DNA from: an uncultured delta proteobacterium
GTDB lineage: Bacteria > Desulfobacterota > Syntrophia > Syntrophales > UBA2185
Reading direction: 5' to 3'
Assembly (NCBI GenBank): GCA_963695875.1
Contig: CAVOID010000010.1
Span: 149,861-213,860 of the forward strand
Length of the DNA: 64,000 bases
The position numbers and the translations under genes are program-made. This document shows, piece by piece, positions 1 through 64,000 of this stretch (within the stretch, counting starts at the first letter, position 1; the number at the start of each line of letters is the position of its first letter). The notes under the pieces were generated by a model. That model did no database searches. It was not told where the DNA came from and saw nothing but the letters and a program-made list of their open reading frames with translations.

Positions 1-869
1 TGGAAGTTGTTGAATATCGGGAAAAGGTAGATGGAATTGAGGCCGTTCTTTCAGATGGCAGATTAAAATCTATTGGGTTTGAATCAACGGCGATGAACGT
101 CAGCACTTATATGAAACTGAAGGAGAAGCTAAGAGCTGTTGCGTTAAAGCCGATGTCTAACGAAATAGATGCCATCAGGGCTATCAAAGATGAGGAAGAA
201 ATAGCCTGTATCAGGAAGGCAGCAGAGATATCATTTCAAGCCCTTACCGCTGTTTGCAACCTTATAAAGCCAGGCGTCAAAGAGAAGGATATTGCTATAG
301 AGTTGGAATTTCGTATAAGGAAATGTGGTGCAGAATTGGTATCCTTTCCTACCATTGTTGCAACGGGAGCGAACTCAGCACAACCGCATGCAGCCCCAGG
401 ATCGCGCGAGATTGAAAATGGAGATATCGTCATGATTGATTACGGGGCTGTATATTTTGGTTATCATTCTGACGAAACTTGTACATTCGTTGTTGGACAT
501 GCGGGTAAAAAACAAAAAGAGGTATACTCACTTGTCAAGAAAGCACACGACAAGGCACTGCAAGCGATCAAACCAGGCATAGCGTGCGGAGAAATTGACC
601 ACATCGCAAGATCTTGTATTGAGGTTGGAAATCTGGGGAAATTTTTTACACATGGCACAGGACATGGTGTTGGTCTTGACGTTCATGAGGCACCACGGAT
701 AGCAGACAAATCAGTAAATATCCTTGAAGCGGGAATGGTTGTAACCATAGAACCCGGCGTCTACATCCCTGACCTATGGGGCATCCGTATTGAGGATATG
801 GTTTTAGTTAAAGAAGGGGGTGGTGAGGTCTTGACAAAAGTACCAAAGGACCTCACGATACTGCACTGA
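1..869 (+). CDS. Xaa-Pro aminopeptidase (M24 family), 5'-truncated by the window edge
   Basis: Frame is open from base 3; M24 metal motifs (IDYG..SD, HGTGHGVGLDVHE, TIEPG, RIED). Confidence 0.92.
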   Translation, partial: EVVEYREKVDGIEAVLSDGRLKSIGFESTAMNVSTYMKLKEKLRAVALKPMSNEIDAIRAIKDEEEIACIRKAAEISFQALTAVCNLIKPGVKEKDIAIELEFRIRKCGAELVSFPTIVATGANSAQPHAAPGSREIENGDIVMIDYGAVYFGYHSDETCTFVVGHAGKKQKEVYSLVKKAHDKALQAIKPGIACGEIDHIARSCIEVGNLGKFFTHGTGHGVGLDVHEAPRIADKSVNILEAGMVVTIEPGVYIPDLWGIRIEDMVLVKEGGGEVLTKVPKDLTILH

Positions 870-909
870 TTACAAAAATTAATAAATTCATATATTAGGG
901 TGTTGTGAT

Positions 910-1308
910 ATGAAGGTATTTCCGGATGATCTTCTTTACAATCGGGAACACACATGGGTAAGGGTTGAAGGCGAATTAGCTACCGTCGGTATTACGGATT
1001 ATGCCCAGGAGAACCTGGGAGAGATCCTTGCTGTTGAACTACCCGAAATAGATTCTTATGTGGAACGGGATGAGCCCTTTGGAACCATAGAATCTGCGAA
1101 GGGTGTTTTCGAACTTATTTCACCGGTTAGCGGCGAGGTAATAAGTGTCAATGAAGATATATTGGACGACATTGGCATTATCAACAGTGATCCTCATGAT
1201 ACAGGATGGATGATCGTTATAGGTATGAAGGATTTGGAAGAGCTTGACGATCTTCTGGATTCCAGGGAATATCATGATTTTGTACTTAAGGAAGCGGAAG
1301 GTGGCTGA
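910..1308 (+). CDS. gcvH: Glycine cleavage system H protein (lipoyl carrier)
   Basis: HTWV..VGITDYAQ..LG and ESAK lipoyl-lysine motif, SPVSGEV, INSDP..GW. Confidence 0.9.
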   Translation: MKVFPDDLLYNREHTWVRVEGELATVGITDYAQENLGEILAVELPEIDSYVERDEPFGTIESAKGVFELISPVSGEVISVNEDILDDIGIINSDPHDTGWMIVIGMKDLEELDDLLDSREYHDFVLKEAEGG

Positions 1309-1317
1309 CTCTTATTC

Positions 1318-2163
1318 ATGATATGGAGATTCATTCCTTACAAGAAGTTGAGTGCCTTTGAAAATATGGCCATTGATGAGGCCATATTTCGGGAAAATCA
1401 ACTGATAGATGCAGCACCGACTTTAAGATTTTACAGCTGGTCTCCGCCATCCATATCCTTGGGATATTTTCAGGAAACTTCAAAAGAAGTCGATGTTGAA
1501 GAGTGCAGACGTTATCACATAGATATTGTTCGGCGTCCAACGGGGGGAAAGGCTGTCCTTCATGAGCATGACCTGACCTATGCAGTTGTCGCAAAAGAGA
1601 ATAATCCCCTCTTCCCGCCGGACATTCTCGGAACATATAGAGTCATTAGTGGGTGTATATCAGATGCTCTGTCAGAGCTTGGTATCAAAGCTGAGATGGC
1701 AGATGACGGAAGAGCATCTCAAGATGAACTATTAAAGGCCTCCTGTTTTTCATCACCATCCCGGTATGAGCTCCTGGTTAAGAAGCGAAAAATATGCGGC
1801 AGTGCACAGGTGAGGTCACGTGGTGTTTTCCTTCAACATGGTTCAATTCTGCTTGATTTTGATCCCGTCAAAACCTGCGCTGTCCTGCTGTCGCGCCACA
1901 GTGATCGCGAAAGGCATGTCAAGCAGTTGCGAGAATCTGTTACATCAATCTATGAACACATCGGCCCCACAGTGAATGTAGCAATGATCTGCCATGCTTT
2001 GAGAAAAAATTTTGAGAAAAAATTAGGAGTTGAATTGGTTCAGAAAGAGATGACTCCCGAAGAGGAGATTCTTAAGACACAGCTGATGCGTGATAAATAT
2101 ATGAATGACAAATGGAATTTGGAAGGCAAGGGTGCCATAAGTGGATATAAATACTCTAATTAG
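1318..2163 (+). CDS. Lipoate-protein ligase A / LipM-type octanoyltransferase
   Basis: NMAIDEA, RRPTGGKAVLH, KICGSAQ, LQHGS motifs. Confidence 0.88.
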   Translation: MIWRFIPYKKLSAFENMAIDEAIFRENQLIDAAPTLRFYSWSPPSISLGYFQETSKEVDVEECRRYHIDIVRRPTGGKAVLHEHDLTYAVVAKENNPLFPPDILGTYRVISGCISDALSELGIKAEMADDGRASQDELLKASCFSSPSRYELLVKKRKICGSAQVRSRGVFLQHGSILLDFDPVKTCAVLLSRHSDRERHVKQLRESVTSIYEHIGPTVNVAMICHALRKNFEKKLGVELVQKEMTPEEEILKTQLMRDKYMNDKWNLEGKGAISGYKYSN

Positions 2164-3202
2164 AAAGGAGGTGCTGAAGCAGGAAGGCTACCGCGCCGAT
2201 TTCACATCCTGTCATGTTAAACTGGATGCAAATGAAAATCCTTTCACTATTCCGCCCTCCCTCAAGGAGAATTTATTCGAGGAGATGAAAAAGGTCTCCC
2301 TGAACCGGTATCCGGAACCCGGTGCCCTTCTTATCAGAAAACGATTTGCCGAACACTACGGTGTAGACGAAGACATGATTATGATTGGTAACGGATCTGA
2401 TGAACTTATTCAGATCCTGTGCAGCGCTTTAGTGGATTCATCTTCATTCGTCATGGTACCGGTGCCCACTTTCGTCATGTACAGGATTATTGCTTTGAAT
2501 ACATGTCATGCAGTTGAGGAGGTGCCCCTCGATGCCTCATTTGATTTGGATCAGGGCACGATGCTTGATCGGGTTTCCGCAAAATCTCCTGTGTTGGTAT
2601 TCTTGAGTTATCCCAACAGTCCTACCGGCAATTGCTTCAACGAAAGGATTGTAGAAGCTATTATAAGAGCATCGGCAGGCATTGTGGTAGTTGATGAGGC
2701 ATATGGCAGCTTCTCGGGGAAAACCTTATTACCTCTATTGAAGCAGTACGACAATGTGGTCATTTTGAAAACCCTTTCCAAGGTAGGACTTGCCGCCATG
2801 AGAATAGGCTTCTTGATCGGTCCTTCTTCCCTCGTTAATGAACTTGATAAAGTTAGGCTCCCCTATAATATCAATACCCTTTCACAAGTTGCAGCCGGTT
2901 TTTATCTAAATCACATTGACATTTTTTTAAGCCAGACTGCAGAGGTTATTGTAAGACGGGAACAACTCTTGGAAGCTTTAAGAAAAATTGAGGGCATTCA
3001 TCCCTATCCGTCTGATGCGAATTTTATTTTTTTTAGTTGCGACTTTGATACAGATAGAGTATATAGATCGCTAATTCAGAATGGAATTCTTATAAAGAAT
3101 TTGAACGGTCCTGGAATCTTGAAAAATTGTATGAGAGTAACCGTGGGAAACCGCGAAGAAAATGAAGAATTTCTAAAGGCATTAAGGAAAATCCTTATTT
3201 AA
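2141..3202 (+). CDS. hisC: Histidinol-phosphate aminotransferase
   Basis: KLDANENP, NRYP, GNGSDELI, DEAY, KTLSK..RIG PLP motifs. Confidence 0.92.
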   Translation: MDINTLIRKEVLKQEGYRADFTSCHVKLDANENPFTIPPSLKENLFEEMKKVSLNRYPEPGALLIRKRFAEHYGVDEDMIMIGNGSDELIQILCSALVDSSSFVMVPVPTFVMYRIIALNTCHAVEEVPLDASFDLDQGTMLDRVSAKSPVLVFLSYPNSPTGNCFNERIVEAIIRASAGIVVVDEAYGSFSGKTLLPLLKQYDNVVILKTLSKVGLAAMRIGFLIGPSSLVNELDKVRLPYNINTLSQVAAGFYLNHIDIFLSQTAEVIVRREQLLEALRKIEGIHPYPSDANFIFFSCDFDTDRVYRSLIQNGILIKNLNGPGILKNCMRVTVGNREENEEFLKALRKILI

Positions 3203-3387
3203 GTAAGGAGTGTGGTTTAATATAAGTAACAGCACAGGGTAGTATACGGCAAGGTTCATGTATTATTATGTCTGGCGCCGTACTGCCCTTTTTTTGTTTT
3301 TTCAATATCTTTAATTGACATATGTACATTAAGTGTAACAAATAATGAATTATTTTATTATAAAAGATAAAGAAAGGAAGGGTTGTT

Positions 3388-3579
3388 TTGGAAGTAAAAG
3401 TATACGACAATGACATAGAAAAAGCCTTGAAAATCCTTAAGAACAAACTTTCAAAAAGTGGGTTGTTCAAGGAACTTAAATTGCGCAGAGCCTATGAAAA
3501 GCCCTCAGTAAAGAGGAAGCGCAAAGCCATCGAAGCACGCAGGCGTTATGCCAAGGTTCAGCGGCGTAGAAGTTACTGA
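3388..3579 (+). CDS. rpsU: 30S ribosomal protein S21
   Basis: IEKALK..YEKPSVKRKRK; TTG start after an AAGGAAGG RBS. Confidence 0.95.
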   Translation: MEVKVYDNDIEKALKILKNKLSKSGLFKELKLRRAYEKPSVKRKRKAIEARRRYAKVQRRRSY

Positions 3580-3664
3580 CAACAGAACTTTTATGCGACA
3601 GCATCATAATTTAACGAAAGCGGGGATTCCTGGCCAATGCTACTAGTCCCGGAACGTGCTCAGT

Positions 3665-4318
3665 ATGGATGAAAAACAATATCTGGTTGACGCTTTATCC
3701 ATCGAGGAGTCTTGGCGGATATTCCGCATCATGGCTGAATTTGTGGAAGCCATTGAAACTCTTTCCCAGGTGAAGCACGCTGTCACTATTTTTGGATCAG
3801 CAAGGGTTCTTCCCGACGATCCATACTATAAGAAGGCAGAGTATCTTGCAGGGAAGCTTGCGGAGAATGGCTTTAGTGTGATTACGGGAGGTGGTCCCGG
3901 CATCATGGAAGCGGCCAACAAGGGTGCCGCAGAGGCTGGCGGCAAATCGGTAGGAATGAATATCCGACTCCCCTATGAACAGAAACCAAACCCATATGCC
4001 AATACAATTATCGAATATAAATATTTCTTCATTCGTAAAGTGATGTTTGTCAAATATGCCGTAGCTTATGTGATCCTGCCGGGGGGGTTTGGGACCATGG
4101 ATGAGCTTTTTGAGGCCATGACTCTGATTCAGACAAAAAGAATAAAATGCTTTCCTGTCATTTTGATGGGAAGTGACTACTGGAAGGGTTTAATTGACTG
4201 GATAAGAAACACTATGCTTCAAAACGACAAAATTGAACCTTGTGATCTCGAAATTATACACGTCATTGATGATCCTGACGAAATAGTCAAACATATTAAG
4301 AAATTTGTCATTCTCTAA
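3665..4318 (+). CDS. LOG family protein (TIGR00730-like)
   Basis: FGSAR, TGGGPGIMEA, PGGFGTMDE motifs. Confidence 0.9.
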   Translation: MDEKQYLVDALSIEESWRIFRIMAEFVEAIETLSQVKHAVTIFGSARVLPDDPYYKKAEYLAGKLAENGFSVITGGGPGIMEAANKGAAEAGGKSVGMNIRLPYEQKPNPYANTIIEYKYFFIRKVMFVKYAVAYVILPGGFGTMDELFEAMTLIQTKRIKCFPVILMGSDYWKGLIDWIRNTMLQNDKIEPCDLEIIHVIDDPDEIVKHIKKFVIL

Positions 4319-4393
4319 AAACTCTGTGGCATTTAATCTGACACGCTATAACCAAGATACAATTAACCCTGGCTAAAAAGAGCTGCGGTCAGC

Positions 4394-5760
4394 ATGATTG
4401 ATGTTGAAAAGATACTGACGGATCTTAAGAAAGGGAGTAAATCCCCTTCGCCTTGTTATTTCCTCTACGGTGAAGAAGAATATCTTGTCAAAGATGCCCT
4501 GAATAGAATCATAGCGACTATCCTTCCTGCAAGCGACAGAGACCTGAATCTCTTTTTCATGGATGGAGAAAACGAAGACATAGACATCCTGTGCGAAACG
4601 ATTCTGACACCTCCTCTCATTCCGGGGAAAAAAATTGTCGTATTAAGAAATACCCGTCTATTCCAATCCAGAAAAATCCTCCCAGAAATAATACAAAAAA
4701 TGCGCAGCCATTTTGAAAAGGATCCCGACACGGCAGCAAAGTACTTTATGCACTTTCTAAAGATAACGGGCTGGAACCTCGATGACCTAAGAAATGACGG
4801 TTGGAAGAAAATAACAGACGAAGACTGGCAAAAAACTGTTGAAGGGGATGATGGACATGATCGAGAAACCTGGCTTCCCGGAATAATAGAGGTTTGTGTC
4901 AGCCGCGGGATGGATGTGAGTCAAATTAAGGATGATACGGATCGCCTCGAAGATATCCTGGAAAAGAGGCATCCCAGAAGGAAATCACCTGATCATGACT
5001 GCGGAAACGGTGGATAAAAGAAAGAGACTTTTCAGGATCATATCCGAGATCGGTGTAATCCTTCATTTTTCTCAGGTGAGAGGTGAGACCAGGCAGAAGA
5101 ATGCCTTGATAGGTACGGCTAAGGATCTTTTGGCTAAAACCGGGAAAAAACTTACGCAGGATGCGTGGATCGCGATCGGCAAAAAAACAGGTTTTAATCT
5201 CGCTGATTCTATGGGAGCCCTGGAAAAGTTAATCGCTTACACGGGTGAGAGGATGTTGATTGAGGATTCAGATGTCGAAGAGGTTGTGGGAAAGACAAAG
5301 GAAAATACCGTATTCGATTTAACAAGAGCACTCGTCGATAAAGATCTTAACATGGCCCTCTTCAAACTTGAAAGACCTTTTCGATCAGGGTGTTAACCAC
5401 TTATTAATACTGTCGATGATAGCGAGGGAAATCAGATTTCTCCTCCATGCCAAGACGTTTATTAGATCGGGGAAGCTTAGCTCCTTTCATCCGAACATGG
5501 ACTACGACCTTTTCCAAAAGTCCGATTATCCGGTCATCCAGGAATTGATCGGCAATACAGGGAAGAAAGGGAGCAGAGGGGATCTAGGTTCTCAACATCC
5601 CTATGTTGTTTATAATGCCCTGAAAAATTCATATCGATTCTCATATGAACACCTGGTAAAATATCTTGAAGACCTCGTCGATATGGATATCGCCTTCAAG
5701 ACAACAACGAAAGACCCACGGTTTCTGCTGGAGCGCTTTATCATTAATGTATGCACATAA
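4394..5760 (+). CDS. holA: DNA polymerase III delta subunit, split over three frames (probable sequencing indels)
   Basis: YFLYGEEEYL N-terminus, DKRK..F, LEKL..Y, VFDL, D...KT C-terminus across ORFs 4394-5017, 4932-5396 and 5368-5760. Confidence 0.8.
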
Positions 5761-5794
5761 ACACTAAAGAGTGGTTTAAAAATCATGCTTTTTC

Positions 5795-5961
5795 CAGGCT
5801 GTTCAAAAATGTATGGATCAAGGCACTCCCTTCGACATGCTCAGGATAAACTCACCCGAGGAATGACAGGTACACAGAAGTATGTTGAATAAACCTGCCC
5901 CGGACTTGATCCAGGAATGGGCGCAGTGCAATATAACAGATGGGCATTTTTCAACAGCCTG
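5795..5961. mobile_element. MITE-like element with terminal inverted repeats and nested REP-like hairpins
   Basis: TIRs CAGGCTGTTCAAAAATG / CATTTTTCAACAGCCTG; related to 14424-14600, 36546-36670 and 39733-39911. Confidence 0.7.
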
Positions 5962-5967
5962 TATAGA

Positions 5968-6505
5968 TTAAAGCTTCCGGATTCTTACTCTTGCCGCCTT
6001 TTTTTTCCGGGAAAGTCTCCTTGATGGTCCTTTCTTCTTTACATTTGCCGTAGTTTCATCCTCCTTATCCCTGTCACATCTTTCTTCAGTATAGGAGGAT
6101 GGATCAGGCAGACCGGTTTTAAGCCTGCTGATAAGCTCTTCGAACTCCTGGGAAGATATTGCAGTCCCTCCTCTTCGAATGACAAAATTGGCAATATCCC
6201 TGTCCGATGTGACGACAACGATTTCTTCTCCCATTTTTTCAACCCTTCGCTTGATGACATCATCTGCCTTCTCACCCCTCCGAGAATAAATGATGTCAAT
6301 GCCCTCCTGTCGATCTCGCTCTTCCTCGGCAGGGCCGCTTTCCCAGCCGTCAAAGACAACAGTCACCTTATGTCCCTTTTGCTTCCTATACACTGCTATG
6401 AAGCGTATCAGAGCCTTTCGGCCTTCTTCTAGGCTGAATCTCTCATACCGCCTCAGTGCAATCGGATTGTCTTATCAGGTTATACCCGTCGATAATAATA
6501 TGCAT
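5968..6505 (-). CDS. NYN domain (YacP-like) ribonuclease, one frameshift near 6460
   Basis: MHIIIDGYNLI from ATG 6505, then VVFDG, ADDVI and VVTSD in the next frame. Confidence 0.85.
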
Positions 6506-6833
6506 TATAGTTCATACCAATTTTATTTCATCCAGAAAGGTGAGACACTTTTCCTACTATAGAAAAGCTTGGGCATCCCACTCGACATAATTTATTATCC
6601 GTGCAATTCCGGTTTTTACTTGACCTCAGTACTATGCTTCTGCTATTTTTTACTCGTTTTTATATTAGAAGGTTCTTTACAGGTCAATCCCTACCATAAT
6701 AATCTCCTGCAAGAGAGTATTAATAATATAATACTACCATGGCTTAGCTAAGATTTAAATGATCATTAACCGTTTTAATATCTACATAAAACCTTCAACT
6801 TCGAGTAACTTTTAAAATACAAGGAGGGGCGAT

Positions 6834-8477
6834 ATGCCAGAGAAAATCTATCAGCCGGGAGAATGTTACAAGTATCAACTAATCCTCAAACATTTGCTTG
6901 AGACCCCCCTTTTCTTTGCCCCAGATCAGCAGATCGTTTACAGAGATAAAGTTCGTCTCACATACAGAATGTTTAATGAGCGCATCCACAGATTGGCCAA
7001 TGCTCTAAAATTACTGGGTGTCAAGATGGGTGATACGGTTTGTGTGTTTGATTATGACAGCCATCGTTATCTGGAGTGTTTCTTTGCCATACCTATGATG
7101 GGAGCGGTTCTTCATACTCAGAACTGGCGGTTATCTCCGGAACAGATCCTCTACACAATGAATCACGCGGAGGATGATGTTGTCCTGATCCATTCCGATT
7201 TTTTACCCATTCTGGAGGCGATAAAGGATAAACTAACCACCGTCAAAAAGGTTGTCCTGATCACCGATGATGATCAAAGACCGGCTACAAAGCTAAATAT
7301 CGATATAGAGTATGAAGAGATGCTGCGGGGAGCATCCAGACATTATGATTTTCCTGATTTAGATGAATATACGAGGGCGACAACATTTTATACCACTGGA
7401 ACAACAGGAGCCCCAAAGGGTGTTTATTTTTCCCACAGGCAACTTGTGCTTCATACACAGGCAGGCCTAATCGGGTTAGGCGCCTATGAATCGGTTGCCA
7501 GATTCCGGTCAAATGATGTTTACATGCCGATTACCCCCATGTTTCATGTCCACGCCTGGGGAATCCCCTATATTGCAACCTTGCTGGGTGTGAAGCAGGT
7601 CTACCCCGGCAGATACGAGCCAGAGATGCTCATGAAGCTTATCTTGACAGAGAAGGTCACTTTCTCCCACTGTGTTCCGACGATTCTTCATATGCTTGTG
7701 AGCAGTCCCGCAGTCAAGAAACTGGACTTGTCCAAATGGAAGGTGATTATCGGTGGTTCGAGGCTTCCTAAGGGACTGGCTAAGGCAACAATGGATCTGG
7801 GAATTCAGATTTTTTCCGGTTACGGGATGTCAGAGACCTGCCCGGTGATCTCGCTGGCAAATCTTAAGCCGCACATGCTTGATTGGAACAAGGAGAATCA
7901 GATAGATAAATTGATCATGACGGGACTCCCGATACCATTTGTGTACGCGAGAATTGTAGATCATTCAGGAAAAGATGTGCCGCATAATGGCGAATCGACA
8001 GGCGAGCTAATTTTAAGAGCACCGTGGCTGACAGAAACTTATTTCAACGATCCTGAAAGGACCAAGGATTTATGGAAGGGTGGATGGCTTTACACGGGCG
8101 ATGTAGCTAATATTGACCCGGCTGGGTACATTCAGATTACGGATAGGACCAAAGATGTTATCAAGACAGGAGGGGAATGGATTTCTTCTCTCGAACTGGA
8201 GAATCTGATCAGCCAGCATGAGGCCGTGTCGGAAGCGGCAGCGATCGGTATCCCTGATGACAAATGGGGGGAGCGACCTTTATTGATCGTTGTCCTGAGA
8301 CCTGAATACAAAGACAAGGTCAGCAATGAAGACTTGCAGAAATTCATGGCGAAATTTGCAAAAGAGGGCAAAATCCCGAAGTATGGTGTGCCTGATCGCT
8401 ACCTCATCGTTGATGGGATTCCCAAGACCAGTGTAGGTAAGATTAATAAAATTCAACTGAGAAAATTATATGGATAG
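6834..8477 (+). CDS. Fatty acid--CoA ligase (AMP-binding)
   Basis: YTTGTTGAPKG, GYGMSET, TGD, DRTKDVIKTGGEWISS, PKTSVGK. Confidence 0.93.
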   Translation: MPEKIYQPGECYKYQLILKHLLETPLFFAPDQQIVYRDKVRLTYRMFNERIHRLANALKLLGVKMGDTVCVFDYDSHRYLECFFAIPMMGAVLHTQNWRLSPEQILYTMNHAEDDVVLIHSDFLPILEAIKDKLTTVKKVVLITDDDQRPATKLNIDIEYEEMLRGASRHYDFPDLDEYTRATTFYTTGTTGAPKGVYFSHRQLVLHTQAGLIGLGAYESVARFRSNDVYMPITPMFHVHAWGIPYIATLLGVKQVYPGRYEPEMLMKLILTEKVTFSHCVPTILHMLVSSPAVKKLDLSKWKVIIGGSRLPKGLAKATMDLGIQIFSGYGMSETCPVISLANLKPHMLDWNKENQIDKLIMTGLPIPFVYARIVDHSGKDVPHNGESTGELILRAPWLTETYFNDPERTKDLWKGGWLYTGDVANIDPAGYIQITDRTKDVIKTGGEWISSLELENLISQHEAVSEAAAIGIPDDKWGERPLLIVVLRPEYKDKVSNEDLQKFMAKFAKEGKIPKYGVPDRYLIVDGIPKTSVGKINKIQLRKLYG

Positions 8478-8488
8478 GAGGACGAGAA

Positions 8489-9631
8489 ATGGATTTTGAA
8501 TTGACCGATGAACTGAAGATGTTGAAGGAGATGGCATATAAATTTGCCTTGGCCGAGTTTTCGGAAGCATCTCATGAATGCGATGAGGACGAGAAATATA
8601 CTCCGGAGATCCGTAAGAAAGCAGCAGAAAATGGTCTTGTCGGAGCCTGGATTCCCGAAGCATATGGTGGCGCGGGTGCAGGTTTTTTAGGCAATGCCAT
8701 CATAACCGAAGAACTGTCCAAGGTGGACATGGGAATTGGATTAAATGTTGTCGCTGCTACATTTGGCTGTGAATCTATATTGCACTTCGGCTCGGAACAA
8801 CAAAAAAAGAAATATCTCCCTCCTGTATGCAGAGGGGAGCAGGTCAGTGCCGGGGCCTTTACAGAACCTAATGCTGGTACCGACGTCGCAGGATACAGAG
8901 CAAAGGCTCTGAAAGACGGAAGTGACTATATCATTACTGGAAACAAGATGTTCATCACTAACGGGAGTGTCTGCGATTTCATGGTTGCCCAGTGTATTAC
9001 CAACCCGGAAGAAAAGAAGCACAACAGTTTCAGTCTCATTATAGTTCCCTCTGATACCAAGGGGATAACCCGAAACAAGATCCATGGGAAGATGGGCATC
9101 CGGTCCAGTGACACGGCAGAAATCGCTTTTGAGGATGTGAGGGTTCCGCAGTCCAATTTGGTCGGCAAGGCAGGCAACGGTTTCCGCCAGTTGATGCACT
9201 TTTTTGATACAACCAGGGTGATGGTTTCGGCCCAGGCACTTGGACTTTCTGAAGCATGTCTGGAGACAAGCATTAAGTATGTAAAGGAGAGAACGGCATT
9301 TGGCGCCCCCTTGGGTTCCTTCCAATTAACTCAGATGAAACTTACCGAAATGGCAATTAAGATAGAGGCGCTACGAGGGCTTATCTACAAAGCGGCCTGG
9401 CTGGTCGATGAGGGCCGTCCTGACTATACATTGGCCGCAATGGCAAAATACTTCGGTGGGCAGACAGCCGTGTTCTGTGCTAATTATGCAGTCGAACTTC
9501 ACGGCGGGTATGGCTATATTGACGAGTACAACGTCCAGAAATGGTACCGAGATGCGAAGATTCTTGAGCTTTACGAAGGAACCAAGGAAGCCGAGATCAT
9601 GACCATAGGCAGAATTCTACAGGCGCGGTAG
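8489..9631 (+). CDS. Acyl-CoA dehydrogenase
   Basis: FTEPNAGTD, GNKMFITNG, KMGIR.S, HGGYGY, YEGT.E. Confidence 0.95.
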   Translation: MDFELTDELKMLKEMAYKFALAEFSEASHECDEDEKYTPEIRKKAAENGLVGAWIPEAYGGAGAGFLGNAIITEELSKVDMGIGLNVVAATFGCESILHFGSEQQKKKYLPPVCRGEQVSAGAFTEPNAGTDVAGYRAKALKDGSDYIITGNKMFITNGSVCDFMVAQCITNPEEKKHNSFSLIIVPSDTKGITRNKIHGKMGIRSSDTAEIAFEDVRVPQSNLVGKAGNGFRQLMHFFDTTRVMVSAQALGLSEACLETSIKYVKERTAFGAPLGSFQLTQMKLTEMAIKIEALRGLIYKAAWLVDEGRPDYTLAAMAKYFGGQTAVFCANYAVELHGGYGYIDEYNVQKWYRDAKILELYEGTKEAEIMTIGRILQAR

Positions 9632-9641
9632 CTGTACAAAG

Positions 9642-9818
9642 AATCCCCCGTGCCCCTTTGAGACTGTGTCACAATGTCATTATGAGGCGTGAAACGATCG
9701 AAGCAATCTCGTAACGAGCTAGAGATAAAAAGATTGCAACGCTCCCTTTGGTCGCTGACAATGACAAATAAGAATTGTGGCACTGTCTCCTTAATAGTAA
9801 AGTGGGCATGGTGGATTT
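9642..9818. repeat. Nested repeat: TIR element (9660-9789) containing a GTCAT-type REP doublet, inside a CCCCTTT/AAAG-type palindrome
   Basis: TIRs GAGACTGTGTCACAA / TTGTGGCACTGTCTC; outer arms AATCCCCCGTGCCCCTTT and AAAGTGGGCATGGTGGATT. Confidence 0.6.
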
Positions 9819-9955
9819 TTAAATTTTGAATCTATATTACTTGTCCAAGATAGCCTTCCTTAGTAAGACGCTTGACAGAATAGTCAAGAAAGCCCATGAG
9901 CCCGGCCATATTTAAAATGATTCCTGGCGAGTCTAAACCACACTACTGATAATCG

Positions 9956-11257
9956 ATGTACACACTGTATAACATCCTGCTATTGATAGCAGCCCTTTTT
10001 GCTTTCCCCTATTATGCATTAAAGATGATGCTGACGGGAAAGTACAGAAAAAGCATCGGGCCAAAGTTCGGCTTCATCAGACCTGAATCTTTTACTAATA
10101 TGAAAGGCAGTCCCAGGATATGGATGCACGCCGTATCGGTCGGTGAGGTGACGGCTGCTGCCCCTATTGTTGCTTCCCTCAGAGAACATTTTCCTGAAGC
10201 CTGCATCATACTATCAACCAGCACAGAAACAGGCCAGGAGATGGCTCGCAGGATTGTAACCGCAGCCACGTCTTTCATATATTATCCCCTTGACATTCCC
10301 TTCGTAGTCAGAAAGGTTATCAGCCAGGTGAACCCCGATATCTTCATCCTGACAGAAACGGAACTCTGGCCCAATTTTATCAGGACATGCAAAGAACGAG
10401 GCGTGAAGGTCATTATGGTCAATGGACGCATCTCGCCCCGCTCTTTTAAGAAATATGCCATGACGGTTTTTTTCTGGAAAAGCATCTTGAACGCGATCGA
10501 TGAAGCGGGTGTGATTTCAGAGATTGATGCCGAGAGGCTTAGTCAGCTCGGCATGTTGCCATCGAGAATTCACATATTGGGAAACGCAAAGTACGACAGT
10601 CTGGCAGCGAATGCATCTCCGGAGATTCAGGAAGAGATGGAGAGAAAGTTGAATCTTGCAAAAGACGACAGGGTCTTTGTAGCGGGAAGTACTCACGATG
10701 GTGAGGAAAAAATCATCCTGAACGTTTACGGAAAACTCCTCAAGACATACCCCGACTTCAAATTGATTATTATCCCCCGGCATCCCGATAGAGGGCAGTC
10801 AGTCCTTGCCATGGCTAAAGAGGCTGGAGTTAACGATTGCATAACAATGACAGAAATCAACAGTGGAAAACAGCGGGCCACAGAACGCGTCATCATCATC
10901 GATGTCATTGGCGAACTTTTCAAGGTATATAGTCTAGCTACCACTGTCTTTTGCGGAGGCTCCCTTGTGCCAAAAGGTGGGCAGAACATCCTCGAACCCG
11001 CTGCATGGGGCAAGGTCATCTTTTATGGACCTTACATGGAAGACTTCAGAGACGAAGAAGATCTTTTAGAAAAGACCGGTGCTGGGATAATGGTTAGAAA
11101 CGGTGAAGAATTATTGGGTGGTATTTTGAGGCTCATGGCTGATCCTGATGCACTCTCCAAGAAAGGAGAGGATGGGCGCAAGATTGTGTCCGCAAATATG
11201 GGTGCCGCTCAACGATACGCAGGAATGATCAGGCGGCACATAGCATCCAATGCTTAA
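9956..11257 (+). CDS. waaA: 3-deoxy-D-manno-octulosonic acid transferase
   Basis: IWMHAVSVGE, ETELWPN, NGRIS, GSTH.GEE, PRHP.R, GGQNILEP. Confidence 0.95.
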   Translation: MYTLYNILLLIAALFAFPYYALKMMLTGKYRKSIGPKFGFIRPESFTNMKGSPRIWMHAVSVGEVTAAAPIVASLREHFPEACIILSTSTETGQEMARRIVTAATSFIYYPLDIPFVVRKVISQVNPDIFILTETELWPNFIRTCKERGVKVIMVNGRISPRSFKKYAMTVFFWKSILNAIDEAGVISEIDAERLSQLGMLPSRIHILGNAKYDSLAANASPEIQEEMERKLNLAKDDRVFVAGSTHDGEEKIILNVYGKLLKTYPDFKLIIIPRHPDRGQSVLAMAKEAGVNDCITMTEINSGKQRATERVIIIDVIGELFKVYSLATTVFCGGSLVPKGGQNILEPAAWGKVIFYGPYMEDFRDEEDLLEKTGAGIMVRNGEELLGGILRLMADPDALSKKGEDGRKIVSANMGAAQRYAGMIRRHIASNA

Positions 11258-11290
11258 CTCAGGACTCCTAAATCCTAATATCATCAAGTG

Positions 11291-11361
11291 TGTCATTTCG
11301 AAGGAGCGTAGTGACTGAGAAATCATCAATGTTGAAAAAGATTTCTCCTGCGGTCGAATGG
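11291..11361. repeat. REP-like inverted doublet (TGTCATT...AGATTTCTC...GGTCGAA family)
   Basis: Similar to 18780-18851 and 20928-21009; lies between convergent genes. Confidence 0.55.
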
Positions 11362-11391
11362 TGCTAATAAAATGATGTTAGCCTCTAATCG

Positions 11392-12291
11392 CTACCCTTC
11401 GGCCCTCTTCAGGTATTCATTCCACTTGGTGTCGACCCACCTTTGCAGTTGTCTCAACTGTTCGATGCTCATCTTTTTGAATCGTCCCTGTCTTTCCACG
11501 TAATTGATGACAGGCAGTTTGTTCCCCTTTTCCGCCAAGGTCTTGCTTCTGCCGGTGAAACGAAATTTACCGTCCTCAATCTCGAAGAGAACGACGATAC
11601 CGGTTTCCACGGCAAGTCTCCCGATACGCACGGTGTCCTTAGGTGCATAGCCCCATCCAGGCGGGCAGGGGACGGCGATCTGCATGTACCGCGATCCCTT
11701 GATGCGCTTAGCCTTGACAAATTTATCATACAGGTCAATAGGATAAGCTGGTGAAGTGGTGGCGAGATAAGGCAGGTCATGGGCTTCCATGATTCGCAGC
11801 ATATCCTTCTTCGGCTGCTGTTTGGTCAGCACCGGCGTGGTGGTAGTCAGTGCACCTATTGGCGTGGCGCTGGAACGCTGAGTACCCGTATTCATATACC
11901 CTTCGTTGTCGTAACAGACGTAAATGAAGTCCGTACCTCTTTCGGCTGCCCCGCTCAGGGCCTGGATGCCCATATCGAAGGTTCCTCCATCCCCGGCAAT
12001 CGCCACGGCCGTGATGTCCGTGCGGTTCAGGGCATTCAGGCCGGCGACTATACCTGCTGCTGAGGCTGCCGTACTGGCGAATGTGCAATTCAGAGCAGGA
12101 ATGGTTACGGATGTTGTCGGATACAGGCCGTGGAGAACAGTCAGGCAGCAGGCCGGAAAAGTCAGAATCGTATTTTCACGTAACGCCTTCAGGACGTAGC
12201 GATAAGCCAGGGACAAGCCGCAACCCTGGCAAGCCCTCTGCCCCGGGAGCATATACTCTTCAATATTTACCTTGAACAGGTTCTCCGGCAT
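11392..12291 (-). CDS. porB: Pyruvate/2-oxoacid:ferredoxin oxidoreductase beta subunit
   Basis: ACQGCG, GDGGTFD, DNEGYMNTG.QRS TPP-binding motifs, PCPPGW. Confidence 0.88.
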   Translation of the reverse strand: MPENLFKVNIEEYMLPGQRACQGCGLSLAYRYVLKALRENTILTFPACCLTVLHGLYPTTSVTIPALNCTFASTAASAAGIVAGLNALNRTDITAVAIAGDGGTFDMGIQALSGAAERGTDFIYVCYDNEGYMNTGTQRSSATPIGALTTTTPVLTKQQPKKDMLRIMEAHDLPYLATTSPAYPIDLYDKFVKAKRIKGSRYMQIAVPCPPGWGYAPKDTVRIGRLAVETGIVVLFEIEDGKFRFTGRSKTLAEKGNKLPVINYVERQGRFKKMSIEQLRQLQRWVDTKWNEYLKRAEG

Positions 12292-12295
12292 ATTT

Positions 12296-13504
12296 TCACT
12301 CCGTAAAACAGTTTAACCATTTCGGTCCAGGTTCGTTATCCCCTGAGGCAATGGCATCTCGTGACGACCGGACAGCTTCGGCAAGCTCCCTCGCCTTGAC
12401 GTCCCGGCCACCAAGTCCGACAATATAGTTATGGATAGGCAGACGGATATCCGTCCCGTAAAAGGCCGCCTTGAGTTCGGAACACAGCGCTCCTTCATAT
12501 CCGTAACTGATCCCCTTTTCGAAGACAACAATAGCCTTTGTCTTCCTGAAAGCCTTTCTGACTTCTTCTTTCGGGAAAGGCCTGAAGATCCTGATTCCGA
12601 CAACGCCTGCCCTGATGCCCTCTTCCCTCAGCATATCCGCTGCCGCAGTAGCCTCGTTGGCTACAGAGCCCATCCCCGTCAAAACCACCTCGGCATCATC
12701 CGTCTTGTATTGCCATAACATCCCACCATGATCTCTCCCGAAAGTCTCGGCGAATGTATGGCCGGTGGTAACAATCACATCACGGGATTCTTCAAGGATC
12801 TTCTGGAGCTTGTATCGCATCTCCATGTAACCATCGCACAGTACACCATCGGCATTGGCCCGGCGCCATGGAAAAAGGACAGGGTTGATATTCATGGGGG
12901 TCTCCGGCGACAGTATTGTGTGGGGCTTATAAGGGGGCAGGAAATCAGATACTAGCTCAGCATCAGGGATCTCCACGGGCATCATCGTATGGGACATAAC
13001 AAAACCATCATAACAGATCATGACAGGAACATAAACAGACTCGGCAATCCGGTATCCTTGGATGATGGAGTCGATGATTTCCTGATTGTCACGGCAGTAA
13101 ATCTGAATCCAGCCTGTATCGCGCTGTGCGATTGAATCCTGCTGATCATTGAAAATTGTCCAGGGTGCGCCCACTCCCCGGTTTACGCAGCACATCACAA
13201 TGGGCAGCCTGGAGCCGGCAGCCCAGTGGATCTGCTCATGCATGTAAAGAAGTCCCTGGGAACTGGTAGAGGTAAAGACACGTGCGCCCACGGTGGATGC
13301 CGATATGCAGACCGTGAGCGCCGAGTGCTCGGATTCGACGCGGATATATTCAGCCTTGAGTTCTCCGCCCTCAATAAACTGAGAAAGGATCTCCGTCACA
13401 GAGGTTTGCGGTGTAATAGGATAGGCGGCAACGACCTGAACCTGGCTGAGTTTCGCCCCCAGGGCCGCGGCTTGATTGCCCGTCATGATCTGTACTTCAG
13501 CCAT
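12296..13504 (-). CDS. porA: Pyruvate/2-oxoacid:ferredoxin oxidoreductase alpha subunit
   Basis: GNQAAA, AYPITPQT, ESEHSA, TSSQGL. Confidence 0.9.
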   Translation of the reverse strand: MAEVQIMTGNQAAALGAKLSQVQVVAAYPITPQTSVTEILSQFIEGGELKAEYIRVESEHSALTVCISASTVGARVFTSTSSQGLLYMHEQIHWAAGSRLPIVMCCVNRGVGAPWTIFNDQQDSIAQRDTGWIQIYCRDNQEIIDSIIQGYRIAESVYVPVMICYDGFVMSHTMMPVEIPDAELVSDFLPPYKPHTILSPETPMNINPVLFPWRRANADGVLCDGYMEMRYKLQKILEESRDVIVTTGHTFAETFGRDHGGMLWQYKTDDAEVVLTGMGSVANEATAAADMLREEGIRAGVVGIRIFRPFPKEEVRKAFRKTKAIVVFEKGISYGYEGALCSELKAAFYGTDIRLPIHNYIVGLGGRDVKARELAEAVRSSRDAIASGDNEPGPKWLNCFTE

Positions 13505-13505
13505 C

Positions 13506-13805
13506 TTACTTAACCTCATTCACCATGGTGATCGCTTTTCCGGGACATTCCTCTGCGCAGATGCCGCAGCCTTTGCAGTATTCCAGGTTGATCTCCAGGG
13601 GAATCGTCGCTTTGATCACCCCTTCCGGACAATAGAGCCAGCAGAGGAAACATGCGGCCTTTTTCTTGATGCAGGGGATGCACTTGGAAGGATCATGAAC
13701 CGGTCTCATGTCCCGCCAGTCCCCTGTTTTACCGGCCTCTCCGACGGCCGGTGTGGCCATGGCGGAAATATTTTCGTCTTTCTTCTTCACAAATGTTATC
13801 CTCAC
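13506..13805 (-). CDS. porD: 2-oxoacid:ferredoxin oxidoreductase delta subunit (2x[4Fe-4S])
   Basis: KTGDWR..RP, C..CWLYCPEG, YCKGCGICAEECP. Confidence 0.9.
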   Translation of the reverse strand: MRITFVKKKDENISAMATPAVGEAGKTGDWRDMRPVHDPSKCIPCIKKKAACFLCWLYCPEGVIKATIPLEINLEYCKGCGICAEECPGKAITMVNEVK

Positions 13806-14368
13806 ATGATGGCTTTCATTAAAGTCTGTTCAAATGCATCCCGCAGGGCCGCGACATTGGCGGCAGAAACCGCGCTGGACAACTTACATTTCAGTCCTTT
13901 TTCCATTGCCTCCAGGGATACCAGGCCTGATGCCCTGGCAAAGGCCCCCAGCATCGGGGTATTGACGATCGGTTTCCCCTCCCTAATCAAGCGGTGTTTC
14001 AGAGCAACGCCTCCGGCATTAACTGTGGCAATACTGATTTTTGCGTTTAGTTGCATGTCATCGGGCTTCAACGGGGTGTTAATGATGATCAGTCCCCCTT
14101 CCTTGAGCGTTCCCAGGATGTTTACTACAGAAATTAAAGATGGATCCAAAACGACGGAGATATCTGCATGTTCGATTTGCGAGACCATCCGGATAGGATC
14201 CGATGATATCCTGGTTGAAGCCGTCAGCGGGGCGCCTCTTCTTTCCGGGCCGAAGGTCGGCGCAGAGGTGACCCCCTTGAATCCTTGAAAATAAGCTGCT
14301 TCAGCCAGAATCTGGGCCGCGATCACAACACCCTGACCGCCCCTGCCATGCCATATCACTTCGTGCAT
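13802..14368 (-). CDS. porC: 2-oxoacid:ferredoxin oxidoreductase gamma subunit
   Basis: HGRGGQG, FGPERRGAP, NT.MLGA. Confidence 0.9.
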   Translation of the reverse strand: MHEVIWHGRGGQGVVIAAQILAEAAYFQGFKGVTSAPTFGPERRGAPLTASTRISSDPIRMVSQIEHADISVVLDPSLISVVNILGTLKEGGLIIINTPLKPDDMQLNAKISIATVNAGGVALKHRLIREGKPIVNTPMLGAFARASGLVSLEAMEKGLKCKLSSAVSAANVAALRDAFEQTLMKAIM

Positions 14369-14423
14369 ATTACCTGCCCTTCAAGAATTGACGATCTCAA
14401 AAAAACAACCCGGTCTAATGACA

Positions 14424-14600
14424 GACTGCTTTGTAAAAAGCTCCAGAGGCAAGGCGCACGCCTGAGGAATGAGGCGTACAAAGACGTACGCTGTAATAGT
14501 TGCGAGGCACAGCCGAAGTAAACTCGGAGATTCCTCGCTTTGCTCGGAACAGGCTCCGGATGAAGCACAACGCAGCATATGGACTTTTTTACGAAGTCGT
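14424..14600. mobile_element. MITE-like element with nested REP hairpin
   Basis: TIRs GACTGCTTTGTAAAAAG / CTTTTTTACGAAGTCGT; internal GCAAGGCGC..GAGGCGTAC..GTACG..CAACGCAGCATATGG shared with 36546-36670. Confidence 0.65.
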
Positions 14601-14606
14601 AAAGAA

Positions 14607-14638
14607 TAAAAAAAGGCCATGGAATTTTTACCCATGGC
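14607..14638 (-). terminator. Intrinsic terminator downstream of the TPR gene
   Basis: GGCCATGG stem followed by a T-run on the minus strand. Confidence 0.55.
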
Positions 14639-14860
14639 CCTTAGGATGATATATGAATGTTTATTATCTTTTCCTAAAAACGACGGGCGCCGGGAATTGA
14701 CCCGGCAAAAGAAGAGCGAGGAGATACAAGCGATCTTCACTCAATCTGTTAAACTCTCTTCTTTTTATACTGCTTGTCATTTTCAGGAACACTCTGTAAC
14801 AATTTTTCGCGAACATAGAATAAATGACGGTCTATGTCAACAGGTAAATTTTGGGAAACC

Positions 14861-16798
14861 TTATCGGGTCTTTGTATTTTGAGTAAGGGCAACTTGAAGG
14901 TTGTTGTACGCCTCCTTATAGTCCGGCCTTATCCATAGCGCCTCCCGAAAATGGGCAATAGCCTCAGTCACTTTACCCTTGCGAGCCAAGGCAATTCCTA
15001 GATTGTTGTGCGCTTCCGCATAATCAGGCTTTATCTCCAAGGCCATCGTAAAATATTTCCCGGCCTCATCATGATTTCCTTGTTTGGCCAATACCCTTCC
15101 CAACAGATACGGTATCTCCGGATCAGAAGGGAGAATCTTGAGTGCCTCACGTAACTGTGAAACAGCATCATCGAGATTCCCCTTCTGCATCAGGGCAATG
15201 CCCAAATTTTTGTGCGCTTCTGCATAGTCAGGCTTGGCCTGCAGCGCCTTATAGAAATAGGTCATAGCCAGATCATGATTTCCGCGCATCGCGGCATTTA
15301 CACCAAGGTTGAGGTTCGTTTTCGCGTCGGAAGGCTTTATCCGGATCGCCTCCAGAAATTGCGAATTAGCCTGATCAAGATTTCCAATGTGCACGAGGGC
15401 TAGCCCTAGGTTGTAGTGCGCCCAGTAATTATTCGCAGTAACTTTTACAGCATGCTCATAGAGGGCAATATCGTCCCGCCAATATCGGACCTGAACCCAC
15501 GTAACAATTATCAGGATGGAAAGGGATGTTGAAGCGAGCAAAACGAGCGCATTCCTGCGATAGGGCCATTTAGCCAGGAGATCGGGAACACCCCAGGCAA
15601 TCATGATAAAGAGACCGATGTAAGACACGTAGGTATATCGATCAGCCATGGATTGCAGTCCCACCTGCACCAATCCGATCACCGGTACCAGCGTTCCCAA
15701 GTACCACAGCCATCCCACAATCAGATAAGGTTTTTTTAGCACATATAGAAGAAGTATAGTAATGGATACGAGCAGCAACCCGGCTCCGGCAACCTGCCAT
15801 ACGGCCAGGGCGTCTCCCGGATGAGGATAAAAGATGGCCAGGTTTGTAGGCCAGAGCATCTTTCCTATGTATGCGGCATAAGATACCAAGGCATTTTCTA
15901 TCCGGGCTTGAAGTGAATACTGTTCTATGGATTTCACGACTCCTGTCCGTGACTGGACGATCAGGACCACAATACTTGCCCCTGCCGCCATGACAAAAAG
16001 AGGCAATTTTTCTTTGACCAGAGGGATAAGAAGGGACCATTTATAAACAGAAGTTGGTGCTTTCTGAGTCTGGACCTCATTCCTTACTATAACCTTTTGA
16101 TGTTTCTTTTTCTTGTCCGCACGCCTTTGCGTTTCGGATTTGTCGGGACGGCTGGATATGCCTGATTTTTGCATATCTAATCGGCCGAGAGGCCAGTAAT
16201 CAAGAAGCAGGAGTATAAAGGGCAGGGTAACCAGCATTTGTTTTGCCATGAGACCCAGGGCAAAAAAAAGAACGACCGGCAAATATCGGCCTGCTTTAGG
16301 ATTTTCCACATAGCGGACGTAACAGAATATGGTAAGGAATAAGAAAAGGGTGCTGAGGACATCCTTTCGTTCTGATATCCACGCCACGGACTCTACGTGG
16401 AGTGGGTGGATGGCGAAGAGCGCTGCAACGAAGGCGCTCTGCCATATCGCTCCCGTCATCCGCCTGAAAACCAGAAATAATAAGAGGGTATTCGCAATGT
16501 GGAATACAAGATTGATCAGATGATGGCCCCCAGGTTTCAGACCGAATAGCTGGACGTCCATCATATGGGACAACGATGTCAACGGATGCCAGTTGAACGC
16601 ATGCACAGACGTGAAAGCCCACGCCACGCCGTCGACGGTCAATCCATTCCGGACATGGTAGTTCTCCGTAACATATTCAGGGTCATCGAAGGTGATAAAG
16701 CCATCATTCGTAACCTGCCAGAAAACTGCAAAGGTAACTACCGCCAGAAAAAGACATATGAATAACGCGAGTCGATTGTCATGTATTTTATCAGTCAC
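14861..16798 (-). CDS. Membrane GT-C-like (TMTC-type) protein with C-terminal TPR repeats
   Basis: FDD.EY, WHPLT, HPLHVESVAWISERKDVL, ADRY.Y; repeated AH.NLG TPR units. Confidence 0.85.
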   Translation of the reverse strand: MTDKIHDNRLALFICLFLAVVTFAVFWQVTNDGFITFDDPEYVTENYHVRNGLTVDGVAWAFTSVHAFNWHPLTSLSHMMDVQLFGLKPGGHHLINLVFHIANTLLLFLVFRRMTGAIWQSAFVAALFAIHPLHVESVAWISERKDVLSTLFLFLTIFCYVRYVENPKAGRYLPVVLFFALGLMAKQMLVTLPFILLLLDYWPLGRLDMQKSGISSRPDKSETQRRADKKKKHQKVIVRNEVQTQKAPTSVYKWSLLIPLVKEKLPLFVMAAGASIVVLIVQSRTGVVKSIEQYSLQARIENALVSYAAYIGKMLWPTNLAIFYPHPGDALAVWQVAGAGLLLVSITILLLYVLKKPYLIVGWLWYLGTLVPVIGLVQVGLQSMADRYTYVSYIGLFIMIAWGVPDLLAKWPYRRNALVLLASTSLSILIIVTWVQVRYWRDDIALYEHAVKVTANNYWAHYNLGLALVHIGNLDQANSQFLEAIRIKPSDAKTNLNLGVNAAMRGNHDLAMTYFYKALQAKPDYAEAHKNLGIALMQKGNLDDAVSQLREALKILPSDPEIPYLLGRVLAKQGNHDEAGKYFTMALEIKPDYAEAHNNLGIALARKGKVTEAIAHFREALWIRPDYKEAYNNLQVALTQNTKTR

Positions 16799-18472
16799 TG
16801 GGAGGACAACCTTGATTCGATGGGATTCACCCCCGGCCGGGTCTTCCGGGTCTGATTGATAAGTGTCTCCATCTTCTCAACGAGAGGTGGAAGTGATTCA
16901 GGATGGAGAGCAGATATTGCTAAGGCGTCAAACATCCGGCAGAGATTTTTAAGGATTGCTTTGTCGGGAAAGCGATCCTCTTTGTTAAAAACGCGGATGG
17001 TCGGTTTTCTAATTATGTCGAGTTCCTCAAGTATCTTCTCGACTGCCGCTATGTGACTCTCAAAATTCGGGTTGCTGACGTCAATTACATGAAGCAGGAC
17101 ATCGGCTTCCTGGAGTTCATCGAGGGTCGCTCGGAAGGCAGCGAAAAGATCCCGGGGAAGATCCCGGATGAATCCCACCGTGTCGGTTATGATGGCTTCC
17201 GTATCCCGCGGGAAGCGGAGTCGCGAGCTTTTGGGATCAAGTGTCGCAAACAGGCGGTCCTCTGTAAAAACGTCGCTTTTTGTAAGTGTATTCAGGAGAG
17301 TGGATTTGCCTGCATTTGTGTAGCCGACAATGGAGATGACGGGAAGTCGCATCCTCTCCCGTTTGATCCGGCGCTGTCCCCTTGCCTTTTCAATCTGCCT
17401 GGAGCTCCCGTTCGAGGCGGTGGATTCGATCCCTGACACGGCGCCGGTTGATCTCAAGCTTTGTCTCTCCGGGCCCCCTTCCCCCGATGCCTCCCGTAAG
17501 CCTTGACATGGCCGTGTTTTTCGTAACCAGCCTGGGAAGCAGGTACTTCAACTGGGCGAGCTCTACCTGGAGTTTGCCTTCCATGCTGTGGGCGCGCCGG
17601 GCAAAGATATCGAGAATTACCTGGGTGCGGTCGATGACTTTCATCTCCGTAAAATCGGCAATCGATCGGATCTGCGCCGGTGTCAGTTCATGGTCGAAGA
17701 TGAGGAGATTGGCGCCTATCTGCAAGGCCCGGATGACAAGCTCCGAGATTTTTCCCCTGCCGAGGATGTATCGGGGATCTATCTGCTCACGGTACTGGAT
17801 GACTGTATCGAAGACCTCAACCCCGCATGACCGGGCAAGTTCCTTCAGCTCGTTGAGAGAGGCCTGGCTGTCAGCAAGGGGATTCGTCTCCACGCGGATT
17901 AGAATGGCACGGTCGACGGAATCTACTTTCCGGGTCTTCTGCTTTCTTGCAAATTCGCTCTCCAGGGTCTGGATGAAGGCGGCAAAGTCGAGGTGCATCT
18001 CCGACGGCCGGTCCTTCTCCATGATAAACCAGTATCTCCCTTCCGGGTTTTCCGGGATCAGATGGGCCGTGTGGGCATACCCGGGCAGTCCATCCTCCTC
18101 CGCCTCAACGGCACAGACGAGATCGAGGCGCAGGAGCGCCAGGTCCGTCAGGTCATCGGTGGTGAGACCCTCGCCGTTTAGATGGGTATGGATCAGGCGA
18201 AGTCCCTTGAAGCGGGTGGAAGAAGAACGAAACCCGTCGAGGCCGGGGATCATGATTTCCTTGTGTGAACCGACTATCACGTAGGCGATCTCGCCTCTGC
18301 GGCTGATCAGGATGCCGATCTGACGGTTGATTTCCCGGGAAAGAGAGGTAAGTGATCTCGCCAGTTCGTGGGTAACGATGCGTTCCGGAGGTACTTTCCT
18401 CCGGTAGAGCTGATCGATCCTTCTGATCTGTTCCGCCCCGAGACCGGTCAGGTTGCCATAGACTCTATCGAT
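16795..18472 (-). CDS. hflX: GTPase HflX (long form), frameshift near 17400; start codon uncertain
   Basis: DRTQVILDIFA, GRGPGETKLE, GYTNAGKST, LFATLD, DTVGFI, NK.D. Confidence 0.9.
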
Positions 18473-18689
18473 TGCCGGCCCCCTTGCTTTCAGCCGCCCG
18501 TGCCGCCATTCTCCTGGCCAGGCGTTCCTCATATCTTTCCCGGCTGTGGAAACTGGTGCGCCCTATCAACTTCTTCGGATTAAGAGCCCCGCATGCGGGA
18601 CAGGCGAGACCTTCCTGACCTTCCCCGACTTTCATAAGACGTTCAAAGATATGCTTGCAGGTACTGCATTCAAATTCATAGATCGGCAT
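18465..18689 (-). CDS. FmdB-family zinc-ribbon protein
   Basis: MPIYEFEC..C.H.FE...CP.CG. Confidence 0.85.
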   Translation of the reverse strand: MPIYEFECSTCKHIFERLMKVGEGQEGLACPACGALNPKKLIGRTSFHSRERYEERLARRMAARAAESKGAGNR

Positions 18690-18779
18690 GTAAAACTCAC
18701 TACGTTTTGATCAAATGTCATAATTCTAAATATGATTCTCAATTCACATTGAGATACTTTAATTTCAAGCGACTCACTT

Positions 18780-18851
18780 TGTCATTACGAGCAAAGCGAG
18801 AAATCTTGTCTTCTTATGTTATCAAGATTTCTCCCTGCGGTCGAAATGACA
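18780..18851. repeat. REP-like inverted doublet
   Basis: TGTCATTACGAGC..GAGAAATCTT / AAGATTTCTC..GTCGAAATGACA. Confidence 0.6.
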
Positions 18852-18927
18852 ATCTTGTAAAGAGATCTAAGATTTTAATTAAAATTAACATACAGTAATT
18901 TGCGGGTCAAGGGGGATTTTGGTCATG

Positions 18928-18957
18928 AAAAAACCCCGGAGGGTTATCCCCCCGGGG
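18928..18957 (-). terminator. Intrinsic terminator of the porin gene
   Basis: CCCCGGGGGG-ATAA-CCCTCCGGGG followed by TTTTTT on the minus strand. Confidence 0.75.
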
Positions 18958-18990
18958 CTCTTTGTGGTTAAACGTCCAATAACGACCGGA

Positions 18991-20451
18991 TTAGAAGCTG
19001 AGGGTCAGCTTGTGCGTCAAGAGATAGTCGTTATTGACAGTAGCTGCGGCCTGGGTGCCTTTCCAGAAGTCACCTGCCCAGAGGTAGCCGAACCCGACCA
19101 TGTAGCTCAGGTTGTCATAGATCTTGTACGTTGCCGTAAGATCACCTTCCCAGCCGTAGTCTTTAGAAATCCAGCCGTTGTGTCACGGGTTTATCCGCTT
19201 TTGCCCAGGTGACGGCCAGCCTTTACATCCAGTTTGGGTATAGGCTTGATGCCTACGAATACCTGCACGATATAGGCATTGCTGATACCGGCGGCGCCCG
19301 TTGACGAGTTATTGTCGGGGGCCAACTGCAGTCGGCATAACGGGCATCAACCCAGACCGCCGTTCCATCTCATCGAATCGTAGTTGAAGAGCATCAGGCA
19401 GGGGTTGAAGTCAGTGCCGCCAGGCTGACCGGCCGTATTGGTTGTGTTGGGCGAGCCGGAGACTGCCGGGCTGTCACCCTCTACATAGACGAACGTAGCG
19501 CCGACATAGGCCGGTTTGATATCTACGCTGGCCATGGCATAACCGGACCAGCCATTGAGTGTGACATCACCGTGTAGTGTTGAACGGCATCGCTTTCATA
19601 AGCGACTGTCTTGCCGTAACGGTAAATGACCTCACCCTCTGTATAGACGGGACCAAACTGCGCCTTCCAGTAGGGCAGGAACAGCCAGTACTTCGTTTTG
19701 TACCCGTTGTCCGACCGGAGCAGTAGGTCGCACCGCTGGTGGTAGTCATTCCACACGTACTTGACGAGGAGACCGGCATTCCCCTTGGCCCAGGTGTAGA
19801 CGAAGGCGGCCGCGGGGGCATCCTCCTGCGCATCTACCTGCGCACCGGCATTACTGGGACTGATTGAAGGGGACTGGGTTTCGTTCCCTCGTACCAGTCA
19901 TAGCAGGGCTATAAGTGTCCAGGGACCGGTGAAGTAATCGTATCTGATCCTGGGACCGAAAACGAGGTCGCCGGAATCACCGAATGTAGGTGCCCCATGC
20001 GGTCTGCGTCTGGTAACCAACCCTCACACGGCCGCCGAGGATATTGGCGGTCACATACACATTGTTGAACCTGATGTTTTCCAGCTTCCTGGTTATAGGC
20101 TTCCTGCTGAGCCGTACCAGTGGCACTAAAAGGGTTGATTCGTCTATGGTACGATGTTGTATGGCCAACGCCCCATACCCTTTCCATGATATCGGCCCTG
20201 GTCACCAGTTTCAGGCCTTCCGCTACCTGGAAGTCCGTCTGAAGCCTTAACCTCTGCCACATATCGGATATGGATGCACCCTCACGGGAGCTCGACTGTA
20301 GCCAGTATCATCATCTTGACAGGGCGCGGTTGCTGTCGTAATAACCCTGTACGATATACGTGCCGCTGAACTTCACGTCAGCGCCCAATACGGGCATGGT
20401 GAAGGCCATGATCAGCCCAACTGATAGTAAAACTATCCAAAACTTTCTCAT
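18991..20451 (-). CDS. Outer-membrane porin-like beta-barrel protein, multiple frameshifts
   Basis: Signal peptide MRKFWIVLLSVGLIMAFTMPVLGA-DVKFSG, QRLRLQTDFQVAEGLKLVTR, C-terminal THKLTLSF; GGAGG RBS. Confidence 0.7.
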
Positions 20452-20613
20452 TTTTTTCCTCCTGTTTACTGTTTGTTAAATCGATCTTTCCGGGCATGTA
20501 GAATGAAAGATCATCCTTTTCTCAAACTACTTTTCCGGCCTGCGGGGTTTCCCGAGGCCTCTTCATTGAACCCTTTATCACCTCCTTTCTTTGAAGTTCC
20601 TAATTCTTGAAAT

Positions 20614-20642
20614 TTTCTAACACCGCCAAAATTCATTGTCAA
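20614..20642 (-). promoter_or_regulatory. Sigma70-type promoter of the porin gene
   Basis: TTGACA-17 nt-TAGAAA with an extended -10 TG. Confidence 0.55.
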
Positions 20643-20665
20643 GAATTTTTGCCGGCATTTAAAAA

Positions 20666-20711
20666 AATCCACTCTTGACCCCCCTTTGCTAAAGGGGGGA
20701 TGGGGGGATTT
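20666..20711. repeat. CCCCCTTT/AAAGGGGG-type REP palindrome
   Basis: AAATCC..CCCCCTTTGCTAAAGGGGGGATGGGGGGATTT; related copy at 38434-38478. Confidence 0.55.
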
Positions 20712-20882
20712 CCCACGGGAGCTGGTCTAATAATCGCCCCCGGTCTTGTTTTGCCTAGCAATCCGTGTACCAACAAGAAGATCCATTCCTTCCGGAAGAG
20801 TTTCAATACCTGTAATGAACTGAAAATAAAAGGGAAAATACCTAAAAAAGTTCAGCCGCAGGGGAAAAAGAAGATTATGTAT

Positions 20883-21035
20883 GAGAATTTTGAGAAGCTG
20901 CATCTGATGCCATTGCGACCAATCAATTGTCATTTCGACCAAAGGGAGAAATATTATAAGCTATTGACAATACTAAATATTGCCACGTCGCTTCACTCCT
21001 CGCAATGACCTGGTGTGCAACTATTCAAAATCCTC
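20883..21035. mobile_element. MITE-like element enclosing a REP doublet
   Basis: Imperfect TIRs GAGAATTTTGAGAAG / CTATTCAAAATCCTC around TGTCATTTCGACC..CTCGCAATGAC. Confidence 0.5.
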
Positions 21036-21165
21036 AAACGTGAACCAGGAGTGTGTCAAAAAGAACACACAATAAATTGATTAGCTTGAATTTTTACAAC
21101 ATGATTTGATAATTTTTTATCATGTCCATATCCATTTTAATAAAAGCTTAGCATAATCCAGAGCA

Positions 21166-21244
21166 GTCATTGCGAGTGAAGCGAAGATATCTCGTAATCA
21201 ATTGATATAATGAGATCGCTACGTCGCTATCACCTCGTGATGAC
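21166..21244. repeat. REP-like inverted doublet (GTCATTGCGAG family)
   Basis: GTCATTGCGAGTGAAGCGAAGATATCTC..GAGATCGCTACG..CTCGTGATGAC. Confidence 0.6.
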
Positions 21245-21332
21245 TCGCGACGACTATGCAACGATTTTCTAAGTATGTCAGCCCAGCATTGCAAGACAAT
21301 TCACCGATCAGCATAAGAAGAGGAAATTATAA

Positions 21333-21360
21333 GTCAACCTAATTATAATTTAGGTTGACA
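21333..21360. promoter_or_regulatory. BirA (biotin repressor) operator
   Basis: GTCAACC-N13-GGTTGACA palindrome just upstream of birA; the TTGACA half could also serve as a -35. Confidence 0.8.
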
Positions 21361-21391
21361 ATTAACCGAGTGGGATGATAAGAGCGACGCC

Positions 21392-22372
21392 ATGTCCACA
21401 AAGCAGCAATTACTCATCTATTTAAAAGAGGGTAAGGGAACCTGGGTCTCCGGGGAATCACTGGCCCATAAAATGGCTATTTCCCGCACGGCCATATGGA
21501 AACATGTCCGTAACTTGAAAGAAGATGGCTATGTGATCGAATCATCACCGAAAAAGGGATATCTCCTCCGGCAGGCTTCGGACCTGCTTCTTGTAAATGA
21601 AATCCAGGAAGGGCTGAACACCAGTGTTTTCGGCAAGAGGGACATTGCTTATTTCAAGGAAACAGACTCAACCAATTTGAGGGCGAAATTTTTGGCGAGT
21701 GACGGCGCACCTGAGGGAACAGTGGTTGTCGCGGAGAGTCAAACACGGGGAAGGGGCCGAAGGGGGAGAAGCTGGTTTTCACCCTCGGGAGAGGGTATCT
21801 ATACCTCCATCATTCTGAGACCTTCCATATCCCCGAATGAAGCACCCAAGCTGACCTTGATGGCATCGGTTGCAGTTGCGGAAGCCTTACTTTCCATGAC
21901 ATCACTAGATATAAATATCAAATGGCCCAATGACATCCTCGTCAAAGGCAGGAAGATTGCCGGCATCCTGACGGAAATAAGCATGGAAATGGATAGAATT
22001 GATTATATAGTCATTGGCGTAGGCATCAATGTAAATACACCTCGCAAAAGCCTGCCCCCCGATATCCGGGACATAGCAACTTCCGTTTTCATGGAAACAG
22101 GCAAACCCTTCCCCAGAATTGCCCTGCTGCGTGCATATCTGGAGTGGCTGGAAATATATTATGAAACATTCAAGACCAAGGGCTTTGAACCTGTCATGAA
22201 TCGCTGGAAGAGCCTTGCTGATATAATCGGACATCGGGTTAGTGTGGATATGATCGACCGTGTGCGCGTCGGAGAAGTTCTCGATGTAGATAAAGACGGC
22301 TTCCTGATCCTCAAAGAACAGGGAGGCGCGCTTGAGAGGATAATTTCCGGAGACGTCACCTTACTTGAATAA
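21392..22372 (+). CDS. birA: Bifunctional biotin ligase/repressor with N-terminal HTH
   Basis: SGESLA..ISRTAIWK HTH, STN, QTRGRGRRGR.W, KWPND, KIAGIL. Confidence 0.95.
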   Translation: MSTKQQLLIYLKEGKGTWVSGESLAHKMAISRTAIWKHVRNLKEDGYVIESSPKKGYLLRQASDLLLVNEIQEGLNTSVFGKRDIAYFKETDSTNLRAKFLASDGAPEGTVVVAESQTRGRGRRGRSWFSPSGEGIYTSIILRPSISPNEAPKLTLMASVAVAEALLSMTSLDINIKWPNDILVKGRKIAGILTEISMEMDRIDYIVIGVGINVNTPRKSLPPDIRDIATSVFMETGKPFPRIALLRAYLEWLEIYYETFKTKGFEPVMNRWKSLADIIGHRVSVDMIDRVRVGEVLDVDKDGFLILKEQGGALERIISGDVTLLE

Positions 22373-22454
22373 TGGGTGAAGCGTTCCTTATATTGTGTGT
22401 CATTCGGACCAAAGTATGTCCCACTGGAGTTTAGACAGGAAGGAGAAATCATCA

Positions 22455-23832
22455 ATGGCAAGGAATCGCCAGAAAAGACTGGAAAATGACGATAAAAAAT
22501 ACATCTGGCATCCCTTTACCCAGATGCGGGGTTACATGAAGGAAAAGGCCCTGATCATTGAGGAAGGGGAAGGATGCATCCTAAAGGACATTGAGGGCAA
22601 TTGTTATATCGACGGTGTTTCTTCTCTCTGGACAAATGTTCATGGGCACAGAAAGGAGCAACTTGACCGTGCCCTGAAAGAACAGGTTGACAAGATTGCC
22701 CATTCCACCCTGCTGGGGCTCTCCAATGTACCGGCAATAAGACTGGCCAAAAAATTAATCGACATTGCTCCCAAAGGGTTGACAAAGGTATTTTACTCCG
22801 ATAACGGTTCCACCGCCAATGAAATAGCCCTGAAGATGGCCTTCCAGTACCACCAGCAGGCTCCAACGGGTAATCGCAACAAGAAAAAATTCATTCGCCT
22901 TTCCAATGCCTACCACGGAGATACGATAGGGTCTGTGAGTATCGGAGGTATCGATCTTTTCCACTCCATGTATAAGGACCTCCTTTTCCCCTCGTACAGG
23001 GTGGATGCCCCCTACTGTTACCGCTGCGCCTTCGGGAAATCATATCCTTCCTGTGATCTGTATTGCCTGACACCATTGGAAGAGATCATGAAGGGTCACA
23101 ACCGGGAGATTGCAGCCCTGGTGATAGAGCCGGTCGTCCAGGGGGCGGGGGGAATCCTTGTCCAGCCGCCGGGATACTTGAAAAAGGTGAGAGAACTCTG
23201 CACTCGCTACAAAATCTTCATGATCGCCGATGAAGTGGCCGTCGGTTTTGGCAAGACGGGGAAGATGTTCGCCTGTGAACATGAAGATGTTGTACCGGAT
23301 ATCATGGCCCTGGCCAAGGGGATTGCGGGAGGATATCTGCCGCTTGCGGCCACACTCGTGACGGAAGAGATCTACGAGGGATTCCTGGGAGAGTTCGAAG
23401 AGTTCAAAACCTTCTTCCACGGACATACCTTTACGGGAAATCCCCTGGCCTGTGCAGTCGCCCTTGCCAATCTTGAGGTCTTCGAAGAGGAGCGTACCAT
23501 GGATAACCTCCAGAAGAAAATTGTCCATCTTAAGAAAAAGACTAAAGCCATTTACCGAACTCGCCCACGTCGGCGAGGTGCGCCAGTGCGGATTCATGGT
23601 GGGTATCGAGCTTGTTGCGGATAGAAAGACAAAGGAACTTTTCCCCATTGAGAAGAGAACCGGTCATAGAGTCATTATGGAAGCAAGAAAAAGGGGCGTG
23701 ATCATCCGTCCCCTGGGGGATGTAATCGTCCTGATGCCGCCGCTCAGCATTTCTGCAGGGGAGATCGATCAGCTCTGTGACGCGGTATACGAGTCGATCC
23801 GGGTTGTCACTGAGGGGCGGGGAAAATCGTGA
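22455..23832 (+). CDS. bioA: Adenosylmethionine--8-amino-7-oxononanoate transaminase, frameshift near 23535
   Basis: [51 protein letters not shown]. Confidence 0.93.
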
Positions 23833-23953
23833 CGTCCGAGACGCCCAGCATACCAAGCGGCAGGACAAACATCGCGCTAAACTGCACGGCTGTAAGACGG
23901 GCGTCTTACCTGTCTATAACGAATGAAATCAGTATCAGGCAGAGTACTGACCG

Positions 23954-24262
23954 ATGAACATCGAAGGAACTAACAAGGATACCTGGGAGGGTGTATTTTA
24001 TTTTTCTCCCGATGACAGCATCTACCGGGATCATTTCCCCGGTTATCCGGTCGTCCCGGGAAGCCTGATCGTCCATGCCTTCCTGCAAGCGGCAGCAGAG
24101 GCCGGCATCACGGAAGAGTGTCGCTCACTGGAAAATTTCCGCTTCCGGGAGTTTCTCACCCCCGGTCGTTATTCATTTCGTATAGAACGTCAGGAGGACC
24201 GGTTGAGCTGCCTGATTTATCGCGGTCCGAAGAAACTGGTTACAGGAGCCTTGGGACAATGA
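23954..24262 (+). CDS. FabZ/FabA-like hot-dog dehydratase, His-containing half
   Basis: DHFPGYPVVPGSL motif; the usual downstream Glu is replaced (LIVHAF). Confidence 0.7.
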   Translation: MNIEGTNKDTWEGVFYFSPDDSIYRDHFPGYPVVPGSLIVHAFLQAAAEAGITEECRSLENFRFREFLTPGRYSFRIERQEDRLSCLIYRGPKKLVTGALGQ

Positions 24263-25003
24263 ATTTGAAATTTTCCGGGATGCGCGCCCTGCTTTTGGGG
24301 GGTACCTGCGAACTTGCCCTTACCCTGGCTAGCTTCATGATCGAGTACCTCTCTTTTTCCGATCCTGACATACAGGAACGACAAAGGACAAAACGTCATC
24401 AAAAAAGCCCTGCCGCACATGGAAGGAAAATACGACACCCGTTATCTGGACTTCGGCGACCGCGATTCGCTGGACTTACTCTTCTCTTATATTGGTGACG
24501 ATCTTGATTTTGTGGTTGATTTTGCCCAAGGAAACTATGAAAGCCTCATCGCGCAGGCGGATAGGGATAGTGTGTATCGATATTTTAGCGAGAATGTCTC
24601 CTTTCGTGCGGAGGTTTTGAAAATGGCAGGGAGGGTCATGCTGAAGAAAAGGAAAGGGAGGCTCGTCTTTATTTCATCAACGGCAGCCCCAAAGCCCAAC
24701 CCTGGTCAGGGATTTTATGCCGCTGCAAAACTGGCTTCCGAGGCCCTTTACCGGAATATGGGACTGGAACTGGGGAAACGCGGTATCACCACGGTAATTC
24801 TGCGCCCCGGATATGTCGATGCCGGAAGGGGAAAAGAATATCTTCAGGAACAGGACGGGAAAATCCTCGAGACGGTGCCGATAAAGAGGGCGATAACACG
24901 AAATGAGATTGCGGAAACTATTCTTTTCCTTCTTTCCGACAGCGCCGCCGGCATGAACGCCACGGAAATTACCATGGACGGCGGTTTATCATATAGGAAA
25001 TGA
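24259..25003 (+). CDS. FabG-like SDR (3-oxoacyl-ACP reductase), frameshifted near 24340-24360
   Basis: GRLVFISS, YAAAK catalytic motif, PGYVD, MDGG; ATGA overlap with the upstream gene. Confidence 0.75.
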
Positions 25004-25025
25004 GGGAAATAGCTTTGAGGGTTAC

Positions 25026-25397
25026 ATGGATACTTTTGCAGAGATAAAGAAGATACTAGTAGAACTCCTTGATCTTGAAGGCGGGGAGATTATGCCGGAG
25101 ACCTTTTTGATAAAGGAGTTGGGCGCCGAATCCATCGATCTTCTGGAGCTTGCGGTCGCCATAAACAGTCGCTTCAAAATCGCCGTAAGGGATGAGGCTA
25201 TTTTTCTGACACGTTTCCGCCTGCATATAACCGAAGCTACACAGCAGGGAAAAGAAATCGTCTCTTATCTTGCCGGGAAATACCCACATCTTACGGAAGA
25301 CCGGATTACCAAAATCGTCGCACACATCGGTGAAGGACCTCAATTGCAAATCAAGGATCTGATCAGCTACATAACGTGTCAGTTACAGGCGGTTTGA
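25026..25397 (+). CDS. Acyl carrier protein, extended (123 aa)
   Basis: ELGAESIDLLEL phosphopantetheine-serine motif plus an insertion of about 40 aa. Confidence 0.8.
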   Translation: MDTFAEIKKILVELLDLEGGEIMPETFLIKELGAESIDLLELAVAINSRFKIAVRDEAIFLTRFRLHITEATQQGKEIVSYLAGKYPHLTEDRITKIVAHIGEGPQLQIKDLISYITCQLQAV

Positions 25398-25405
25398 AAA
25401 CTTAT

Positions 25406-26041
25406 ATGGAGACGCCTCTGGACAAACTGATTCAAGGAAGAAGAAGCATCCGGAAATATAGGCCGGATATTCCTCCAGAAGAATGGATAAAAAAGATGAT
25501 CATGACGGCAATGAAAGCGCCATCGCCGACAAACAGTCAGCCTGTGCGGTTTATCCGTATACTCACCCCGGAATTAAAGGAACAGTTGCGCCAAGCCATG
25601 GAACACGGAAGGGAGTGTTTACTAGAGACTGTTAAAGATGCCCCCAGTTCCAAAAGATTAAGAAATTGGATCACCGCCTACTTTAGGTTCTCGGAATTCA
25701 TGTTCCATGCACCCATTCTTTTTGCCGTGGGTACAACCGCGACCTTCGTCAGTCTTTCGGAAAGGCTCTTCCGGGCCGGCATGAGAGAACAGGGACACAA
25801 AAAACACAGGGATGTAGATATCGCTGTGGGTCTGGCGCTGAAAGGATATCTGTTAAAGGGGGAAGATCTGGGTCTCGGTTCCTGCATTCTTACCGCCCCT
25901 CTGATTTTCATCGAGGAGCCGGAAACGATTTTTCCTTTGAAAGGAATAGAGATCAAGTGCTTTGTGACCACGGGATATCCCGATGAAGAACCGGATTACA
26001 TCAAAAGAAAAGATTTTAATGAAATCTACAGGGAAATCTGA
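25406..26041 (+). CDS. Nitroreductase-family flavoprotein
   Basis: RRSIRKY, APS..N.QP..F, LGLGSC, TGYP. Confidence 0.88.
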   Translation: METPLDKLIQGRRSIRKYRPDIPPEEWIKKMIMTAMKAPSPTNSQPVRFIRILTPELKEQLRQAMEHGRECLLETVKDAPSSKRLRNWITAYFRFSEFMFHAPILFAVGTTATFVSLSERLFRAGMREQGHKKHRDVDIAVGLALKGYLLKGEDLGLGSCILTAPLIFIEEPETIFPLKGIEIKCFVTTGYPDEEPDYIKRKDFNEIYREI

Positions 26042-27272
26042 ATTGAAGAGAAGAATTGTCATTACTTCAGTGGGGATTATCTCCTCCCTCGGCCATCAGC
26101 ATGCTGAGATTATACAAAATCTCAAAGAGGGAAAAGTTAATTTTGCCAGGCCCGTCTTTGATAATGACGTCGTTATCGCGCCTGTGGCGAACTTCAATAT
26201 CCGGGATCATACGGGACGTTTCAAGGACGGCCGCTATCTTAGCCGGGGTGCTAAGTTTGCCGTTGCCGCCGCGATGGCGGCAATAAAAAATTCAGGTTAC
26301 AAAAAGGAGGATCTGGCAGAAGGGGGGCTTTTCGTCGGCACAGGCCCGAACCTCGATATCGGCGGCGAATTCCCGGATGTCCATGGAGGAAACATTGACC
26401 GGGAAGACCTCCAGGCCTTGTGGATTCTGAAATTTCTTCCCAACACCGCCGCATCCATTATCGCCAAACTGGCGGGGATCCATGGAGAGAACCTGACGGT
26501 ATCTACCGCCTGTTCGGCGTCCCTGCAGGCGATCGGTGAAGCCTTTCGCAAAATAAAAGCAGGATATCTAGATTTTGCTATTGCCGGGGGAGGAGATTCA
26601 CGCCTGAGTCCCGGAGGGATTCTGGCCTACAAGAAGGCGGGCGCCCTATATGCCGGCAACAGTGATCCCGAAAAGGCAAGCCGGCCCTTTGATTGCAACC
26701 GAAAGGGCTTTGTGCCCGGTGAGGGAGGCGCCTTTTTCCTTCTGGAAGAATTGGAAAGGGCCAAAAAGCGGGGGGCGCGGATATACGGCGAAATCTGCGG
26801 TTACGCGAGTTCCCTGGATGCTTACAACATGACGGCCCCGGAAAGGGAAGGGAAGTGGGGAAGGATTGCCGTGCTTTCTGCCTTGCGGGAAGCGGAAATG
26901 TCCCCCTCGCAGATCGACGTGATTTCCACACACGGAACGGGAACATTTCTAAACGATGCCAGGGAGGCCGATCTCATCGGGGATATCTATGCAGGCTGTA
27001 GCCCCCGGGTAATGGCCCTGAAGTCCTGGATCGGGCATACCGCGGCCGCCTGTGGCACCATGGAGCTTGCGATCTCTTTGATATGCATGCAGGAGAATTA
27101 CCTTCCCGAGATCAGGAACCTGCAGGAGCCCTGCCACAGGGAAATCAACTTTGTGCGGGAGGGAGGAAGCTTTTCTTTTGGTACGTGCACCATTGAAAAT
27201 TTCGGTTTTGGCGGGCAGAACAGCGTATTGGTTGTAAAACGGAGCAATGAACTTTCTTGCGCAGGACTTTAG
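26019..27272 (+). CDS. Beta-ketoacyl-ACP synthase (FabF-like)
   Basis: TACSAS (Cys), HGTGT and KSWIGH (His-His), SRPFD, FGFGGQN. Confidence 0.9.
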   Translation: MKSTGKSELKRRIVITSVGIISSLGHQHAEIIQNLKEGKVNFARPVFDNDVVIAPVANFNIRDHTGRFKDGRYLSRGAKFAVAAAMAAIKNSGYKKEDLAEGGLFVGTGPNLDIGGEFPDVHGGNIDREDLQALWILKFLPNTAASIIAKLAGIHGENLTVSTACSASLQAIGEAFRKIKAGYLDFAIAGGGDSRLSPGGILAYKKAGALYAGNSDPEKASRPFDCNRKGFVPGEGGAFFLLEELERAKKRGARIYGEICGYASSLDAYNMTAPEREGKWGRIAVLSALREAEMSPSQIDVISTHGTGTFLNDAREADLIGDIYAGCSPRVMALKSWIGHTAAACGTMELAISLICMQENYLPEIRNLQEPCHREINFVREGGSFSFGTCTIENFGFGGQNSVLVVKRSNELSCAGL

Positions 27273-27303
27273 TCCTGCATATGAAAGCAGGCCCTTGCCA
27301 TAA

Positions 27304-27396
27304 CGTAGTTGCCAGGGAGTGAAACAACCGAAGCAATCTCCCAATGCATTAGAAACAAGGAGATTGCTACGCTCCTTGAGGGTCGCTCACAATGAC
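27304..27396. repeat. REP-like inverted doublet inside the biotin operon
   Basis: CGAAGCAATCTC..GAGATTGCTACG..GTCGCTCACAATGAC, similar to 9675-9766. Confidence 0.6.
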
Positions 27397-27455
27397 CAAA
27401 AAAGATGATTACGTCATAATCTGGCTATTGAAATGACATCTATCGAAAATATCAT

Positions 27456-27908
27456 ATGGATGTGGAAATTGTAATTGATACAGGACTGAAGGGTTTTGTA
27501 ATACTCGACCGGGTTTTGGAAGTCAGCACTTCCCAAATTGTCGGTGTCCGATCATTTTCAGATGACCCAGTCTTTTTGGGTCTGGAATCACTCGCCCAGC
27601 TTGGTGCGTATCATATCCGTTATCTCACAGGTTTTTCCAGACACGTCTTTCTGATTAAAATCTCATACTGCAGTCTCCCTCGTGGAAAAGTTATGGATGG
27701 AGAACATCTGCTCTCCGGAAACCTTCGCCATCAGAGCGAAGCTTCCTTTCTTTGTCACCTGAAGGCGGAAAAAGAGAATAGAACGATCGTAGAGGGGGAA
27801 TTTCTCTATGCCGCAGTTGACTACGATCATAATTTCCAGAGTGAAAATTTGCGTCACCACTACACAAAGGTATTTTCATGTTTGCAGAAAGATATAAAAA
27901 CAGGTTGA
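27456..27908 (+). CDS. FabZ-like hot-dog protein, Glu-containing half
   Basis: F.ILDRV and LESLAQ motifs; no HFP motif. Confidence 0.6.
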   Translation: MDVEIVIDTGLKGFVILDRVLEVSTSQIVGVRSFSDDPVFLGLESLAQLGAYHIRYLTGFSRHVFLIKISYCSLPRGKVMDGEHLLSGNLRHQSEASFLCHLKAEKENRTIVEGEFLYAAVDYDHNFQSENLRHHYTKVFSCLQKDIKTG

Positions 27909-29029
27909 TGATTCAAAAGACCACTGGTCTTTACCGTAATCCGCCGGAGGTGAGTACGAAGGAGGGGAAATATCTCCTCATGGGGAGTAGCAGGGTTCTC
28001 AATTTCGCCTCCAATGACTATCTGGGACTTAGCGTCTCCGGGGAAATGCGGCAGAAGGCGGCCCGGAATTTCCAAAAGTACGGTACATCATCTTCCTCCT
28101 CGCGTTTAGTATCCGGCAACTACTCGGTAATCAACGAAGCGGAAAAAGCATACGCATTATATTTCGGGTATTACGACACTTTATTTTTCCCGAGCGGTTA
28201 CCAGGCAAACATGGGAGTACTCTCCACCTTCCTGGAACGGGGAGACACAGTTATATTCGACAAGCACATCCATGCCAGCTCCGTCAAAGGAATGACCATG
28301 AGCGGCGCTGATTTTTACGGCTATAATCACAATTCCATGTCCCATCTTGAAAAAAGACTAAAAGCACACAGCAATGGACAGGTCGCAGTTTTAACGGAAT
28401 CCATCTTCAGCATGGATGGAGATGTTCTTGATGCCGCCGGCTTAAACAATTTAAAAAATCATTACGGCTTTCTGACAATCGTCGATGAGGCGCACGCTTT
28501 TGGCGCCGCAGGTTTCGAGGGACGGGGCTTCGCCGGTTCCGTCGCGGATATTGCCGTGGGCACATTCGGGAAGGCCTTCGGCTTTTTCGGCGCCTTTGCG
28601 CTTCTTCCCGAAGGGTTTAAGGAATACCTCTTTAATTTCTCTTCCCCTCTCATTTATACCACAACACTCCCGGAAGCACATGCCGCCACTGCTCTGGACA
28701 TCCTGGGAATCATGGAACGAAGTGAAGACAGGAGAAAAGACTTGAGAGGAATCAGTCAATTTATGAGGGAAGGCTTGCGTCGCGAGGGGTTTCAAGTTAC
28801 CGGTGATGCCCACATTCTGGCGCTCATGGTCGGGGATGAGGAAAAAGCGGTGAGGCTTTCCCGGCGGCTCCTGGAAAACGATATATTCGTCCTTCCGGCC
28901 CGGTACCCGACAGTTCCTCTCGGTCATGCCATATTGAGAATAAGCCTCACGGCACTGCTGGAAGAAGAAGACGTCAAATCGTTCATTGCTCACTTGAAGG
29001 AAACCAATAGAGAGTTCGAAAAATCCTGA
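27878..29029 (+). CDS. bioF: 8-amino-7-oxononanoate synthase
   Basis: NFASNDYLGL, SRLVSG, SGYQAN, HAS, FSMDGD, DEAH, GTFGKA, R.PTVP. Confidence 0.93.
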   Translation: MFAERYKNRLMIQKTTGLYRNPPEVSTKEGKYLLMGSSRVLNFASNDYLGLSVSGEMRQKAARNFQKYGTSSSSSRLVSGNYSVINEAEKAYALYFGYYDTLFFPSGYQANMGVLSTFLERGDTVIFDKHIHASSVKGMTMSGADFYGYNHNSMSHLEKRLKAHSNGQVAVLTESIFSMDGDVLDAAGLNNLKNHYGFLTIVDEAHAFGAAGFEGRGFAGSVADIAVGTFGKAFGFFGAFALLPEGFKEYLFNFSSPLIYTTTLPEAHAATALDILGIMERSEDRRKDLRGISQFMREGLRREGFQVTGDAHILALMVGDEEKAVRLSRRLLENDIFVLPARYPTVPLGHAILRISLTALLEEEDVKSFIAHLKETNREFEKS

Positions 29030-29071
29030 ATCTTGAATCCTTTTAGAAACTAAATTGGAAAAGAACTAAAA

Positions 29072-29765
29072 ATGGACAATCTATTTGTGGTGGGGACTGA
29101 TACAGGGGTGGGGAAGACCGTGCTTTCTCTTCTCTTGATGAAATTCTTTTTTTCTCGGGGATATAACCCTTTTTATCTGAAGCCAGTGCAGACCGGATGC
29201 AAGGATCCAAATGACGTCGACAGTGACGCAAGGTTTATTTACCGTTACGTTGGGCAGTTAAAAGATAAGGACCCGGCTGATTCCGTAATCTATTGTTTTA
29301 AGAATCCTAAGGCCCCCATTTTTGCCGCCCGTGATGAAGGCAAAGCAATAGACTTATCGGTTATAATAAAAGCAGTAGTTGAAAAGGCCAGCTCTTACTC
29401 GCCTCTTATTATTGAAGGAGCGGGCGGTGTCCTCGTCCCGGTGGTCGGAGGTACTTTTGTGGCTGACTTACCGATGCTAACAAATGCCAGAGCCGGTTAT
29501 TGCCGCACGGGCGGGATTGGGAACTATCAACCATACACTTCTTACCATTGAAGCCCTGACTCGCAGAGGACTTGCACCTTTAGGAGTCGTTTTAATCGAT
29601 GCGGCGAAAAAAGAAACGCCGCCGGAAATGGTCGCAGAAAACATACTGGCCATAGAGGAGGCCTCCGGTGTGAAAGTGACCGGTGTTATCGGCAGAATAA
29701 TGGAATTTTGCCAACCGCCGCAGGATTGCTATCTGCCGATTTCAAAAATGTTTGGTAAATTGTGA
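29072..29765 (+). CDS. bioD: Dethiobiotin synthase, frameshift near 29490
   Basis: GTDTGVGKT, KPVQTG, IEGAGG..VP, GLGTINHTLLT. Confidence 0.92.
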
Positions 29766-29861
29766 TTGCCCTTAAAGATCCTTTCTTATCATCCATCTAT
29801 AAAATATAAAAAAATTATCTTGACATCAATCAATTAATCCTGTAATTCACATAACAACGAC

Positions 29862-29894
29862 ATGACTGATAGTCATATAATGACTCTTAGTCAT
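29862..29894. promoter_or_regulatory. Tandem palindromic operator (ATGACT-N3-AGTCAT twice) upstream of acs
   Basis: ATGACTGATAGTCAT (29862-76) and ATGACTCTTAGTCAT (29880-94), downstream of TTGACA at 29820. Confidence 0.6.
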
Positions 29895-30249
29895 CATGAA
29901 AAATATATACTTGATAGTTTCTAAATAATAATTATTATGATACGGAAAGATGTCTTGTCTAAGGATTAATTTCATGATACGTAAAACAATAATTTATTTA
30001 GATTCAAAATATTTAGATAATCTTAATATTATTTATAAATCTTTTAATATTGATATATGCCAATTTCCTGATGTAAGTTTCCGCATCATGGGCAAAACCT
30101 GAGCACCATCATTCCCGAATAGGGAGATTCCAGAACCACACTGACAAACGTGGATTCCCGTTTTTACAAGATTTATGCAGCATGCATATAGAGAAATTTG
30201 ATTCAATGTCAATATGTAAAGATACAGAAAAGGGAGGTTATATATAAAC

Positions 30250-32226
30250 ATGGGAGAAGCGGAAAAGATTGAACTGAAGGAAGTATATCCTGTTCCCGGT
30301 TGGGTTCGCAAGCAGGCCTACATCAAATCACGAGACGAATATGAGAAGCTGTGGAAGCGTTCCATAGAAGATCCTAACGGCTTCTGGTCGGAGATTGCCT
30401 CTGAGTACGTGGAGTGGTTCAAGAAGTGGGACAAGGTAGAAGACTTTAACTTTGATGTGAACAAGGGTCCCATTTACGTCAAGTATTTTGAGGGAGGCAA
30501 GCTCAACGTCTCCTACAACTGTTTGGACAGGCATCTGAAGACGAGGGGTGACAAGATAGCCATTCAGTGGGAGGGGAATGATCCGGGAGAGGACAGGGCA
30601 TATACATACAAGGAACTCCATAGGGAGGTATGCAAGTTTGCCAACGTCCTTAAATCCCTGGGTGTGAAGAAGGGGGACAGGGTCTGTTTCTTTCTTCCCA
30701 TGATCCCGGAGCTTCCCATCGGGATGCTGGCCTGTACCCGTATTGGCGCGATACACGGTGCGGTGTTTGGTGGATTCAGCGCAGATTCTCTACGGGACAG
30801 GATTCAGGACAGCGGCTCCAAGGTACTGGTGACCTGTGACGGGACATTCCGTGGCGCCAAGGCCGTTCCCCAGAAGACAAATGCCGACGAGGCGGTGAAG
30901 ACATGTCCTTCCATCGAGAAAGTCATCGTGGTGAAGAGGGTGGGTGAGAAGATAGCATGCAGCATGCAGAAAGGCAGAGACCTGTGGTGGCACGAGGAGA
31001 TGGCGAAGGCGAGCGACGAGTGTAAGCCGGAGTCGATGGACGCTGAAGATCCCCTTTATATTCTGTATACATCAGGCTCCACGGGAAAGCCGAAGGGTGT
31101 CATGCACACAACCGGCGGGTATCTTGTGTTTGTAGCATATACTCACAAGATGATATTCGACTACCATGAGGAAGACATTTTCTGGTGCACTGCCGACATC
31201 GGCTGGGTGACGGGACACAGCTACATTATTTACGGGCCGCTTTGCAACGGCGCCACCTCGGTGATGTTTGAGGGAGTGCCGAACTACCCTGATGTAAGCC
31301 GTTTCTGGAAGGTTGTGGAAAAATATAAGGTAACGATCTTCTACACCGCCCCTACGGCCATCCGTGCCATTGCAAAGGAGGGAAGCGACTGGGTAAAGAA
31401 GGCGGATCTATCCACCCTGCGTATCTTGGGTACGGTGGGCGAGCCCATCAATCCGGAGGCATGGAACTGGTACCATCACAATATCGGACGGGACGAGTTA
31501 CCCATAGTTGATACATGGTGGCAGACGGAGACGGGGGGCATTCTGATCACGCCGCTCCCGGGCGCCATTGATCTCAAGCCCGGCAAGGCTACGGTCCCCT
31601 TTATGGGGGTATGGCCTGCCATTATCGATGAGAATGGTGAGGAGATCACAGAGACTGTTGCGAGCGGGCCGCTGTGCATCAAGAAGCCCTGGCCGGGGAT
31701 CATGCGGAGTGTTTATGGCGATCCCCTGCGGTTCCAGGAGAATTACTTTATACAGCGTCCCGGATTCTATTATACCGGTGACGGTGCTACCAGGGATGAA
31801 GACGGCTATTATCAGCTCATGGGCCGGATTGATGATGTCATCAACGTATCCGGGCACAGATTGGGGACTGCGGAGATCGAGAGCGCCCTGGTTGCCCATG
31901 AGAAGGTGGCTGAGGCTGCCGTGGTCGGGTATCCCCATGATCTCAAGGGTCAGTCCATCTATGCCTATGTGACCCTGAAGACGGGAGTGGAGAAGTCAGA
32001 CGCATTGAAGAAGGAGCTGGTGGCGCATGTCAGGACTCTGATCGGGCCCATTGCTACACCGGAGAAGCTTCAGTGGGCCGATGGCTTGCCGAAGACCCGC
32101 AGCGGTAAGATCATGAGGAGGATATTAAGGAAGGTAGCGGCGAATGAGATCAGTGAACTGGGAGATACTACTACCCTGGCCGATCCTTCCGTCGTTGACG
32201 ATATCGTGAAGAACAGGGTGCTATAA
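30250..32226 (+). CDS. acs: Acetyl-CoA synthetase (AMP-forming)
   Basis: [50 protein letters not shown]. Confidence 0.97.
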
Positions 32227-32249
32227 AATATCTAAGGAAGGAGGAAGAC

Positions 32250-33020
32250 GTGAACATTGTTGCATGCGTAAAGCAGGTTCCGGACACGGAAACCCTGATC
32301 AAGGTGAAACCTGATGGATCGGGGATTGATGAGACTGGTATTAAATGGGTCATGAACCCTTATGACGAGTTTGGTGTCGAAGAGGCCCTGAGATTGAAGG
32401 AAAAGTATGGTGGCGATGTCACGATAGTAACACTTGGTCCAGCGAGGGCACTCGAGGCACTCAGAACCGCCCTTGCCATGGGCGCTGACAAGGGAATATA
32501 TGTCAATGACCCGGTTTTTGATAATGTAGATGCCTATACTGTAGCAGCGGCCCTGGCAGCAGCCATCAAAGGTATTCCACATGACATTATCTTTTGCGGA
32601 CAGCGGGCGATTGACGACGACTCCGGTCAGGTTGGAGCTATCTTGGCTGAACTTTTGGGTATCCCTCAGGTAGTCGTTGTCACAAAGGTCGATGTCGAAG
32701 GCAAATCCGTCAAGGTGATAAGACCTATCGAAGGTGCCCAGCTTCTTATAGAGAGTCCCCTGCCATGTGTGATAACAGCCCAGAAAGGTTTGAATGAGCC
32801 TCGTTATGCATCCCTTCCGGGTATCATGAAGGCCAAGAAGAAACCAGTTGATACCAAGGTCGCCACAGGGCTGGGTGTGTCCGTCGACGTAAAGGCAAAG
32901 ATCGCTAGAACCCTTCCACCCCCGGCCAGGCCTCCAGGAAAGATTATCTGCGGCGAGGAACCGGCAGAAAAGGCCAGAGAACTGGCCAGACTGCTCAGGG
33001 AAGAGGCAAAAGTTATATAA
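32250..33020 (+). CDS. etfB: Electron transfer flavoprotein beta subunit
   Basis: CVKQVPD, NPYD, ALAMGAD, D.GQV, NEPRY. Confidence 0.95.
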   Translation: MNIVACVKQVPDTETLIKVKPDGSGIDETGIKWVMNPYDEFGVEEALRLKEKYGGDVTIVTLGPARALEALRTALAMGADKGIYVNDPVFDNVDAYTVAAALAAAIKGIPHDIIFCGQRAIDDDSGQVGAILAELLGIPQVVVVTKVDVEGKSVKVIRPIEGAQLLIESPLPCVITAQKGLNEPRYASLPGIMKAKKKPVDTKVATGLGVSVDVKAKIARTLPPPARPPGKIICGEEPAEKARELARLLREEAKVI

Positions 33021-33044
33021 TTATCGACTATGGAGGTGTAAAAA

Positions 33045-34022
33045 ATGGCTAAAGGTGTATGGATCGTTGCAGAACAGAGATACGGAGCCTACCGGAAAAT
33101 CAGTTTTGAACTGGCCAGTACGGCCAGGAAACTTGCGGACCAGCTTGGAGAAGAAGTTGGTGCTATTCTGCTTGGTTCCGGGATTGAGGCATTGGCCGGT
33201 GAGTTAGGGAAATACGGAGTCGATAAAGTATATGTAGCTGACAATGCCCTTTTAGAACCCTATACTACTGATGCCCACGCTGCGGCAGTTGCCCGGCTGG
33301 TGAAGGAAAATAATCCCTCTATTCTGCTTTTCGGCGCTTCCGCTCAAGGCAAGGATCTTTCTGCCCGCCTTGTGGGCAAGCTGGCGACAGGAATGGCAAC
33401 AGATTGTGTTGATGTGAAGATAGTGGACGGCAAATTGCTCGCTTTAAGGCCCATGTATGCCGGTAAATGTTATGGTGAAGTCTTAACGTCGTCTTTCCCC
33501 CAGATGGCTTCTTTGCGGCCTAATGTATTTCCCGCCGTTGAAAATTCTAAGACGCCGGAAGTAATCAAATTCGACCCCGGCCTTGATCCAAGCCAGTTGA
33601 AAACGAAGGTACTTGAAGTACAGAAGGACACGGCAGGGAAGGTTGACCTGACCGAGGCTAATATCATTGTATCCGGCGGACGCGGGATGAAAGGACCGGA
33701 AAATTACGTAATATTGGAAGAACTGGCAGATGTTCTGGGAGCAACGGTCGGGGCATCCAGAGCAGCGGTGGATGCGGGTTGGAGGCCCCAGAAGGATCAG
33801 GTTGGGCAGACTGGAAAGATCGTTTCCCCCAATCTTTATGTAGCCTGCGGCATATCCGGTGCAATCCAGCATTTGGCCGGCATGGGTACTTCTAAATACA
33901 TCGTAGCAATTAATAAGGACCCGGATGCTCCGATCTTCGCGCGGGCTGATTACGGAATCGTAGATGATCTCTTTAAGGTTGTCCCGGAACTTACAAAAGA
34001 GGTTAAGAAACTGCTGGCTTAA
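33045..34022 (+). CDS. etfA: Electron transfer flavoprotein alpha subunit
   Basis: [32 protein letters not shown]. Confidence 0.95.
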
Positions 34023-34234
34023 TTAAGAGCTTTGTGCGAGGCGCTCAGCGTGGCTCTAAATCTTTTTTCGCGTTTCATGATGAAATTTAACAAACCAATT
34101 AAAATGGATGGTTTTATAAATACCCATCAGAGAGAAAAAACATTTGATTACCCGCTCAGGACCACTTGCGCAAAGAGGTTATAATAATACGGGGGCGTGT
34201 GTGACGCCCCCTTTTTTTGAAAAAAAGAGGTGTT

Positions 34235-36364
34235 ATGGAACTGTCAAAGTTTTCAGTTGGCAACGAGGGTAGAGAGGTCTTCTGGAATGCTGAGAATTTT
34301 GAGGGGCTTCTTTTTGTCTTTACGGCTGTCGCGCTGGCCATTTTTGCTTACGGGATTTACAAAAGGTGGCAGATGTGGACTGCCCTCGGCAAACCGGAGG
34401 TCAGAAATGATAACATTAAGGAACGAATTAAACTGCTCCTCCTTAATGGTCTGTTTCAGATTAAGACATTCAGAGACGCCTATCCAGGCGTTATGCACGG
34501 CTTGATCTTTTTCGGGTTCCTAGGCCTGATATTCGGTGCTGCATTTGATGCTACGGAATTTCATGTTGGCGAGCCGTTTGGCGCTCCCTTCTTGATAGGA
34601 AAATTCTATCTTATATTTTCTTTTCTTATGGAAGTATTCGGTTTATTTGTTCTTATAGGGATTTTTATAGCTGCGGAAAGGAGATATATTACAAAGCCTG
34701 ATCGTCTTGGGTACAAGGAGAAGTCCGACAATACACCTGATGACGCAATCGTCCTCATTCTGCTCGGAGGCATAATTATTACAGGATTTATCATTGAAGC
34801 GTTAAGAATTCACGTCACTGATCCTCCGTGGGAGGTCTGGTCTTTTGTCGGTTACACCCTGGCAAAGGCATTTTCAGGCATCGATCATGGCACGGCAAGA
34901 ATAGTTCACAAGGTGATGTGGTGGACTCACACCTTCATCGCTCTGGGTTTCATCGCCTACATCCCTTACTCAAGGCTGCTGCATATCATCACCACTCCTG
35001 CCAATCATTTCATGGCTTCGTTAAAACCAGTAGGAAACATTGAACCGATACGCGATTTTGAAACGGCAGAATCCTTTGGTGCGGGACAACTCGAAGATTT
35101 TACCTGGAAACAGATATTTGATTCCGATGCATGTACGCGCTGCGGGCGGTGCCAGGATGGTTGCCCGGCCTATCTGTCCGGGAAACCTCTGTCGCCAAAG
35201 AAAGTAGTACAGGATTTGAAAACTTACTGGCTTGAGAGGGCTCCATTGGTGTCAGCAGCGAAGAAGGCCGGAAGTAAGACAGGAGAAGGCGCGGTACCCG
35301 AAATACCGGCCCCGGGAAAAACAATGGTGGGAGAAGTGATAGATCTGCACGAACTGTGGGCCTGCACAAACTGCATGTACTGCATGGAACATTGTTCGTC
35401 CTCAATCGAGCATGTTCCGAAGATCGTAAATATGAGACAGTACAAGGTTCTGACGGAAGCGGATTTTGCCCCCGAACTTCAGTTGACCTTCAGGAACATG
35501 GAGAATAATTCTAACCCCTGGGGTGTCGGTTCTCACATTCGAGCCGACTGGGCAAAGGATTTAGGTATCAAGACACTTGCTGAGGATCCAGATGTTGAGT
35601 ATCTCTTCTATGTAGGATGTGCCGGATCATTTGATGACCGGGGAAAGAAGGTATCTGCGGCATTTGCAAAGATCCTGAAGGCAGCCGGTGTAAGCTTTGG
35701 TATTCTCGGTACTGAAGAGGGCTGCTGTGGCGATTCAGCTATGCGGGGTGGAAATGAATATCTCTCACAGGCCCTTATGCAGGCTAATATCGAGGTCATG
35801 AACGGCTATGGTGTTAAGAAAATAATCTGTACATGTCCTCACGGTTTTAATACCCTGAAAAAGGACTATCCCCACTTCGGTGGAAACTACGAGGTTTATC
35901 ACCATACGGAGATCATCTCTCAGCTGATTGCTGCCGGGAAGATCACCTTTAAAAAACCCGTTGAAGGCCTATTCACCTATCACGATTCCTGTTTCCTCGG
36001 CAGATACAACGACATCTACGATCAGCCCCGAAAGATTCTAACTGCCGTTCCCGGCATGAAGCTGGCAGAAATGGAGCGGAAACTCGATAAGAGCTTCTGC
36101 TGCGGCGCAGGCGGGGCGAGGATGTGGATGGAAGAGCATGACGGTGAAAGAATCAATAACATGAGGACCGATCAGGCTATTGCCACAAATGCCGGTAATA
36201 TCGCCGTGGCATGCCCGTTCTGTCTGACCATGATGAGTGACGGAATCAAAGCCAGGGAAAAGGAAGAAAAGATGGCTTCATTAGACATTGCCGAGATTGT
36301 CTGGCGTGCCATGGGTCTTGAAGAAGAAAAACCGCCTGTAGATGTGTGTGCACCCACTAAATAG
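34235..36364 (+). CDS. Membrane-anchored FeS oxidoreductase with CCG domains (DUF224/HdrF-like; putative ETF:quinone oxidoreductase)
   Basis: N-terminal TM helices with His residues, C..C..C...CP clusters, two CCG domains; directly after etfBA. Confidence 0.85.
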   Translation: MELSKFSVGNEGREVFWNAENFEGLLFVFTAVALAIFAYGIYKRWQMWTALGKPEVRNDNIKERIKLLLLNGLFQIKTFRDAYPGVMHGLIFFGFLGLIFGAAFDATEFHVGEPFGAPFLIGKFYLIFSFLMEVFGLFVLIGIFIAAERRYITKPDRLGYKEKSDNTPDDAIVLILLGGIIITGFIIEALRIHVTDPPWEVWSFVGYTLAKAFSGIDHGTARIVHKVMWWTHTFIALGFIAYIPYSRLLHIITTPANHFMASLKPVGNIEPIRDFETAESFGAGQLEDFTWKQIFDSDACTRCGRCQDGCPAYLSGKPLSPKKVVQDLKTYWLERAPLVSAAKKAGSKTGEGAVPEIPAPGKTMVGEVIDLHELWACTNCMYCMEHCSSSIEHVPKIVNMRQYKVLTEADFAPELQLTFRNMENNSNPWGVGSHIRADWAKDLGIKTLAEDPDVEYLFYVGCAGSFDDRGKKVSAAFAKILKAAGVSFGILGTEEGCCGDSAMRGGNEYLSQALMQANIEVMNGYGVKKIICTCPHGFNTLKKDYPHFGGNYEVYHHTEIISQLIAAGKITFKKPVEGLFTYHDSCFLGRYNDIYDQPRKILTAVPGMKLAEMERKLDKSFCCGAGGARMWMEEHDGERINNMRTDQAIATNAGNIAVACPFCLTMMSDGIKAREKEEKMASLDIAEIVWRAMGLEEEKPPVDVCAPTK

Positions 36365-36400
36365 AATACTTACCGAGAAAGAATAGCTGCTCTTTAAAAG

Positions 36401-36431
36401 GCCCCTGACTGCTGGAGTTCGGGGCTTTTTT
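36401..36431 (+). terminator. Intrinsic terminator
   Basis: GCCCC..GGGGC stem plus TTTTTT. Confidence 0.7.
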
Positions 36432-36545
36432 GTGGCAATTTAAACAATATTGTTTTAAGAATTATAATCAATATAATGATGGTATCGTTAGTAATGTCAG
36501 TATTCTAAACCTGAACCAAGAGATGTGTTTAAAGCACGCTTTTTA

Positions 36546-36670
36546 GCAGGCTGTTGAAAAACATTCAGCTGCAAGGCGCGCAAGACCCGAGTCGTGAGGC
36601 GTACATAGACGTACGTTGAACGACTAAGGGCCCAGCGCAATGCCGCAGATGGATGTTTTTCAACATGTCC
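36546..36670. mobile_element. MITE-like element (simplest copy of the family)
   Basis: TIRs CTGTTGAAAAACAT / ATGTTTTTCAACA; internal motifs shared with the 5795 and 14424 copies. Confidence 0.7.
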
Positions 36671-36696
36671 CACCACCACAAGAGAAAGGAGGGTGC

Positions 36697-38403
36697 ATGA
36701 ATATGGACGGAGAGATTAAGTATATGGACAAACCATGGCTGAAATCCTACGAAAAGGGTGTACCGGCAACGATTAATTACAAAGAGCTTTGTATGCCGGA
36801 CTTTCATGGACAGCGACGGCGCAGGCCTTTCCCGATAAGACAGCCCTGATCTTTCAGGGTTACAAGCTGACGTTCAGGCAGTCTAAAGAAATGGTGGACC
36901 GATTTGCGACATGCCTTACTGATTTCGGTATCAAGCCAAGGGATGCCGTAGCGATCCTTCTTGCCCAATTTGATCCCCTGCGTTATTGCCTATCTTGCCA
37001 TACTGAAGGTCGGTGCGATCGCGGTCATGAACAATCCCCTCTATACCAACCACGAGCTCGATCATCAGTTCAATGATTCCGGGTCCAAGGCGCTGATCAC
37101 CCTTGATCTTCTGGCAAACCGCATGATTGATCTCCGGCCAAAAACCAAGATCAAGCAAATCGTGTATACATCGATCGGTGATTATCTTCCCTTCCCCAAA
37201 AATCTCCTTTTCCCGCTCGTGGCCAAGAAGAAAAAGCTCGCTGCCGATGTCAAACCGTCGACGGATGTGTTTGCATGGAAGGAGTGCATCGCCAGATACC
37301 AACCGAACCCGCCAGCCGTTCAGTTGGGTTTTGAGGATGTGGCCATGTATCAGTACACGGGAGGAACAACAGGGGTATCCAAAGGCGTAATGCTCACCCA
37401 CGCCAACCTGAGCAAACAGGTGCAGCAGATAGAGGCCTGGTTTCCCGGATTTGACAGGGGAACCGAGATCATGCTGGGAGCTCTTCCCTATTTCCATTCT
37501 TTCGGCTTGTCCACATGCGATGAATTTATCTGTCTATCAGGGATGGACACAGATATTGATTCCCAGGCCCCAGCCTCAACCTTTGCTCGAAGCCATCAGA
37601 AAATTCAGGCCGACGTTCGCTCCGCTGGTGCCGACCATGTATATCGGAATGCTCAATCACCCCGATCTGAAAAAAACAGATATGAGCTGCATCAGGGGAG
37701 CCTTCTCCGGAAGCGCTCCCCTGCCCGTGGAAGTCATCCATGACTTTGAGAAAATGACAGGGGCCATAATTGTCGAGGGATTCGGACTGACGGAAACTAC
37801 ACCTGTGACCCATATCAATCCTTTCGGCGGTGTCCGCAAGGTGGGCAGCATCGGTATCCCTATTTCAGACACTCAGTGCCGCATTGTCAGTCTTGATGAC
37901 GGCGTGACAGACGTGCCTTTGGGAGAGCCTGGGGAAGCTGATCATCAAGGGACCGCAGGTCATGAAGGGCTACAAGGACATGCCGGAAGAAACGGCGAAC
38001 ACCCTTCGGGATGGCTGGTTATATACGGGGGATATCGCTACGATGGATCAGGACGGATACTTTTACATCGTGGACCGGAAGAAGGACATGATTATCTCCG
38101 GCGGCTTCAATATCTACCCACGGGATATTGATGAGGTATTTTACCAGCACCCCAAGGTGCAGGAAGCGTGTTCCATCGGAATTCCGGATCCGAAAAGAGG
38201 GGAAAATGTGAAGGTATTCGTCGTTCTCAAGGAAGGTGATGACAGCAACAAAGGAAGAACTCATAGAATTCTGCAAAACAAGGCTTGCAACCTACAAGCT
38301 TCCGACGGAGATTGAATTCCGCAAGGAACTTCCAAAAACAAACGTGGGTAAGATCCTTCGCAAGCAGCTTAAGGCCGAGGAAATGGAGAAACGAAAAAAG
38401 TAG
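36697..38403 (+). CDS. Long-chain fatty acid--CoA ligase (FadD-like), several frameshifts
   Basis: [42 protein letters not shown] across frames. Confidence 0.88.
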
Positions 38404-38479
38404 TTAGTGTACGTAATAGGTAGTCGTGCTTGGAAAATCCCCCATCCCCCTTTGATCAACGGGAGATGGGGGATTTATT

Positions 38480-39691
38480 TTATGCCCCAAACTTCTCCAG
38501 CCTTCTGGCATGCGCCAAGGCAAGTCCCATGAGATGAACCATCGGCATTCTTCCCAGCCCGCCGCAGATACAGTCCCTCTCACCAAATTTTTCCACCCGA
38601 TCCGGCCTGCATGTCGCTGAATATAGCAGTACCGGCAATGGATGCCAGCTATGGGAGGCAAGGGCTGCCGGCGTTGAATGATCACCCGTCACCACTAAGA
38701 CATCAGGATTTAGTTCCGTAACCAGAGGAATCAGGGAATCCACTTCTTCGATCACCTTCACTTTGGCATCGAAATTCCCGTCCTCACCTCTTGAATCGGT
38801 TGGCTTCACATGAACGAAGAAGAAATCGTATTTCTCGTAATTTTTACGGAGAGCCGAGATTTCCTCTTCAATTGTCACGGGCTGCGGACCTATAACCATT
38901 CCCAGAAGCCGGGCAATGCCGCGGTACATGGGATAACCGGCAATGGCCAGGGCGTTAAGACCAAAGCGTTCGCTTATGTATGGATACCTGCGGTAGCGGG
39001 AATAACCCCGGAGAAGCATCATATTCGCCTTACTTTCATCGGCAAGTACTCCCCTGGCTTTATCAATCAGACTCTGAAGAATGATTGCTGTTTCCTCTGC
39101 TTCCGGAACCAGGGCTTTCGGAGGTAAGGCTGAAAGACCGGTCTTCTGAGGGTCTGTTTCCTGGATATTCTCACAGAGCCTGTCTCCCCTGAGGACTAAG
39201 AGTGCACGGTGTTCCCTGACTGGTTCAAAGATAACCTCCACATCCGATATTTTCCGGATATTCTCCTGAAGCTTCCTGCAGATTCGCTTATTGGTATCGT
39301 TGTCAATCCGGCCGGCTCGCCGATCGATGACAACACCAGCCTTATCGATTGTGGCAAAGTTGATTCTGATCAGCAAGATCGCGCTCAGTCATGGGGTAAT
39401 CGATCCCGGCTGCCTCCAATATTCCCCTTCCGATGTTGTTTTTCACGGGGTCATAGCCAAAGAGGGCAAAATGGGCAGGACCGCTTCCTGGTGTTATTCC
39501 ATATCCAACTGGATCCAAAAGACCACATATGGATCTTTTAGCCAGAGCATCCATGTTGGGCGTCTTTGCTGCTTCCAGTTCCGTCTGATCCCTGCCCACC
39601 CATCGGCAGACCGCCAAGGCCATCCATGATGAGAAAAATAATCTTTGTGTCATTTTTTACCACCAGGCTTATCAATGAATTCCGGATCCAT
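38480..39691 (-). CDS. apgM: 2,3-bisphosphoglycerate-independent phosphoglycerate mutase (ApgM type), frameshifted
   Basis: IMDGLGG, TPNMD.LA, PGSGPAH, HVK.TD..G.DG, GDHSTP..HSWHP. Confidence 0.88.
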
Positions 39692-39732
39692 AAGCAGCAC
39701 CTCAAAAAATTTAAGAATTTATATGACAATGA

Positions 39733-39911
39733 ACAGCTTCGTAAAAAGAGTAAGGTTCAAGCCGCGCATGGTTCGATTGGCTCACCATGACTGTAAATAA
39801 AGCCTGTCCTGAACTTGTCGAAGGACAGTATGCAGAGCAACGCAGCAAGAGCCTGCCTGGCCCCCGCATACGCGGGGTAAACTTCGGCAGGGGGACCATT
39901 CACGAAGCTGT
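39733..39911. mobile_element. MITE-like element carrying three nested REP-like hairpins
   Basis: TIRs ACAGCTTCGTAAA / TTCACGAAGCTGT; inserts CATGGTTCGA..CACCATG, CCTGTCCTGAACTTGTCGAAGG and CCCCGCATACGCGGGG. Confidence 0.6.
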
Positions 39912-39920
39912 CATAGCACC

Positions 39921-41212
39921 TCACACTCTTTCCAGCACTATCGCCATACCCTGCCCTCCACCGATACACAGGGTAGCCAGACCGAGATTCAGGTTTTTCT
40001 TTTTCATCTGCATGGCCAGGGTATAGGTGATTCTGGCACCCGTACAACCGATAGGATGACCAAGGGAAATACCACTGCCATTGATATTACATTTGTCCAA
40101 ATCGATCTTCAGTTCTCTGATGCATGCTATTGCCTGAACAGCAAAGGCCTCATTCAGTTCAATCAGATCGATGTCTTTCATGGTGAGTCCAAGTTTCTTG
40201 AAAATCTTCCGCGTCGCCGGGATGGGTCCAAGACCCATGTAAGCGGGGTCAACACCACCAGCGGCAAATCCTTTGATCTTCGCCAGAGGCTTCAGACCCA
40301 GTTCCTTCGCTTTTTCCGCACTCATGACCACCACAGCTGCGGCACCGTCATTGATGCCGGATGAGTTCCCGGCCGTTACGGTTCCCCCATCCTTCTTGAA
40401 GGCAGTGGGCAGTTTGGCCATCTTCTCGAAGGAAGTGTCCATGGGCCTTTCATCAACTTTAAACACTTTGGGATCACCTTTTTTCTGAGGAATAACAACC
40501 GGCACAATCTCTTCGGCATACGTTCCGTTGGCGATAGCAGCCCTTGCCCTTTGATGACTCATAAGGGCAAGTTCATCCTGTTCCTGTCTCGTGATCCCGT
40601 ATTTTGCCGCGATGTTCTCCGCAGTAAAGCCCATATGATAGCCGTTGAATATTTCATAAAGACCGTCAAACACCATGATGTCCGTAATCTGCCCGAAGGG
40701 CATACCCATGCGATATCCCCAGCGGGCGTCTGGTAGGCCGAACGGTGCATTGCTCATGTTTTCCATGCCCCCGCAACAATTGCATCTGCATCTCCGCTCT
40801 TGATGATCTGCGTCGCCAGCGTTATGGCCTTCATACCCGACGCACACACCTTATTGACTGTAAACGCGTTGGTCTCCTCCGGCAAGCCGGCATAAATGCT
40901 CGCCTGTCGCGCCGGATTCTGTCCAAGAGCCGCCTGGATCACGTTTCCCATGATGCATTCATCAAAATAGACCGACTTCAAACCCTTGTCATAATCGTAA
41001 TATTTTTTATTGATGTCGGTCATGTCAAAGTCTCCGAAGACATCAGGGCGGCTGGATTTCACAAATTCACTGATAGCCGGCCGCAGTCCTGCTCTCTTGA
41101 CGGCCTCCTTGATAACGAGCGCACCAAGATCAACCGTCCTCACTCCATTCAGTGCACATCCGAAACTGCCAACGGCAGTTCTTGCACCACTCACAATCAC
41201 AACTTCTCTCAT
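39921..41212 (-). CDS. Acetyl-CoA C-acetyltransferase (thiolase), frameshift near 40770
   Basis: [43 protein letters not shown]. Confidence 0.93.
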
Positions 41213-41279
41213 CTTAAATCCTCCTTAAATTAATAAAGCATTACGCTTAATTTGCTTTCAAAGAATAATCTGCTAATCG

Positions 41280-42753
41280 CTATGAAGGACTCTTCGCATC
41301 AAGCGATTCTACAAATTCTACTTCCCGCGGCACTTTATAGGAGGATAGATAGGTCCTGCAATGTCTTGTAATATCCCTTTCTTCTGCCGGCACATCCGGA
41401 TTCCGAACAATCAGGGCCTTTACAATTTCTCCCCTTAACAGATCGGGTTTGCTGACAACCATGGCGGCCTTAACCGCAGGATGAAGTTCCAGAACCATCT
41501 CAACCTCCCGCGGATAGACATTGAAACCGCTTGTTATAATCATCCTTTTTTTACGCCCGGTGAGGAATATGTATCCAGCCTCGTCAATCCTCGCCAGATC
41601 ACTTGTATGGAGCCAGCCGTTCCTGATGACACGAGCGGTTGCCTCCTCATCCTTGTAGTAACCCTTCATCACATTCTCACCCCTGATGACAAGCTCTCCG
41701 ATCTCGCTGCTTGGAACCTCATTATCCTGGTCGTCAAATACCTTTGCCTCAACACCGGGAATAACAGTTCCGATTGATCCCGGCTTGTGCACCATATCCC
41801 GTCTGCCCACAGAACATACAGGGGATGCTTCTGTAAGACCATAGCCTTCTCTCAAGATGACGTTAAATTTCTGCTCGAACACCGGAATAAATTCAGGCGG
41901 CATCGTTGAACCACCGGTAATGCAAAAATCTATTGAACTGACATCATATTTTTCCGCATCGTTATGCATGATCATGCCCAAAAAAAGCCTGGGTACAGCG
42001 GCAATATAGGTGACTTTTTCCTTCTCGATAGTACTGAAAATGGCATCCATGGTAATCCGATCCAAGCAGATACGATACTGGCACCAATTCGGATGGCAGC
42101 TAACATATTGGCCACAGCACCGAAGGCATGAAACAGAGGAATAACAGCAAGCCCCCGGTCCTTATCTGTGGCATGATATACAGCTCCAGAGAAGATCGGA
42201 TTGGGATAGCAGATTGCCATTGGTAAGTACTGCGCCAAGAGGTTTCCCGGTAAGACCGGCCGTATAGATCATGACAGCAGGATCGTTATCAGCTATCTCA
42301 GGCATTTCGAGATCAAAGGGGCCTCCCTTGATTATATCACGGAAAGGTGAATCTGATTCCAGTGCCACTGGTGGTTATAATATTACTACAAAGCGGGACA
42401 TCCTGTCTGATTTCCTCATACCTTTTTGCTAGCGGCGTTTCTGTAATCAAACATTTTGCATCACTGTTTCCCAGGAGATGGCGAAGTTCATAGGAAGTGG
42501 ACAGGACATTTAATGTAACGGCTACGGCACCGATCTTCTGAACCGCGAAGTAGGACATTACAAATTCAGGACAATTGGGAAGCATGATGGCAACTTTATC
42601 CCCTTTTTGTATACCCATGCCCCTCAGCCCATTCCCCAAGGCATTCACAGCCCTGTTCAATGCCTCGTAGGTCAAATATGTTCTATCATAGACAATACAC
42701 ACGTTGTCTGCATGACGACGGCAACTTTCTTCAAGCATCTGACCAAGACTCAT
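41280..42753 (-). CDS. AMP-dependent acyl-CoA ligase, several frameshifts
   Basis: YTAGLTGKPLG, PLFHAFG, EGYGLTE, GFNVYPREVE. Confidence 0.85.
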
Positions 42754-42911
42754 ACTGATATACCATCTCCCGATTTTTTTACATTGTTAGCACAGGATGA
42801 TTTGTTTTTTCAAGCAGAACTCTCTCAGTCATCGTTTTTCCCTTGATTGCACGATTTGTTTCACCTATAATCCGATTCGAAAATTGTCTAAATCATAGGA
42901 CAAAAGGGGAA

Positions 42912-43442
42912 ATGATGAGAAGAATTGTTTTCTTTGTTTTTCTGGCATTGTTGTGGAACGTATGTTTCGCCTCGGCTGAATTAAAGGTGGGTGACAAGGC
43001 GGCTGACTTCATATTGAAAGATTCACTGGGCAGGGAGTTTACCCTTAATTCACCGGAATTTTATGGAAGGGTCGTCTACATAAACTACTCAGACATTAGT
43101 TCTAAAGACATGAACAAACATGTCGACGATTCTCTCAAAGGAGATCCCGGAATTGATAGGAAAAGTAGCTACGTCGGGTTTGGAATTGCCAACATGAAAG
43201 CAAGCATAGTACCCGATTTTATTATCGCCAGAGCCATAAAAAGCAAACAGCGGGAAACGGGTGCGACCATTCTTCTGGATGATAACTACTACATCATGAA
43301 TCTCTGGGGATTGAAAAACCACACCTCCAATTTGGTCGTCCTGGATAAATACAGAATTTGCCGTTACATTTATAACGGCAGGCTACCCCAAGAAGAAGTC
43401 GCCAAGTTGATTAAAATAATTAAAGAGTATCAGGTAAAATAA
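42912..43442 (+). CDS. Exported YtfJ-like / thioredoxin-fold protein
   Basis: Signal peptide, VGD.A.DF.L.D, WGL..H, VVLDK; no CxxC. Confidence 0.55.
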   Translation: MMRRIVFFVFLALLWNVCFASAELKVGDKAADFILKDSLGREFTLNSPEFYGRVVYINYSDISSKDMNKHVDDSLKGDPGIDRKSSYVGFGIANMKASIVPDFIIARAIKSKQRETGATILLDDNYYIMNLWGLKNHTSNLVVLDKYRICRYIYNGRLPQEEVAKLIKIIKEYQVK

Positions 43443-43492
43443 GCCTGATTTCTCCTGCATACGTGTGTTGCAACAATAGGTACTTTTCTACA

Positions 43493-44364
43493 ATGGCTGT
43501 AATCATAGACGGAAAGAAGATAGCACAGGATATAAGGAATGAAGTGAAGGCGGAAGCCCTACGCCTTAGGGAAGTAACCGGGATAATACCGGGGCTTGCT
43601 GTCGTCCTTGTCGGAGATGATCCGGCATCAAAGATTTATCTGAAGCACAAGGAGAATGCCCGCAAGGAAGCAGGCTTTTTATCGCAGGAATTTAGACTGC
43701 CGCGGAATACACGCGAAGATGAGCTTCTCACTATCATCCACGGGCTCAATAATGATAAAAGCATTCATGGCATTCTGGTACAGCTACCCCTTCCCGGTCA
43801 TATCAACGCCGCGACAATTATAGAGGCAATCGATCCCAGGAAAGACGTCGACGGGTTTCATCCTTACAATTTAGGGCGGCTCTTTACCGGCAACCCCCAT
43901 CACGTAGCCTGCACACCCAAGGGCATTCTGGAACTTATGGATCGGAACATGCAATCACGGTAGAGGGAAAAGAAGCAGTCATCGTGGGAAGAAGCAATAT
44001 TGTGGGAAAGCCGCTTGCTTTGTTACTCCTCAACCGCCACGCCACGGTAACCGTATGCCATACAAAGACACGAGAGCTTCCGGCAGTGACAAGGCGCGCA
44101 GAGATTCTGATAGCAGCAGCGGGAAAGCCTGAAATGATAGGGGCCGATATGGTTAAAGACGGCGCTGTCGTAATCGATGTGGGTGTAAACAGGTTTGATG
44201 ATGGTCGTCTTGTGGGGGATGTGGCGTTTTCTGAAGTGCTTAAAAAAGCTTCCTATATTACACCCGTACCAGGTGGCGTAGGCCCTATGACAATCGCCAT
44301 GTTGCTTGTCAATACACTCAAAGCAGCTTCCCGTTCACTCGAAACCCTTGAATCCTTAAGATAG
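43493..44364 (+). CDS. folD: Methylenetetrahydrofolate dehydrogenase/cyclohydrolase, frameshift near 43950
   Basis: [47 protein letters not shown]. Confidence 0.93.
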
Positions 44365-44397
44365 GACGCCGGCAACTTTTCCGCAAATGAGACAAAT

Positions 44398-44430
44398 AAA
44401 AAAACCCCCTCCCGTTCAGAGAGGGGGTTT
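44398..44430 (-). terminator. Intrinsic terminator after mdh
   Basis: AAACCCCCTC..GAGGGGGTTT stem with T-run on the minus strand. Confidence 0.7.
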
Positions 44431-44456
44431 CAGGGTGTCATCAAGCTCGTTTTCGA

Positions 44457-45413
<957 letters not shown>

Positions 45414-45476
45414 CTATTTTTCAAATATCAAAATAAGTAAACTTACGACTCGCCACGTTCCTGAAATAGCGCTTCC

Positions 45477-46314
45477 TTATTTTCCTACCGTATGAGCAGG
45501 CACCTCAATCTTTGCCTTCCACGAGGCCTTATCGGGTTTCTTATGAAGATGTGCACACTTCCCATGCTTTGCCAAACTGAAATAACCGAGAACGAGATCT
45601 TTTTTCATCAACTGAATTGCACGTGCGGGGTCAACACCTTTGGGACATACCTTCGAACATTCCCCGGCATAGTGGCAGTTGAAAATGCCGTGGCTTGCAG
45701 CAACGAGGTTCCTGCGGGCATCGCCAGCATCGTCCCGTGAATCGGTATTGTAACGGTATGCCTGGGTGAGCGGTGCCGGCCCCAGATACTCCCTGTCAGT
45801 GGCCATAGTAGGACATCCCGCCATGCAGCAACCACACTTTATACAGTAAGTGAACTGGAGGAACTCCTCCAGCTGGTGCGGCGTCTGGAAGTATTCCATA
45901 GTCGGATTTTCCATCTCTTCCACATCACTTCTCTGGATATATAGTTGCAGGCCCTTAAAAACGCCAAACATGGGAACGAGATCAGACACCAAGTCCCTGA
46001 CAAGCTTGAAGTTGGGCAATGGCGCAACCGTCAAAGCGCTCTGTCGTGACGTCAAGAATCTGTGTGTTGCAGGCCAGTCCGGGTACCCCGTTGATCATCA
46101 TCCCGCAGGAGCCGCACACACCCATGCGGCACGAAAAGCGGAAGCCAATGGTGGGGTCCTGGGTTTGTTTGATCATGTGCAATCCGTCAAGGACCGTCAT
46201 CCCTCTTTCCACCTGAAGTGCATATTGCTGCTGCCTGGGAGCTGTATCCTTATCCGGGTCAAAGCGACGAATATATACGGCCAAATTATATTTTTTATCA
46301 GTTCCTTTTTCCAT
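45477..46314 (-). CDS. sdhB: Succinate dehydrogenase/fumarate reductase FeS subunit, frameshifted
   Basis: SCRMGVCGSC, CIKCGCC..CP, CHYAGECSKVCP. Confidence 0.9.
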
Positions 46315-46327
46315 TTTCTCACCCTTC

Positions 46328-46700
46328 CTATAGTGCTGTTTCCAGTGCTTTTGCCGCGACAGCTGAATATGTGCCGATGCCGAAAAGAATAAGCCCAACT
46401 ATCCACAATATAACAGTGAACCCATCCTGAAAGGATTTCTTGGGCCCAAGTTCAAACACTATTGTCCTTAACCCATAAAACCCATGGTATAATAGCTGCA
46501 CCCAGCAGGATTATATAGGTAAAGGCAAGGAACTGATTCTGACTTCGGAAGGCAACATTCCCCCAGTTTGTAACTGCACCACCTTCTGGATTAAGAACTC
46601 CAAACATCGGCAGATGCATAACCACCATATGCAATCCGGCTATGACAAGAATTACGATTCCTGCAATAATAAACCACGTCCAGTATGCGGTTTCTCTCAT
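46328..46700 (-). CDS. sdhD: Succinate dehydrogenase small membrane anchor, frameshifted
   Basis: Short hydrophobic ORF (MRETAYWTW..GLHMVVMH) between the sdhC-like gene and sdhB. Confidence 0.65.
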
Positions 46701-46710
46701 GACGACCTCC

Positions 46711-47149
46711 CTAATGACTTCCAAAAAATGTATTGTACCCTCCGGCAACGATGAGAATGGCGCACAAGTACCATTGCTATCACCATCAAGGGTTTCTGAT
46801 TGTTAATAGACGACTTATAAGGATATACTGGCTCTTCTGCTTTACCCACGGCCAGACCCAGTTCAATGAAAATAAGCCGAATCCCATTCAGAGCATGAAA
46901 CGCAAAAAGCCATGAATACGCAAAATTCACCAAGCTTTAAAATAGGATTTTTCAAAATCACCATGGCGGCAGCCCAGCTTTCCGGACCGGACATCCTGAC
47001 GGAGCTCGCAAATATATGCAGCAGGAAGAAGAAAGGAGTCCAAGCCCTGTGAGACGGTGTAATATGTAAAGGTATCTCTCTACACCCCAGCGCCCGCCGC
47101 CGAGCCACCCAACTATTCCCAAATGGTTATCGAATTGTTTGTTTGCCAT
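46711..47149 (-). CDS. sdhC: Succinate dehydrogenase cytochrome b subunit, frameshifted
   Basis: LHRLTG and FHALNGIRL heme-ligand motifs. Confidence 0.8.
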
Positions 47150-47160
47150 ATTTCTTCCCC

Positions 47161-48911
47161 CTAATATTTACGCTCGACCGGTTTCCACTTGGTTATTGTT
47201 ACCGGTTTATAAGAAAGTTTAGGTCCTTCTTTGGTGTAAGAGACCAGTGTATGCTTCAGCCATTTTTCATCATCACGCGTAGGGAAATCATAGCGGGCAT
47301 GTCCGCCCCGGGACTCTTCCCTTACCACGGCTGCCGTAAGCAGCATCTCGGCAAGATCAAGGAGATTCCCTATCTCCATGGCATTCATCAAGTTGGTGTT
47401 ATAGACGGAACCCTTATCTGTAATGTAGATATCCTTGAAGCGCACTTTCAGATCCTGGATCTTCTTCAGGCCTGCCTTCATTTCTTCACCAGTGCGGTAC
47501 ACACCGGCATGTTGATCCATCGCCTGCCCGCAGTTCCTTCTTTAGATCATACAGGTTTTCTTTACCCTTCTTCTGGAGGAGATCTTCAAAAATCCGCCTC
47601 TGGTCTCTGCTTTGACCTGTTCATCGGGAACTTTTATCAAAGGAGGACTGGATTGACTATAAACTTCACAATCTCTTCTCCCGTGATTCCTCCCCAGACG
47701 ACGACATTCAGCCGTGGAATTACAACCAAGACGATTGGCACCGTGCAGCGAGTGGCAGGCAACTTCACCGGCTGCCCAGATCCCCTCTCATTTAGGTGGC
47801 GCCGTTAATATCCGCCTCAACTCCACCCATGGCGTAGTGGGCGACGGCACGAACCGGAATGGGTTCGAGAATCGGATCAAGGCCGACGATACTTAATGCA
47901 GACTTCCCTGATCAGCGGGAGGGCCTTGTTGATCTTATCAGCGCCTAGGTGCGTCAGGTCGAGGTGGATGTAATCAAGGCCTTCAGGGCCCGCAAACCCT
48001 CTTCCTTCTTTGATTTCCGTAATCTCGGAACGGGACACGATGTCACGCGGCGCCAGTTCCATGCATCTTCGGGGCATACTTCTCCATCAGGCGTTCGCCC
48101 TTGTTATTTCTCAGGTATCCGCCTTCGCCCCGGCACGCCTCCGTCATGAGAATTCCTGACGGAATCAGACCCGTGGGATGAAACTGCAGAAATTCAGGAT
48201 CCTCAAGGTTCAACCCCGCCCGATAGGCGATGGCATGCCCGTCACCGCTGACGGTCTGGGAATAGGTGGTGAATCCATAGAGGGTCCCGAGACCGCCGGA
48301 GGCAATGAGCATGGCCTTTCCTCGGAGAACCATAAATTTCCCGCTGGCCATGTCAATACCGGTGATACCGGCGAACTGTGCCGTCATTATAAAGAATCGA
48401 TGTAGCAAAAAATTCATCGTAGCGGTCGAAATTCTTGTACTGCATCAGTCGTGTCATAAAGGGTCTGCACTTCGAAGAAACCGGTTTTATCCTGCCGCCA
48501 TTGCAGCATCTCGTGATAGGTGTGTCCTCCAAAGGGACGCTGCATCAGTCCTGCCATCAGGGTACCGAGACCATGGCATCCCCCAGTGATCAAGCAGGAG
48601 GATCTCTTTAGGGCTGCACGTTTCCACGAACTCGTCAACTACGTCCTGATCGGCCAGGAAATCGGCGCCTTTGATCGGTGTCCCACGCATGAAGCTCTAA
48701 GCTGTCTCCATCTTCCTCTCGTCATCACGGCAGCAGAACCTCCTTCAGCACATACCGAATGGGGACGCTGTATCTGAACCTTCGATACAAGGGCCATGTT
48801 AATCGTGTCTTTTGATTTCCGGGCAATCTCTACTGCTGCCCGAAGACCGGCCAACCCGGTACCAAAAATCAAGACATCATGTGTAACTGTTTCTACTCCA
48901 TTTGTTTTCAT
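47161..48911 (-). CDS. sdhA: Succinate dehydrogenase/fumarate reductase flavoprotein, multiple frameshifts
   Basis: [45 protein letters not shown]. Confidence 0.9.
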
Positions 48912-49093
48912 AGTTTCCTACCATCCCAATTGTTTCGGTTGTATAAAGCATTCATCGCTTTATAACAGTTGTTAAGAGTAAACGAGAGAGAGTGATTCTC
49001 GATCACTCTCTCCATAAATTTCTTAACATTCGCGATATAAAGGCTATTTACCTTCGTATCATTAATGGATTATACGAGAAAATTCTCCTCGTC

Positions 49094-51034
49094 TTATCCA
49101 ATGTCAACAAGAACCTGACCAACCGCTACGGAGTCACCCTGTTTCACAAAGATAGCCTTTACCTCTCCGTCCATCGGAGAATTGAGAGGATTCTGCATTT
49201 TCATGGCTTCCAGGACTACCACCTGCTGCCCTGCCTTTACCTTGTCTCCGACCTTGCAGGTTACATCAACAATGAGACCGGGCATGGGCGCTTTAATCGC
49301 TCCTGCACCTCCTGCTGCCGGGGCCGCGGCTGGTGCTGCTGCCGGTTTTGGGCTGCTGCTGCCGGTTTGGGTGCTGCTGCCGGTGCTGCCGGTTTCGGAG
49401 CAGCGGCAACCTGCGTTACCACAGGAGCGGCAATCATTGCGCCGCCTTCGGATTCCACTTCCACTGCATAGTACGCGTCATCCACAAAGACGTTGAACTT
49501 CCTGATACCGGCGCCTTTTTCGGGAGCTACCTTTTGCGGGTTTTTCCATAAGCTTCCCGGCACAGGGCCTTCTTGATCAGCTCGTCTTCCTTCTTTACCT
49601 CTTCAATGGTCTTTGCCACGACTTCTTTGGGAATGGGCTCGAGACCGTACTTCCACTTCAGGAATCTCAATCCGGTCTGCGGATAGATGGCATAGATCAG
49701 CATATCGCCCTTGATTCTTCGCGATATCTTTCGTAGCCTCTCTCGCCTTTTCCATTTCCGGCTCTAAGGCATCTGCGGCACGGTTTGTCATGGGGGTCTC
49801 GCCCCGCTTATACCCTTTGAGGCACATCTTCTGAATCTCTTTATCAATGGGTGCAGGAGGCGCACCATAGAGACCGTAACAGTAATCTTTAATCTCCCCC
49901 GAGATCATCTTGTAGCGGCCCATGAGAACATTCATGACCGCCTGGATTCCCACGATCTGGCTGGTGGGGGTAACAAGCGGAGGATATCCCAGTTCTTTTC
50001 TCGTCTGGGGAAGCTCATCATACACCTCATTGATTCTGTGAAGCGCATTGGCCTCCTTCAAATTCGCCACGAGGTTGGTCTGCATCCCGCCGGGTACCTG
50101 ATGGAGGAGCACGCCGGCATCGATGACGGCCATTCTTGTGGTGTCGAGGAACTGGCGGTACTTCGGAGCGATCAGTTCAAGGTTATTCCCGATTTCGACC
50201 ATTTTCCTCAGATCCAGGCCTATATCTCTGTCCGTGCCTTCGAGGGCAACGAGGATCGGCTCAATAGCGGGCTGTGAGGAACGGAGCGCAAAGGGAGACA
50301 GGGCCGTATCGACGATATCCACGCCGGCTTCCGCGGCCTTCAGATATGCCATGGAACCCTGGCCGCTGGTGTAGTGGGTATGGAGCTCTACGGGAATCTT
50401 GATGGCTGCCTTCAGTGCTTTTACCAGGTCATAGGCGTCATAGGGGGATATCAATCCCGCCATATCCTTGATACAGAAGGAGTCGGCCCCCATCTGTTCG
50501 ATAATCTTCGCCTTCTTTACATAGAAATCGAGGTCATACACCTCGCCGCCCATCCGCCTCTGGGTCAGGGAGTAGCAGACGCTGCCCTGGATGTGCTTTC
50601 CCGCTTTCTTGATGGCCCGGAAGGGGGCTTCGAAGTTTCTCGTGTCGTTCACGGCGTCAAACACCCGGAAGACATCCAGACCGCACTCGGCCGTGTACAG
50701 GACAAATTCTCTGACGACGTCATCCGCGTAGTTTCGGTAACCAACGATGTTCTGACCGCGAAGGAGCATCATCAGTTTGGTATCGGGCAATCAACTTTCT
50801 CATTGTTCTGAGACGATCCCATGGATCCTCACCTAAAAACCGCGTGGGCACGTCAAACGTGGCGCCGCCCCATACCTCCATGCAGTACCACCCGATTTCA
50901 TTCATCGCTTCTGCTAAGGGAACCATATCCTCCGTTCTCATTCTGGTCGCCAGCGAAGACTGATGACCATCGCGGAAAGTCGTATCCGTGATCTTCAGAG
51001 GATTTGTTGCTGTTTTCTTTTTCTTCTCTGCCAT
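49094..51034 (-). CDS. Pyruvate carboxyltransferase (transcarboxylase 5S / PycB-like) fused to a biotin carrier, frameshifted
   Basis: RDGHQS, EVWGGATFD, KDMAG, HTH, PGGM, LVTPTSQIVG; Ala/Pro linker; EAMKM biotinylation motif. Confidence 0.88.
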
Positions 51035-51156
51035 AAGTTTAAACTCCCTTTCCTGAAATTATTATTCTTTTTATATTATATTTCAATTAACTTGACTTCA
51101 TTACCACTATATCAGCAATCCGGCCGTAACTGCCTTTGCTCAATCTGATAAATGGT

Positions 51157-51357
51157 CTAATACATCCGCATCTGCCACGACCGTCGCTGCAACATCGAGT
51201 CCATCCGTCCGGCTATTGCCCAAAGATTAACAGTTGCAAATGGCGGAGCGGCAGTGGCTGCCTGCTGCATTGCCATTGCGGCCGCTGCTTCTTCTTCCAG
51301 ATAGGCGCCTATCGCTGCTGATATGGCTGCCATCACTTTTGGATCTATTGACTGCAT
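51157..51357 (-). CDS. Small carboxylase accessory subunit (epsilon/delta-like)
   Basis: AAISAAI..Y and W..GR motifs; lies between the 12S-like and 5S-like genes. Confidence 0.6.
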   Translation of the reverse strand: MQSIDPKVMAAISAAIGAYLEEEAAAAMAMQQAATAAPPFATVNLWAIAGRMDSMLQRRSWQMRMY

Positions 51358-51389
51358 ACTTAATTTCCTTTTCTTAAGTAATCGTATTC

Positions 51390-52943
51390 CTACATTGGGA
51401 TGTTGCCGTGTTTCTTCGGTGGCCTGGTTTCCCGCTTGGACCTCAGCATGTCAAGGGCCCTAATGATAAAGCGACGGGTTTCATGGGGCCGGATCACCGC
51501 ATCCACATATCCTCTGCTTGCTGCCGCATAGGGATTACAGAAGGCATCCTCGTATTCCTTGATTTTCGCTGCCCGCATAGCTGCCGGGTCCGCCGCTGCC
51601 TTAATCTCATTCCGGAAGATGATATTGCATGCTCCTTCAGCTCCCATAACCGCCATTTCCGCCGTCGGCCAGGCAATGACCAGGTCCGCACCAAGATCGC
51701 GGCTGCACATGGCCAGATATGATCCGCCGTAGTCCTTCCGGGTTGCCAGGGTGATCTTTGGCACGGTCGCTTCCGAGTAACACCACAGCAGCTTCGCACC
51801 ATGACGGATGATACCCCTCCATTCCTGGTCTGTTCCAGGCAAATATCCGGGAACGTCCGCAATCGTAATCATGGGAATGTTGAAGGCGTCGCAGAAACGA
51901 ATGAATTTTGTCGCCTTATCCGAGGCATCGACATCGAGACACCCTGCGAGCCAGGCTGGCTGGTTGGCGATGAAACCAACCGTATGGCCTCCCATACGAC
52001 CGAATGCCACGAGCATATTCCGGGCGAAGTACATATGGGGTTCCATAAAATCGCCATTGTCGCACAGTGTTCCGATCAGTATCTTCATGTCATAATTCTG
52101 CCTTGGGGAATCCGGCACGAGCGTGTCCAGGCTGTAATCAAGCCGATTCGGGTCGTCTCCCGTTTCAACATAGGGAGGATCTTCCATATTATTCTGGGGC
52201 AGGAAACTGAGAAGTCTCTTGATTTGATTGATGTTATCCTCATCGCTCTCACAGGCAAAGTGGGCAACACCGCTTTTGGTGTTATGGGTCATCGCTCCAC
52301 CGAGACCTTCGAAATCAATGATCTCTCCGGTGACCGCTTTGATAACCTCGGGTCCGGTAATAAACATATAACTGGTGTTCTTTGTCATGAATATCCAGTC
52401 TGTCATGGCGGGTGAATACACAGCGCCCCCAGCGGTCGGCCCCATGATGGCTGAAATCTGGGGAATCGTGCCTGAGGCGCAGGAGTTGCGGTAGAAAATC
52501 TGACCGTAACCTGCCAGGGAATCCACGGCTTCCTGAATTCGTGCGCCACCCGAGTCATTAAAGCCAACGCAGGGCGCCCCTGTCTTTACTGCCAGGTCCA
52601 TGACCTTGCAGATCTTTTTTGAGTGCATCTCTCCCAGTGAGCCCGCACGGGCCGTAAAATCCTGGGAAAAGGCGAATACCGTCCGGCCGTTAACCTTGCC
52701 GTATCCGGTGATGACGGCTTCCGCCGGCACTTCCACTTTGTCCATACCAAAGTCGGTACACCGGTGACGCATGAACAGGTCTGTTTCCACAAAAGTACCG
52801 GGATCAAACAGGAGACCTATCCTCTCTCTTGCCGTGAGCTTTCCGCCTTCGTGCTGCTTCGCAATTGCCTTCGGCCCGCCCTGGGCCATGGCAATGGCTT
52901 CACGTCTTTCTAATTCCTTAATTTTTGGAGGTTTTTCACTCAT
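51390..52943 (-). CDS. Methylmalonyl-CoA carboxyltransferase (12S / PccB / MmdA-like)
   Basis: GKLTARER, DSGGARIQE, GGAVYSPA, DVPG.LPG, KKHGNIP. Confidence 0.92.
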   Translation of the reverse strand: MSEKPPKIKELERREAIAMAQGGPKAIAKQHEGGKLTARERIGLLFDPGTFVETDLFMRHRCTDFGMDKVEVPAEAVITGYGKVNGRTVFAFSQDFTARAGSLGEMHSKKICKVMDLAVKTGAPCVGFNDSGGARIQEAVDSLAGYGQIFYRNSCASGTIPQISAIMGPTAGGAVYSPAMTDWIFMTKNTSYMFITGPEVIKAVTGEIIDFEGLGGAMTHNTKSGVAHFACESDEDNINQIKRLLSFLPQNNMEDPPYVETGDDPNRLDYSLDTLVPDSPRQNYDMKILIGTLCDNGDFMEPHMYFARNMLVAFGRMGGHTVGFIANQPAWLAGCLDVDASDKATKFIRFCDAFNIPMITIADVPGYLPGTDQEWRGIIRHGAKLLWCYSEATVPKITLATRKDYGGSYLAMCSRDLGADLVIAWPTAEMAVMGAEGACNIIFRNEIKAAADPAAMRAAKIKEYEDAFCNPYAAASRGYVDAVIRPHETRRFIIRALDMLRSKRETRPPKKHGNIPM

Positions 52944-52973
52944 TACGTCTCTCCCCTTTTCTTATCTAGATTG

Positions 52974-53378
52974 TTATATTTTCTGACACAGTTCCACGAG
53001 AACACCGAATGTGTCCTTGGGATGAACGAAGGCGATCTTCTTCCCGCCAGCTCCCATACGGGGTACTTTGTCAATCAGACGAATGCCTTTGGCTTCCAGT
53101 TCTTTCAGAGCCTCTTCAATGTTGTCCACCACGAATGCAACGTGCTGGACGCCTTCTCCCTTCTTTTCGATGAAGCCCGCGATAGGTCCATCCGGTGCAG
53201 TCGACTGCAGAAGTTCCACCTCCGTATCACCTACGGGGAGAAAGGCCGTCGTTACCTTCTGCTCGGCTACAGTTTCACTGCCTTCCAGTTTCAACCCCAA
53301 TGTATCCTTGAAAAACTTCAGGGCCGCTTCAATACTGTTTACTGCAACACCGATATGGTCTACTTTTACTATCTTCAT
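52974..53378 (-). CDS. mce: Methylmalonyl-CoA epimerase
   Basis: DHIG.AV, ELL, GEG..H.A, F.HPK...GVL.EL. Confidence 0.93.
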   Translation of the reverse strand: MKIVKVDHIGVAVNSIEAALKFFKDTLGLKLEGSETVAEQKVTTAFLPVGDTEVELLQSTAPDGPIAGFIEKKGEGVQHVAFVVDNIEEALKELEAKGIRLIDKVPRMGAGGKKIAFVHPKDTFGVLVELCQKI

Positions 53379-53486
53379 AATGACCTCCCCATTCTGTTTT
53401 AAGTGTTTCGTTTATTTTGAAGGTCCCACCGCTAATTACTCTTAGCCGCATAAAATATCGGCTGGTATTAATGATGTATTCCTTAC

Positions 53487-54377
53487 TTACTTCTTCTTTT
53501 TCTTTTTCGCTAGAATCTCCTGAACTCTTTTTCCTATTTCAGCCGGGTTTTTCTCAACAATTACACCTGCCGCTCCCAAGGCCTTGAATTTTTCATCTGC
53601 GGTGCCTTTTCCACCCGAAATGATCGCACCAGCATGGCCCATTCTTCTCCCTGGAGGAGCAGTTCGACCGGCGATGAAAGAGACAACCGGCTTTGTCAGA
53701 TTGGATTTGATGAATTCAGCCGCTTCTTCTTCAGCGGTTCCACCGATCTCTCCGATCATAACGAGAGCTACTGTGTCGGGATCTTTCTCGTACAGTGCCA
53801 ACATATCAACAAAACCGGACCCGGGTATGGGATCACCACCGATACCGATAGAGGTAGATCTGACCGATCCCGAGATTGGTAAGCTGCCAGATAGCTTCGT
53901 AAGTCAACGTTCCACTTCTGGAGATGACGCCTACGTTTCCTTTTTTATGGATGAAGCTCGGCATAAAACCGATCTTACCTACACCGGGAGTGGTGATTCC
54001 CGGACAGTTGCAGCCAATCATCCGTGGCTTTCGATGTCTTTAAGTACCTGTTTGACCTTGATCATGTCTGTTACGGGGATACCTTCGGTCATACATACAA
54101 CAAGCCCGATCCCTGCTTCTATCGATTCAATGATAGCATCAGCAGAGAATGCTGCGGGAGTATACAAGGCAGCAACATTAGCACCCTGTTTTTCGACCGC
54201 ATCGGCCACTCGGTTATATACGGGGATACCATCAACGTCCATGCCTCCTTTGCCCGGGGTAACCCCGGCGACGACTTTCGTCCCGAATTTCACCGATTCA
54301 CGAGTATGAAAGGTCCCCTCCGAACCGGTAATTCCCTGAACCACAACACGAGAATTTTTATCTAAAAGTATTGCCAT
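53487..54377 (-). CDS. sucD: Succinyl-CoA synthetase alpha subunit, frameshifted
   Basis: [39 protein letters not shown]. Confidence 0.93.
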
Positions 54378-54417
54378 GTTCAACTCACCCTTTCTTTAAA
54401 ATTTATATTCTAATATG

Positions 54418-55584
54418 TTATTTAAGCAATGCAACAACCTTTTCAGCCGCTTCATAGAGACCGTCAGCTACGGTGAATTTCAAACCCGATTCTTTAAGGA
54501 TTTTCTTGCCTTCTTCCACATTGGTTCCCTGGAGTCTGATTACCATGGGCAGTTTCATATCGATATTTTTAGCAGCCTGGATGATTCCATTTGCTACACG
54601 ATCACACCGGAGTATACCACCAAAAATATTGACCAGAATTGCTTTTACGTTGGGGTCAGAGGTAAGGATTTTGAAGGCCTTTTCGATCTGATCAGGATTA
54701 GCGCCACCACCGACATCGAGGAAGTTGGCCGGTTCGCCACCTGCCATTTTGATGAGGTCCATCGTTGTCATGGCAAGACCTGCCCCATTGACCATACATG
54801 CTATATTACCATCGAGTTTGATGTAATTGACCCCTGCATTCTTAGCAATGACTTCCAGGGGATCTTCTTCATTTTCATCTCTCAGTTGCTTGATGTCCGG
54901 ATTGCGGAACAGCCCGTCATCATCAAAGTTTATCTTGGCATCGACGGCGATGAGGTTACCCTCTGTTGTGAGTACGAGGGGGTTGATCTCTACGAGAGAA
55001 GCATCCTTAGCTACAAATAGTTCGTATAACCCCTTGGTGATGTTTGCAAATTGAGCACTTAGTGATTTATCGCCTAATCCCAATCCATAGGCGAGTTTTC
55101 TTGCCTCAAACGGGCTGAATCCCACTGCGGGGGGAACTGCACACTTGATGATTTTTTCAGGAGTGGCCTTGGCTACCTCTTCAATCTCCATACCGCCAGC
55201 TTCCGAAGCCATGAAAACAACACATTCCTTATCCCGCGCGCGATCCACCACCATACCAAGATAGAGCTCTTTCTTGATATTCGATGTTTCTTCAACCAGG
55301 ACCTTCTGCACTTTTATTCCTTCCGGACCGGTCTGGTGGGTAATCAACTGCATTCCGAGGATTTTCTTCGCTGCCTCGTAAGCTTCATCAGGTGTTTTGG
55401 CGACTTTAACACCACCGCCTTTTCCTCGCCCGCCGGCGTGGATCTGGGCCTTTACAATAGACGTCTTGTTAAGGGATTTGGCAATTTCTCGAGCTTTTTC
55501 AGGTGTGTCAGCGACTTCACCATTGGGTACCGGAACATTGTATGCACGCAAGAGACTTTTAGCCTGATATTCGTGAATCTTCAT
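54418..55584 (-). CDS. sucC: Succinyl-CoA synthetase beta subunit
   Basis: MKIHEYQAK, KAQIHAGGRGKGGG, EINPL, NGAGLAM, NFLDVGG. Confidence 0.96.
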   Translation of the reverse strand: MKIHEYQAKSLLRAYNVPVPNGEVADTPEKAREIAKSLNKTSIVKAQIHAGGRGKGGGVKVAKTPDEAYEAAKKILGMQLITHQTGPEGIKVQKVLVEETSNIKKELYLGMVVDRARDKECVVFMASEAGGMEIEEVAKATPEKIIKCAVPPAVGFSPFEARKLAYGLGLGDKSLSAQFANITKGLYELFVAKDASLVEINPLVLTTEGNLIAVDAKINFDDDGLFRNPDIKQLRDENEEDPLEVIAKNAGVNYIKLDGNIACMVNGAGLAMTTMDLIKMAGGEPANFLDVGGGANPDQIEKAFKILTSDPNVKAILVNIFGGILRCDRVANGIIQAAKNIDMKLPMVIRLQGTNVEEGKKILKESGLKFTVADGLYEAAEKVVALLK

Positions 55585-56085
55585 TATGAACCTCCAATCC
55601 TTATTAGTTTATATAGTAAATTAACTTTTTGAAATTTCTAAATAATACTTGATAAGCGGCCAGAAACCAGAGAAATACAAATCCCTGTATAGGTACTCTA
55701 AACACCTACATGAAATTTAATTTCTCCCGGGAAATCTCTGACCACTGCGAATATTTCTACTGCCTTTCTCTTAGTTATGAGAGTTTGATGAAAGTTTTGT
55801 GGAATACTTGATCAGGGTGCGCTTCATATCACCCAAAAATGTTTCTGTCAACTTTTTTCTGTAAATTTTCTGTAAATTTTTCCGGAGACCTCATAATTGA
55901 GAATTTATAAGGGTTTGCTCCTTATCTATTAATGATCTGATAAAAGGTGGTAAAAAATAATCCCAGAAGGGAAATGCGACACTAAACCTGTTAACACGAA
56001 AGACTATTCGTGTTAAATAACCATGCTCATAAGAATGGAGCTTATGACTTATTCGGGAGGTAAGGCAGACCGGTATATACAACTA

Positions 56086-56127
56086 AGACCTTTGAATAAC
56101 TGTATATTTTCCATTATCCAAAGGTCT
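56086..56127. repeat. Short inverted repeat (minimal MITE-like)
   Basis: AGACCTTTGAATAA / TTATCCAAAGGTCT. Confidence 0.45.
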
Positions 56128-56166
56128 CAGTCATAATATTATCGAACTTATCTCTTCTTTATTACA

Positions 56167-56458
56167 TTATGGACGGTATTCATAAACCTCGTATTCCGTT
56201 TTTGCGCCCAGCAACGTGTCAATCTGATTCTGAATCGTAGCCCTCTCTTTACTTCCGAGCCAGGCTTTCCAAGCATTAGCGCTTTCCCACGTACTGATAA
56301 CCAGATACTCATCCGGCCTCGCTACACTCTTTAAAGACTCCCCTGATACATAACCGGGTTGTTTTATACTAAGTGCCCTGAGCTGCATGATTAGATCCTT
56401 TAATTTTGCTACCTTTGTCCGCGGATACCTTTCTCTTGATCAGAATTTTGACTGTCAT
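56167..56458 (-). CDS. ABM-domain (antibiotic biosynthesis monooxygenase family) protein, frameshifted
   Basis: MTVKILI from ATG 56458 with GGAGG RBS; QPGYVSGE, VISTWES...W..W. Confidence 0.75.
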
Positions 56459-56639
56459 TGGTCTCACCTCCTAAGTTATTTCCCGGAATGTCAACCTGAA
56501 TTCGATTACGATTACCTTGGCCGCTGATCTTTCTTATTTTATAACGGAGTTATTAAATACTGTCAATATTTTATTTACTTTTTTCTTTTTAAAAAACTTG
56601 GTATTAGAAGAAAATGGCAATCCACATTATTGATATAAC

Positions 56640-56700
56640 TGACGGAACAGCATGGGAATCGAACCCACCCAAGGTGGTTTTAACGCCCCACAATGAATTT
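56640..56700 (-). tRNA. selC: Degenerate 3' half of tRNA-Sec (att-site remnant, not a functional tRNA)
   Basis: Minus strand: variable arm TGGGGCG..CACCTTG, T-arm GTGGG-TTCGATT-CCCAT, 8-nt acceptor strand GCTGTTCC, G, TCA. Confidence 0.7.
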
Positions 56701-57114
56701 TTGGTAGGAAATAATTAACTCTGAAAATGATATTCAGGTTTCGATAGAAATCTAGAGAGCTATCGATCAATGGAAAGATCATCGATCCCGATATAATCGT
56801 AAATTTCCTGATCTGATGATAATCGAATTGCGGTAAGAAGGAGGGGTGGAAATCTATATATACATAGATTCATATGCTGACTGATCTTTATCATTTCAAA
56901 GAAACTTATATAATTTTCAAGTTTTTCTTGACACACACCGTACTTTTTGCATACAGTCCCCCCACATAAAACCGGCACAGGGAAAGATTCCGATTGACAT
57001 GTGTGCGAAGGCCGTTGCCCAGGCATACGGAGTAATTCTTTGAGTATTGCGGCTTACGGCATAATCCCGCAGATGGACTTTTCCTGAGATCGGCAATGAA
57101 AGGAGAATAATATT

Positions 57115-58733
57115 ATGGCTACACCTGAATTCAAGTACCAGGATCCGTTCCCACTCGGCCCCGACAGCACCAAGTACCGCCTCCTCACCAAGGAAGGCGT
57201 ATCGGTCGCTACCTTCGAGGGGAAGGAAATATTAAAAGTCAACCCGGCTGCCCTCACCAACCTCGCCAACCAGGCCATGCGGGATGTTTCGTTCCTGCTG
57301 CGCCCCGAGCATAACGAGCAGGTCGCCAAGATCCTCACCGACCCGGAGGCTTCCATGAACGACAAGGGGGTTGCCATCGCCATGCTGCGCAACGCCGAAG
57401 TTTCCGCCAAGTTCGAGCTTCCCCTCTGCCAGGACACCGGCACCGCCACCATCGTCGGCAAGAAAGGGCAGCAGGTCTGGACCGGCGTGAAGGACGAGGA
57501 GTACCTCTCCAAAGGGGTCTACAAGACCTACACCGAGGAGAACCTGCGCTATTCCCAGACCGTGGCGCTGGACATGTACGAGGAGATCAACACCGGCACC
57601 AACCTGCCGGCCCAGATCGACATCTACGCCACCGACGGGATGGAGTACAAGTTCCTCTTCGTCACCAAAGGCGGCGGCTCCGCCAACAAGACCATGCTCT
57701 ATCAGGAGACCAAGGCGCTGCTTACCCCGGACAATCTGTTCAAGTACCTGGTCGACAAGATGAAGTCCCTCGGCACCGCCGCCTGCCCGCCCTACCACAT
57801 CGCCTTCGTCATCGGCGGCACCACCGCCGAAGGATGCCTGAAGACCGTCAAGCTGGCCTCAACCAAGTACTATGACGACCTGCCCACCAAAGGGAACGAG
57901 CACGGCCAGGCCTTCCGCGATGTCGAGCTGGAGAAGAAACTCCTTGAAGCAGCCCAGAAGCTCGGCATCGGCGCCCAGTTCGGCGGCAAGTACTTCGCCC
58001 ACGACGTCCGCGTCATCCGCCTGCCGCGCCACGGCGCCTCCTGCCCGGTCGGGATGGGGGTTTCCTGCTCGGCCGACCGCAACATCAAGGCAAAGATCAA
58101 CAAGGACGGTCTCTGGATCGAGGAACTGGACCGCAATCCGGGTCGTCTGATTCCCGAGCATACCGCCGCAAGCACGAAGATGGCGTGAAGATCGACCTCA
58201 ACCGGCCGATGAAGGAGATCCTGGCCGAACTGACCAAGCACCCGGTCTCCACACTGCTCATGCTGACCGGCACCATCGTCGTCGGCCGCGACATCGCCCA
58301 CGCCAAGTTCAAGGAGATCATCGACGCCGGCAAGCCGGTCCCCGAATATCTCCTCAAACACCCGATCTACTATGCCGGCCCGGCCAAGCCGCCGAAGGGC
58401 AAGCCTTCCGGCTCCTTCGGCCCGACCACGGCCGGCCGCATGGACTCCTACGTCGATCTGCTCCAGTCCAAGGGCGCCTCACTGATCATGATCGCCAAGG
58501 GAAACCGGAGCCAGCAGGTGACGGACGCCTGCAAGAAGTACGGCGGCTTCTACCTCGGTTCCATCGGCGGCCCGGCCGCACTTCTGGCTGAGGAGAACAT
58601 CAAGAAGGTCGAATGCATCGACTTCCCCGAACTCGGTATGGAGGCGGTCTGGAAGATTGAGGTCGTAGACTTCCCGGCGTTTATCCTGGTGGATGACAAG
58701 GGAAATGATTTCTATAAACAGTTAGGTTGTTAA
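57115..58733 (+). CDS. Class I (Fe-S) fumarate hydratase, single-chain type, one frameshift near 58160; GC-rich
   Basis: CQDTG, GGGSANK, ACPPYH, RHGASCP, RDIAH, YYAGP, GPTT..RM. Confidence 0.95.
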
Positions 58734-58744
58734 TATAAAAAACG

Positions 58745-58783
58745 AAATCCCCCGGTTGCTGAAGCGGCCGGGGGATTTTTTTT
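58745..58783 (+). terminator. Intrinsic terminator of fumarase
   Basis: AAATCCCCCGG..CCGGGGGATTT plus T-run. Confidence 0.8.
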
Positions 58784-58820
58784 GATTTTAATTTTGCTGT
58801 CTAACTTATTGAAATTTATA

Positions 58821-58850
58821 TGGCGGAAGTGCATGGGAATCGAACCCACC
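58821..58850 (-). tRNA. selC: 3' end of tRNA-Sec duplicated as an attachment site
   Basis: Minus strand GGTGGGTTCGATTCCCATGCACTTCCGCCA: T-arm, 8-nt acceptor strand, G discriminator, CCA; no 5' half. Confidence 0.85.
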
Positions 58851-58994
58851 TGCTATTTATAAATAATCTATAATATCTGATACTTATATTGGTGTTTTGT
58901 CTTTAGGTTAAAGAATAGTTAAAGAAACGAGGTTCATAAAACACAGATGCAAACTTTATTGGTTGAAAAATCAAATCCTTATTTCTCTGCAATT

Positions 58995-59936
58995 TCATTT
59001 TTTTGCACTCCACGCAGTCCACACATCGCTTGACTTAGGGCTTTTAGGTGGAGAAAACTTTACGTACTTCTTTAATACCAGCAACATAGCCTTGTAAATA
59101 TCATCACTTGCTTTCTTATACTGCTTATCGAAGTTATTAATTTCAGTGTTATTCGGCACCATCCAATAAAAATATAGATGTTTTTGGTCTCCTCGTCTCT
59201 TTCTTATTCTAGAGAAAAAGTGATCATTTTCTGATCTGCAGACAGTATTCCAAAAGTTTTTATCTTCAGATTCCATAATTATACGGCATATCCCCGGTTC
59301 TAATTTAGGCTTCTCAACATCGGTGTCTAGATAGGCATTTATATAAGCCTTTCCATGTAGAAGATTTTTGTTAATTCCATAATATTCGCTTCTTTCAACA
59401 TAATCAAAACTTCCATATGCGATTGAAGCTTTAAGCATTATGCCTTTATCAATCATTTGTTTTGCGATCTCTTCAATAACATAAAGCATCTTGCGAAGAG
59501 CGCTTTACTTCACATCTTGATCTTCGCTATAAACAAGACGTGAAAATAATATTCCACAGTCCGAAACGAATAAACCATCGACTCTGTTTTCACCTTCTTG
59601 GTTCTCTTTCAAGCGTAATAAATCGTATCCAATTTGGTAAACTACCACCGACCTTGTCGGTGGCCTTGAAAATGCGGCAAGTCTACGGACAATGTCCTTC
59701 GCCTTGTCTGATAAGGGTTGAAACGACTACTCTAAAATATTGTTCACCAACATTGTTGGTTCACTTAAGGTGTGGGGCCTCCGCCCCCACGCCCCACCAC
59801 TGACAATGTCAGTGGTTTTGAGAGATAAATAAAAGTCATCTAAAGCCTGATATGCTTTATCGCGGTTCATCTTCTTAAAGCCTGAGATATCAACAAACGC
59901 AACGAAGGTAGTCCCATTATAATCAGTTAATGGCAT
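58995..59936 (-). pseudogene. Class III nucleotidyl-cyclase-like protein (about 249 aa restored), disrupted by a 192-bp insertion and an in-frame TAA at 59505-59507
   Basis: FVAFVDISGF, FVSDCGI, ASIAYG and G.A.I.AY motifs join in one frame once 59637-59828 is removed. Confidence 0.65.
59637..59828 (-). mobile_element. Non-autonomous IS200/IS605-type mini-element (PATE-like)
   Basis: Subterminal hairpins ACCACTGAC-ATT-GTCAGTGGT and CCACCGAC-AAG-GTCGGTGG; ends in GTAGTTTAC; inserted after TTTAT. Confidence 0.7.
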
Positions 59937-60006
59937 GCCTATTCTCCAAATACTTTAAAAAAAGACGTTGCCGAGTTTGGGAAAAAGGAGATATTAAATA
60001 AATAAA

Positions 60007-60531
60007 TCAGCGATGGAAATATAATGCAAGCTTTAATGACATTTTATTTCTGATTTCCGGTTTAATTTGTAGTATTTTCTTCTTTAATAGAAAATCGTAA
60101 GAATTCTTCCTGACGCTGAAACATTTAGAAAAATCAGCAACTCCACCTGTCTTATATTGGAGTTTGTCGTTAGGCTCTAGATAAAAGTATTTCAAATAAC
60201 TTCTATCACTGATTGGATCTATTAAATTTGTCCTTTTTAGTTCTTCTATTTTGTCAGCGGAAGTTGCAGAATTTATGTCTCTAATCGGACTTAATATTAT
60301 ACTTGTAAGCTTTGTCTTGTTTTCTAAAGAGATTTCACATGAATGTGATAATACCATGGCATCTGCATATTCTGGTGCTTTTGCTACGAGCCACCCTCTT
60401 TTATCATCGGAAGTAGCAGTTATATATTGTATTATACCAAAATGAATAGCACCAAGCAGATGAATATTTGATAGGATGTCGCCCTGCATTAAAGAATTCG
60501 GTTCGAACGTTTCATCCTCAATATAATACAT
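60007..60531 (-). CDS. Hypothetical protein, PemK/MazF-like fold suspected
   Basis: Pattern QGDI..AMVLSHSC..IILSPI..GVADF....V.K..helix parallels PemK-fold toxins; recognised by eye only. Confidence 0.45.
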   Translation of the reverse strand: MYYIEDETFEPNSLMQGDILSNIHLLGAIHFGIIQYITATSDDKRGWLVAKAPEYADAMVLSHSCEISLENKTKLTSIILSPIRDINSATSADKIEELKRTNLIDPISDRSYLKYFYLEPNDKLQYKTGGVADFSKCFSVRKNSYDFLLKKKILQIKPEIRNKMSLKLALYFHR

Positions 60532-60534
60532 CGT

Positions 60535-60897
60535 CTAATCATCCAATCCATCGTTAAAGGAGATTGATTCAGACAGGTCTACGATATTTTTTAGCGAATT
60601 CAATTCATTAGTGGTACTTATATGTGTACTATCCGGTTGTAAGTCCGCTATGTATACGGCATCAAAGGGATCGTCGATAATGGACTGTGACAGGAGGTTT
60701 AGATTCAAGAGGTAGTCAGCGATATATCCTTCGACTAAGTCCTTAAGCTTTTCTTCGAATTCTGGTTCAGACAGTAACTTAGATATTACATCTTCGGAGA
60801 AGAAACTGCGAGTCGAACCGTCAACCAATCTCATTCCGGGGAAAAGTTTTATTTCGCCTGTTGATGTTTGAGTTGATTTTGTTTGTGCAGGAATCAT
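60535..60897 (-). CDS. Hypothetical acidic 120-aa protein
   Basis: Clean ORF; ATGA overlap upstream, 3-nt gap downstream; Asp/Glu-rich C-terminus. Confidence 0.65.
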   Translation of the reverse strand: MIPAQTKSTQTSTGEIKLFPGMRLVDGSTRSFFSEDVISKLLSEPEFEEKLKDLVEGYIADYLLNLNLLSQSIIDDPFDAVYIADLQPDSTHISTTNELNSLKNIVDLSESISFNDGLDD

Positions 60898-61649
60898 TTT
60901 AAAAAATCCTCCAGATTCAATTCTTTTCCGAGAGAATAGTGTTTATTAACACTTTCATCTAGAATTAAATTTAGATCTTCAATCGGGTCCTTATTATCCT
61001 TACGCCTTTTATTGTTAATATCAATTTTTACCTCAATGCCTGATTCCGTTACGGGATATTTTGTTGCATCAATGGTGATGATCTTCTGCTCTTGCTGGGG
61101 TGTTGCGATGATCTGAATGTTCCTAATCTCATAACCTGAAATATTATAATTTATAAAAAGATTATTTTCCGTAAACCCAAAATGCAATCCAAAGGATGCT
61201 AGATCTCGCTCATTCCGTGGTATATTAATAAGACGATCGAATATGGGCTCCATGGCTTTAATAACGGGAATATCTTGTTTGATAGAAGGATAATGGATAT
61301 TTGAAATAGCTCCAATGGATTTGTATTTTAAGTCTTCGATTCGAAGCATTTCTGAAAATTGATTCAATTCTTGATTTGACAAATTTAACGCTGGACTCCA
61401 TAATTATGCATGATGTGTTGAAGTGGTGTCGTCCTAATTTCAAATCGATCCAGACTTATAGTAAGTAGCGTATCTGTGGTCTTGATTAATGCCCTTGGTG
61501 CGGGTGGAGGTGCAAAAGGAGGGGTGTTCAGTATGTTGAGTCTTCCGTTTAATATTTCTTGTAGTTCTTTCAGCTGCGGGCCGAAGTGAAAGAATTATCT
61601 GTTCATCAAGTTCGAACTCTATGACAATCTGAAACGAAATGACTTTCAT
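60894..61649 (-). CDS. Hypothetical protein of about 250 aa, TIGR04255-like, frameshifted
   Basis: Frames join as MKVISFQIVIEF..NTPPFAPPPAPRALI..LTISLDRFEI..SIGAISN..IDINN. Confidence 0.5.
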
Positions 61650-61882
61650 ATTTAGTGGATGGAATCTCCTTTTCCTTCCAGATGAAGTAACTCAGAAGAT
61701 GATCCAAGTAGCTATGACAGACTTTTTACCGTCATTGTAAGTGAGTAAATAAGAACCGATCCAATAGTATAATGTTTATATATGATTTTGGGTTTGTCAA
61801 GTCAATACTCTCAATTCATTACCAACAGAATAAGTTCAGATTAGGAATGCGGATATCACCATCCAAATCCGTCATAGAGTAA

Positions 61883-62197
61883 CTATTGATATACTTGACC
61901 ATCAGGTGTCGTGACCTTAATCTCCCCAAATTTAGCCTCATACTTACTTATGTTATCCATCATGGCAGATGCAATTCTTTTCATGTGAGCAGGACTAACC
62001 ATTATGCGCGCAATCATATGAATGCCATTGGGACTGTTTAGCATCCAATCTGTACAAAATTCCTCCGGAGTATGTGATATAAACACATTGTTACTATATC
62101 TACCCCTAGATATTTCATCACCAGTTATTACCTGAATCCCTTTAGCTTCTTGAATCCTGTCAGGGCCATATGTTTCTCCTTGCAAACTAGTTCTCAT
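61883..62197 (-). CDS. DUF3467-like protein
   Basis: YSN...I.H..EEF..D, ARI.VSP.HMK, NI.KYE.KFGEI. Confidence 0.75.
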   Translation of the reverse strand: MRTSLQGETYGPDRIQEAKGIQVITGDEISRGRYSNNVFISHTPEEFCTDWMLNSPNGIHMIARIMVSPAHMKRIASAMMDNISKYEAKFGEIKVTTPDGQVYQ

Positions 62198-62300
62198 GAA
62201 TAACGAGAATTTAATAACACTAATTGCATAAGAAATCTACTGTATTAATGAATTGAGTCAACCCGACACTTTCAGGAAGAAGTTCACACCTAAGCACAGA

Positions 62301-62480
62301 CTATGACCTAAACCCCAATAAGTTCATTACACCAAGTCCCTCCCTGCACTCAGGACATAGATCTTCTACTTCGACATTGCCAACATTTGATATGAATATA
62401 TCCCCCACTTTTCTTGCAGGACTGTAGTCCATACTCTCATCCTCATCGAATTCTTTGAAACATCTTTTACACAATTTCAA
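62301..62480 (-). CDS. Small putative Zn-binding protein (two CxxC)
   Basis: CKRC and CPEC; AAGGAGG RBS before TTG at 62480. Confidence 0.55.
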   Translation of the reverse strand: MKLCKRCFKEFDEDESMDYSPARKVGDIFISNVGNVEVEDLCPECREGLGVMNLLGFRS

Positions 62481-62616
62481 ACCTTGTCCCCTCCTTCCTT
62501 CACTCTCTTTGAGCCTTCCATTGTTGAAATAGTACTCAATATAGGAAGTGATATGAAATGACATGTTCCATTATATAATACTCTCTCCATTGATTCTATA
62601 TCATTCCCATAATCAT

Positions 62617-63501
62617 TTATTTAAAATTCAAAATATAATTATTTAATAACCTGTTTCTTGATTTAAAGACTGCCACTACCTCACCTCTATCAGGTAGAAT
62701 AAAACGTCTCAAGTATCCTCCCACTTCCAGTTCACGCATAGCTCTTCTCAATTTCCACCTTAAACAGAACATCTTCTCATCACAACTAATGTTGATAACC
62801 TGGGACAGCTTCAAAATGCTGATGGTATAGATTTCAAACGTTGACCCTCATAAAACCGATATAACGCCTTAGAAATATCACCCCGCAGTTTTGATCTCAA
62901 TTTAATATCTATGCGTGTTATAAACCGATCTCTGAAGGAAGAAAGTAAGTATGAGTTCAGTTCCAAAATCATTTTTCTGGATTCTTTACTTTTGGTAATA
63001 CCAGTTATGATAGAGCCATCCATTTCTGTCTGTGCACTGTGACTGTTACTTCTGGATACCCTTTTTTCGATAGTGATATGAGCTTCAGACATTCGATGAA
63101 GACTCTTCATGATTGCATTGTATGTATCCTTTGCTGGTTTAACATTCATGAGCTTGCAGAGTTCGTACAATGTTGTCTGAAAGGTGTTGCTGCTATATTT
63201 CTTCAACAGCATAAGCAGACTCAACAGGACTGTTTCATCATATATTGAGAGCTTTCTATTTCTGATTATTATTTTACCCCATGGATTCTCAGTGATGATA
63301 GGTTCAGTGATGGTGTCAATCTTCATCTGACGTTTGTTTACAGGAAAGAATGGACTCAGACGTGTCATGACGGTTGGTAGATATGATATATTTCGTTGTG
63401 AACTTCTCTTATGTTGGATTTTAACTTCGTTGGGATGGTACTTGCCAATGTTGGAATGAACGTCTTAAAATATCACCGACGTTTTCCAACCCTTTGTTCA
63501 T
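62617..63501 (-). CDS. TrfA/RepA-like plasmid replication initiator, frameshifted
   Basis: YLPTVMTRLSPFFP, WGKI, LSIYDE.V, SL.R, KALYRFY, then L.RA..EL...GYL in the next frame; GAGGTG RBS. Confidence 0.6.
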
Positions 63502-64000
63502 CACCCACCTCGTTCATGAATATATTTTGAACCTCGTATGGGTGCAGCTCCACCAGTTAAAATTGAAGATCAAGCGAAGTTTGTTTAAAGATTTTCTATT
63601 CAATTTGTCTCGAATACCTTATAACAAGCTGAAGTAAACAAATGCCGCGGCTCATAAGGGTTTTACCTATGATGGTGCTTTAGGGCCTTGCAGGAATCGA
63701 ATCCCACAATATCACTGTTCTGAAAGTTACGGGCAGCCTTCCACAAGAAGAAGAGGGGCGATAATTTCTATTAATGACGGGCATCGCAGAAAATCCGACG
63801 TGGGAAACGAGCAAGGATGAGCCTTCAGGGGGTTCATGCAAGAGAAATTAACTGATACGTGAATAAAGCTGTTGATAACTATGTTGATGATTATTGAAAA
63901 CCTTTACTCCTGATGATTTTGAGCTCTTTGCGCAAATTTTAAGCAGTAAAATTACTTAATTATTCCAACAATATGGAAATTAATGCCTGATATTAGTGTC

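Follow-up and report, generated by a model that had tools for sequence, protein, structure and literature searches.

Between positions 21333 and 29765 of the window (the whole 64,000-nt stretch of DNA that we analysed), we found a biotin operon on the + strand that carries, in order, a BirA operator, birA, bioA, hotdog-1, a FabG-like reductase, an acyl carrier protein (ACP), a nitroreductase, a FabF-like ketosynthase (KAS), hotdog-2, bioF and bioD. We consider it likely that this is the Syntrophales form of what is known from Desulfovibrio and Syntrophobacter as the "extended" biotin operon, in which a BirA-controlled, private type II fatty acid synthase (FAS) module leads to pimeloyl-ACP without BioC, BioH or BioW. 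We base this on the gene content and order, the regulation site, the catalytic residues, the folds, the phyletic pattern and the published D. vulgaris genetics. The parts of the operon, their order, shared orientation and overlaps had been predicted from the sequence alone, and our analysis recovered all of them on the + strand. The reading-frame overlaps are 4 nt for hotdog-1 and the reductase and 31 nt for hotdog-2 and bioF. The host is a Syntrophales MAG, a peat or sediment bacterium and not a Desulfovibrio, with an assembly (G000) of 2.86 Mb in 16 contigs and a completeness of 82.6%.

Earlier work on the cassette

Going by the published descriptions, neither the arrangement nor the hypothesis is new, as both have been described in sulfate reducers. 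Rodionov et al. 2004 (PMC545781) had predicted this cassette route, which matches the comparative genomics of Desulfovibrio bio operons that the original prediction mentioned. That prediction also knew of no biochemical characterisation; our literature search found no biochemical study of cassette members either, but the 2023 D. vulgaris genetics had been overlooked. In that RB-TnSeq study, Trotter et al. 2023 (PMC10102598) describe a D. vulgaris cluster that is required without biotin. Ten genes were specifically important in that condition, nine of which, the FAS-like genes included, lie in DVU2558-DVU2565, and the tenth is an unlinked nitroreductase; variants with the nitroreductase inside the cluster are reported as well.

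As described, the D. vulgaris Hildenborough cluster DVU2558-DVU2565 likewise has bioF, bioA and bioD around an ACP, a FabF-like KAS, a 3-oxoacyl-ACP reductase and two FabZ-like proteins, with a BirA site, no bioC, bioH or bioW, and a need for a nitroreductase-like protein. Its nitroreductase DVU1220 is unlinked, distantly related and has a predicted [4Fe-4S] cluster, whereas ours is within the cassette; its birA is divergent and its bioB is in the cluster, whereas here birA is the first operon gene and bioB is unlinked. The Trotter 2023 variant (PMC10102598) is described with a nitroreductase-like gene within the cluster, as here, although our locus comes from Syntrophales, an order that its main text does not name. 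We found the same order, with 43-67% identity gene for gene, in a locus of a Syntrophobacter sp. MAG (L086), and again in several Syntrophobacteraceae and Desulfobacterales loci.

The BirA operator and birA

The operator (21333..21359) is an inverted repeat, GTCAACC-N13-GGTTGAC, whose right half continues to GGTTGACAA; it was found as a pattern match with a consensus taken from Rodionov 2004 (PMC545781), and its end is separated from the birA ATG by 32 nt. The pattern matches once within the window and in none of 100 shuffles. In the 2.86-Mb genome it has two sites, against none for the reversed control, and the second falls within a MarR-like ORF. Of 80 related loci, 45 have one operator at the start of the operon, and the reversed control gave 0 in 907 kb; in two related loci the operator is immediately upstream of hotdog-1. 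The spacer in the 45 loci is 14 nt (27 loci), 15 nt (15) or 16 nt (3) and never 13 nt, so the assembly may have lost one base here.

The birA gene (21392..22372) encodes a bifunctional biotin-protein ligase/repressor of 326 aa, with HTH_11 (5e-16), BPL_LplA_LipB (8e-25) and BPL_C (1e-6) domains. Its product scores 221.9 bits against TIGR00121 (cut-off 83.1) and is under the cut-offs of the bifunctional equivalog models. BirA would bind the palindrome upstream of birA, and the operon would be off at high biotin.

Late biotin genes

The DAPA aminotransferase gene bioA runs from 22395 or 22455 to 23832, with ATG 22455 the likely start. One extra base near 23530 puts it in two frames; the first piece by itself scores 472 bits against TIGR00508 (cut-off 405), and bioA is unbroken in relatives. 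One extra base near 29492 splits the dethiobiotin synthase gene bioD (29072..29765); the unbroken BioD orthologue of a complete relative (G007) reaches 130.7 bits with TIGR00347, above the cut-off of 83.3. Biotin synthase is unlinked to the operon, with bioB on a separate contig, C13 (400.6 bits).

The 8-amino-7-oxononanoate synthase gene bioF (27878..29029; Aminotran_1_2, 1e-52) is of a cassette-linked subtype, and its product scores 325 bits against TIGR00858 (cut-off 426). Full-length cassette-linked BioF proteins score 317-338 bits, against 452-466 bits for BioF from three cassette-less relatives. Cassette-linked BioF is a distinct clade, which is new here.

Carrier and elongation enzymes

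All of the middle genes fall under the NCBIfam equivalog cut-offs, and judged by their sequences they are paralogues and not the housekeeping FAS. The FabG-like short-chain dehydrogenase (SDR), putatively a 3-oxoacyl-ACP reductase (24259..25003), has one extra base near 24346 that parts the Rossmann N-terminus from the remainder; the unbroken orthologue in G007 reaches 101 bits with TIGR01830, whose cut-off is 298. The dedicated ACP (25026..25397; 123 aa, PP-binding 7e-7) carries Ser36 within an invariant AESID motif. It reaches only 40 bits with its best ACP model (cut-off 71) while matching ACP structures, and housekeeping AcpP is encoded separately on contig C4 (93.8 bits). New here is a conserved insertion, some 45 residues long, between helices III and IV of the dedicated ACP; it is seen in the alignment and, in the AF2 model of the protein (pLDDT 91), consists of three helices.

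The nitroreductase-fold FMN protein (25376 or 25406 to 26041, likely start ATG 25406; PF00881, 3.9e-21) has an invariant FMN motif, RRSxR, and is a candidate enoyl-ACP reductase. The FabF-like elongating KAS (26019 or 26043 to 27272, starting at ATG 26019 or TTG 26043) has the ketoacyl-synt N and C domains, and its C157, H297, H332 and K327 (numbering from 26043) are invariant in 11 of 11 alignment rows. It scores 281 bits against TIGR03150 (cut-off 494) and its nearest structures are FabF. An extra base at 26043 is missing in three of four independent runs, and it probably broke an ATGA start/stop overlap.

Two hotdog proteins

The original prediction spoke of two dehydratase halves. Two FabZ-like genes are indeed there, but each encodes a separate, complete small hotdog protein. 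Hotdog-1 (23954..24262; 102 aa, Pfam FabA 1.2e-7) can be aligned to FabZ structures by sequence. It has the catalytic-His motif, HFPxxPVVPGS, without the catalytic Glu: the His is present in 61 of 62 alignment rows and a Glu at the FabZ Glu position in only 3 of 62.

Hotdog-2 (27456..27908; 150 aa) is an unannotated FabZ-like hotdog with no family match in Pfam or NCBIfam, recognised from its AF2 model (pLDDT 89) and a fold search. The top fold matches are FabZ (TM 0.67-0.72), with hotdog thioesterases at lower TM (0.54-0.62). It has 407 relatives. Pfam domains are absent from the best 120 of the 407, and where these 120 are named, the name is nearly always "hypothetical protein". Hotdog-2 has the catalytic-Glu motif, ExxAQxGA, with Gly in place of the His; across 73 alignment rows the Glu is present in 73, a His in 0, R55 in 73 and H63 in 72. 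Its Glu44 probably corresponds to the FabZ Glu, going by the ExxAQxG motif, the position five residues into the central helix, and fold matches that come without a residue table.

Since the FabZ half-sites are complementary, with the His in hotdog-1 and the Glu in hotdog-2, the alignments suggest that the two proteins form a heterodimer with a single active site, a proposal that is new here. Heteromeric hotdog dehydratases of a specialised type II system occur in mycobacteria as HadAB and HadBC. One subunit of HadAB holds both catalytic residues, whereas here the FabZ dyad appears to be divided, with the His on one chain and the Glu on the other. The aryl-polyene dehydratase ApeI:ApeP (PDB 6qsr), also of a specialised type II system, likewise has two different small hotdogs per FAS-like cluster, and 6qsr turns up both in the hotdog-1 sequence matches and in the hotdog-2 fold matches.

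Conservation and other routes to pimelate

Searching 185,579 species genomes gave 190 relatives, from which we retained 80 loci. A KAS orthologue (at least 58% identity) is present in 18/18 genomes of the same family and 2/12 for other families of the order. Of the 43 fully covered loci, 31 have the six-gene order hd1-fabG-acp-ntr-kas-hd2 between bioA and bioF, and close variants occur besides. Gene by gene, the nitroreductase and hotdog-1 are each present in 42 of the 43, hotdog-2 in 41 and the reductase in 40. Had the cassette mostly lain apart from bio genes, that would have counted against the original prediction, but bioF adjoins it in 40 of these 43 loci. Loci of Desulfobacterales, Desulfarculales and Syntrophobacterales share this cassette.

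The stated lack of bioC, bioH and bioW holds across the assembled genome: in profile searches of the 82.6% complete genome, neither BioC nor BioH had a match over cut-off, and BioW and BioG had none. We also profiled cassette presence against these routes in 31 genomes (G000 and 30 relatives), as had been proposed. BioC is in 0 of the 31, and BioW is in a single genome, which is without the cassette.

A proposed route to pimeloyl-ACP and its alternatives

Gene order, operator, BioC/BioW pattern and D. vulgaris genetics all fit the original reading of a dedicated, ACP-bound route, which is thus supported. Each chemical step that follows is one we infer, including the primer and the number of rounds. 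With a carrier of its own, the six-gene module would build pimeloyl-ACP whose omega-carboxylate stays free and lacks the BioC/BioH methyl-ester disguise. AcpS of the cell would prime the dedicated ACP and FabD would load malonate; the Cys-His-His KAS would then join this malonyl primer and malonyl-ACP to give 3-oxoglutaryl-ACP, which the FabG-like reductase would convert to 3-hydroxyglutaryl-ACP. The hotdog-1:hotdog-2 heterodimer would dehydrate this at a site made of the hotdog-1 His and the hotdog-2 Glu, and the nitroreductase-fold flavoprotein would reduce the enoyl bond to give glutaryl-ACP. An identical second round would lead to pimeloyl-ACP, which a co-evolved BioF would use directly. 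The remaining steps to biotin would fall to BioA, BioD and the unlinked BioB.

The published E. coli BioC-BioH route, run by housekeeping FAS II, follows the same logic of two malonyl-ACP elongation cycles to a C7 diacid thioester for BioF. Here there is no methyltransferase or esterase, and the enzymes and ACP are dedicated paralogues under the housekeeping cut-offs. BioZ of alpha-proteobacteria, a KAS III-type enzyme with a glutaryl-CoA primer, is also described as a dedicated ketosynthase for a free-carboxylate pimeloyl chain. It is FabH-like, however, and the host FAS does the remainder, whereas the KAS here is FabF-like with Cys-His-His and comes with a reductase, dehydratase, flavoprotein and ACP of its own.

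The sequence leaves the number of rounds unfixed, and a single round with BioZ-like logic, in which a glutaryl primer from the glutaryl-CoA pool is elongated with no malonyl start, was offered as an alternative in the original prediction. In favour of this alternative, both glutaryl-CoA and pimeloyl-CoA figure in the benzoate and cyclohexane-carboxylate metabolism of Syntrophales. We think it rather unlikely. The KAS triad is Cys-His-His, as in ACP-primed elongating synthases, and not the Cys-His-Asn of the CoA-primed KAS III/BioZ type, and the cassette has no acyltransferase or acyl-ACP synthetase for loading glutarate. Desulfobacterales, Desulfarculales and Syntrophobacterales also carry the cassette, and there a glutaryl-CoA pool cannot be taken for granted. 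That the whole cassette makes a non-biotin product and is a mere neighbour of the bio genes is extremely improbable; nothing favours it but the missing biochemistry. The cassette lies between bioA and bioF, with overlapping frames and under a BirA operator, in dozens of lineages, and the homologous D. vulgaris genes are reported as needed specifically without biotin (PMC10102598).

The enoyl reduction is the step where another enzyme is a real, if doubtful, possibility. A housekeeping FabK-like or FabI enzyme could act instead, with the flavoprotein, for example, supplying reduced flavin or taking another intermediate. The genome has two FabK-like genes (260-270 bits against TIGR03151) that could provide the activity. 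The closest solved structures to the nitroreductase are 3eo8 (BluB-like), 3gfa and iodotyrosine deiodinases, which are not known ene-reductases, and one fully covered locus, L106, has no nitroreductase gene. Against this, the gene is within the cassette in the other 42 loci, always between ACP and KAS, and all other elongation-cycle activities come from the cassette. Nitroreductase-fold enzymes that reduce a C=C beside a carbonyl do exist, FbiB being one. The superfamily structure matches include the FbiB C-terminal domain (4xom) and an enone reductase of this kind (4qlx). Trotter 2023 (PMC10102598), in its published discussion, leaves both options open, and it describes D. vulgaris biotin synthesis as also needing a nitroreductase, an unlinked one.

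Frameshifts

A +1 frameshift breaks each of three genes, near 23530 in bioA, near 24346 in the reductase gene and near 29492 in bioD; the original prediction was silent on this. In the deposited sequence 3 of 10 genes are therefore interrupted, and an operon in decay, with real shifts and a biotin-auxotrophic strain, would account for it. Relative to G007, however, we counted about 18 shifts per ~55 kb in our table, or about 1 per 3 kb, of which 3 are in the 8.4 kb of the operon and about 15 in the remaining 47 kb, so unrelated genes are shifted as often window-wide. The extra base at 23532 (bioA) is missing from the sole covering contig (run X4), that at 24345 (reductase) in four of four runs, and that at 29492 (bioD) in all three covering runs. 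These contigs are 93-99% alike and so may belong to other strains. MarR-, MoxR- and FabF-like genes elsewhere look split too, the completeness of the 16-contig assembly is just 82.6%, and the genes, leaving single extra bases aside, show good conservation and carry neither stop codons nor deletions. Given the shift rate across the window and the extra bases missing from other public assemblies, errors of assembly are the most likely source of the three frameshifts, and decay is very unlikely.

The deposited sequence also has an intergenic insert at 27273..27455 that is strain-specific and outside the conserved operon. It is missing from a same-genus genome (G002), and contigs from three of the four runs link 27232 to 27465 with 18 different letters in between. 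A single copy, at 77%, is found at C10:159546-159633.

The biotin operon and its frameshifts

Open reading frame listing together with Pfam and NCBIfam scans bore out the gene list of the original prediction, a plus-strand biotin operon at 21333–29765 of the window. It opens with a palindrome, GTCAACC-N13-GGTTGAC, found by pattern search at 21333–21359 and read as the BirA operator, followed by birA at 21392–22372 (HTH_11, ligase and BPL_C domains) and bioA, which ends at 23832. Six genes that we call the cassette then stand before bioF: hotdog-1, a FabZ-like hotdog protein of 102 aa (23954–24262); a FabG-like SDR (24259–25003); an ACP of 123 aa (25026–25397); a nitroreductase-family protein ending at 26041; a FabF-like ketosynthase (KAS) ending at 27272; and hotdog-2, an ORF of 150 aa that matched no family (27456–27908). 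The operon closes with bioF (27878–29029) and bioD (29072–29765).

The palindrome is the single match in the window, and none of 100 shuffles matched. The whole 2.86-Mb genome has two such palindromes; the other, on contig C9, lies inside a MarR-like ORF and we judged it to be a chance match. The exact literature consensus, TTGTAAACC-N13-16-GGTTTACAA, has no match here, and the GTCAACC variant is found for Geobacter in the table of Rodionov et al. 2004 (PMC545781).

As assembled, bioA, the reductase gene and bioD each run on in another frame. Alignment to G002, a genome of the same genus, places one extra base in each, at about 23530, 24346 and 29492, and a fourth at 26043 that turns the KAS start from ATG to TTG. 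The genes are intact in relatives, the complete genome G007 among them. When we compared G007 ORFs across the window, we counted about 18 frame changes in about 55 kb. The operon (8.4 kb) has 3 of them and the remaining 47 kb about 15, so that both have roughly 1 per 3 kb. Unrelated genes are split by single-base frameshifts as well, for example at 4385–5757, 16810–18532, 36697–38400, 38483–39669 and 49097–51037, and MarR-, MoxR- and FabF-like genes elsewhere in the genome likewise appear split.

We also looked for the extra bases in contigs from independent public runs. The base at 24345 is missing in four of four runs, that at 29492 in all three runs covering the position, that at 26043 in three of four, and that at 23532 in the single covering contig. 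These contigs are 93–99% alike and may come from other strains, which leaves some room for the frameshifts being real and the genes pseudogenes. We consider this very unlikely, given that frame changes are equally frequent outside the operon. The simplest reading of the alignments is that the frameshifts are assembly error and not gene decay. The assembly (16 contigs, 82.6% "complete") seems prone to inserted bases, so that both its gene calls and its completeness are depressed.

Distribution of the cassette

Syntrophales or Syntrophaceae MAGs account for the nearest KAS homologues and for the related public records. Metagenomes from peat, wetland and freshwater sediment contain near-identical DNA. 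We scanned one genome per species, which gave 190 KAS relatives, and kept 80 loci. They come from Syntrophales, Syntrophobacterales, Desulfobacterales, Desulfarculales and unclassified "delta" or Thermodesulfobacteriota MAGs only. Genes were mapped by tblastn and counted on those loci, 43 in all, that extend 4.5 kb or more upstream and 3 kb or more downstream of the KAS; because the loci were found with clade-specific KAS peptides, these counts describe this KAS clade only. The exact order (bioB-)bioA-hotdog-1-fabG-acp-nitroreductase-KAS-hotdog-2-bioF-bioD occurs in 31 of the 43, and the remainder are close variants. Gene by gene, the ACP is present in all 43, hotdog-1 and the nitroreductase in 42 each (the latter including locus L086 of a Syntrophobacter sp. 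MAG), hotdog-2 in 41, and fabG and bioF in 40 each.

A BirA palindrome heads the operon in 45 of the 80 loci, where it stands before birA, bioB, bioA or, at two loci, hotdog-1; the reversed control pattern had no match in 907 kb. Its spacer in these 45 loci is 14 (27 loci), 15 (15 loci) or 16 (3 loci), compared with 13 here. The original prediction had named a cassette usually lying away from bio genes as the outcome that would speak against it. The gene linkage and the BirA sites of the related loci give the opposite picture, of a cassette that stays with the bio genes.

The distribution is patchy. Among G000 (the source genome) and 30 relatives, the cassette KAS, at 58% identity or more, is present in 21 of 31 genomes: G000 itself, all 18 of the same family and 2 of the 12 from other families. 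Hotdog-2 had no match in 150 sampled genomes of the phylum other than G000 (of 151 genomes searched, 146 cleared the quality filter).

Biotin pathway completeness

An intact bioB is found on contig C13 (400.6 bits, cut-off 225). Our search for alternative routes covered BioC, BioH, BioW and BioG. In the 82.6% complete G000, BioC and BioH gave nothing at curated cut-offs, and BioW and BioG gave no match whatsoever. BioC is in none of the 31 genomes and BioW is in one (G030). Of the ten genomes that have no cassette, seven also have no bioF (E ≤ 1e-70) and three have a canonical bioF, one of them together with BioW.

There are two BioB types. Only an unlinked one occurs in this genus (C13:14647–15621 in G000). 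Its identity is 92% among G000, G001 and G002, and about 40% when compared with the BioB linked to the cluster in G007. The relative G004 has both types (G004:C46 and G004:C118).

The cassette enzymes

No cassette gene is a housekeeping FAS II enzyme, as all score well under the NCBIfam equivalog cut-offs. The KAS reached 281 bits against TIGR03150 (cut-off 494), the SDR 101 bits against TIGR01830 (cut-off 298; scored with the intact G007 orthologue), hotdog-1 26–27 against TIGR01750 (cut-off 155), for which hotdog-2 gave no match, and the ACP 34 against AcpP TIGR00517 (cut-off 70). The housekeeping AcpP sits on contig C4.

In the KAS, Cys157, His297, His332 and Lys327 are the same in all 11 orthologues of the alignment, and the nearest structures are FabF and also FabB. 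Ketosynthases with Cys-His-His are ACP-primed, decarboxylating, elongating enzymes, and those with Cys-His-Asn that resemble FabH are of the BioZ/KAS III kind and take an acyl-CoA primer. From its Cys-His-His and Lys residues and its closeness to FabF, we predict that the cassette KAS is an ACP-primed, decarboxylating elongating synthase. A BioZ/KAS III identity is ruled out by the FabF-like two-domain KAS with His-His.

The ACP has its attachment residue, Ser36, within an invariant AESID motif, and the alignment shows about 45 conserved extra residues. An AF2 model (pLDDT 91) has helices I–III, then three extra helices, then the last helix. Over the canonical parts it fits ACP structures, with the four-helix fold and the Ser at the start of helix II; the three-helix insertion sets it apart from canonical ACPs.

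The nitroreductase scored 76.4 bits against PF00881 (gathering cut-off 23.5). R12, R13, S14 and R16 are invariant (RRSxR), and the FMN-phosphate motif RxxSxR was found. Among solved structures it lies closest to a BluB-like flavoprotein (3eo8), to 3gfa and to iodotyrosine deiodinases, and the same structure list holds the enone reductase 4qlx and the C-terminal domain of FbiB (4xom). The FbiB domain is a reductase of an enoyl-type double bond, which puts C=C reduction within reach of the nitroreductase fold.

BioF scored 325 bits against TIGR00858 (cut-off 426), and full-length BioF of cassette-bearing relatives scored 317–338, whereas that of the three cassette-free relatives scored 452–466. 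The cassette-linked BioF is a distinct clade. Such a clade would be expected if BioF had adapted to a private ACP. Because its members fall under the TIGR00858 cut-off, annotation pipelines may under-call them.

Two hotdog proteins and a predicted split dehydratase

Hotdog-1 can be aligned with FabZ structures by its motif HFPxxPVxPGxLIxE. Relatives of hotdog-2 in public data carry no Pfam domain, and among the best 120 of 407 nearly all of the named ones are "hypothetical". AF2 models hotdog-2 (pLDDT 89) as a hotdog followed by a C-terminal helix, and in a fold search this model matched FabZ enzymes best (TM 0.67–0.72, E about 5e-6). The matches also include hotdog thioesterases, at lower rank, and the ApeI:P dehydratase heterocomplex. 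A profile-profile comparison of hotdog-1 with hotdog-2 gave a probability of 0.8%, over 16 aligned columns only.

We counted residues at the FabZ catalytic positions in every orthologue that the loci yielded, with the G007 protein as the reference row for hotdog-1. In hotdog-1 the His position is His in 61 of 62 (one gap), and the Glu position, 14 residues after it, is Glu in 3, Asp in 1, His in 34 and mixed in the rest (n = 62). Hotdog-2 has the reverse. Its Glu, part of the ExxAQxGA motif and five residues into the central helix, is present in 73 of 73, and the His position 14 residues upstream is Gly in 65, Ala in 7, Ser in 1 and never His. Hotdog-2 also conserves Arg55 (73/73), His63 (72/73) and His53 (68/73). 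An ordinary FabZ, with His and Glu in one chain and two sites per homodimer, is therefore not what these counts describe for either protein, though the fold is FabZ-like.

The FabZ/FabA active site spans the dimer interface, with the His from one chain and the Glu or Asp from the other. With His27 kept in hotdog-1 and Glu44 in hotdog-2, the two proteins look like complementary halves. A heterodimer would hold exactly one complete site, and either homodimer would hold none.

Canonical FabZ (TIGR01750) was found in none of 13 Syntrophales genomes at E ≤ 1e-30, and nothing in G000 passed the cut-off. The best TIGR01750 match in G000 reaches 74 bits (cut-off 155) and lies in a fabG-fabZ-KAS-ACP cluster at C3:221676–224863; read by eye, it has His and Glu in one chain. 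The housekeeping dehydratase of Syntrophales seems to be divergent.

A candidate route to pimeloyl-ACP and its alternatives

The mechanism we favor would run as follows. BirA, acting at the palindrome, would repress the operon. The dedicated ACP would be loaded with malonate, and the KAS would take a malonyl primer and then a glutaryl primer, keeping the free carboxylate. Each of the two rounds would comprise ketoreduction by the FabG-like SDR, dehydration by hotdog-1:hotdog-2 and enoyl reduction by the flavoprotein. The products would be glutaryl-ACP and then pimeloyl-ACP, which the linked BioF would use. This is the scheme of Trotter et al. 2023 (PMC10102598), to which we would add two points, namely that the dehydratase site is split and that the ACP and BioF are adapted. 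The central proposal of the original prediction, a pimeloyl route on a dedicated ACP without BioC, BioH or BioW, is supported by the linkage of cassette and bio genes, by BioC and BioH staying below cut-off and by BioW being unmatched; it had already been published.

The boldest reading would give the module three unprecedented parts. Hotdog-1 and hotdog-2 would form an obligate dehydratase in which the FabZ dyad is split (His/Glu) at one site, with Arg55, His53 and His63 of hotdog-2 gripping the omega-carboxylate. The nitroreductase-fold flavoprotein would add a new class to the enoyl-ACP reductases FabI, FabL, FabV and FabK. The three-helix insertion of the ACP would keep charged intermediates from housekeeping FAS and hand pimeloyl-ACP to the co-evolved BioF clade. 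We put this forward tentatively, and it is rather doubtful that all three parts hold together.

The flavoprotein step has the most serious competitor, a housekeeping enoyl reductase acting in its place. The nitroreductase's closest solved relatives, which are BluB-like, 3gfa and deiodinases, leave this a possible if somewhat unlikely option, set against the nitroreductase's presence in the cassette of nearly every fully covered locus. A single round starting from a glutaryl primer is less probable still, since the KAS is FabF-like with Cys-His-His and not of the KAS III type. That the cassette product is unrelated to biotin is scarcely credible when the genes are embedded among bioF, bioA and bioD in related loci and so many of these operons have a BirA palindrome at the head. 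Among these alternatives, we continue to prefer two rounds on the dedicated ACP with the flavoprotein as reductase.

Relation to published systems

The proposal of a novel pimeloyl route goes back to Rodionov et al. 2004 (PMC545781), who also gave a list of BirA sites. Trotter et al. 2023 (PMC10102598) reported ten D. vulgaris genes that are specifically important without biotin; nine are in DVU2558–DVU2565, FAS-like genes included, and the tenth is an unlinked nitroreductase, DVU1220. They described similar clusters in two other Desulfobacterota orders and in Desulfurispirillum; in Syntrophobacter fumaroxidans and Desulfobacter vibrioformis the cluster itself contains a nitroreductase gene. 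The main text of that paper makes no mention of Syntrophales or of a heterodimer, and its supplementary figure S3 may list more taxa. Our full-text literature search, which mostly does not take in subscription journals, found these two papers and no biochemical characterization.

Our locus shares with the extended bio operon of the Desulfovibrio/Syntrophobacter type a KAS, a ketoreductase, an ACP and two FabZ-like genes among bioF, bioA and bioD, a BirA operator before the operon, and a genome (here 82.6% complete) with no bioC, bioH, bioG or bioW. With the Syntrophobacter/Desulfobacter variant it also shares the nitroreductase-like gene in the cluster. The host is a member of the Syntrophales and not a Desulfovibrio, and the requirement for growth without biotin has been shown only in D. 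vulgaris. The locus is a Syntrophales instance of a system already published and not a new kind of system. Its worth is in the residue-level predictions for the pathway chemistry. The cassette is the main candidate for the source of biotin's pimelate moiety in many peat, sediment and digester anaerobes without BioC/BioH, BioW, BioI, BioZ or BioE, and a route free of methyl esters would serve the engineering of biotin or pimelate production.

Flanking DNA and repeats

No convincing plus-strand promoter was called at the operator. A promoter-like TTGACT-16-TATGCT lies on the minus strand at 21310–21337, directed away from birA and overlapping the left arm of the operator; it may be what is left of the divergent bioB promoter found in relatives. 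The 2.2 kb 5' of birA stands in place of the divergent bioB of G007, G004 and many other loci. Within 19200–21390 there is a dispersed repeat of about 83 bp (20927–21010), with about 20 copies in the genome at 77–97% identity.

On the other side of the operon, an acetyl-CoA synthetase gene at 30250–32226 follows bioD after a gap of 484 nt. It is found at 88–93% identity in 9 of the 43 fully covered loci, being syntenic in the family and not beyond, and is probably outside the operon.

Between the KAS and hotdog-2 lies an insert of about 214–232 nt (27233–27464) that is missing from the same-genus G002. Contigs of three of four public runs connect 27232 to 27465 through 18 other letters. Within the insert is an inverted repeat, and a 77% copy of the insert lies at 9686–9773; it may be a small mobile repeat that landed in the operon.
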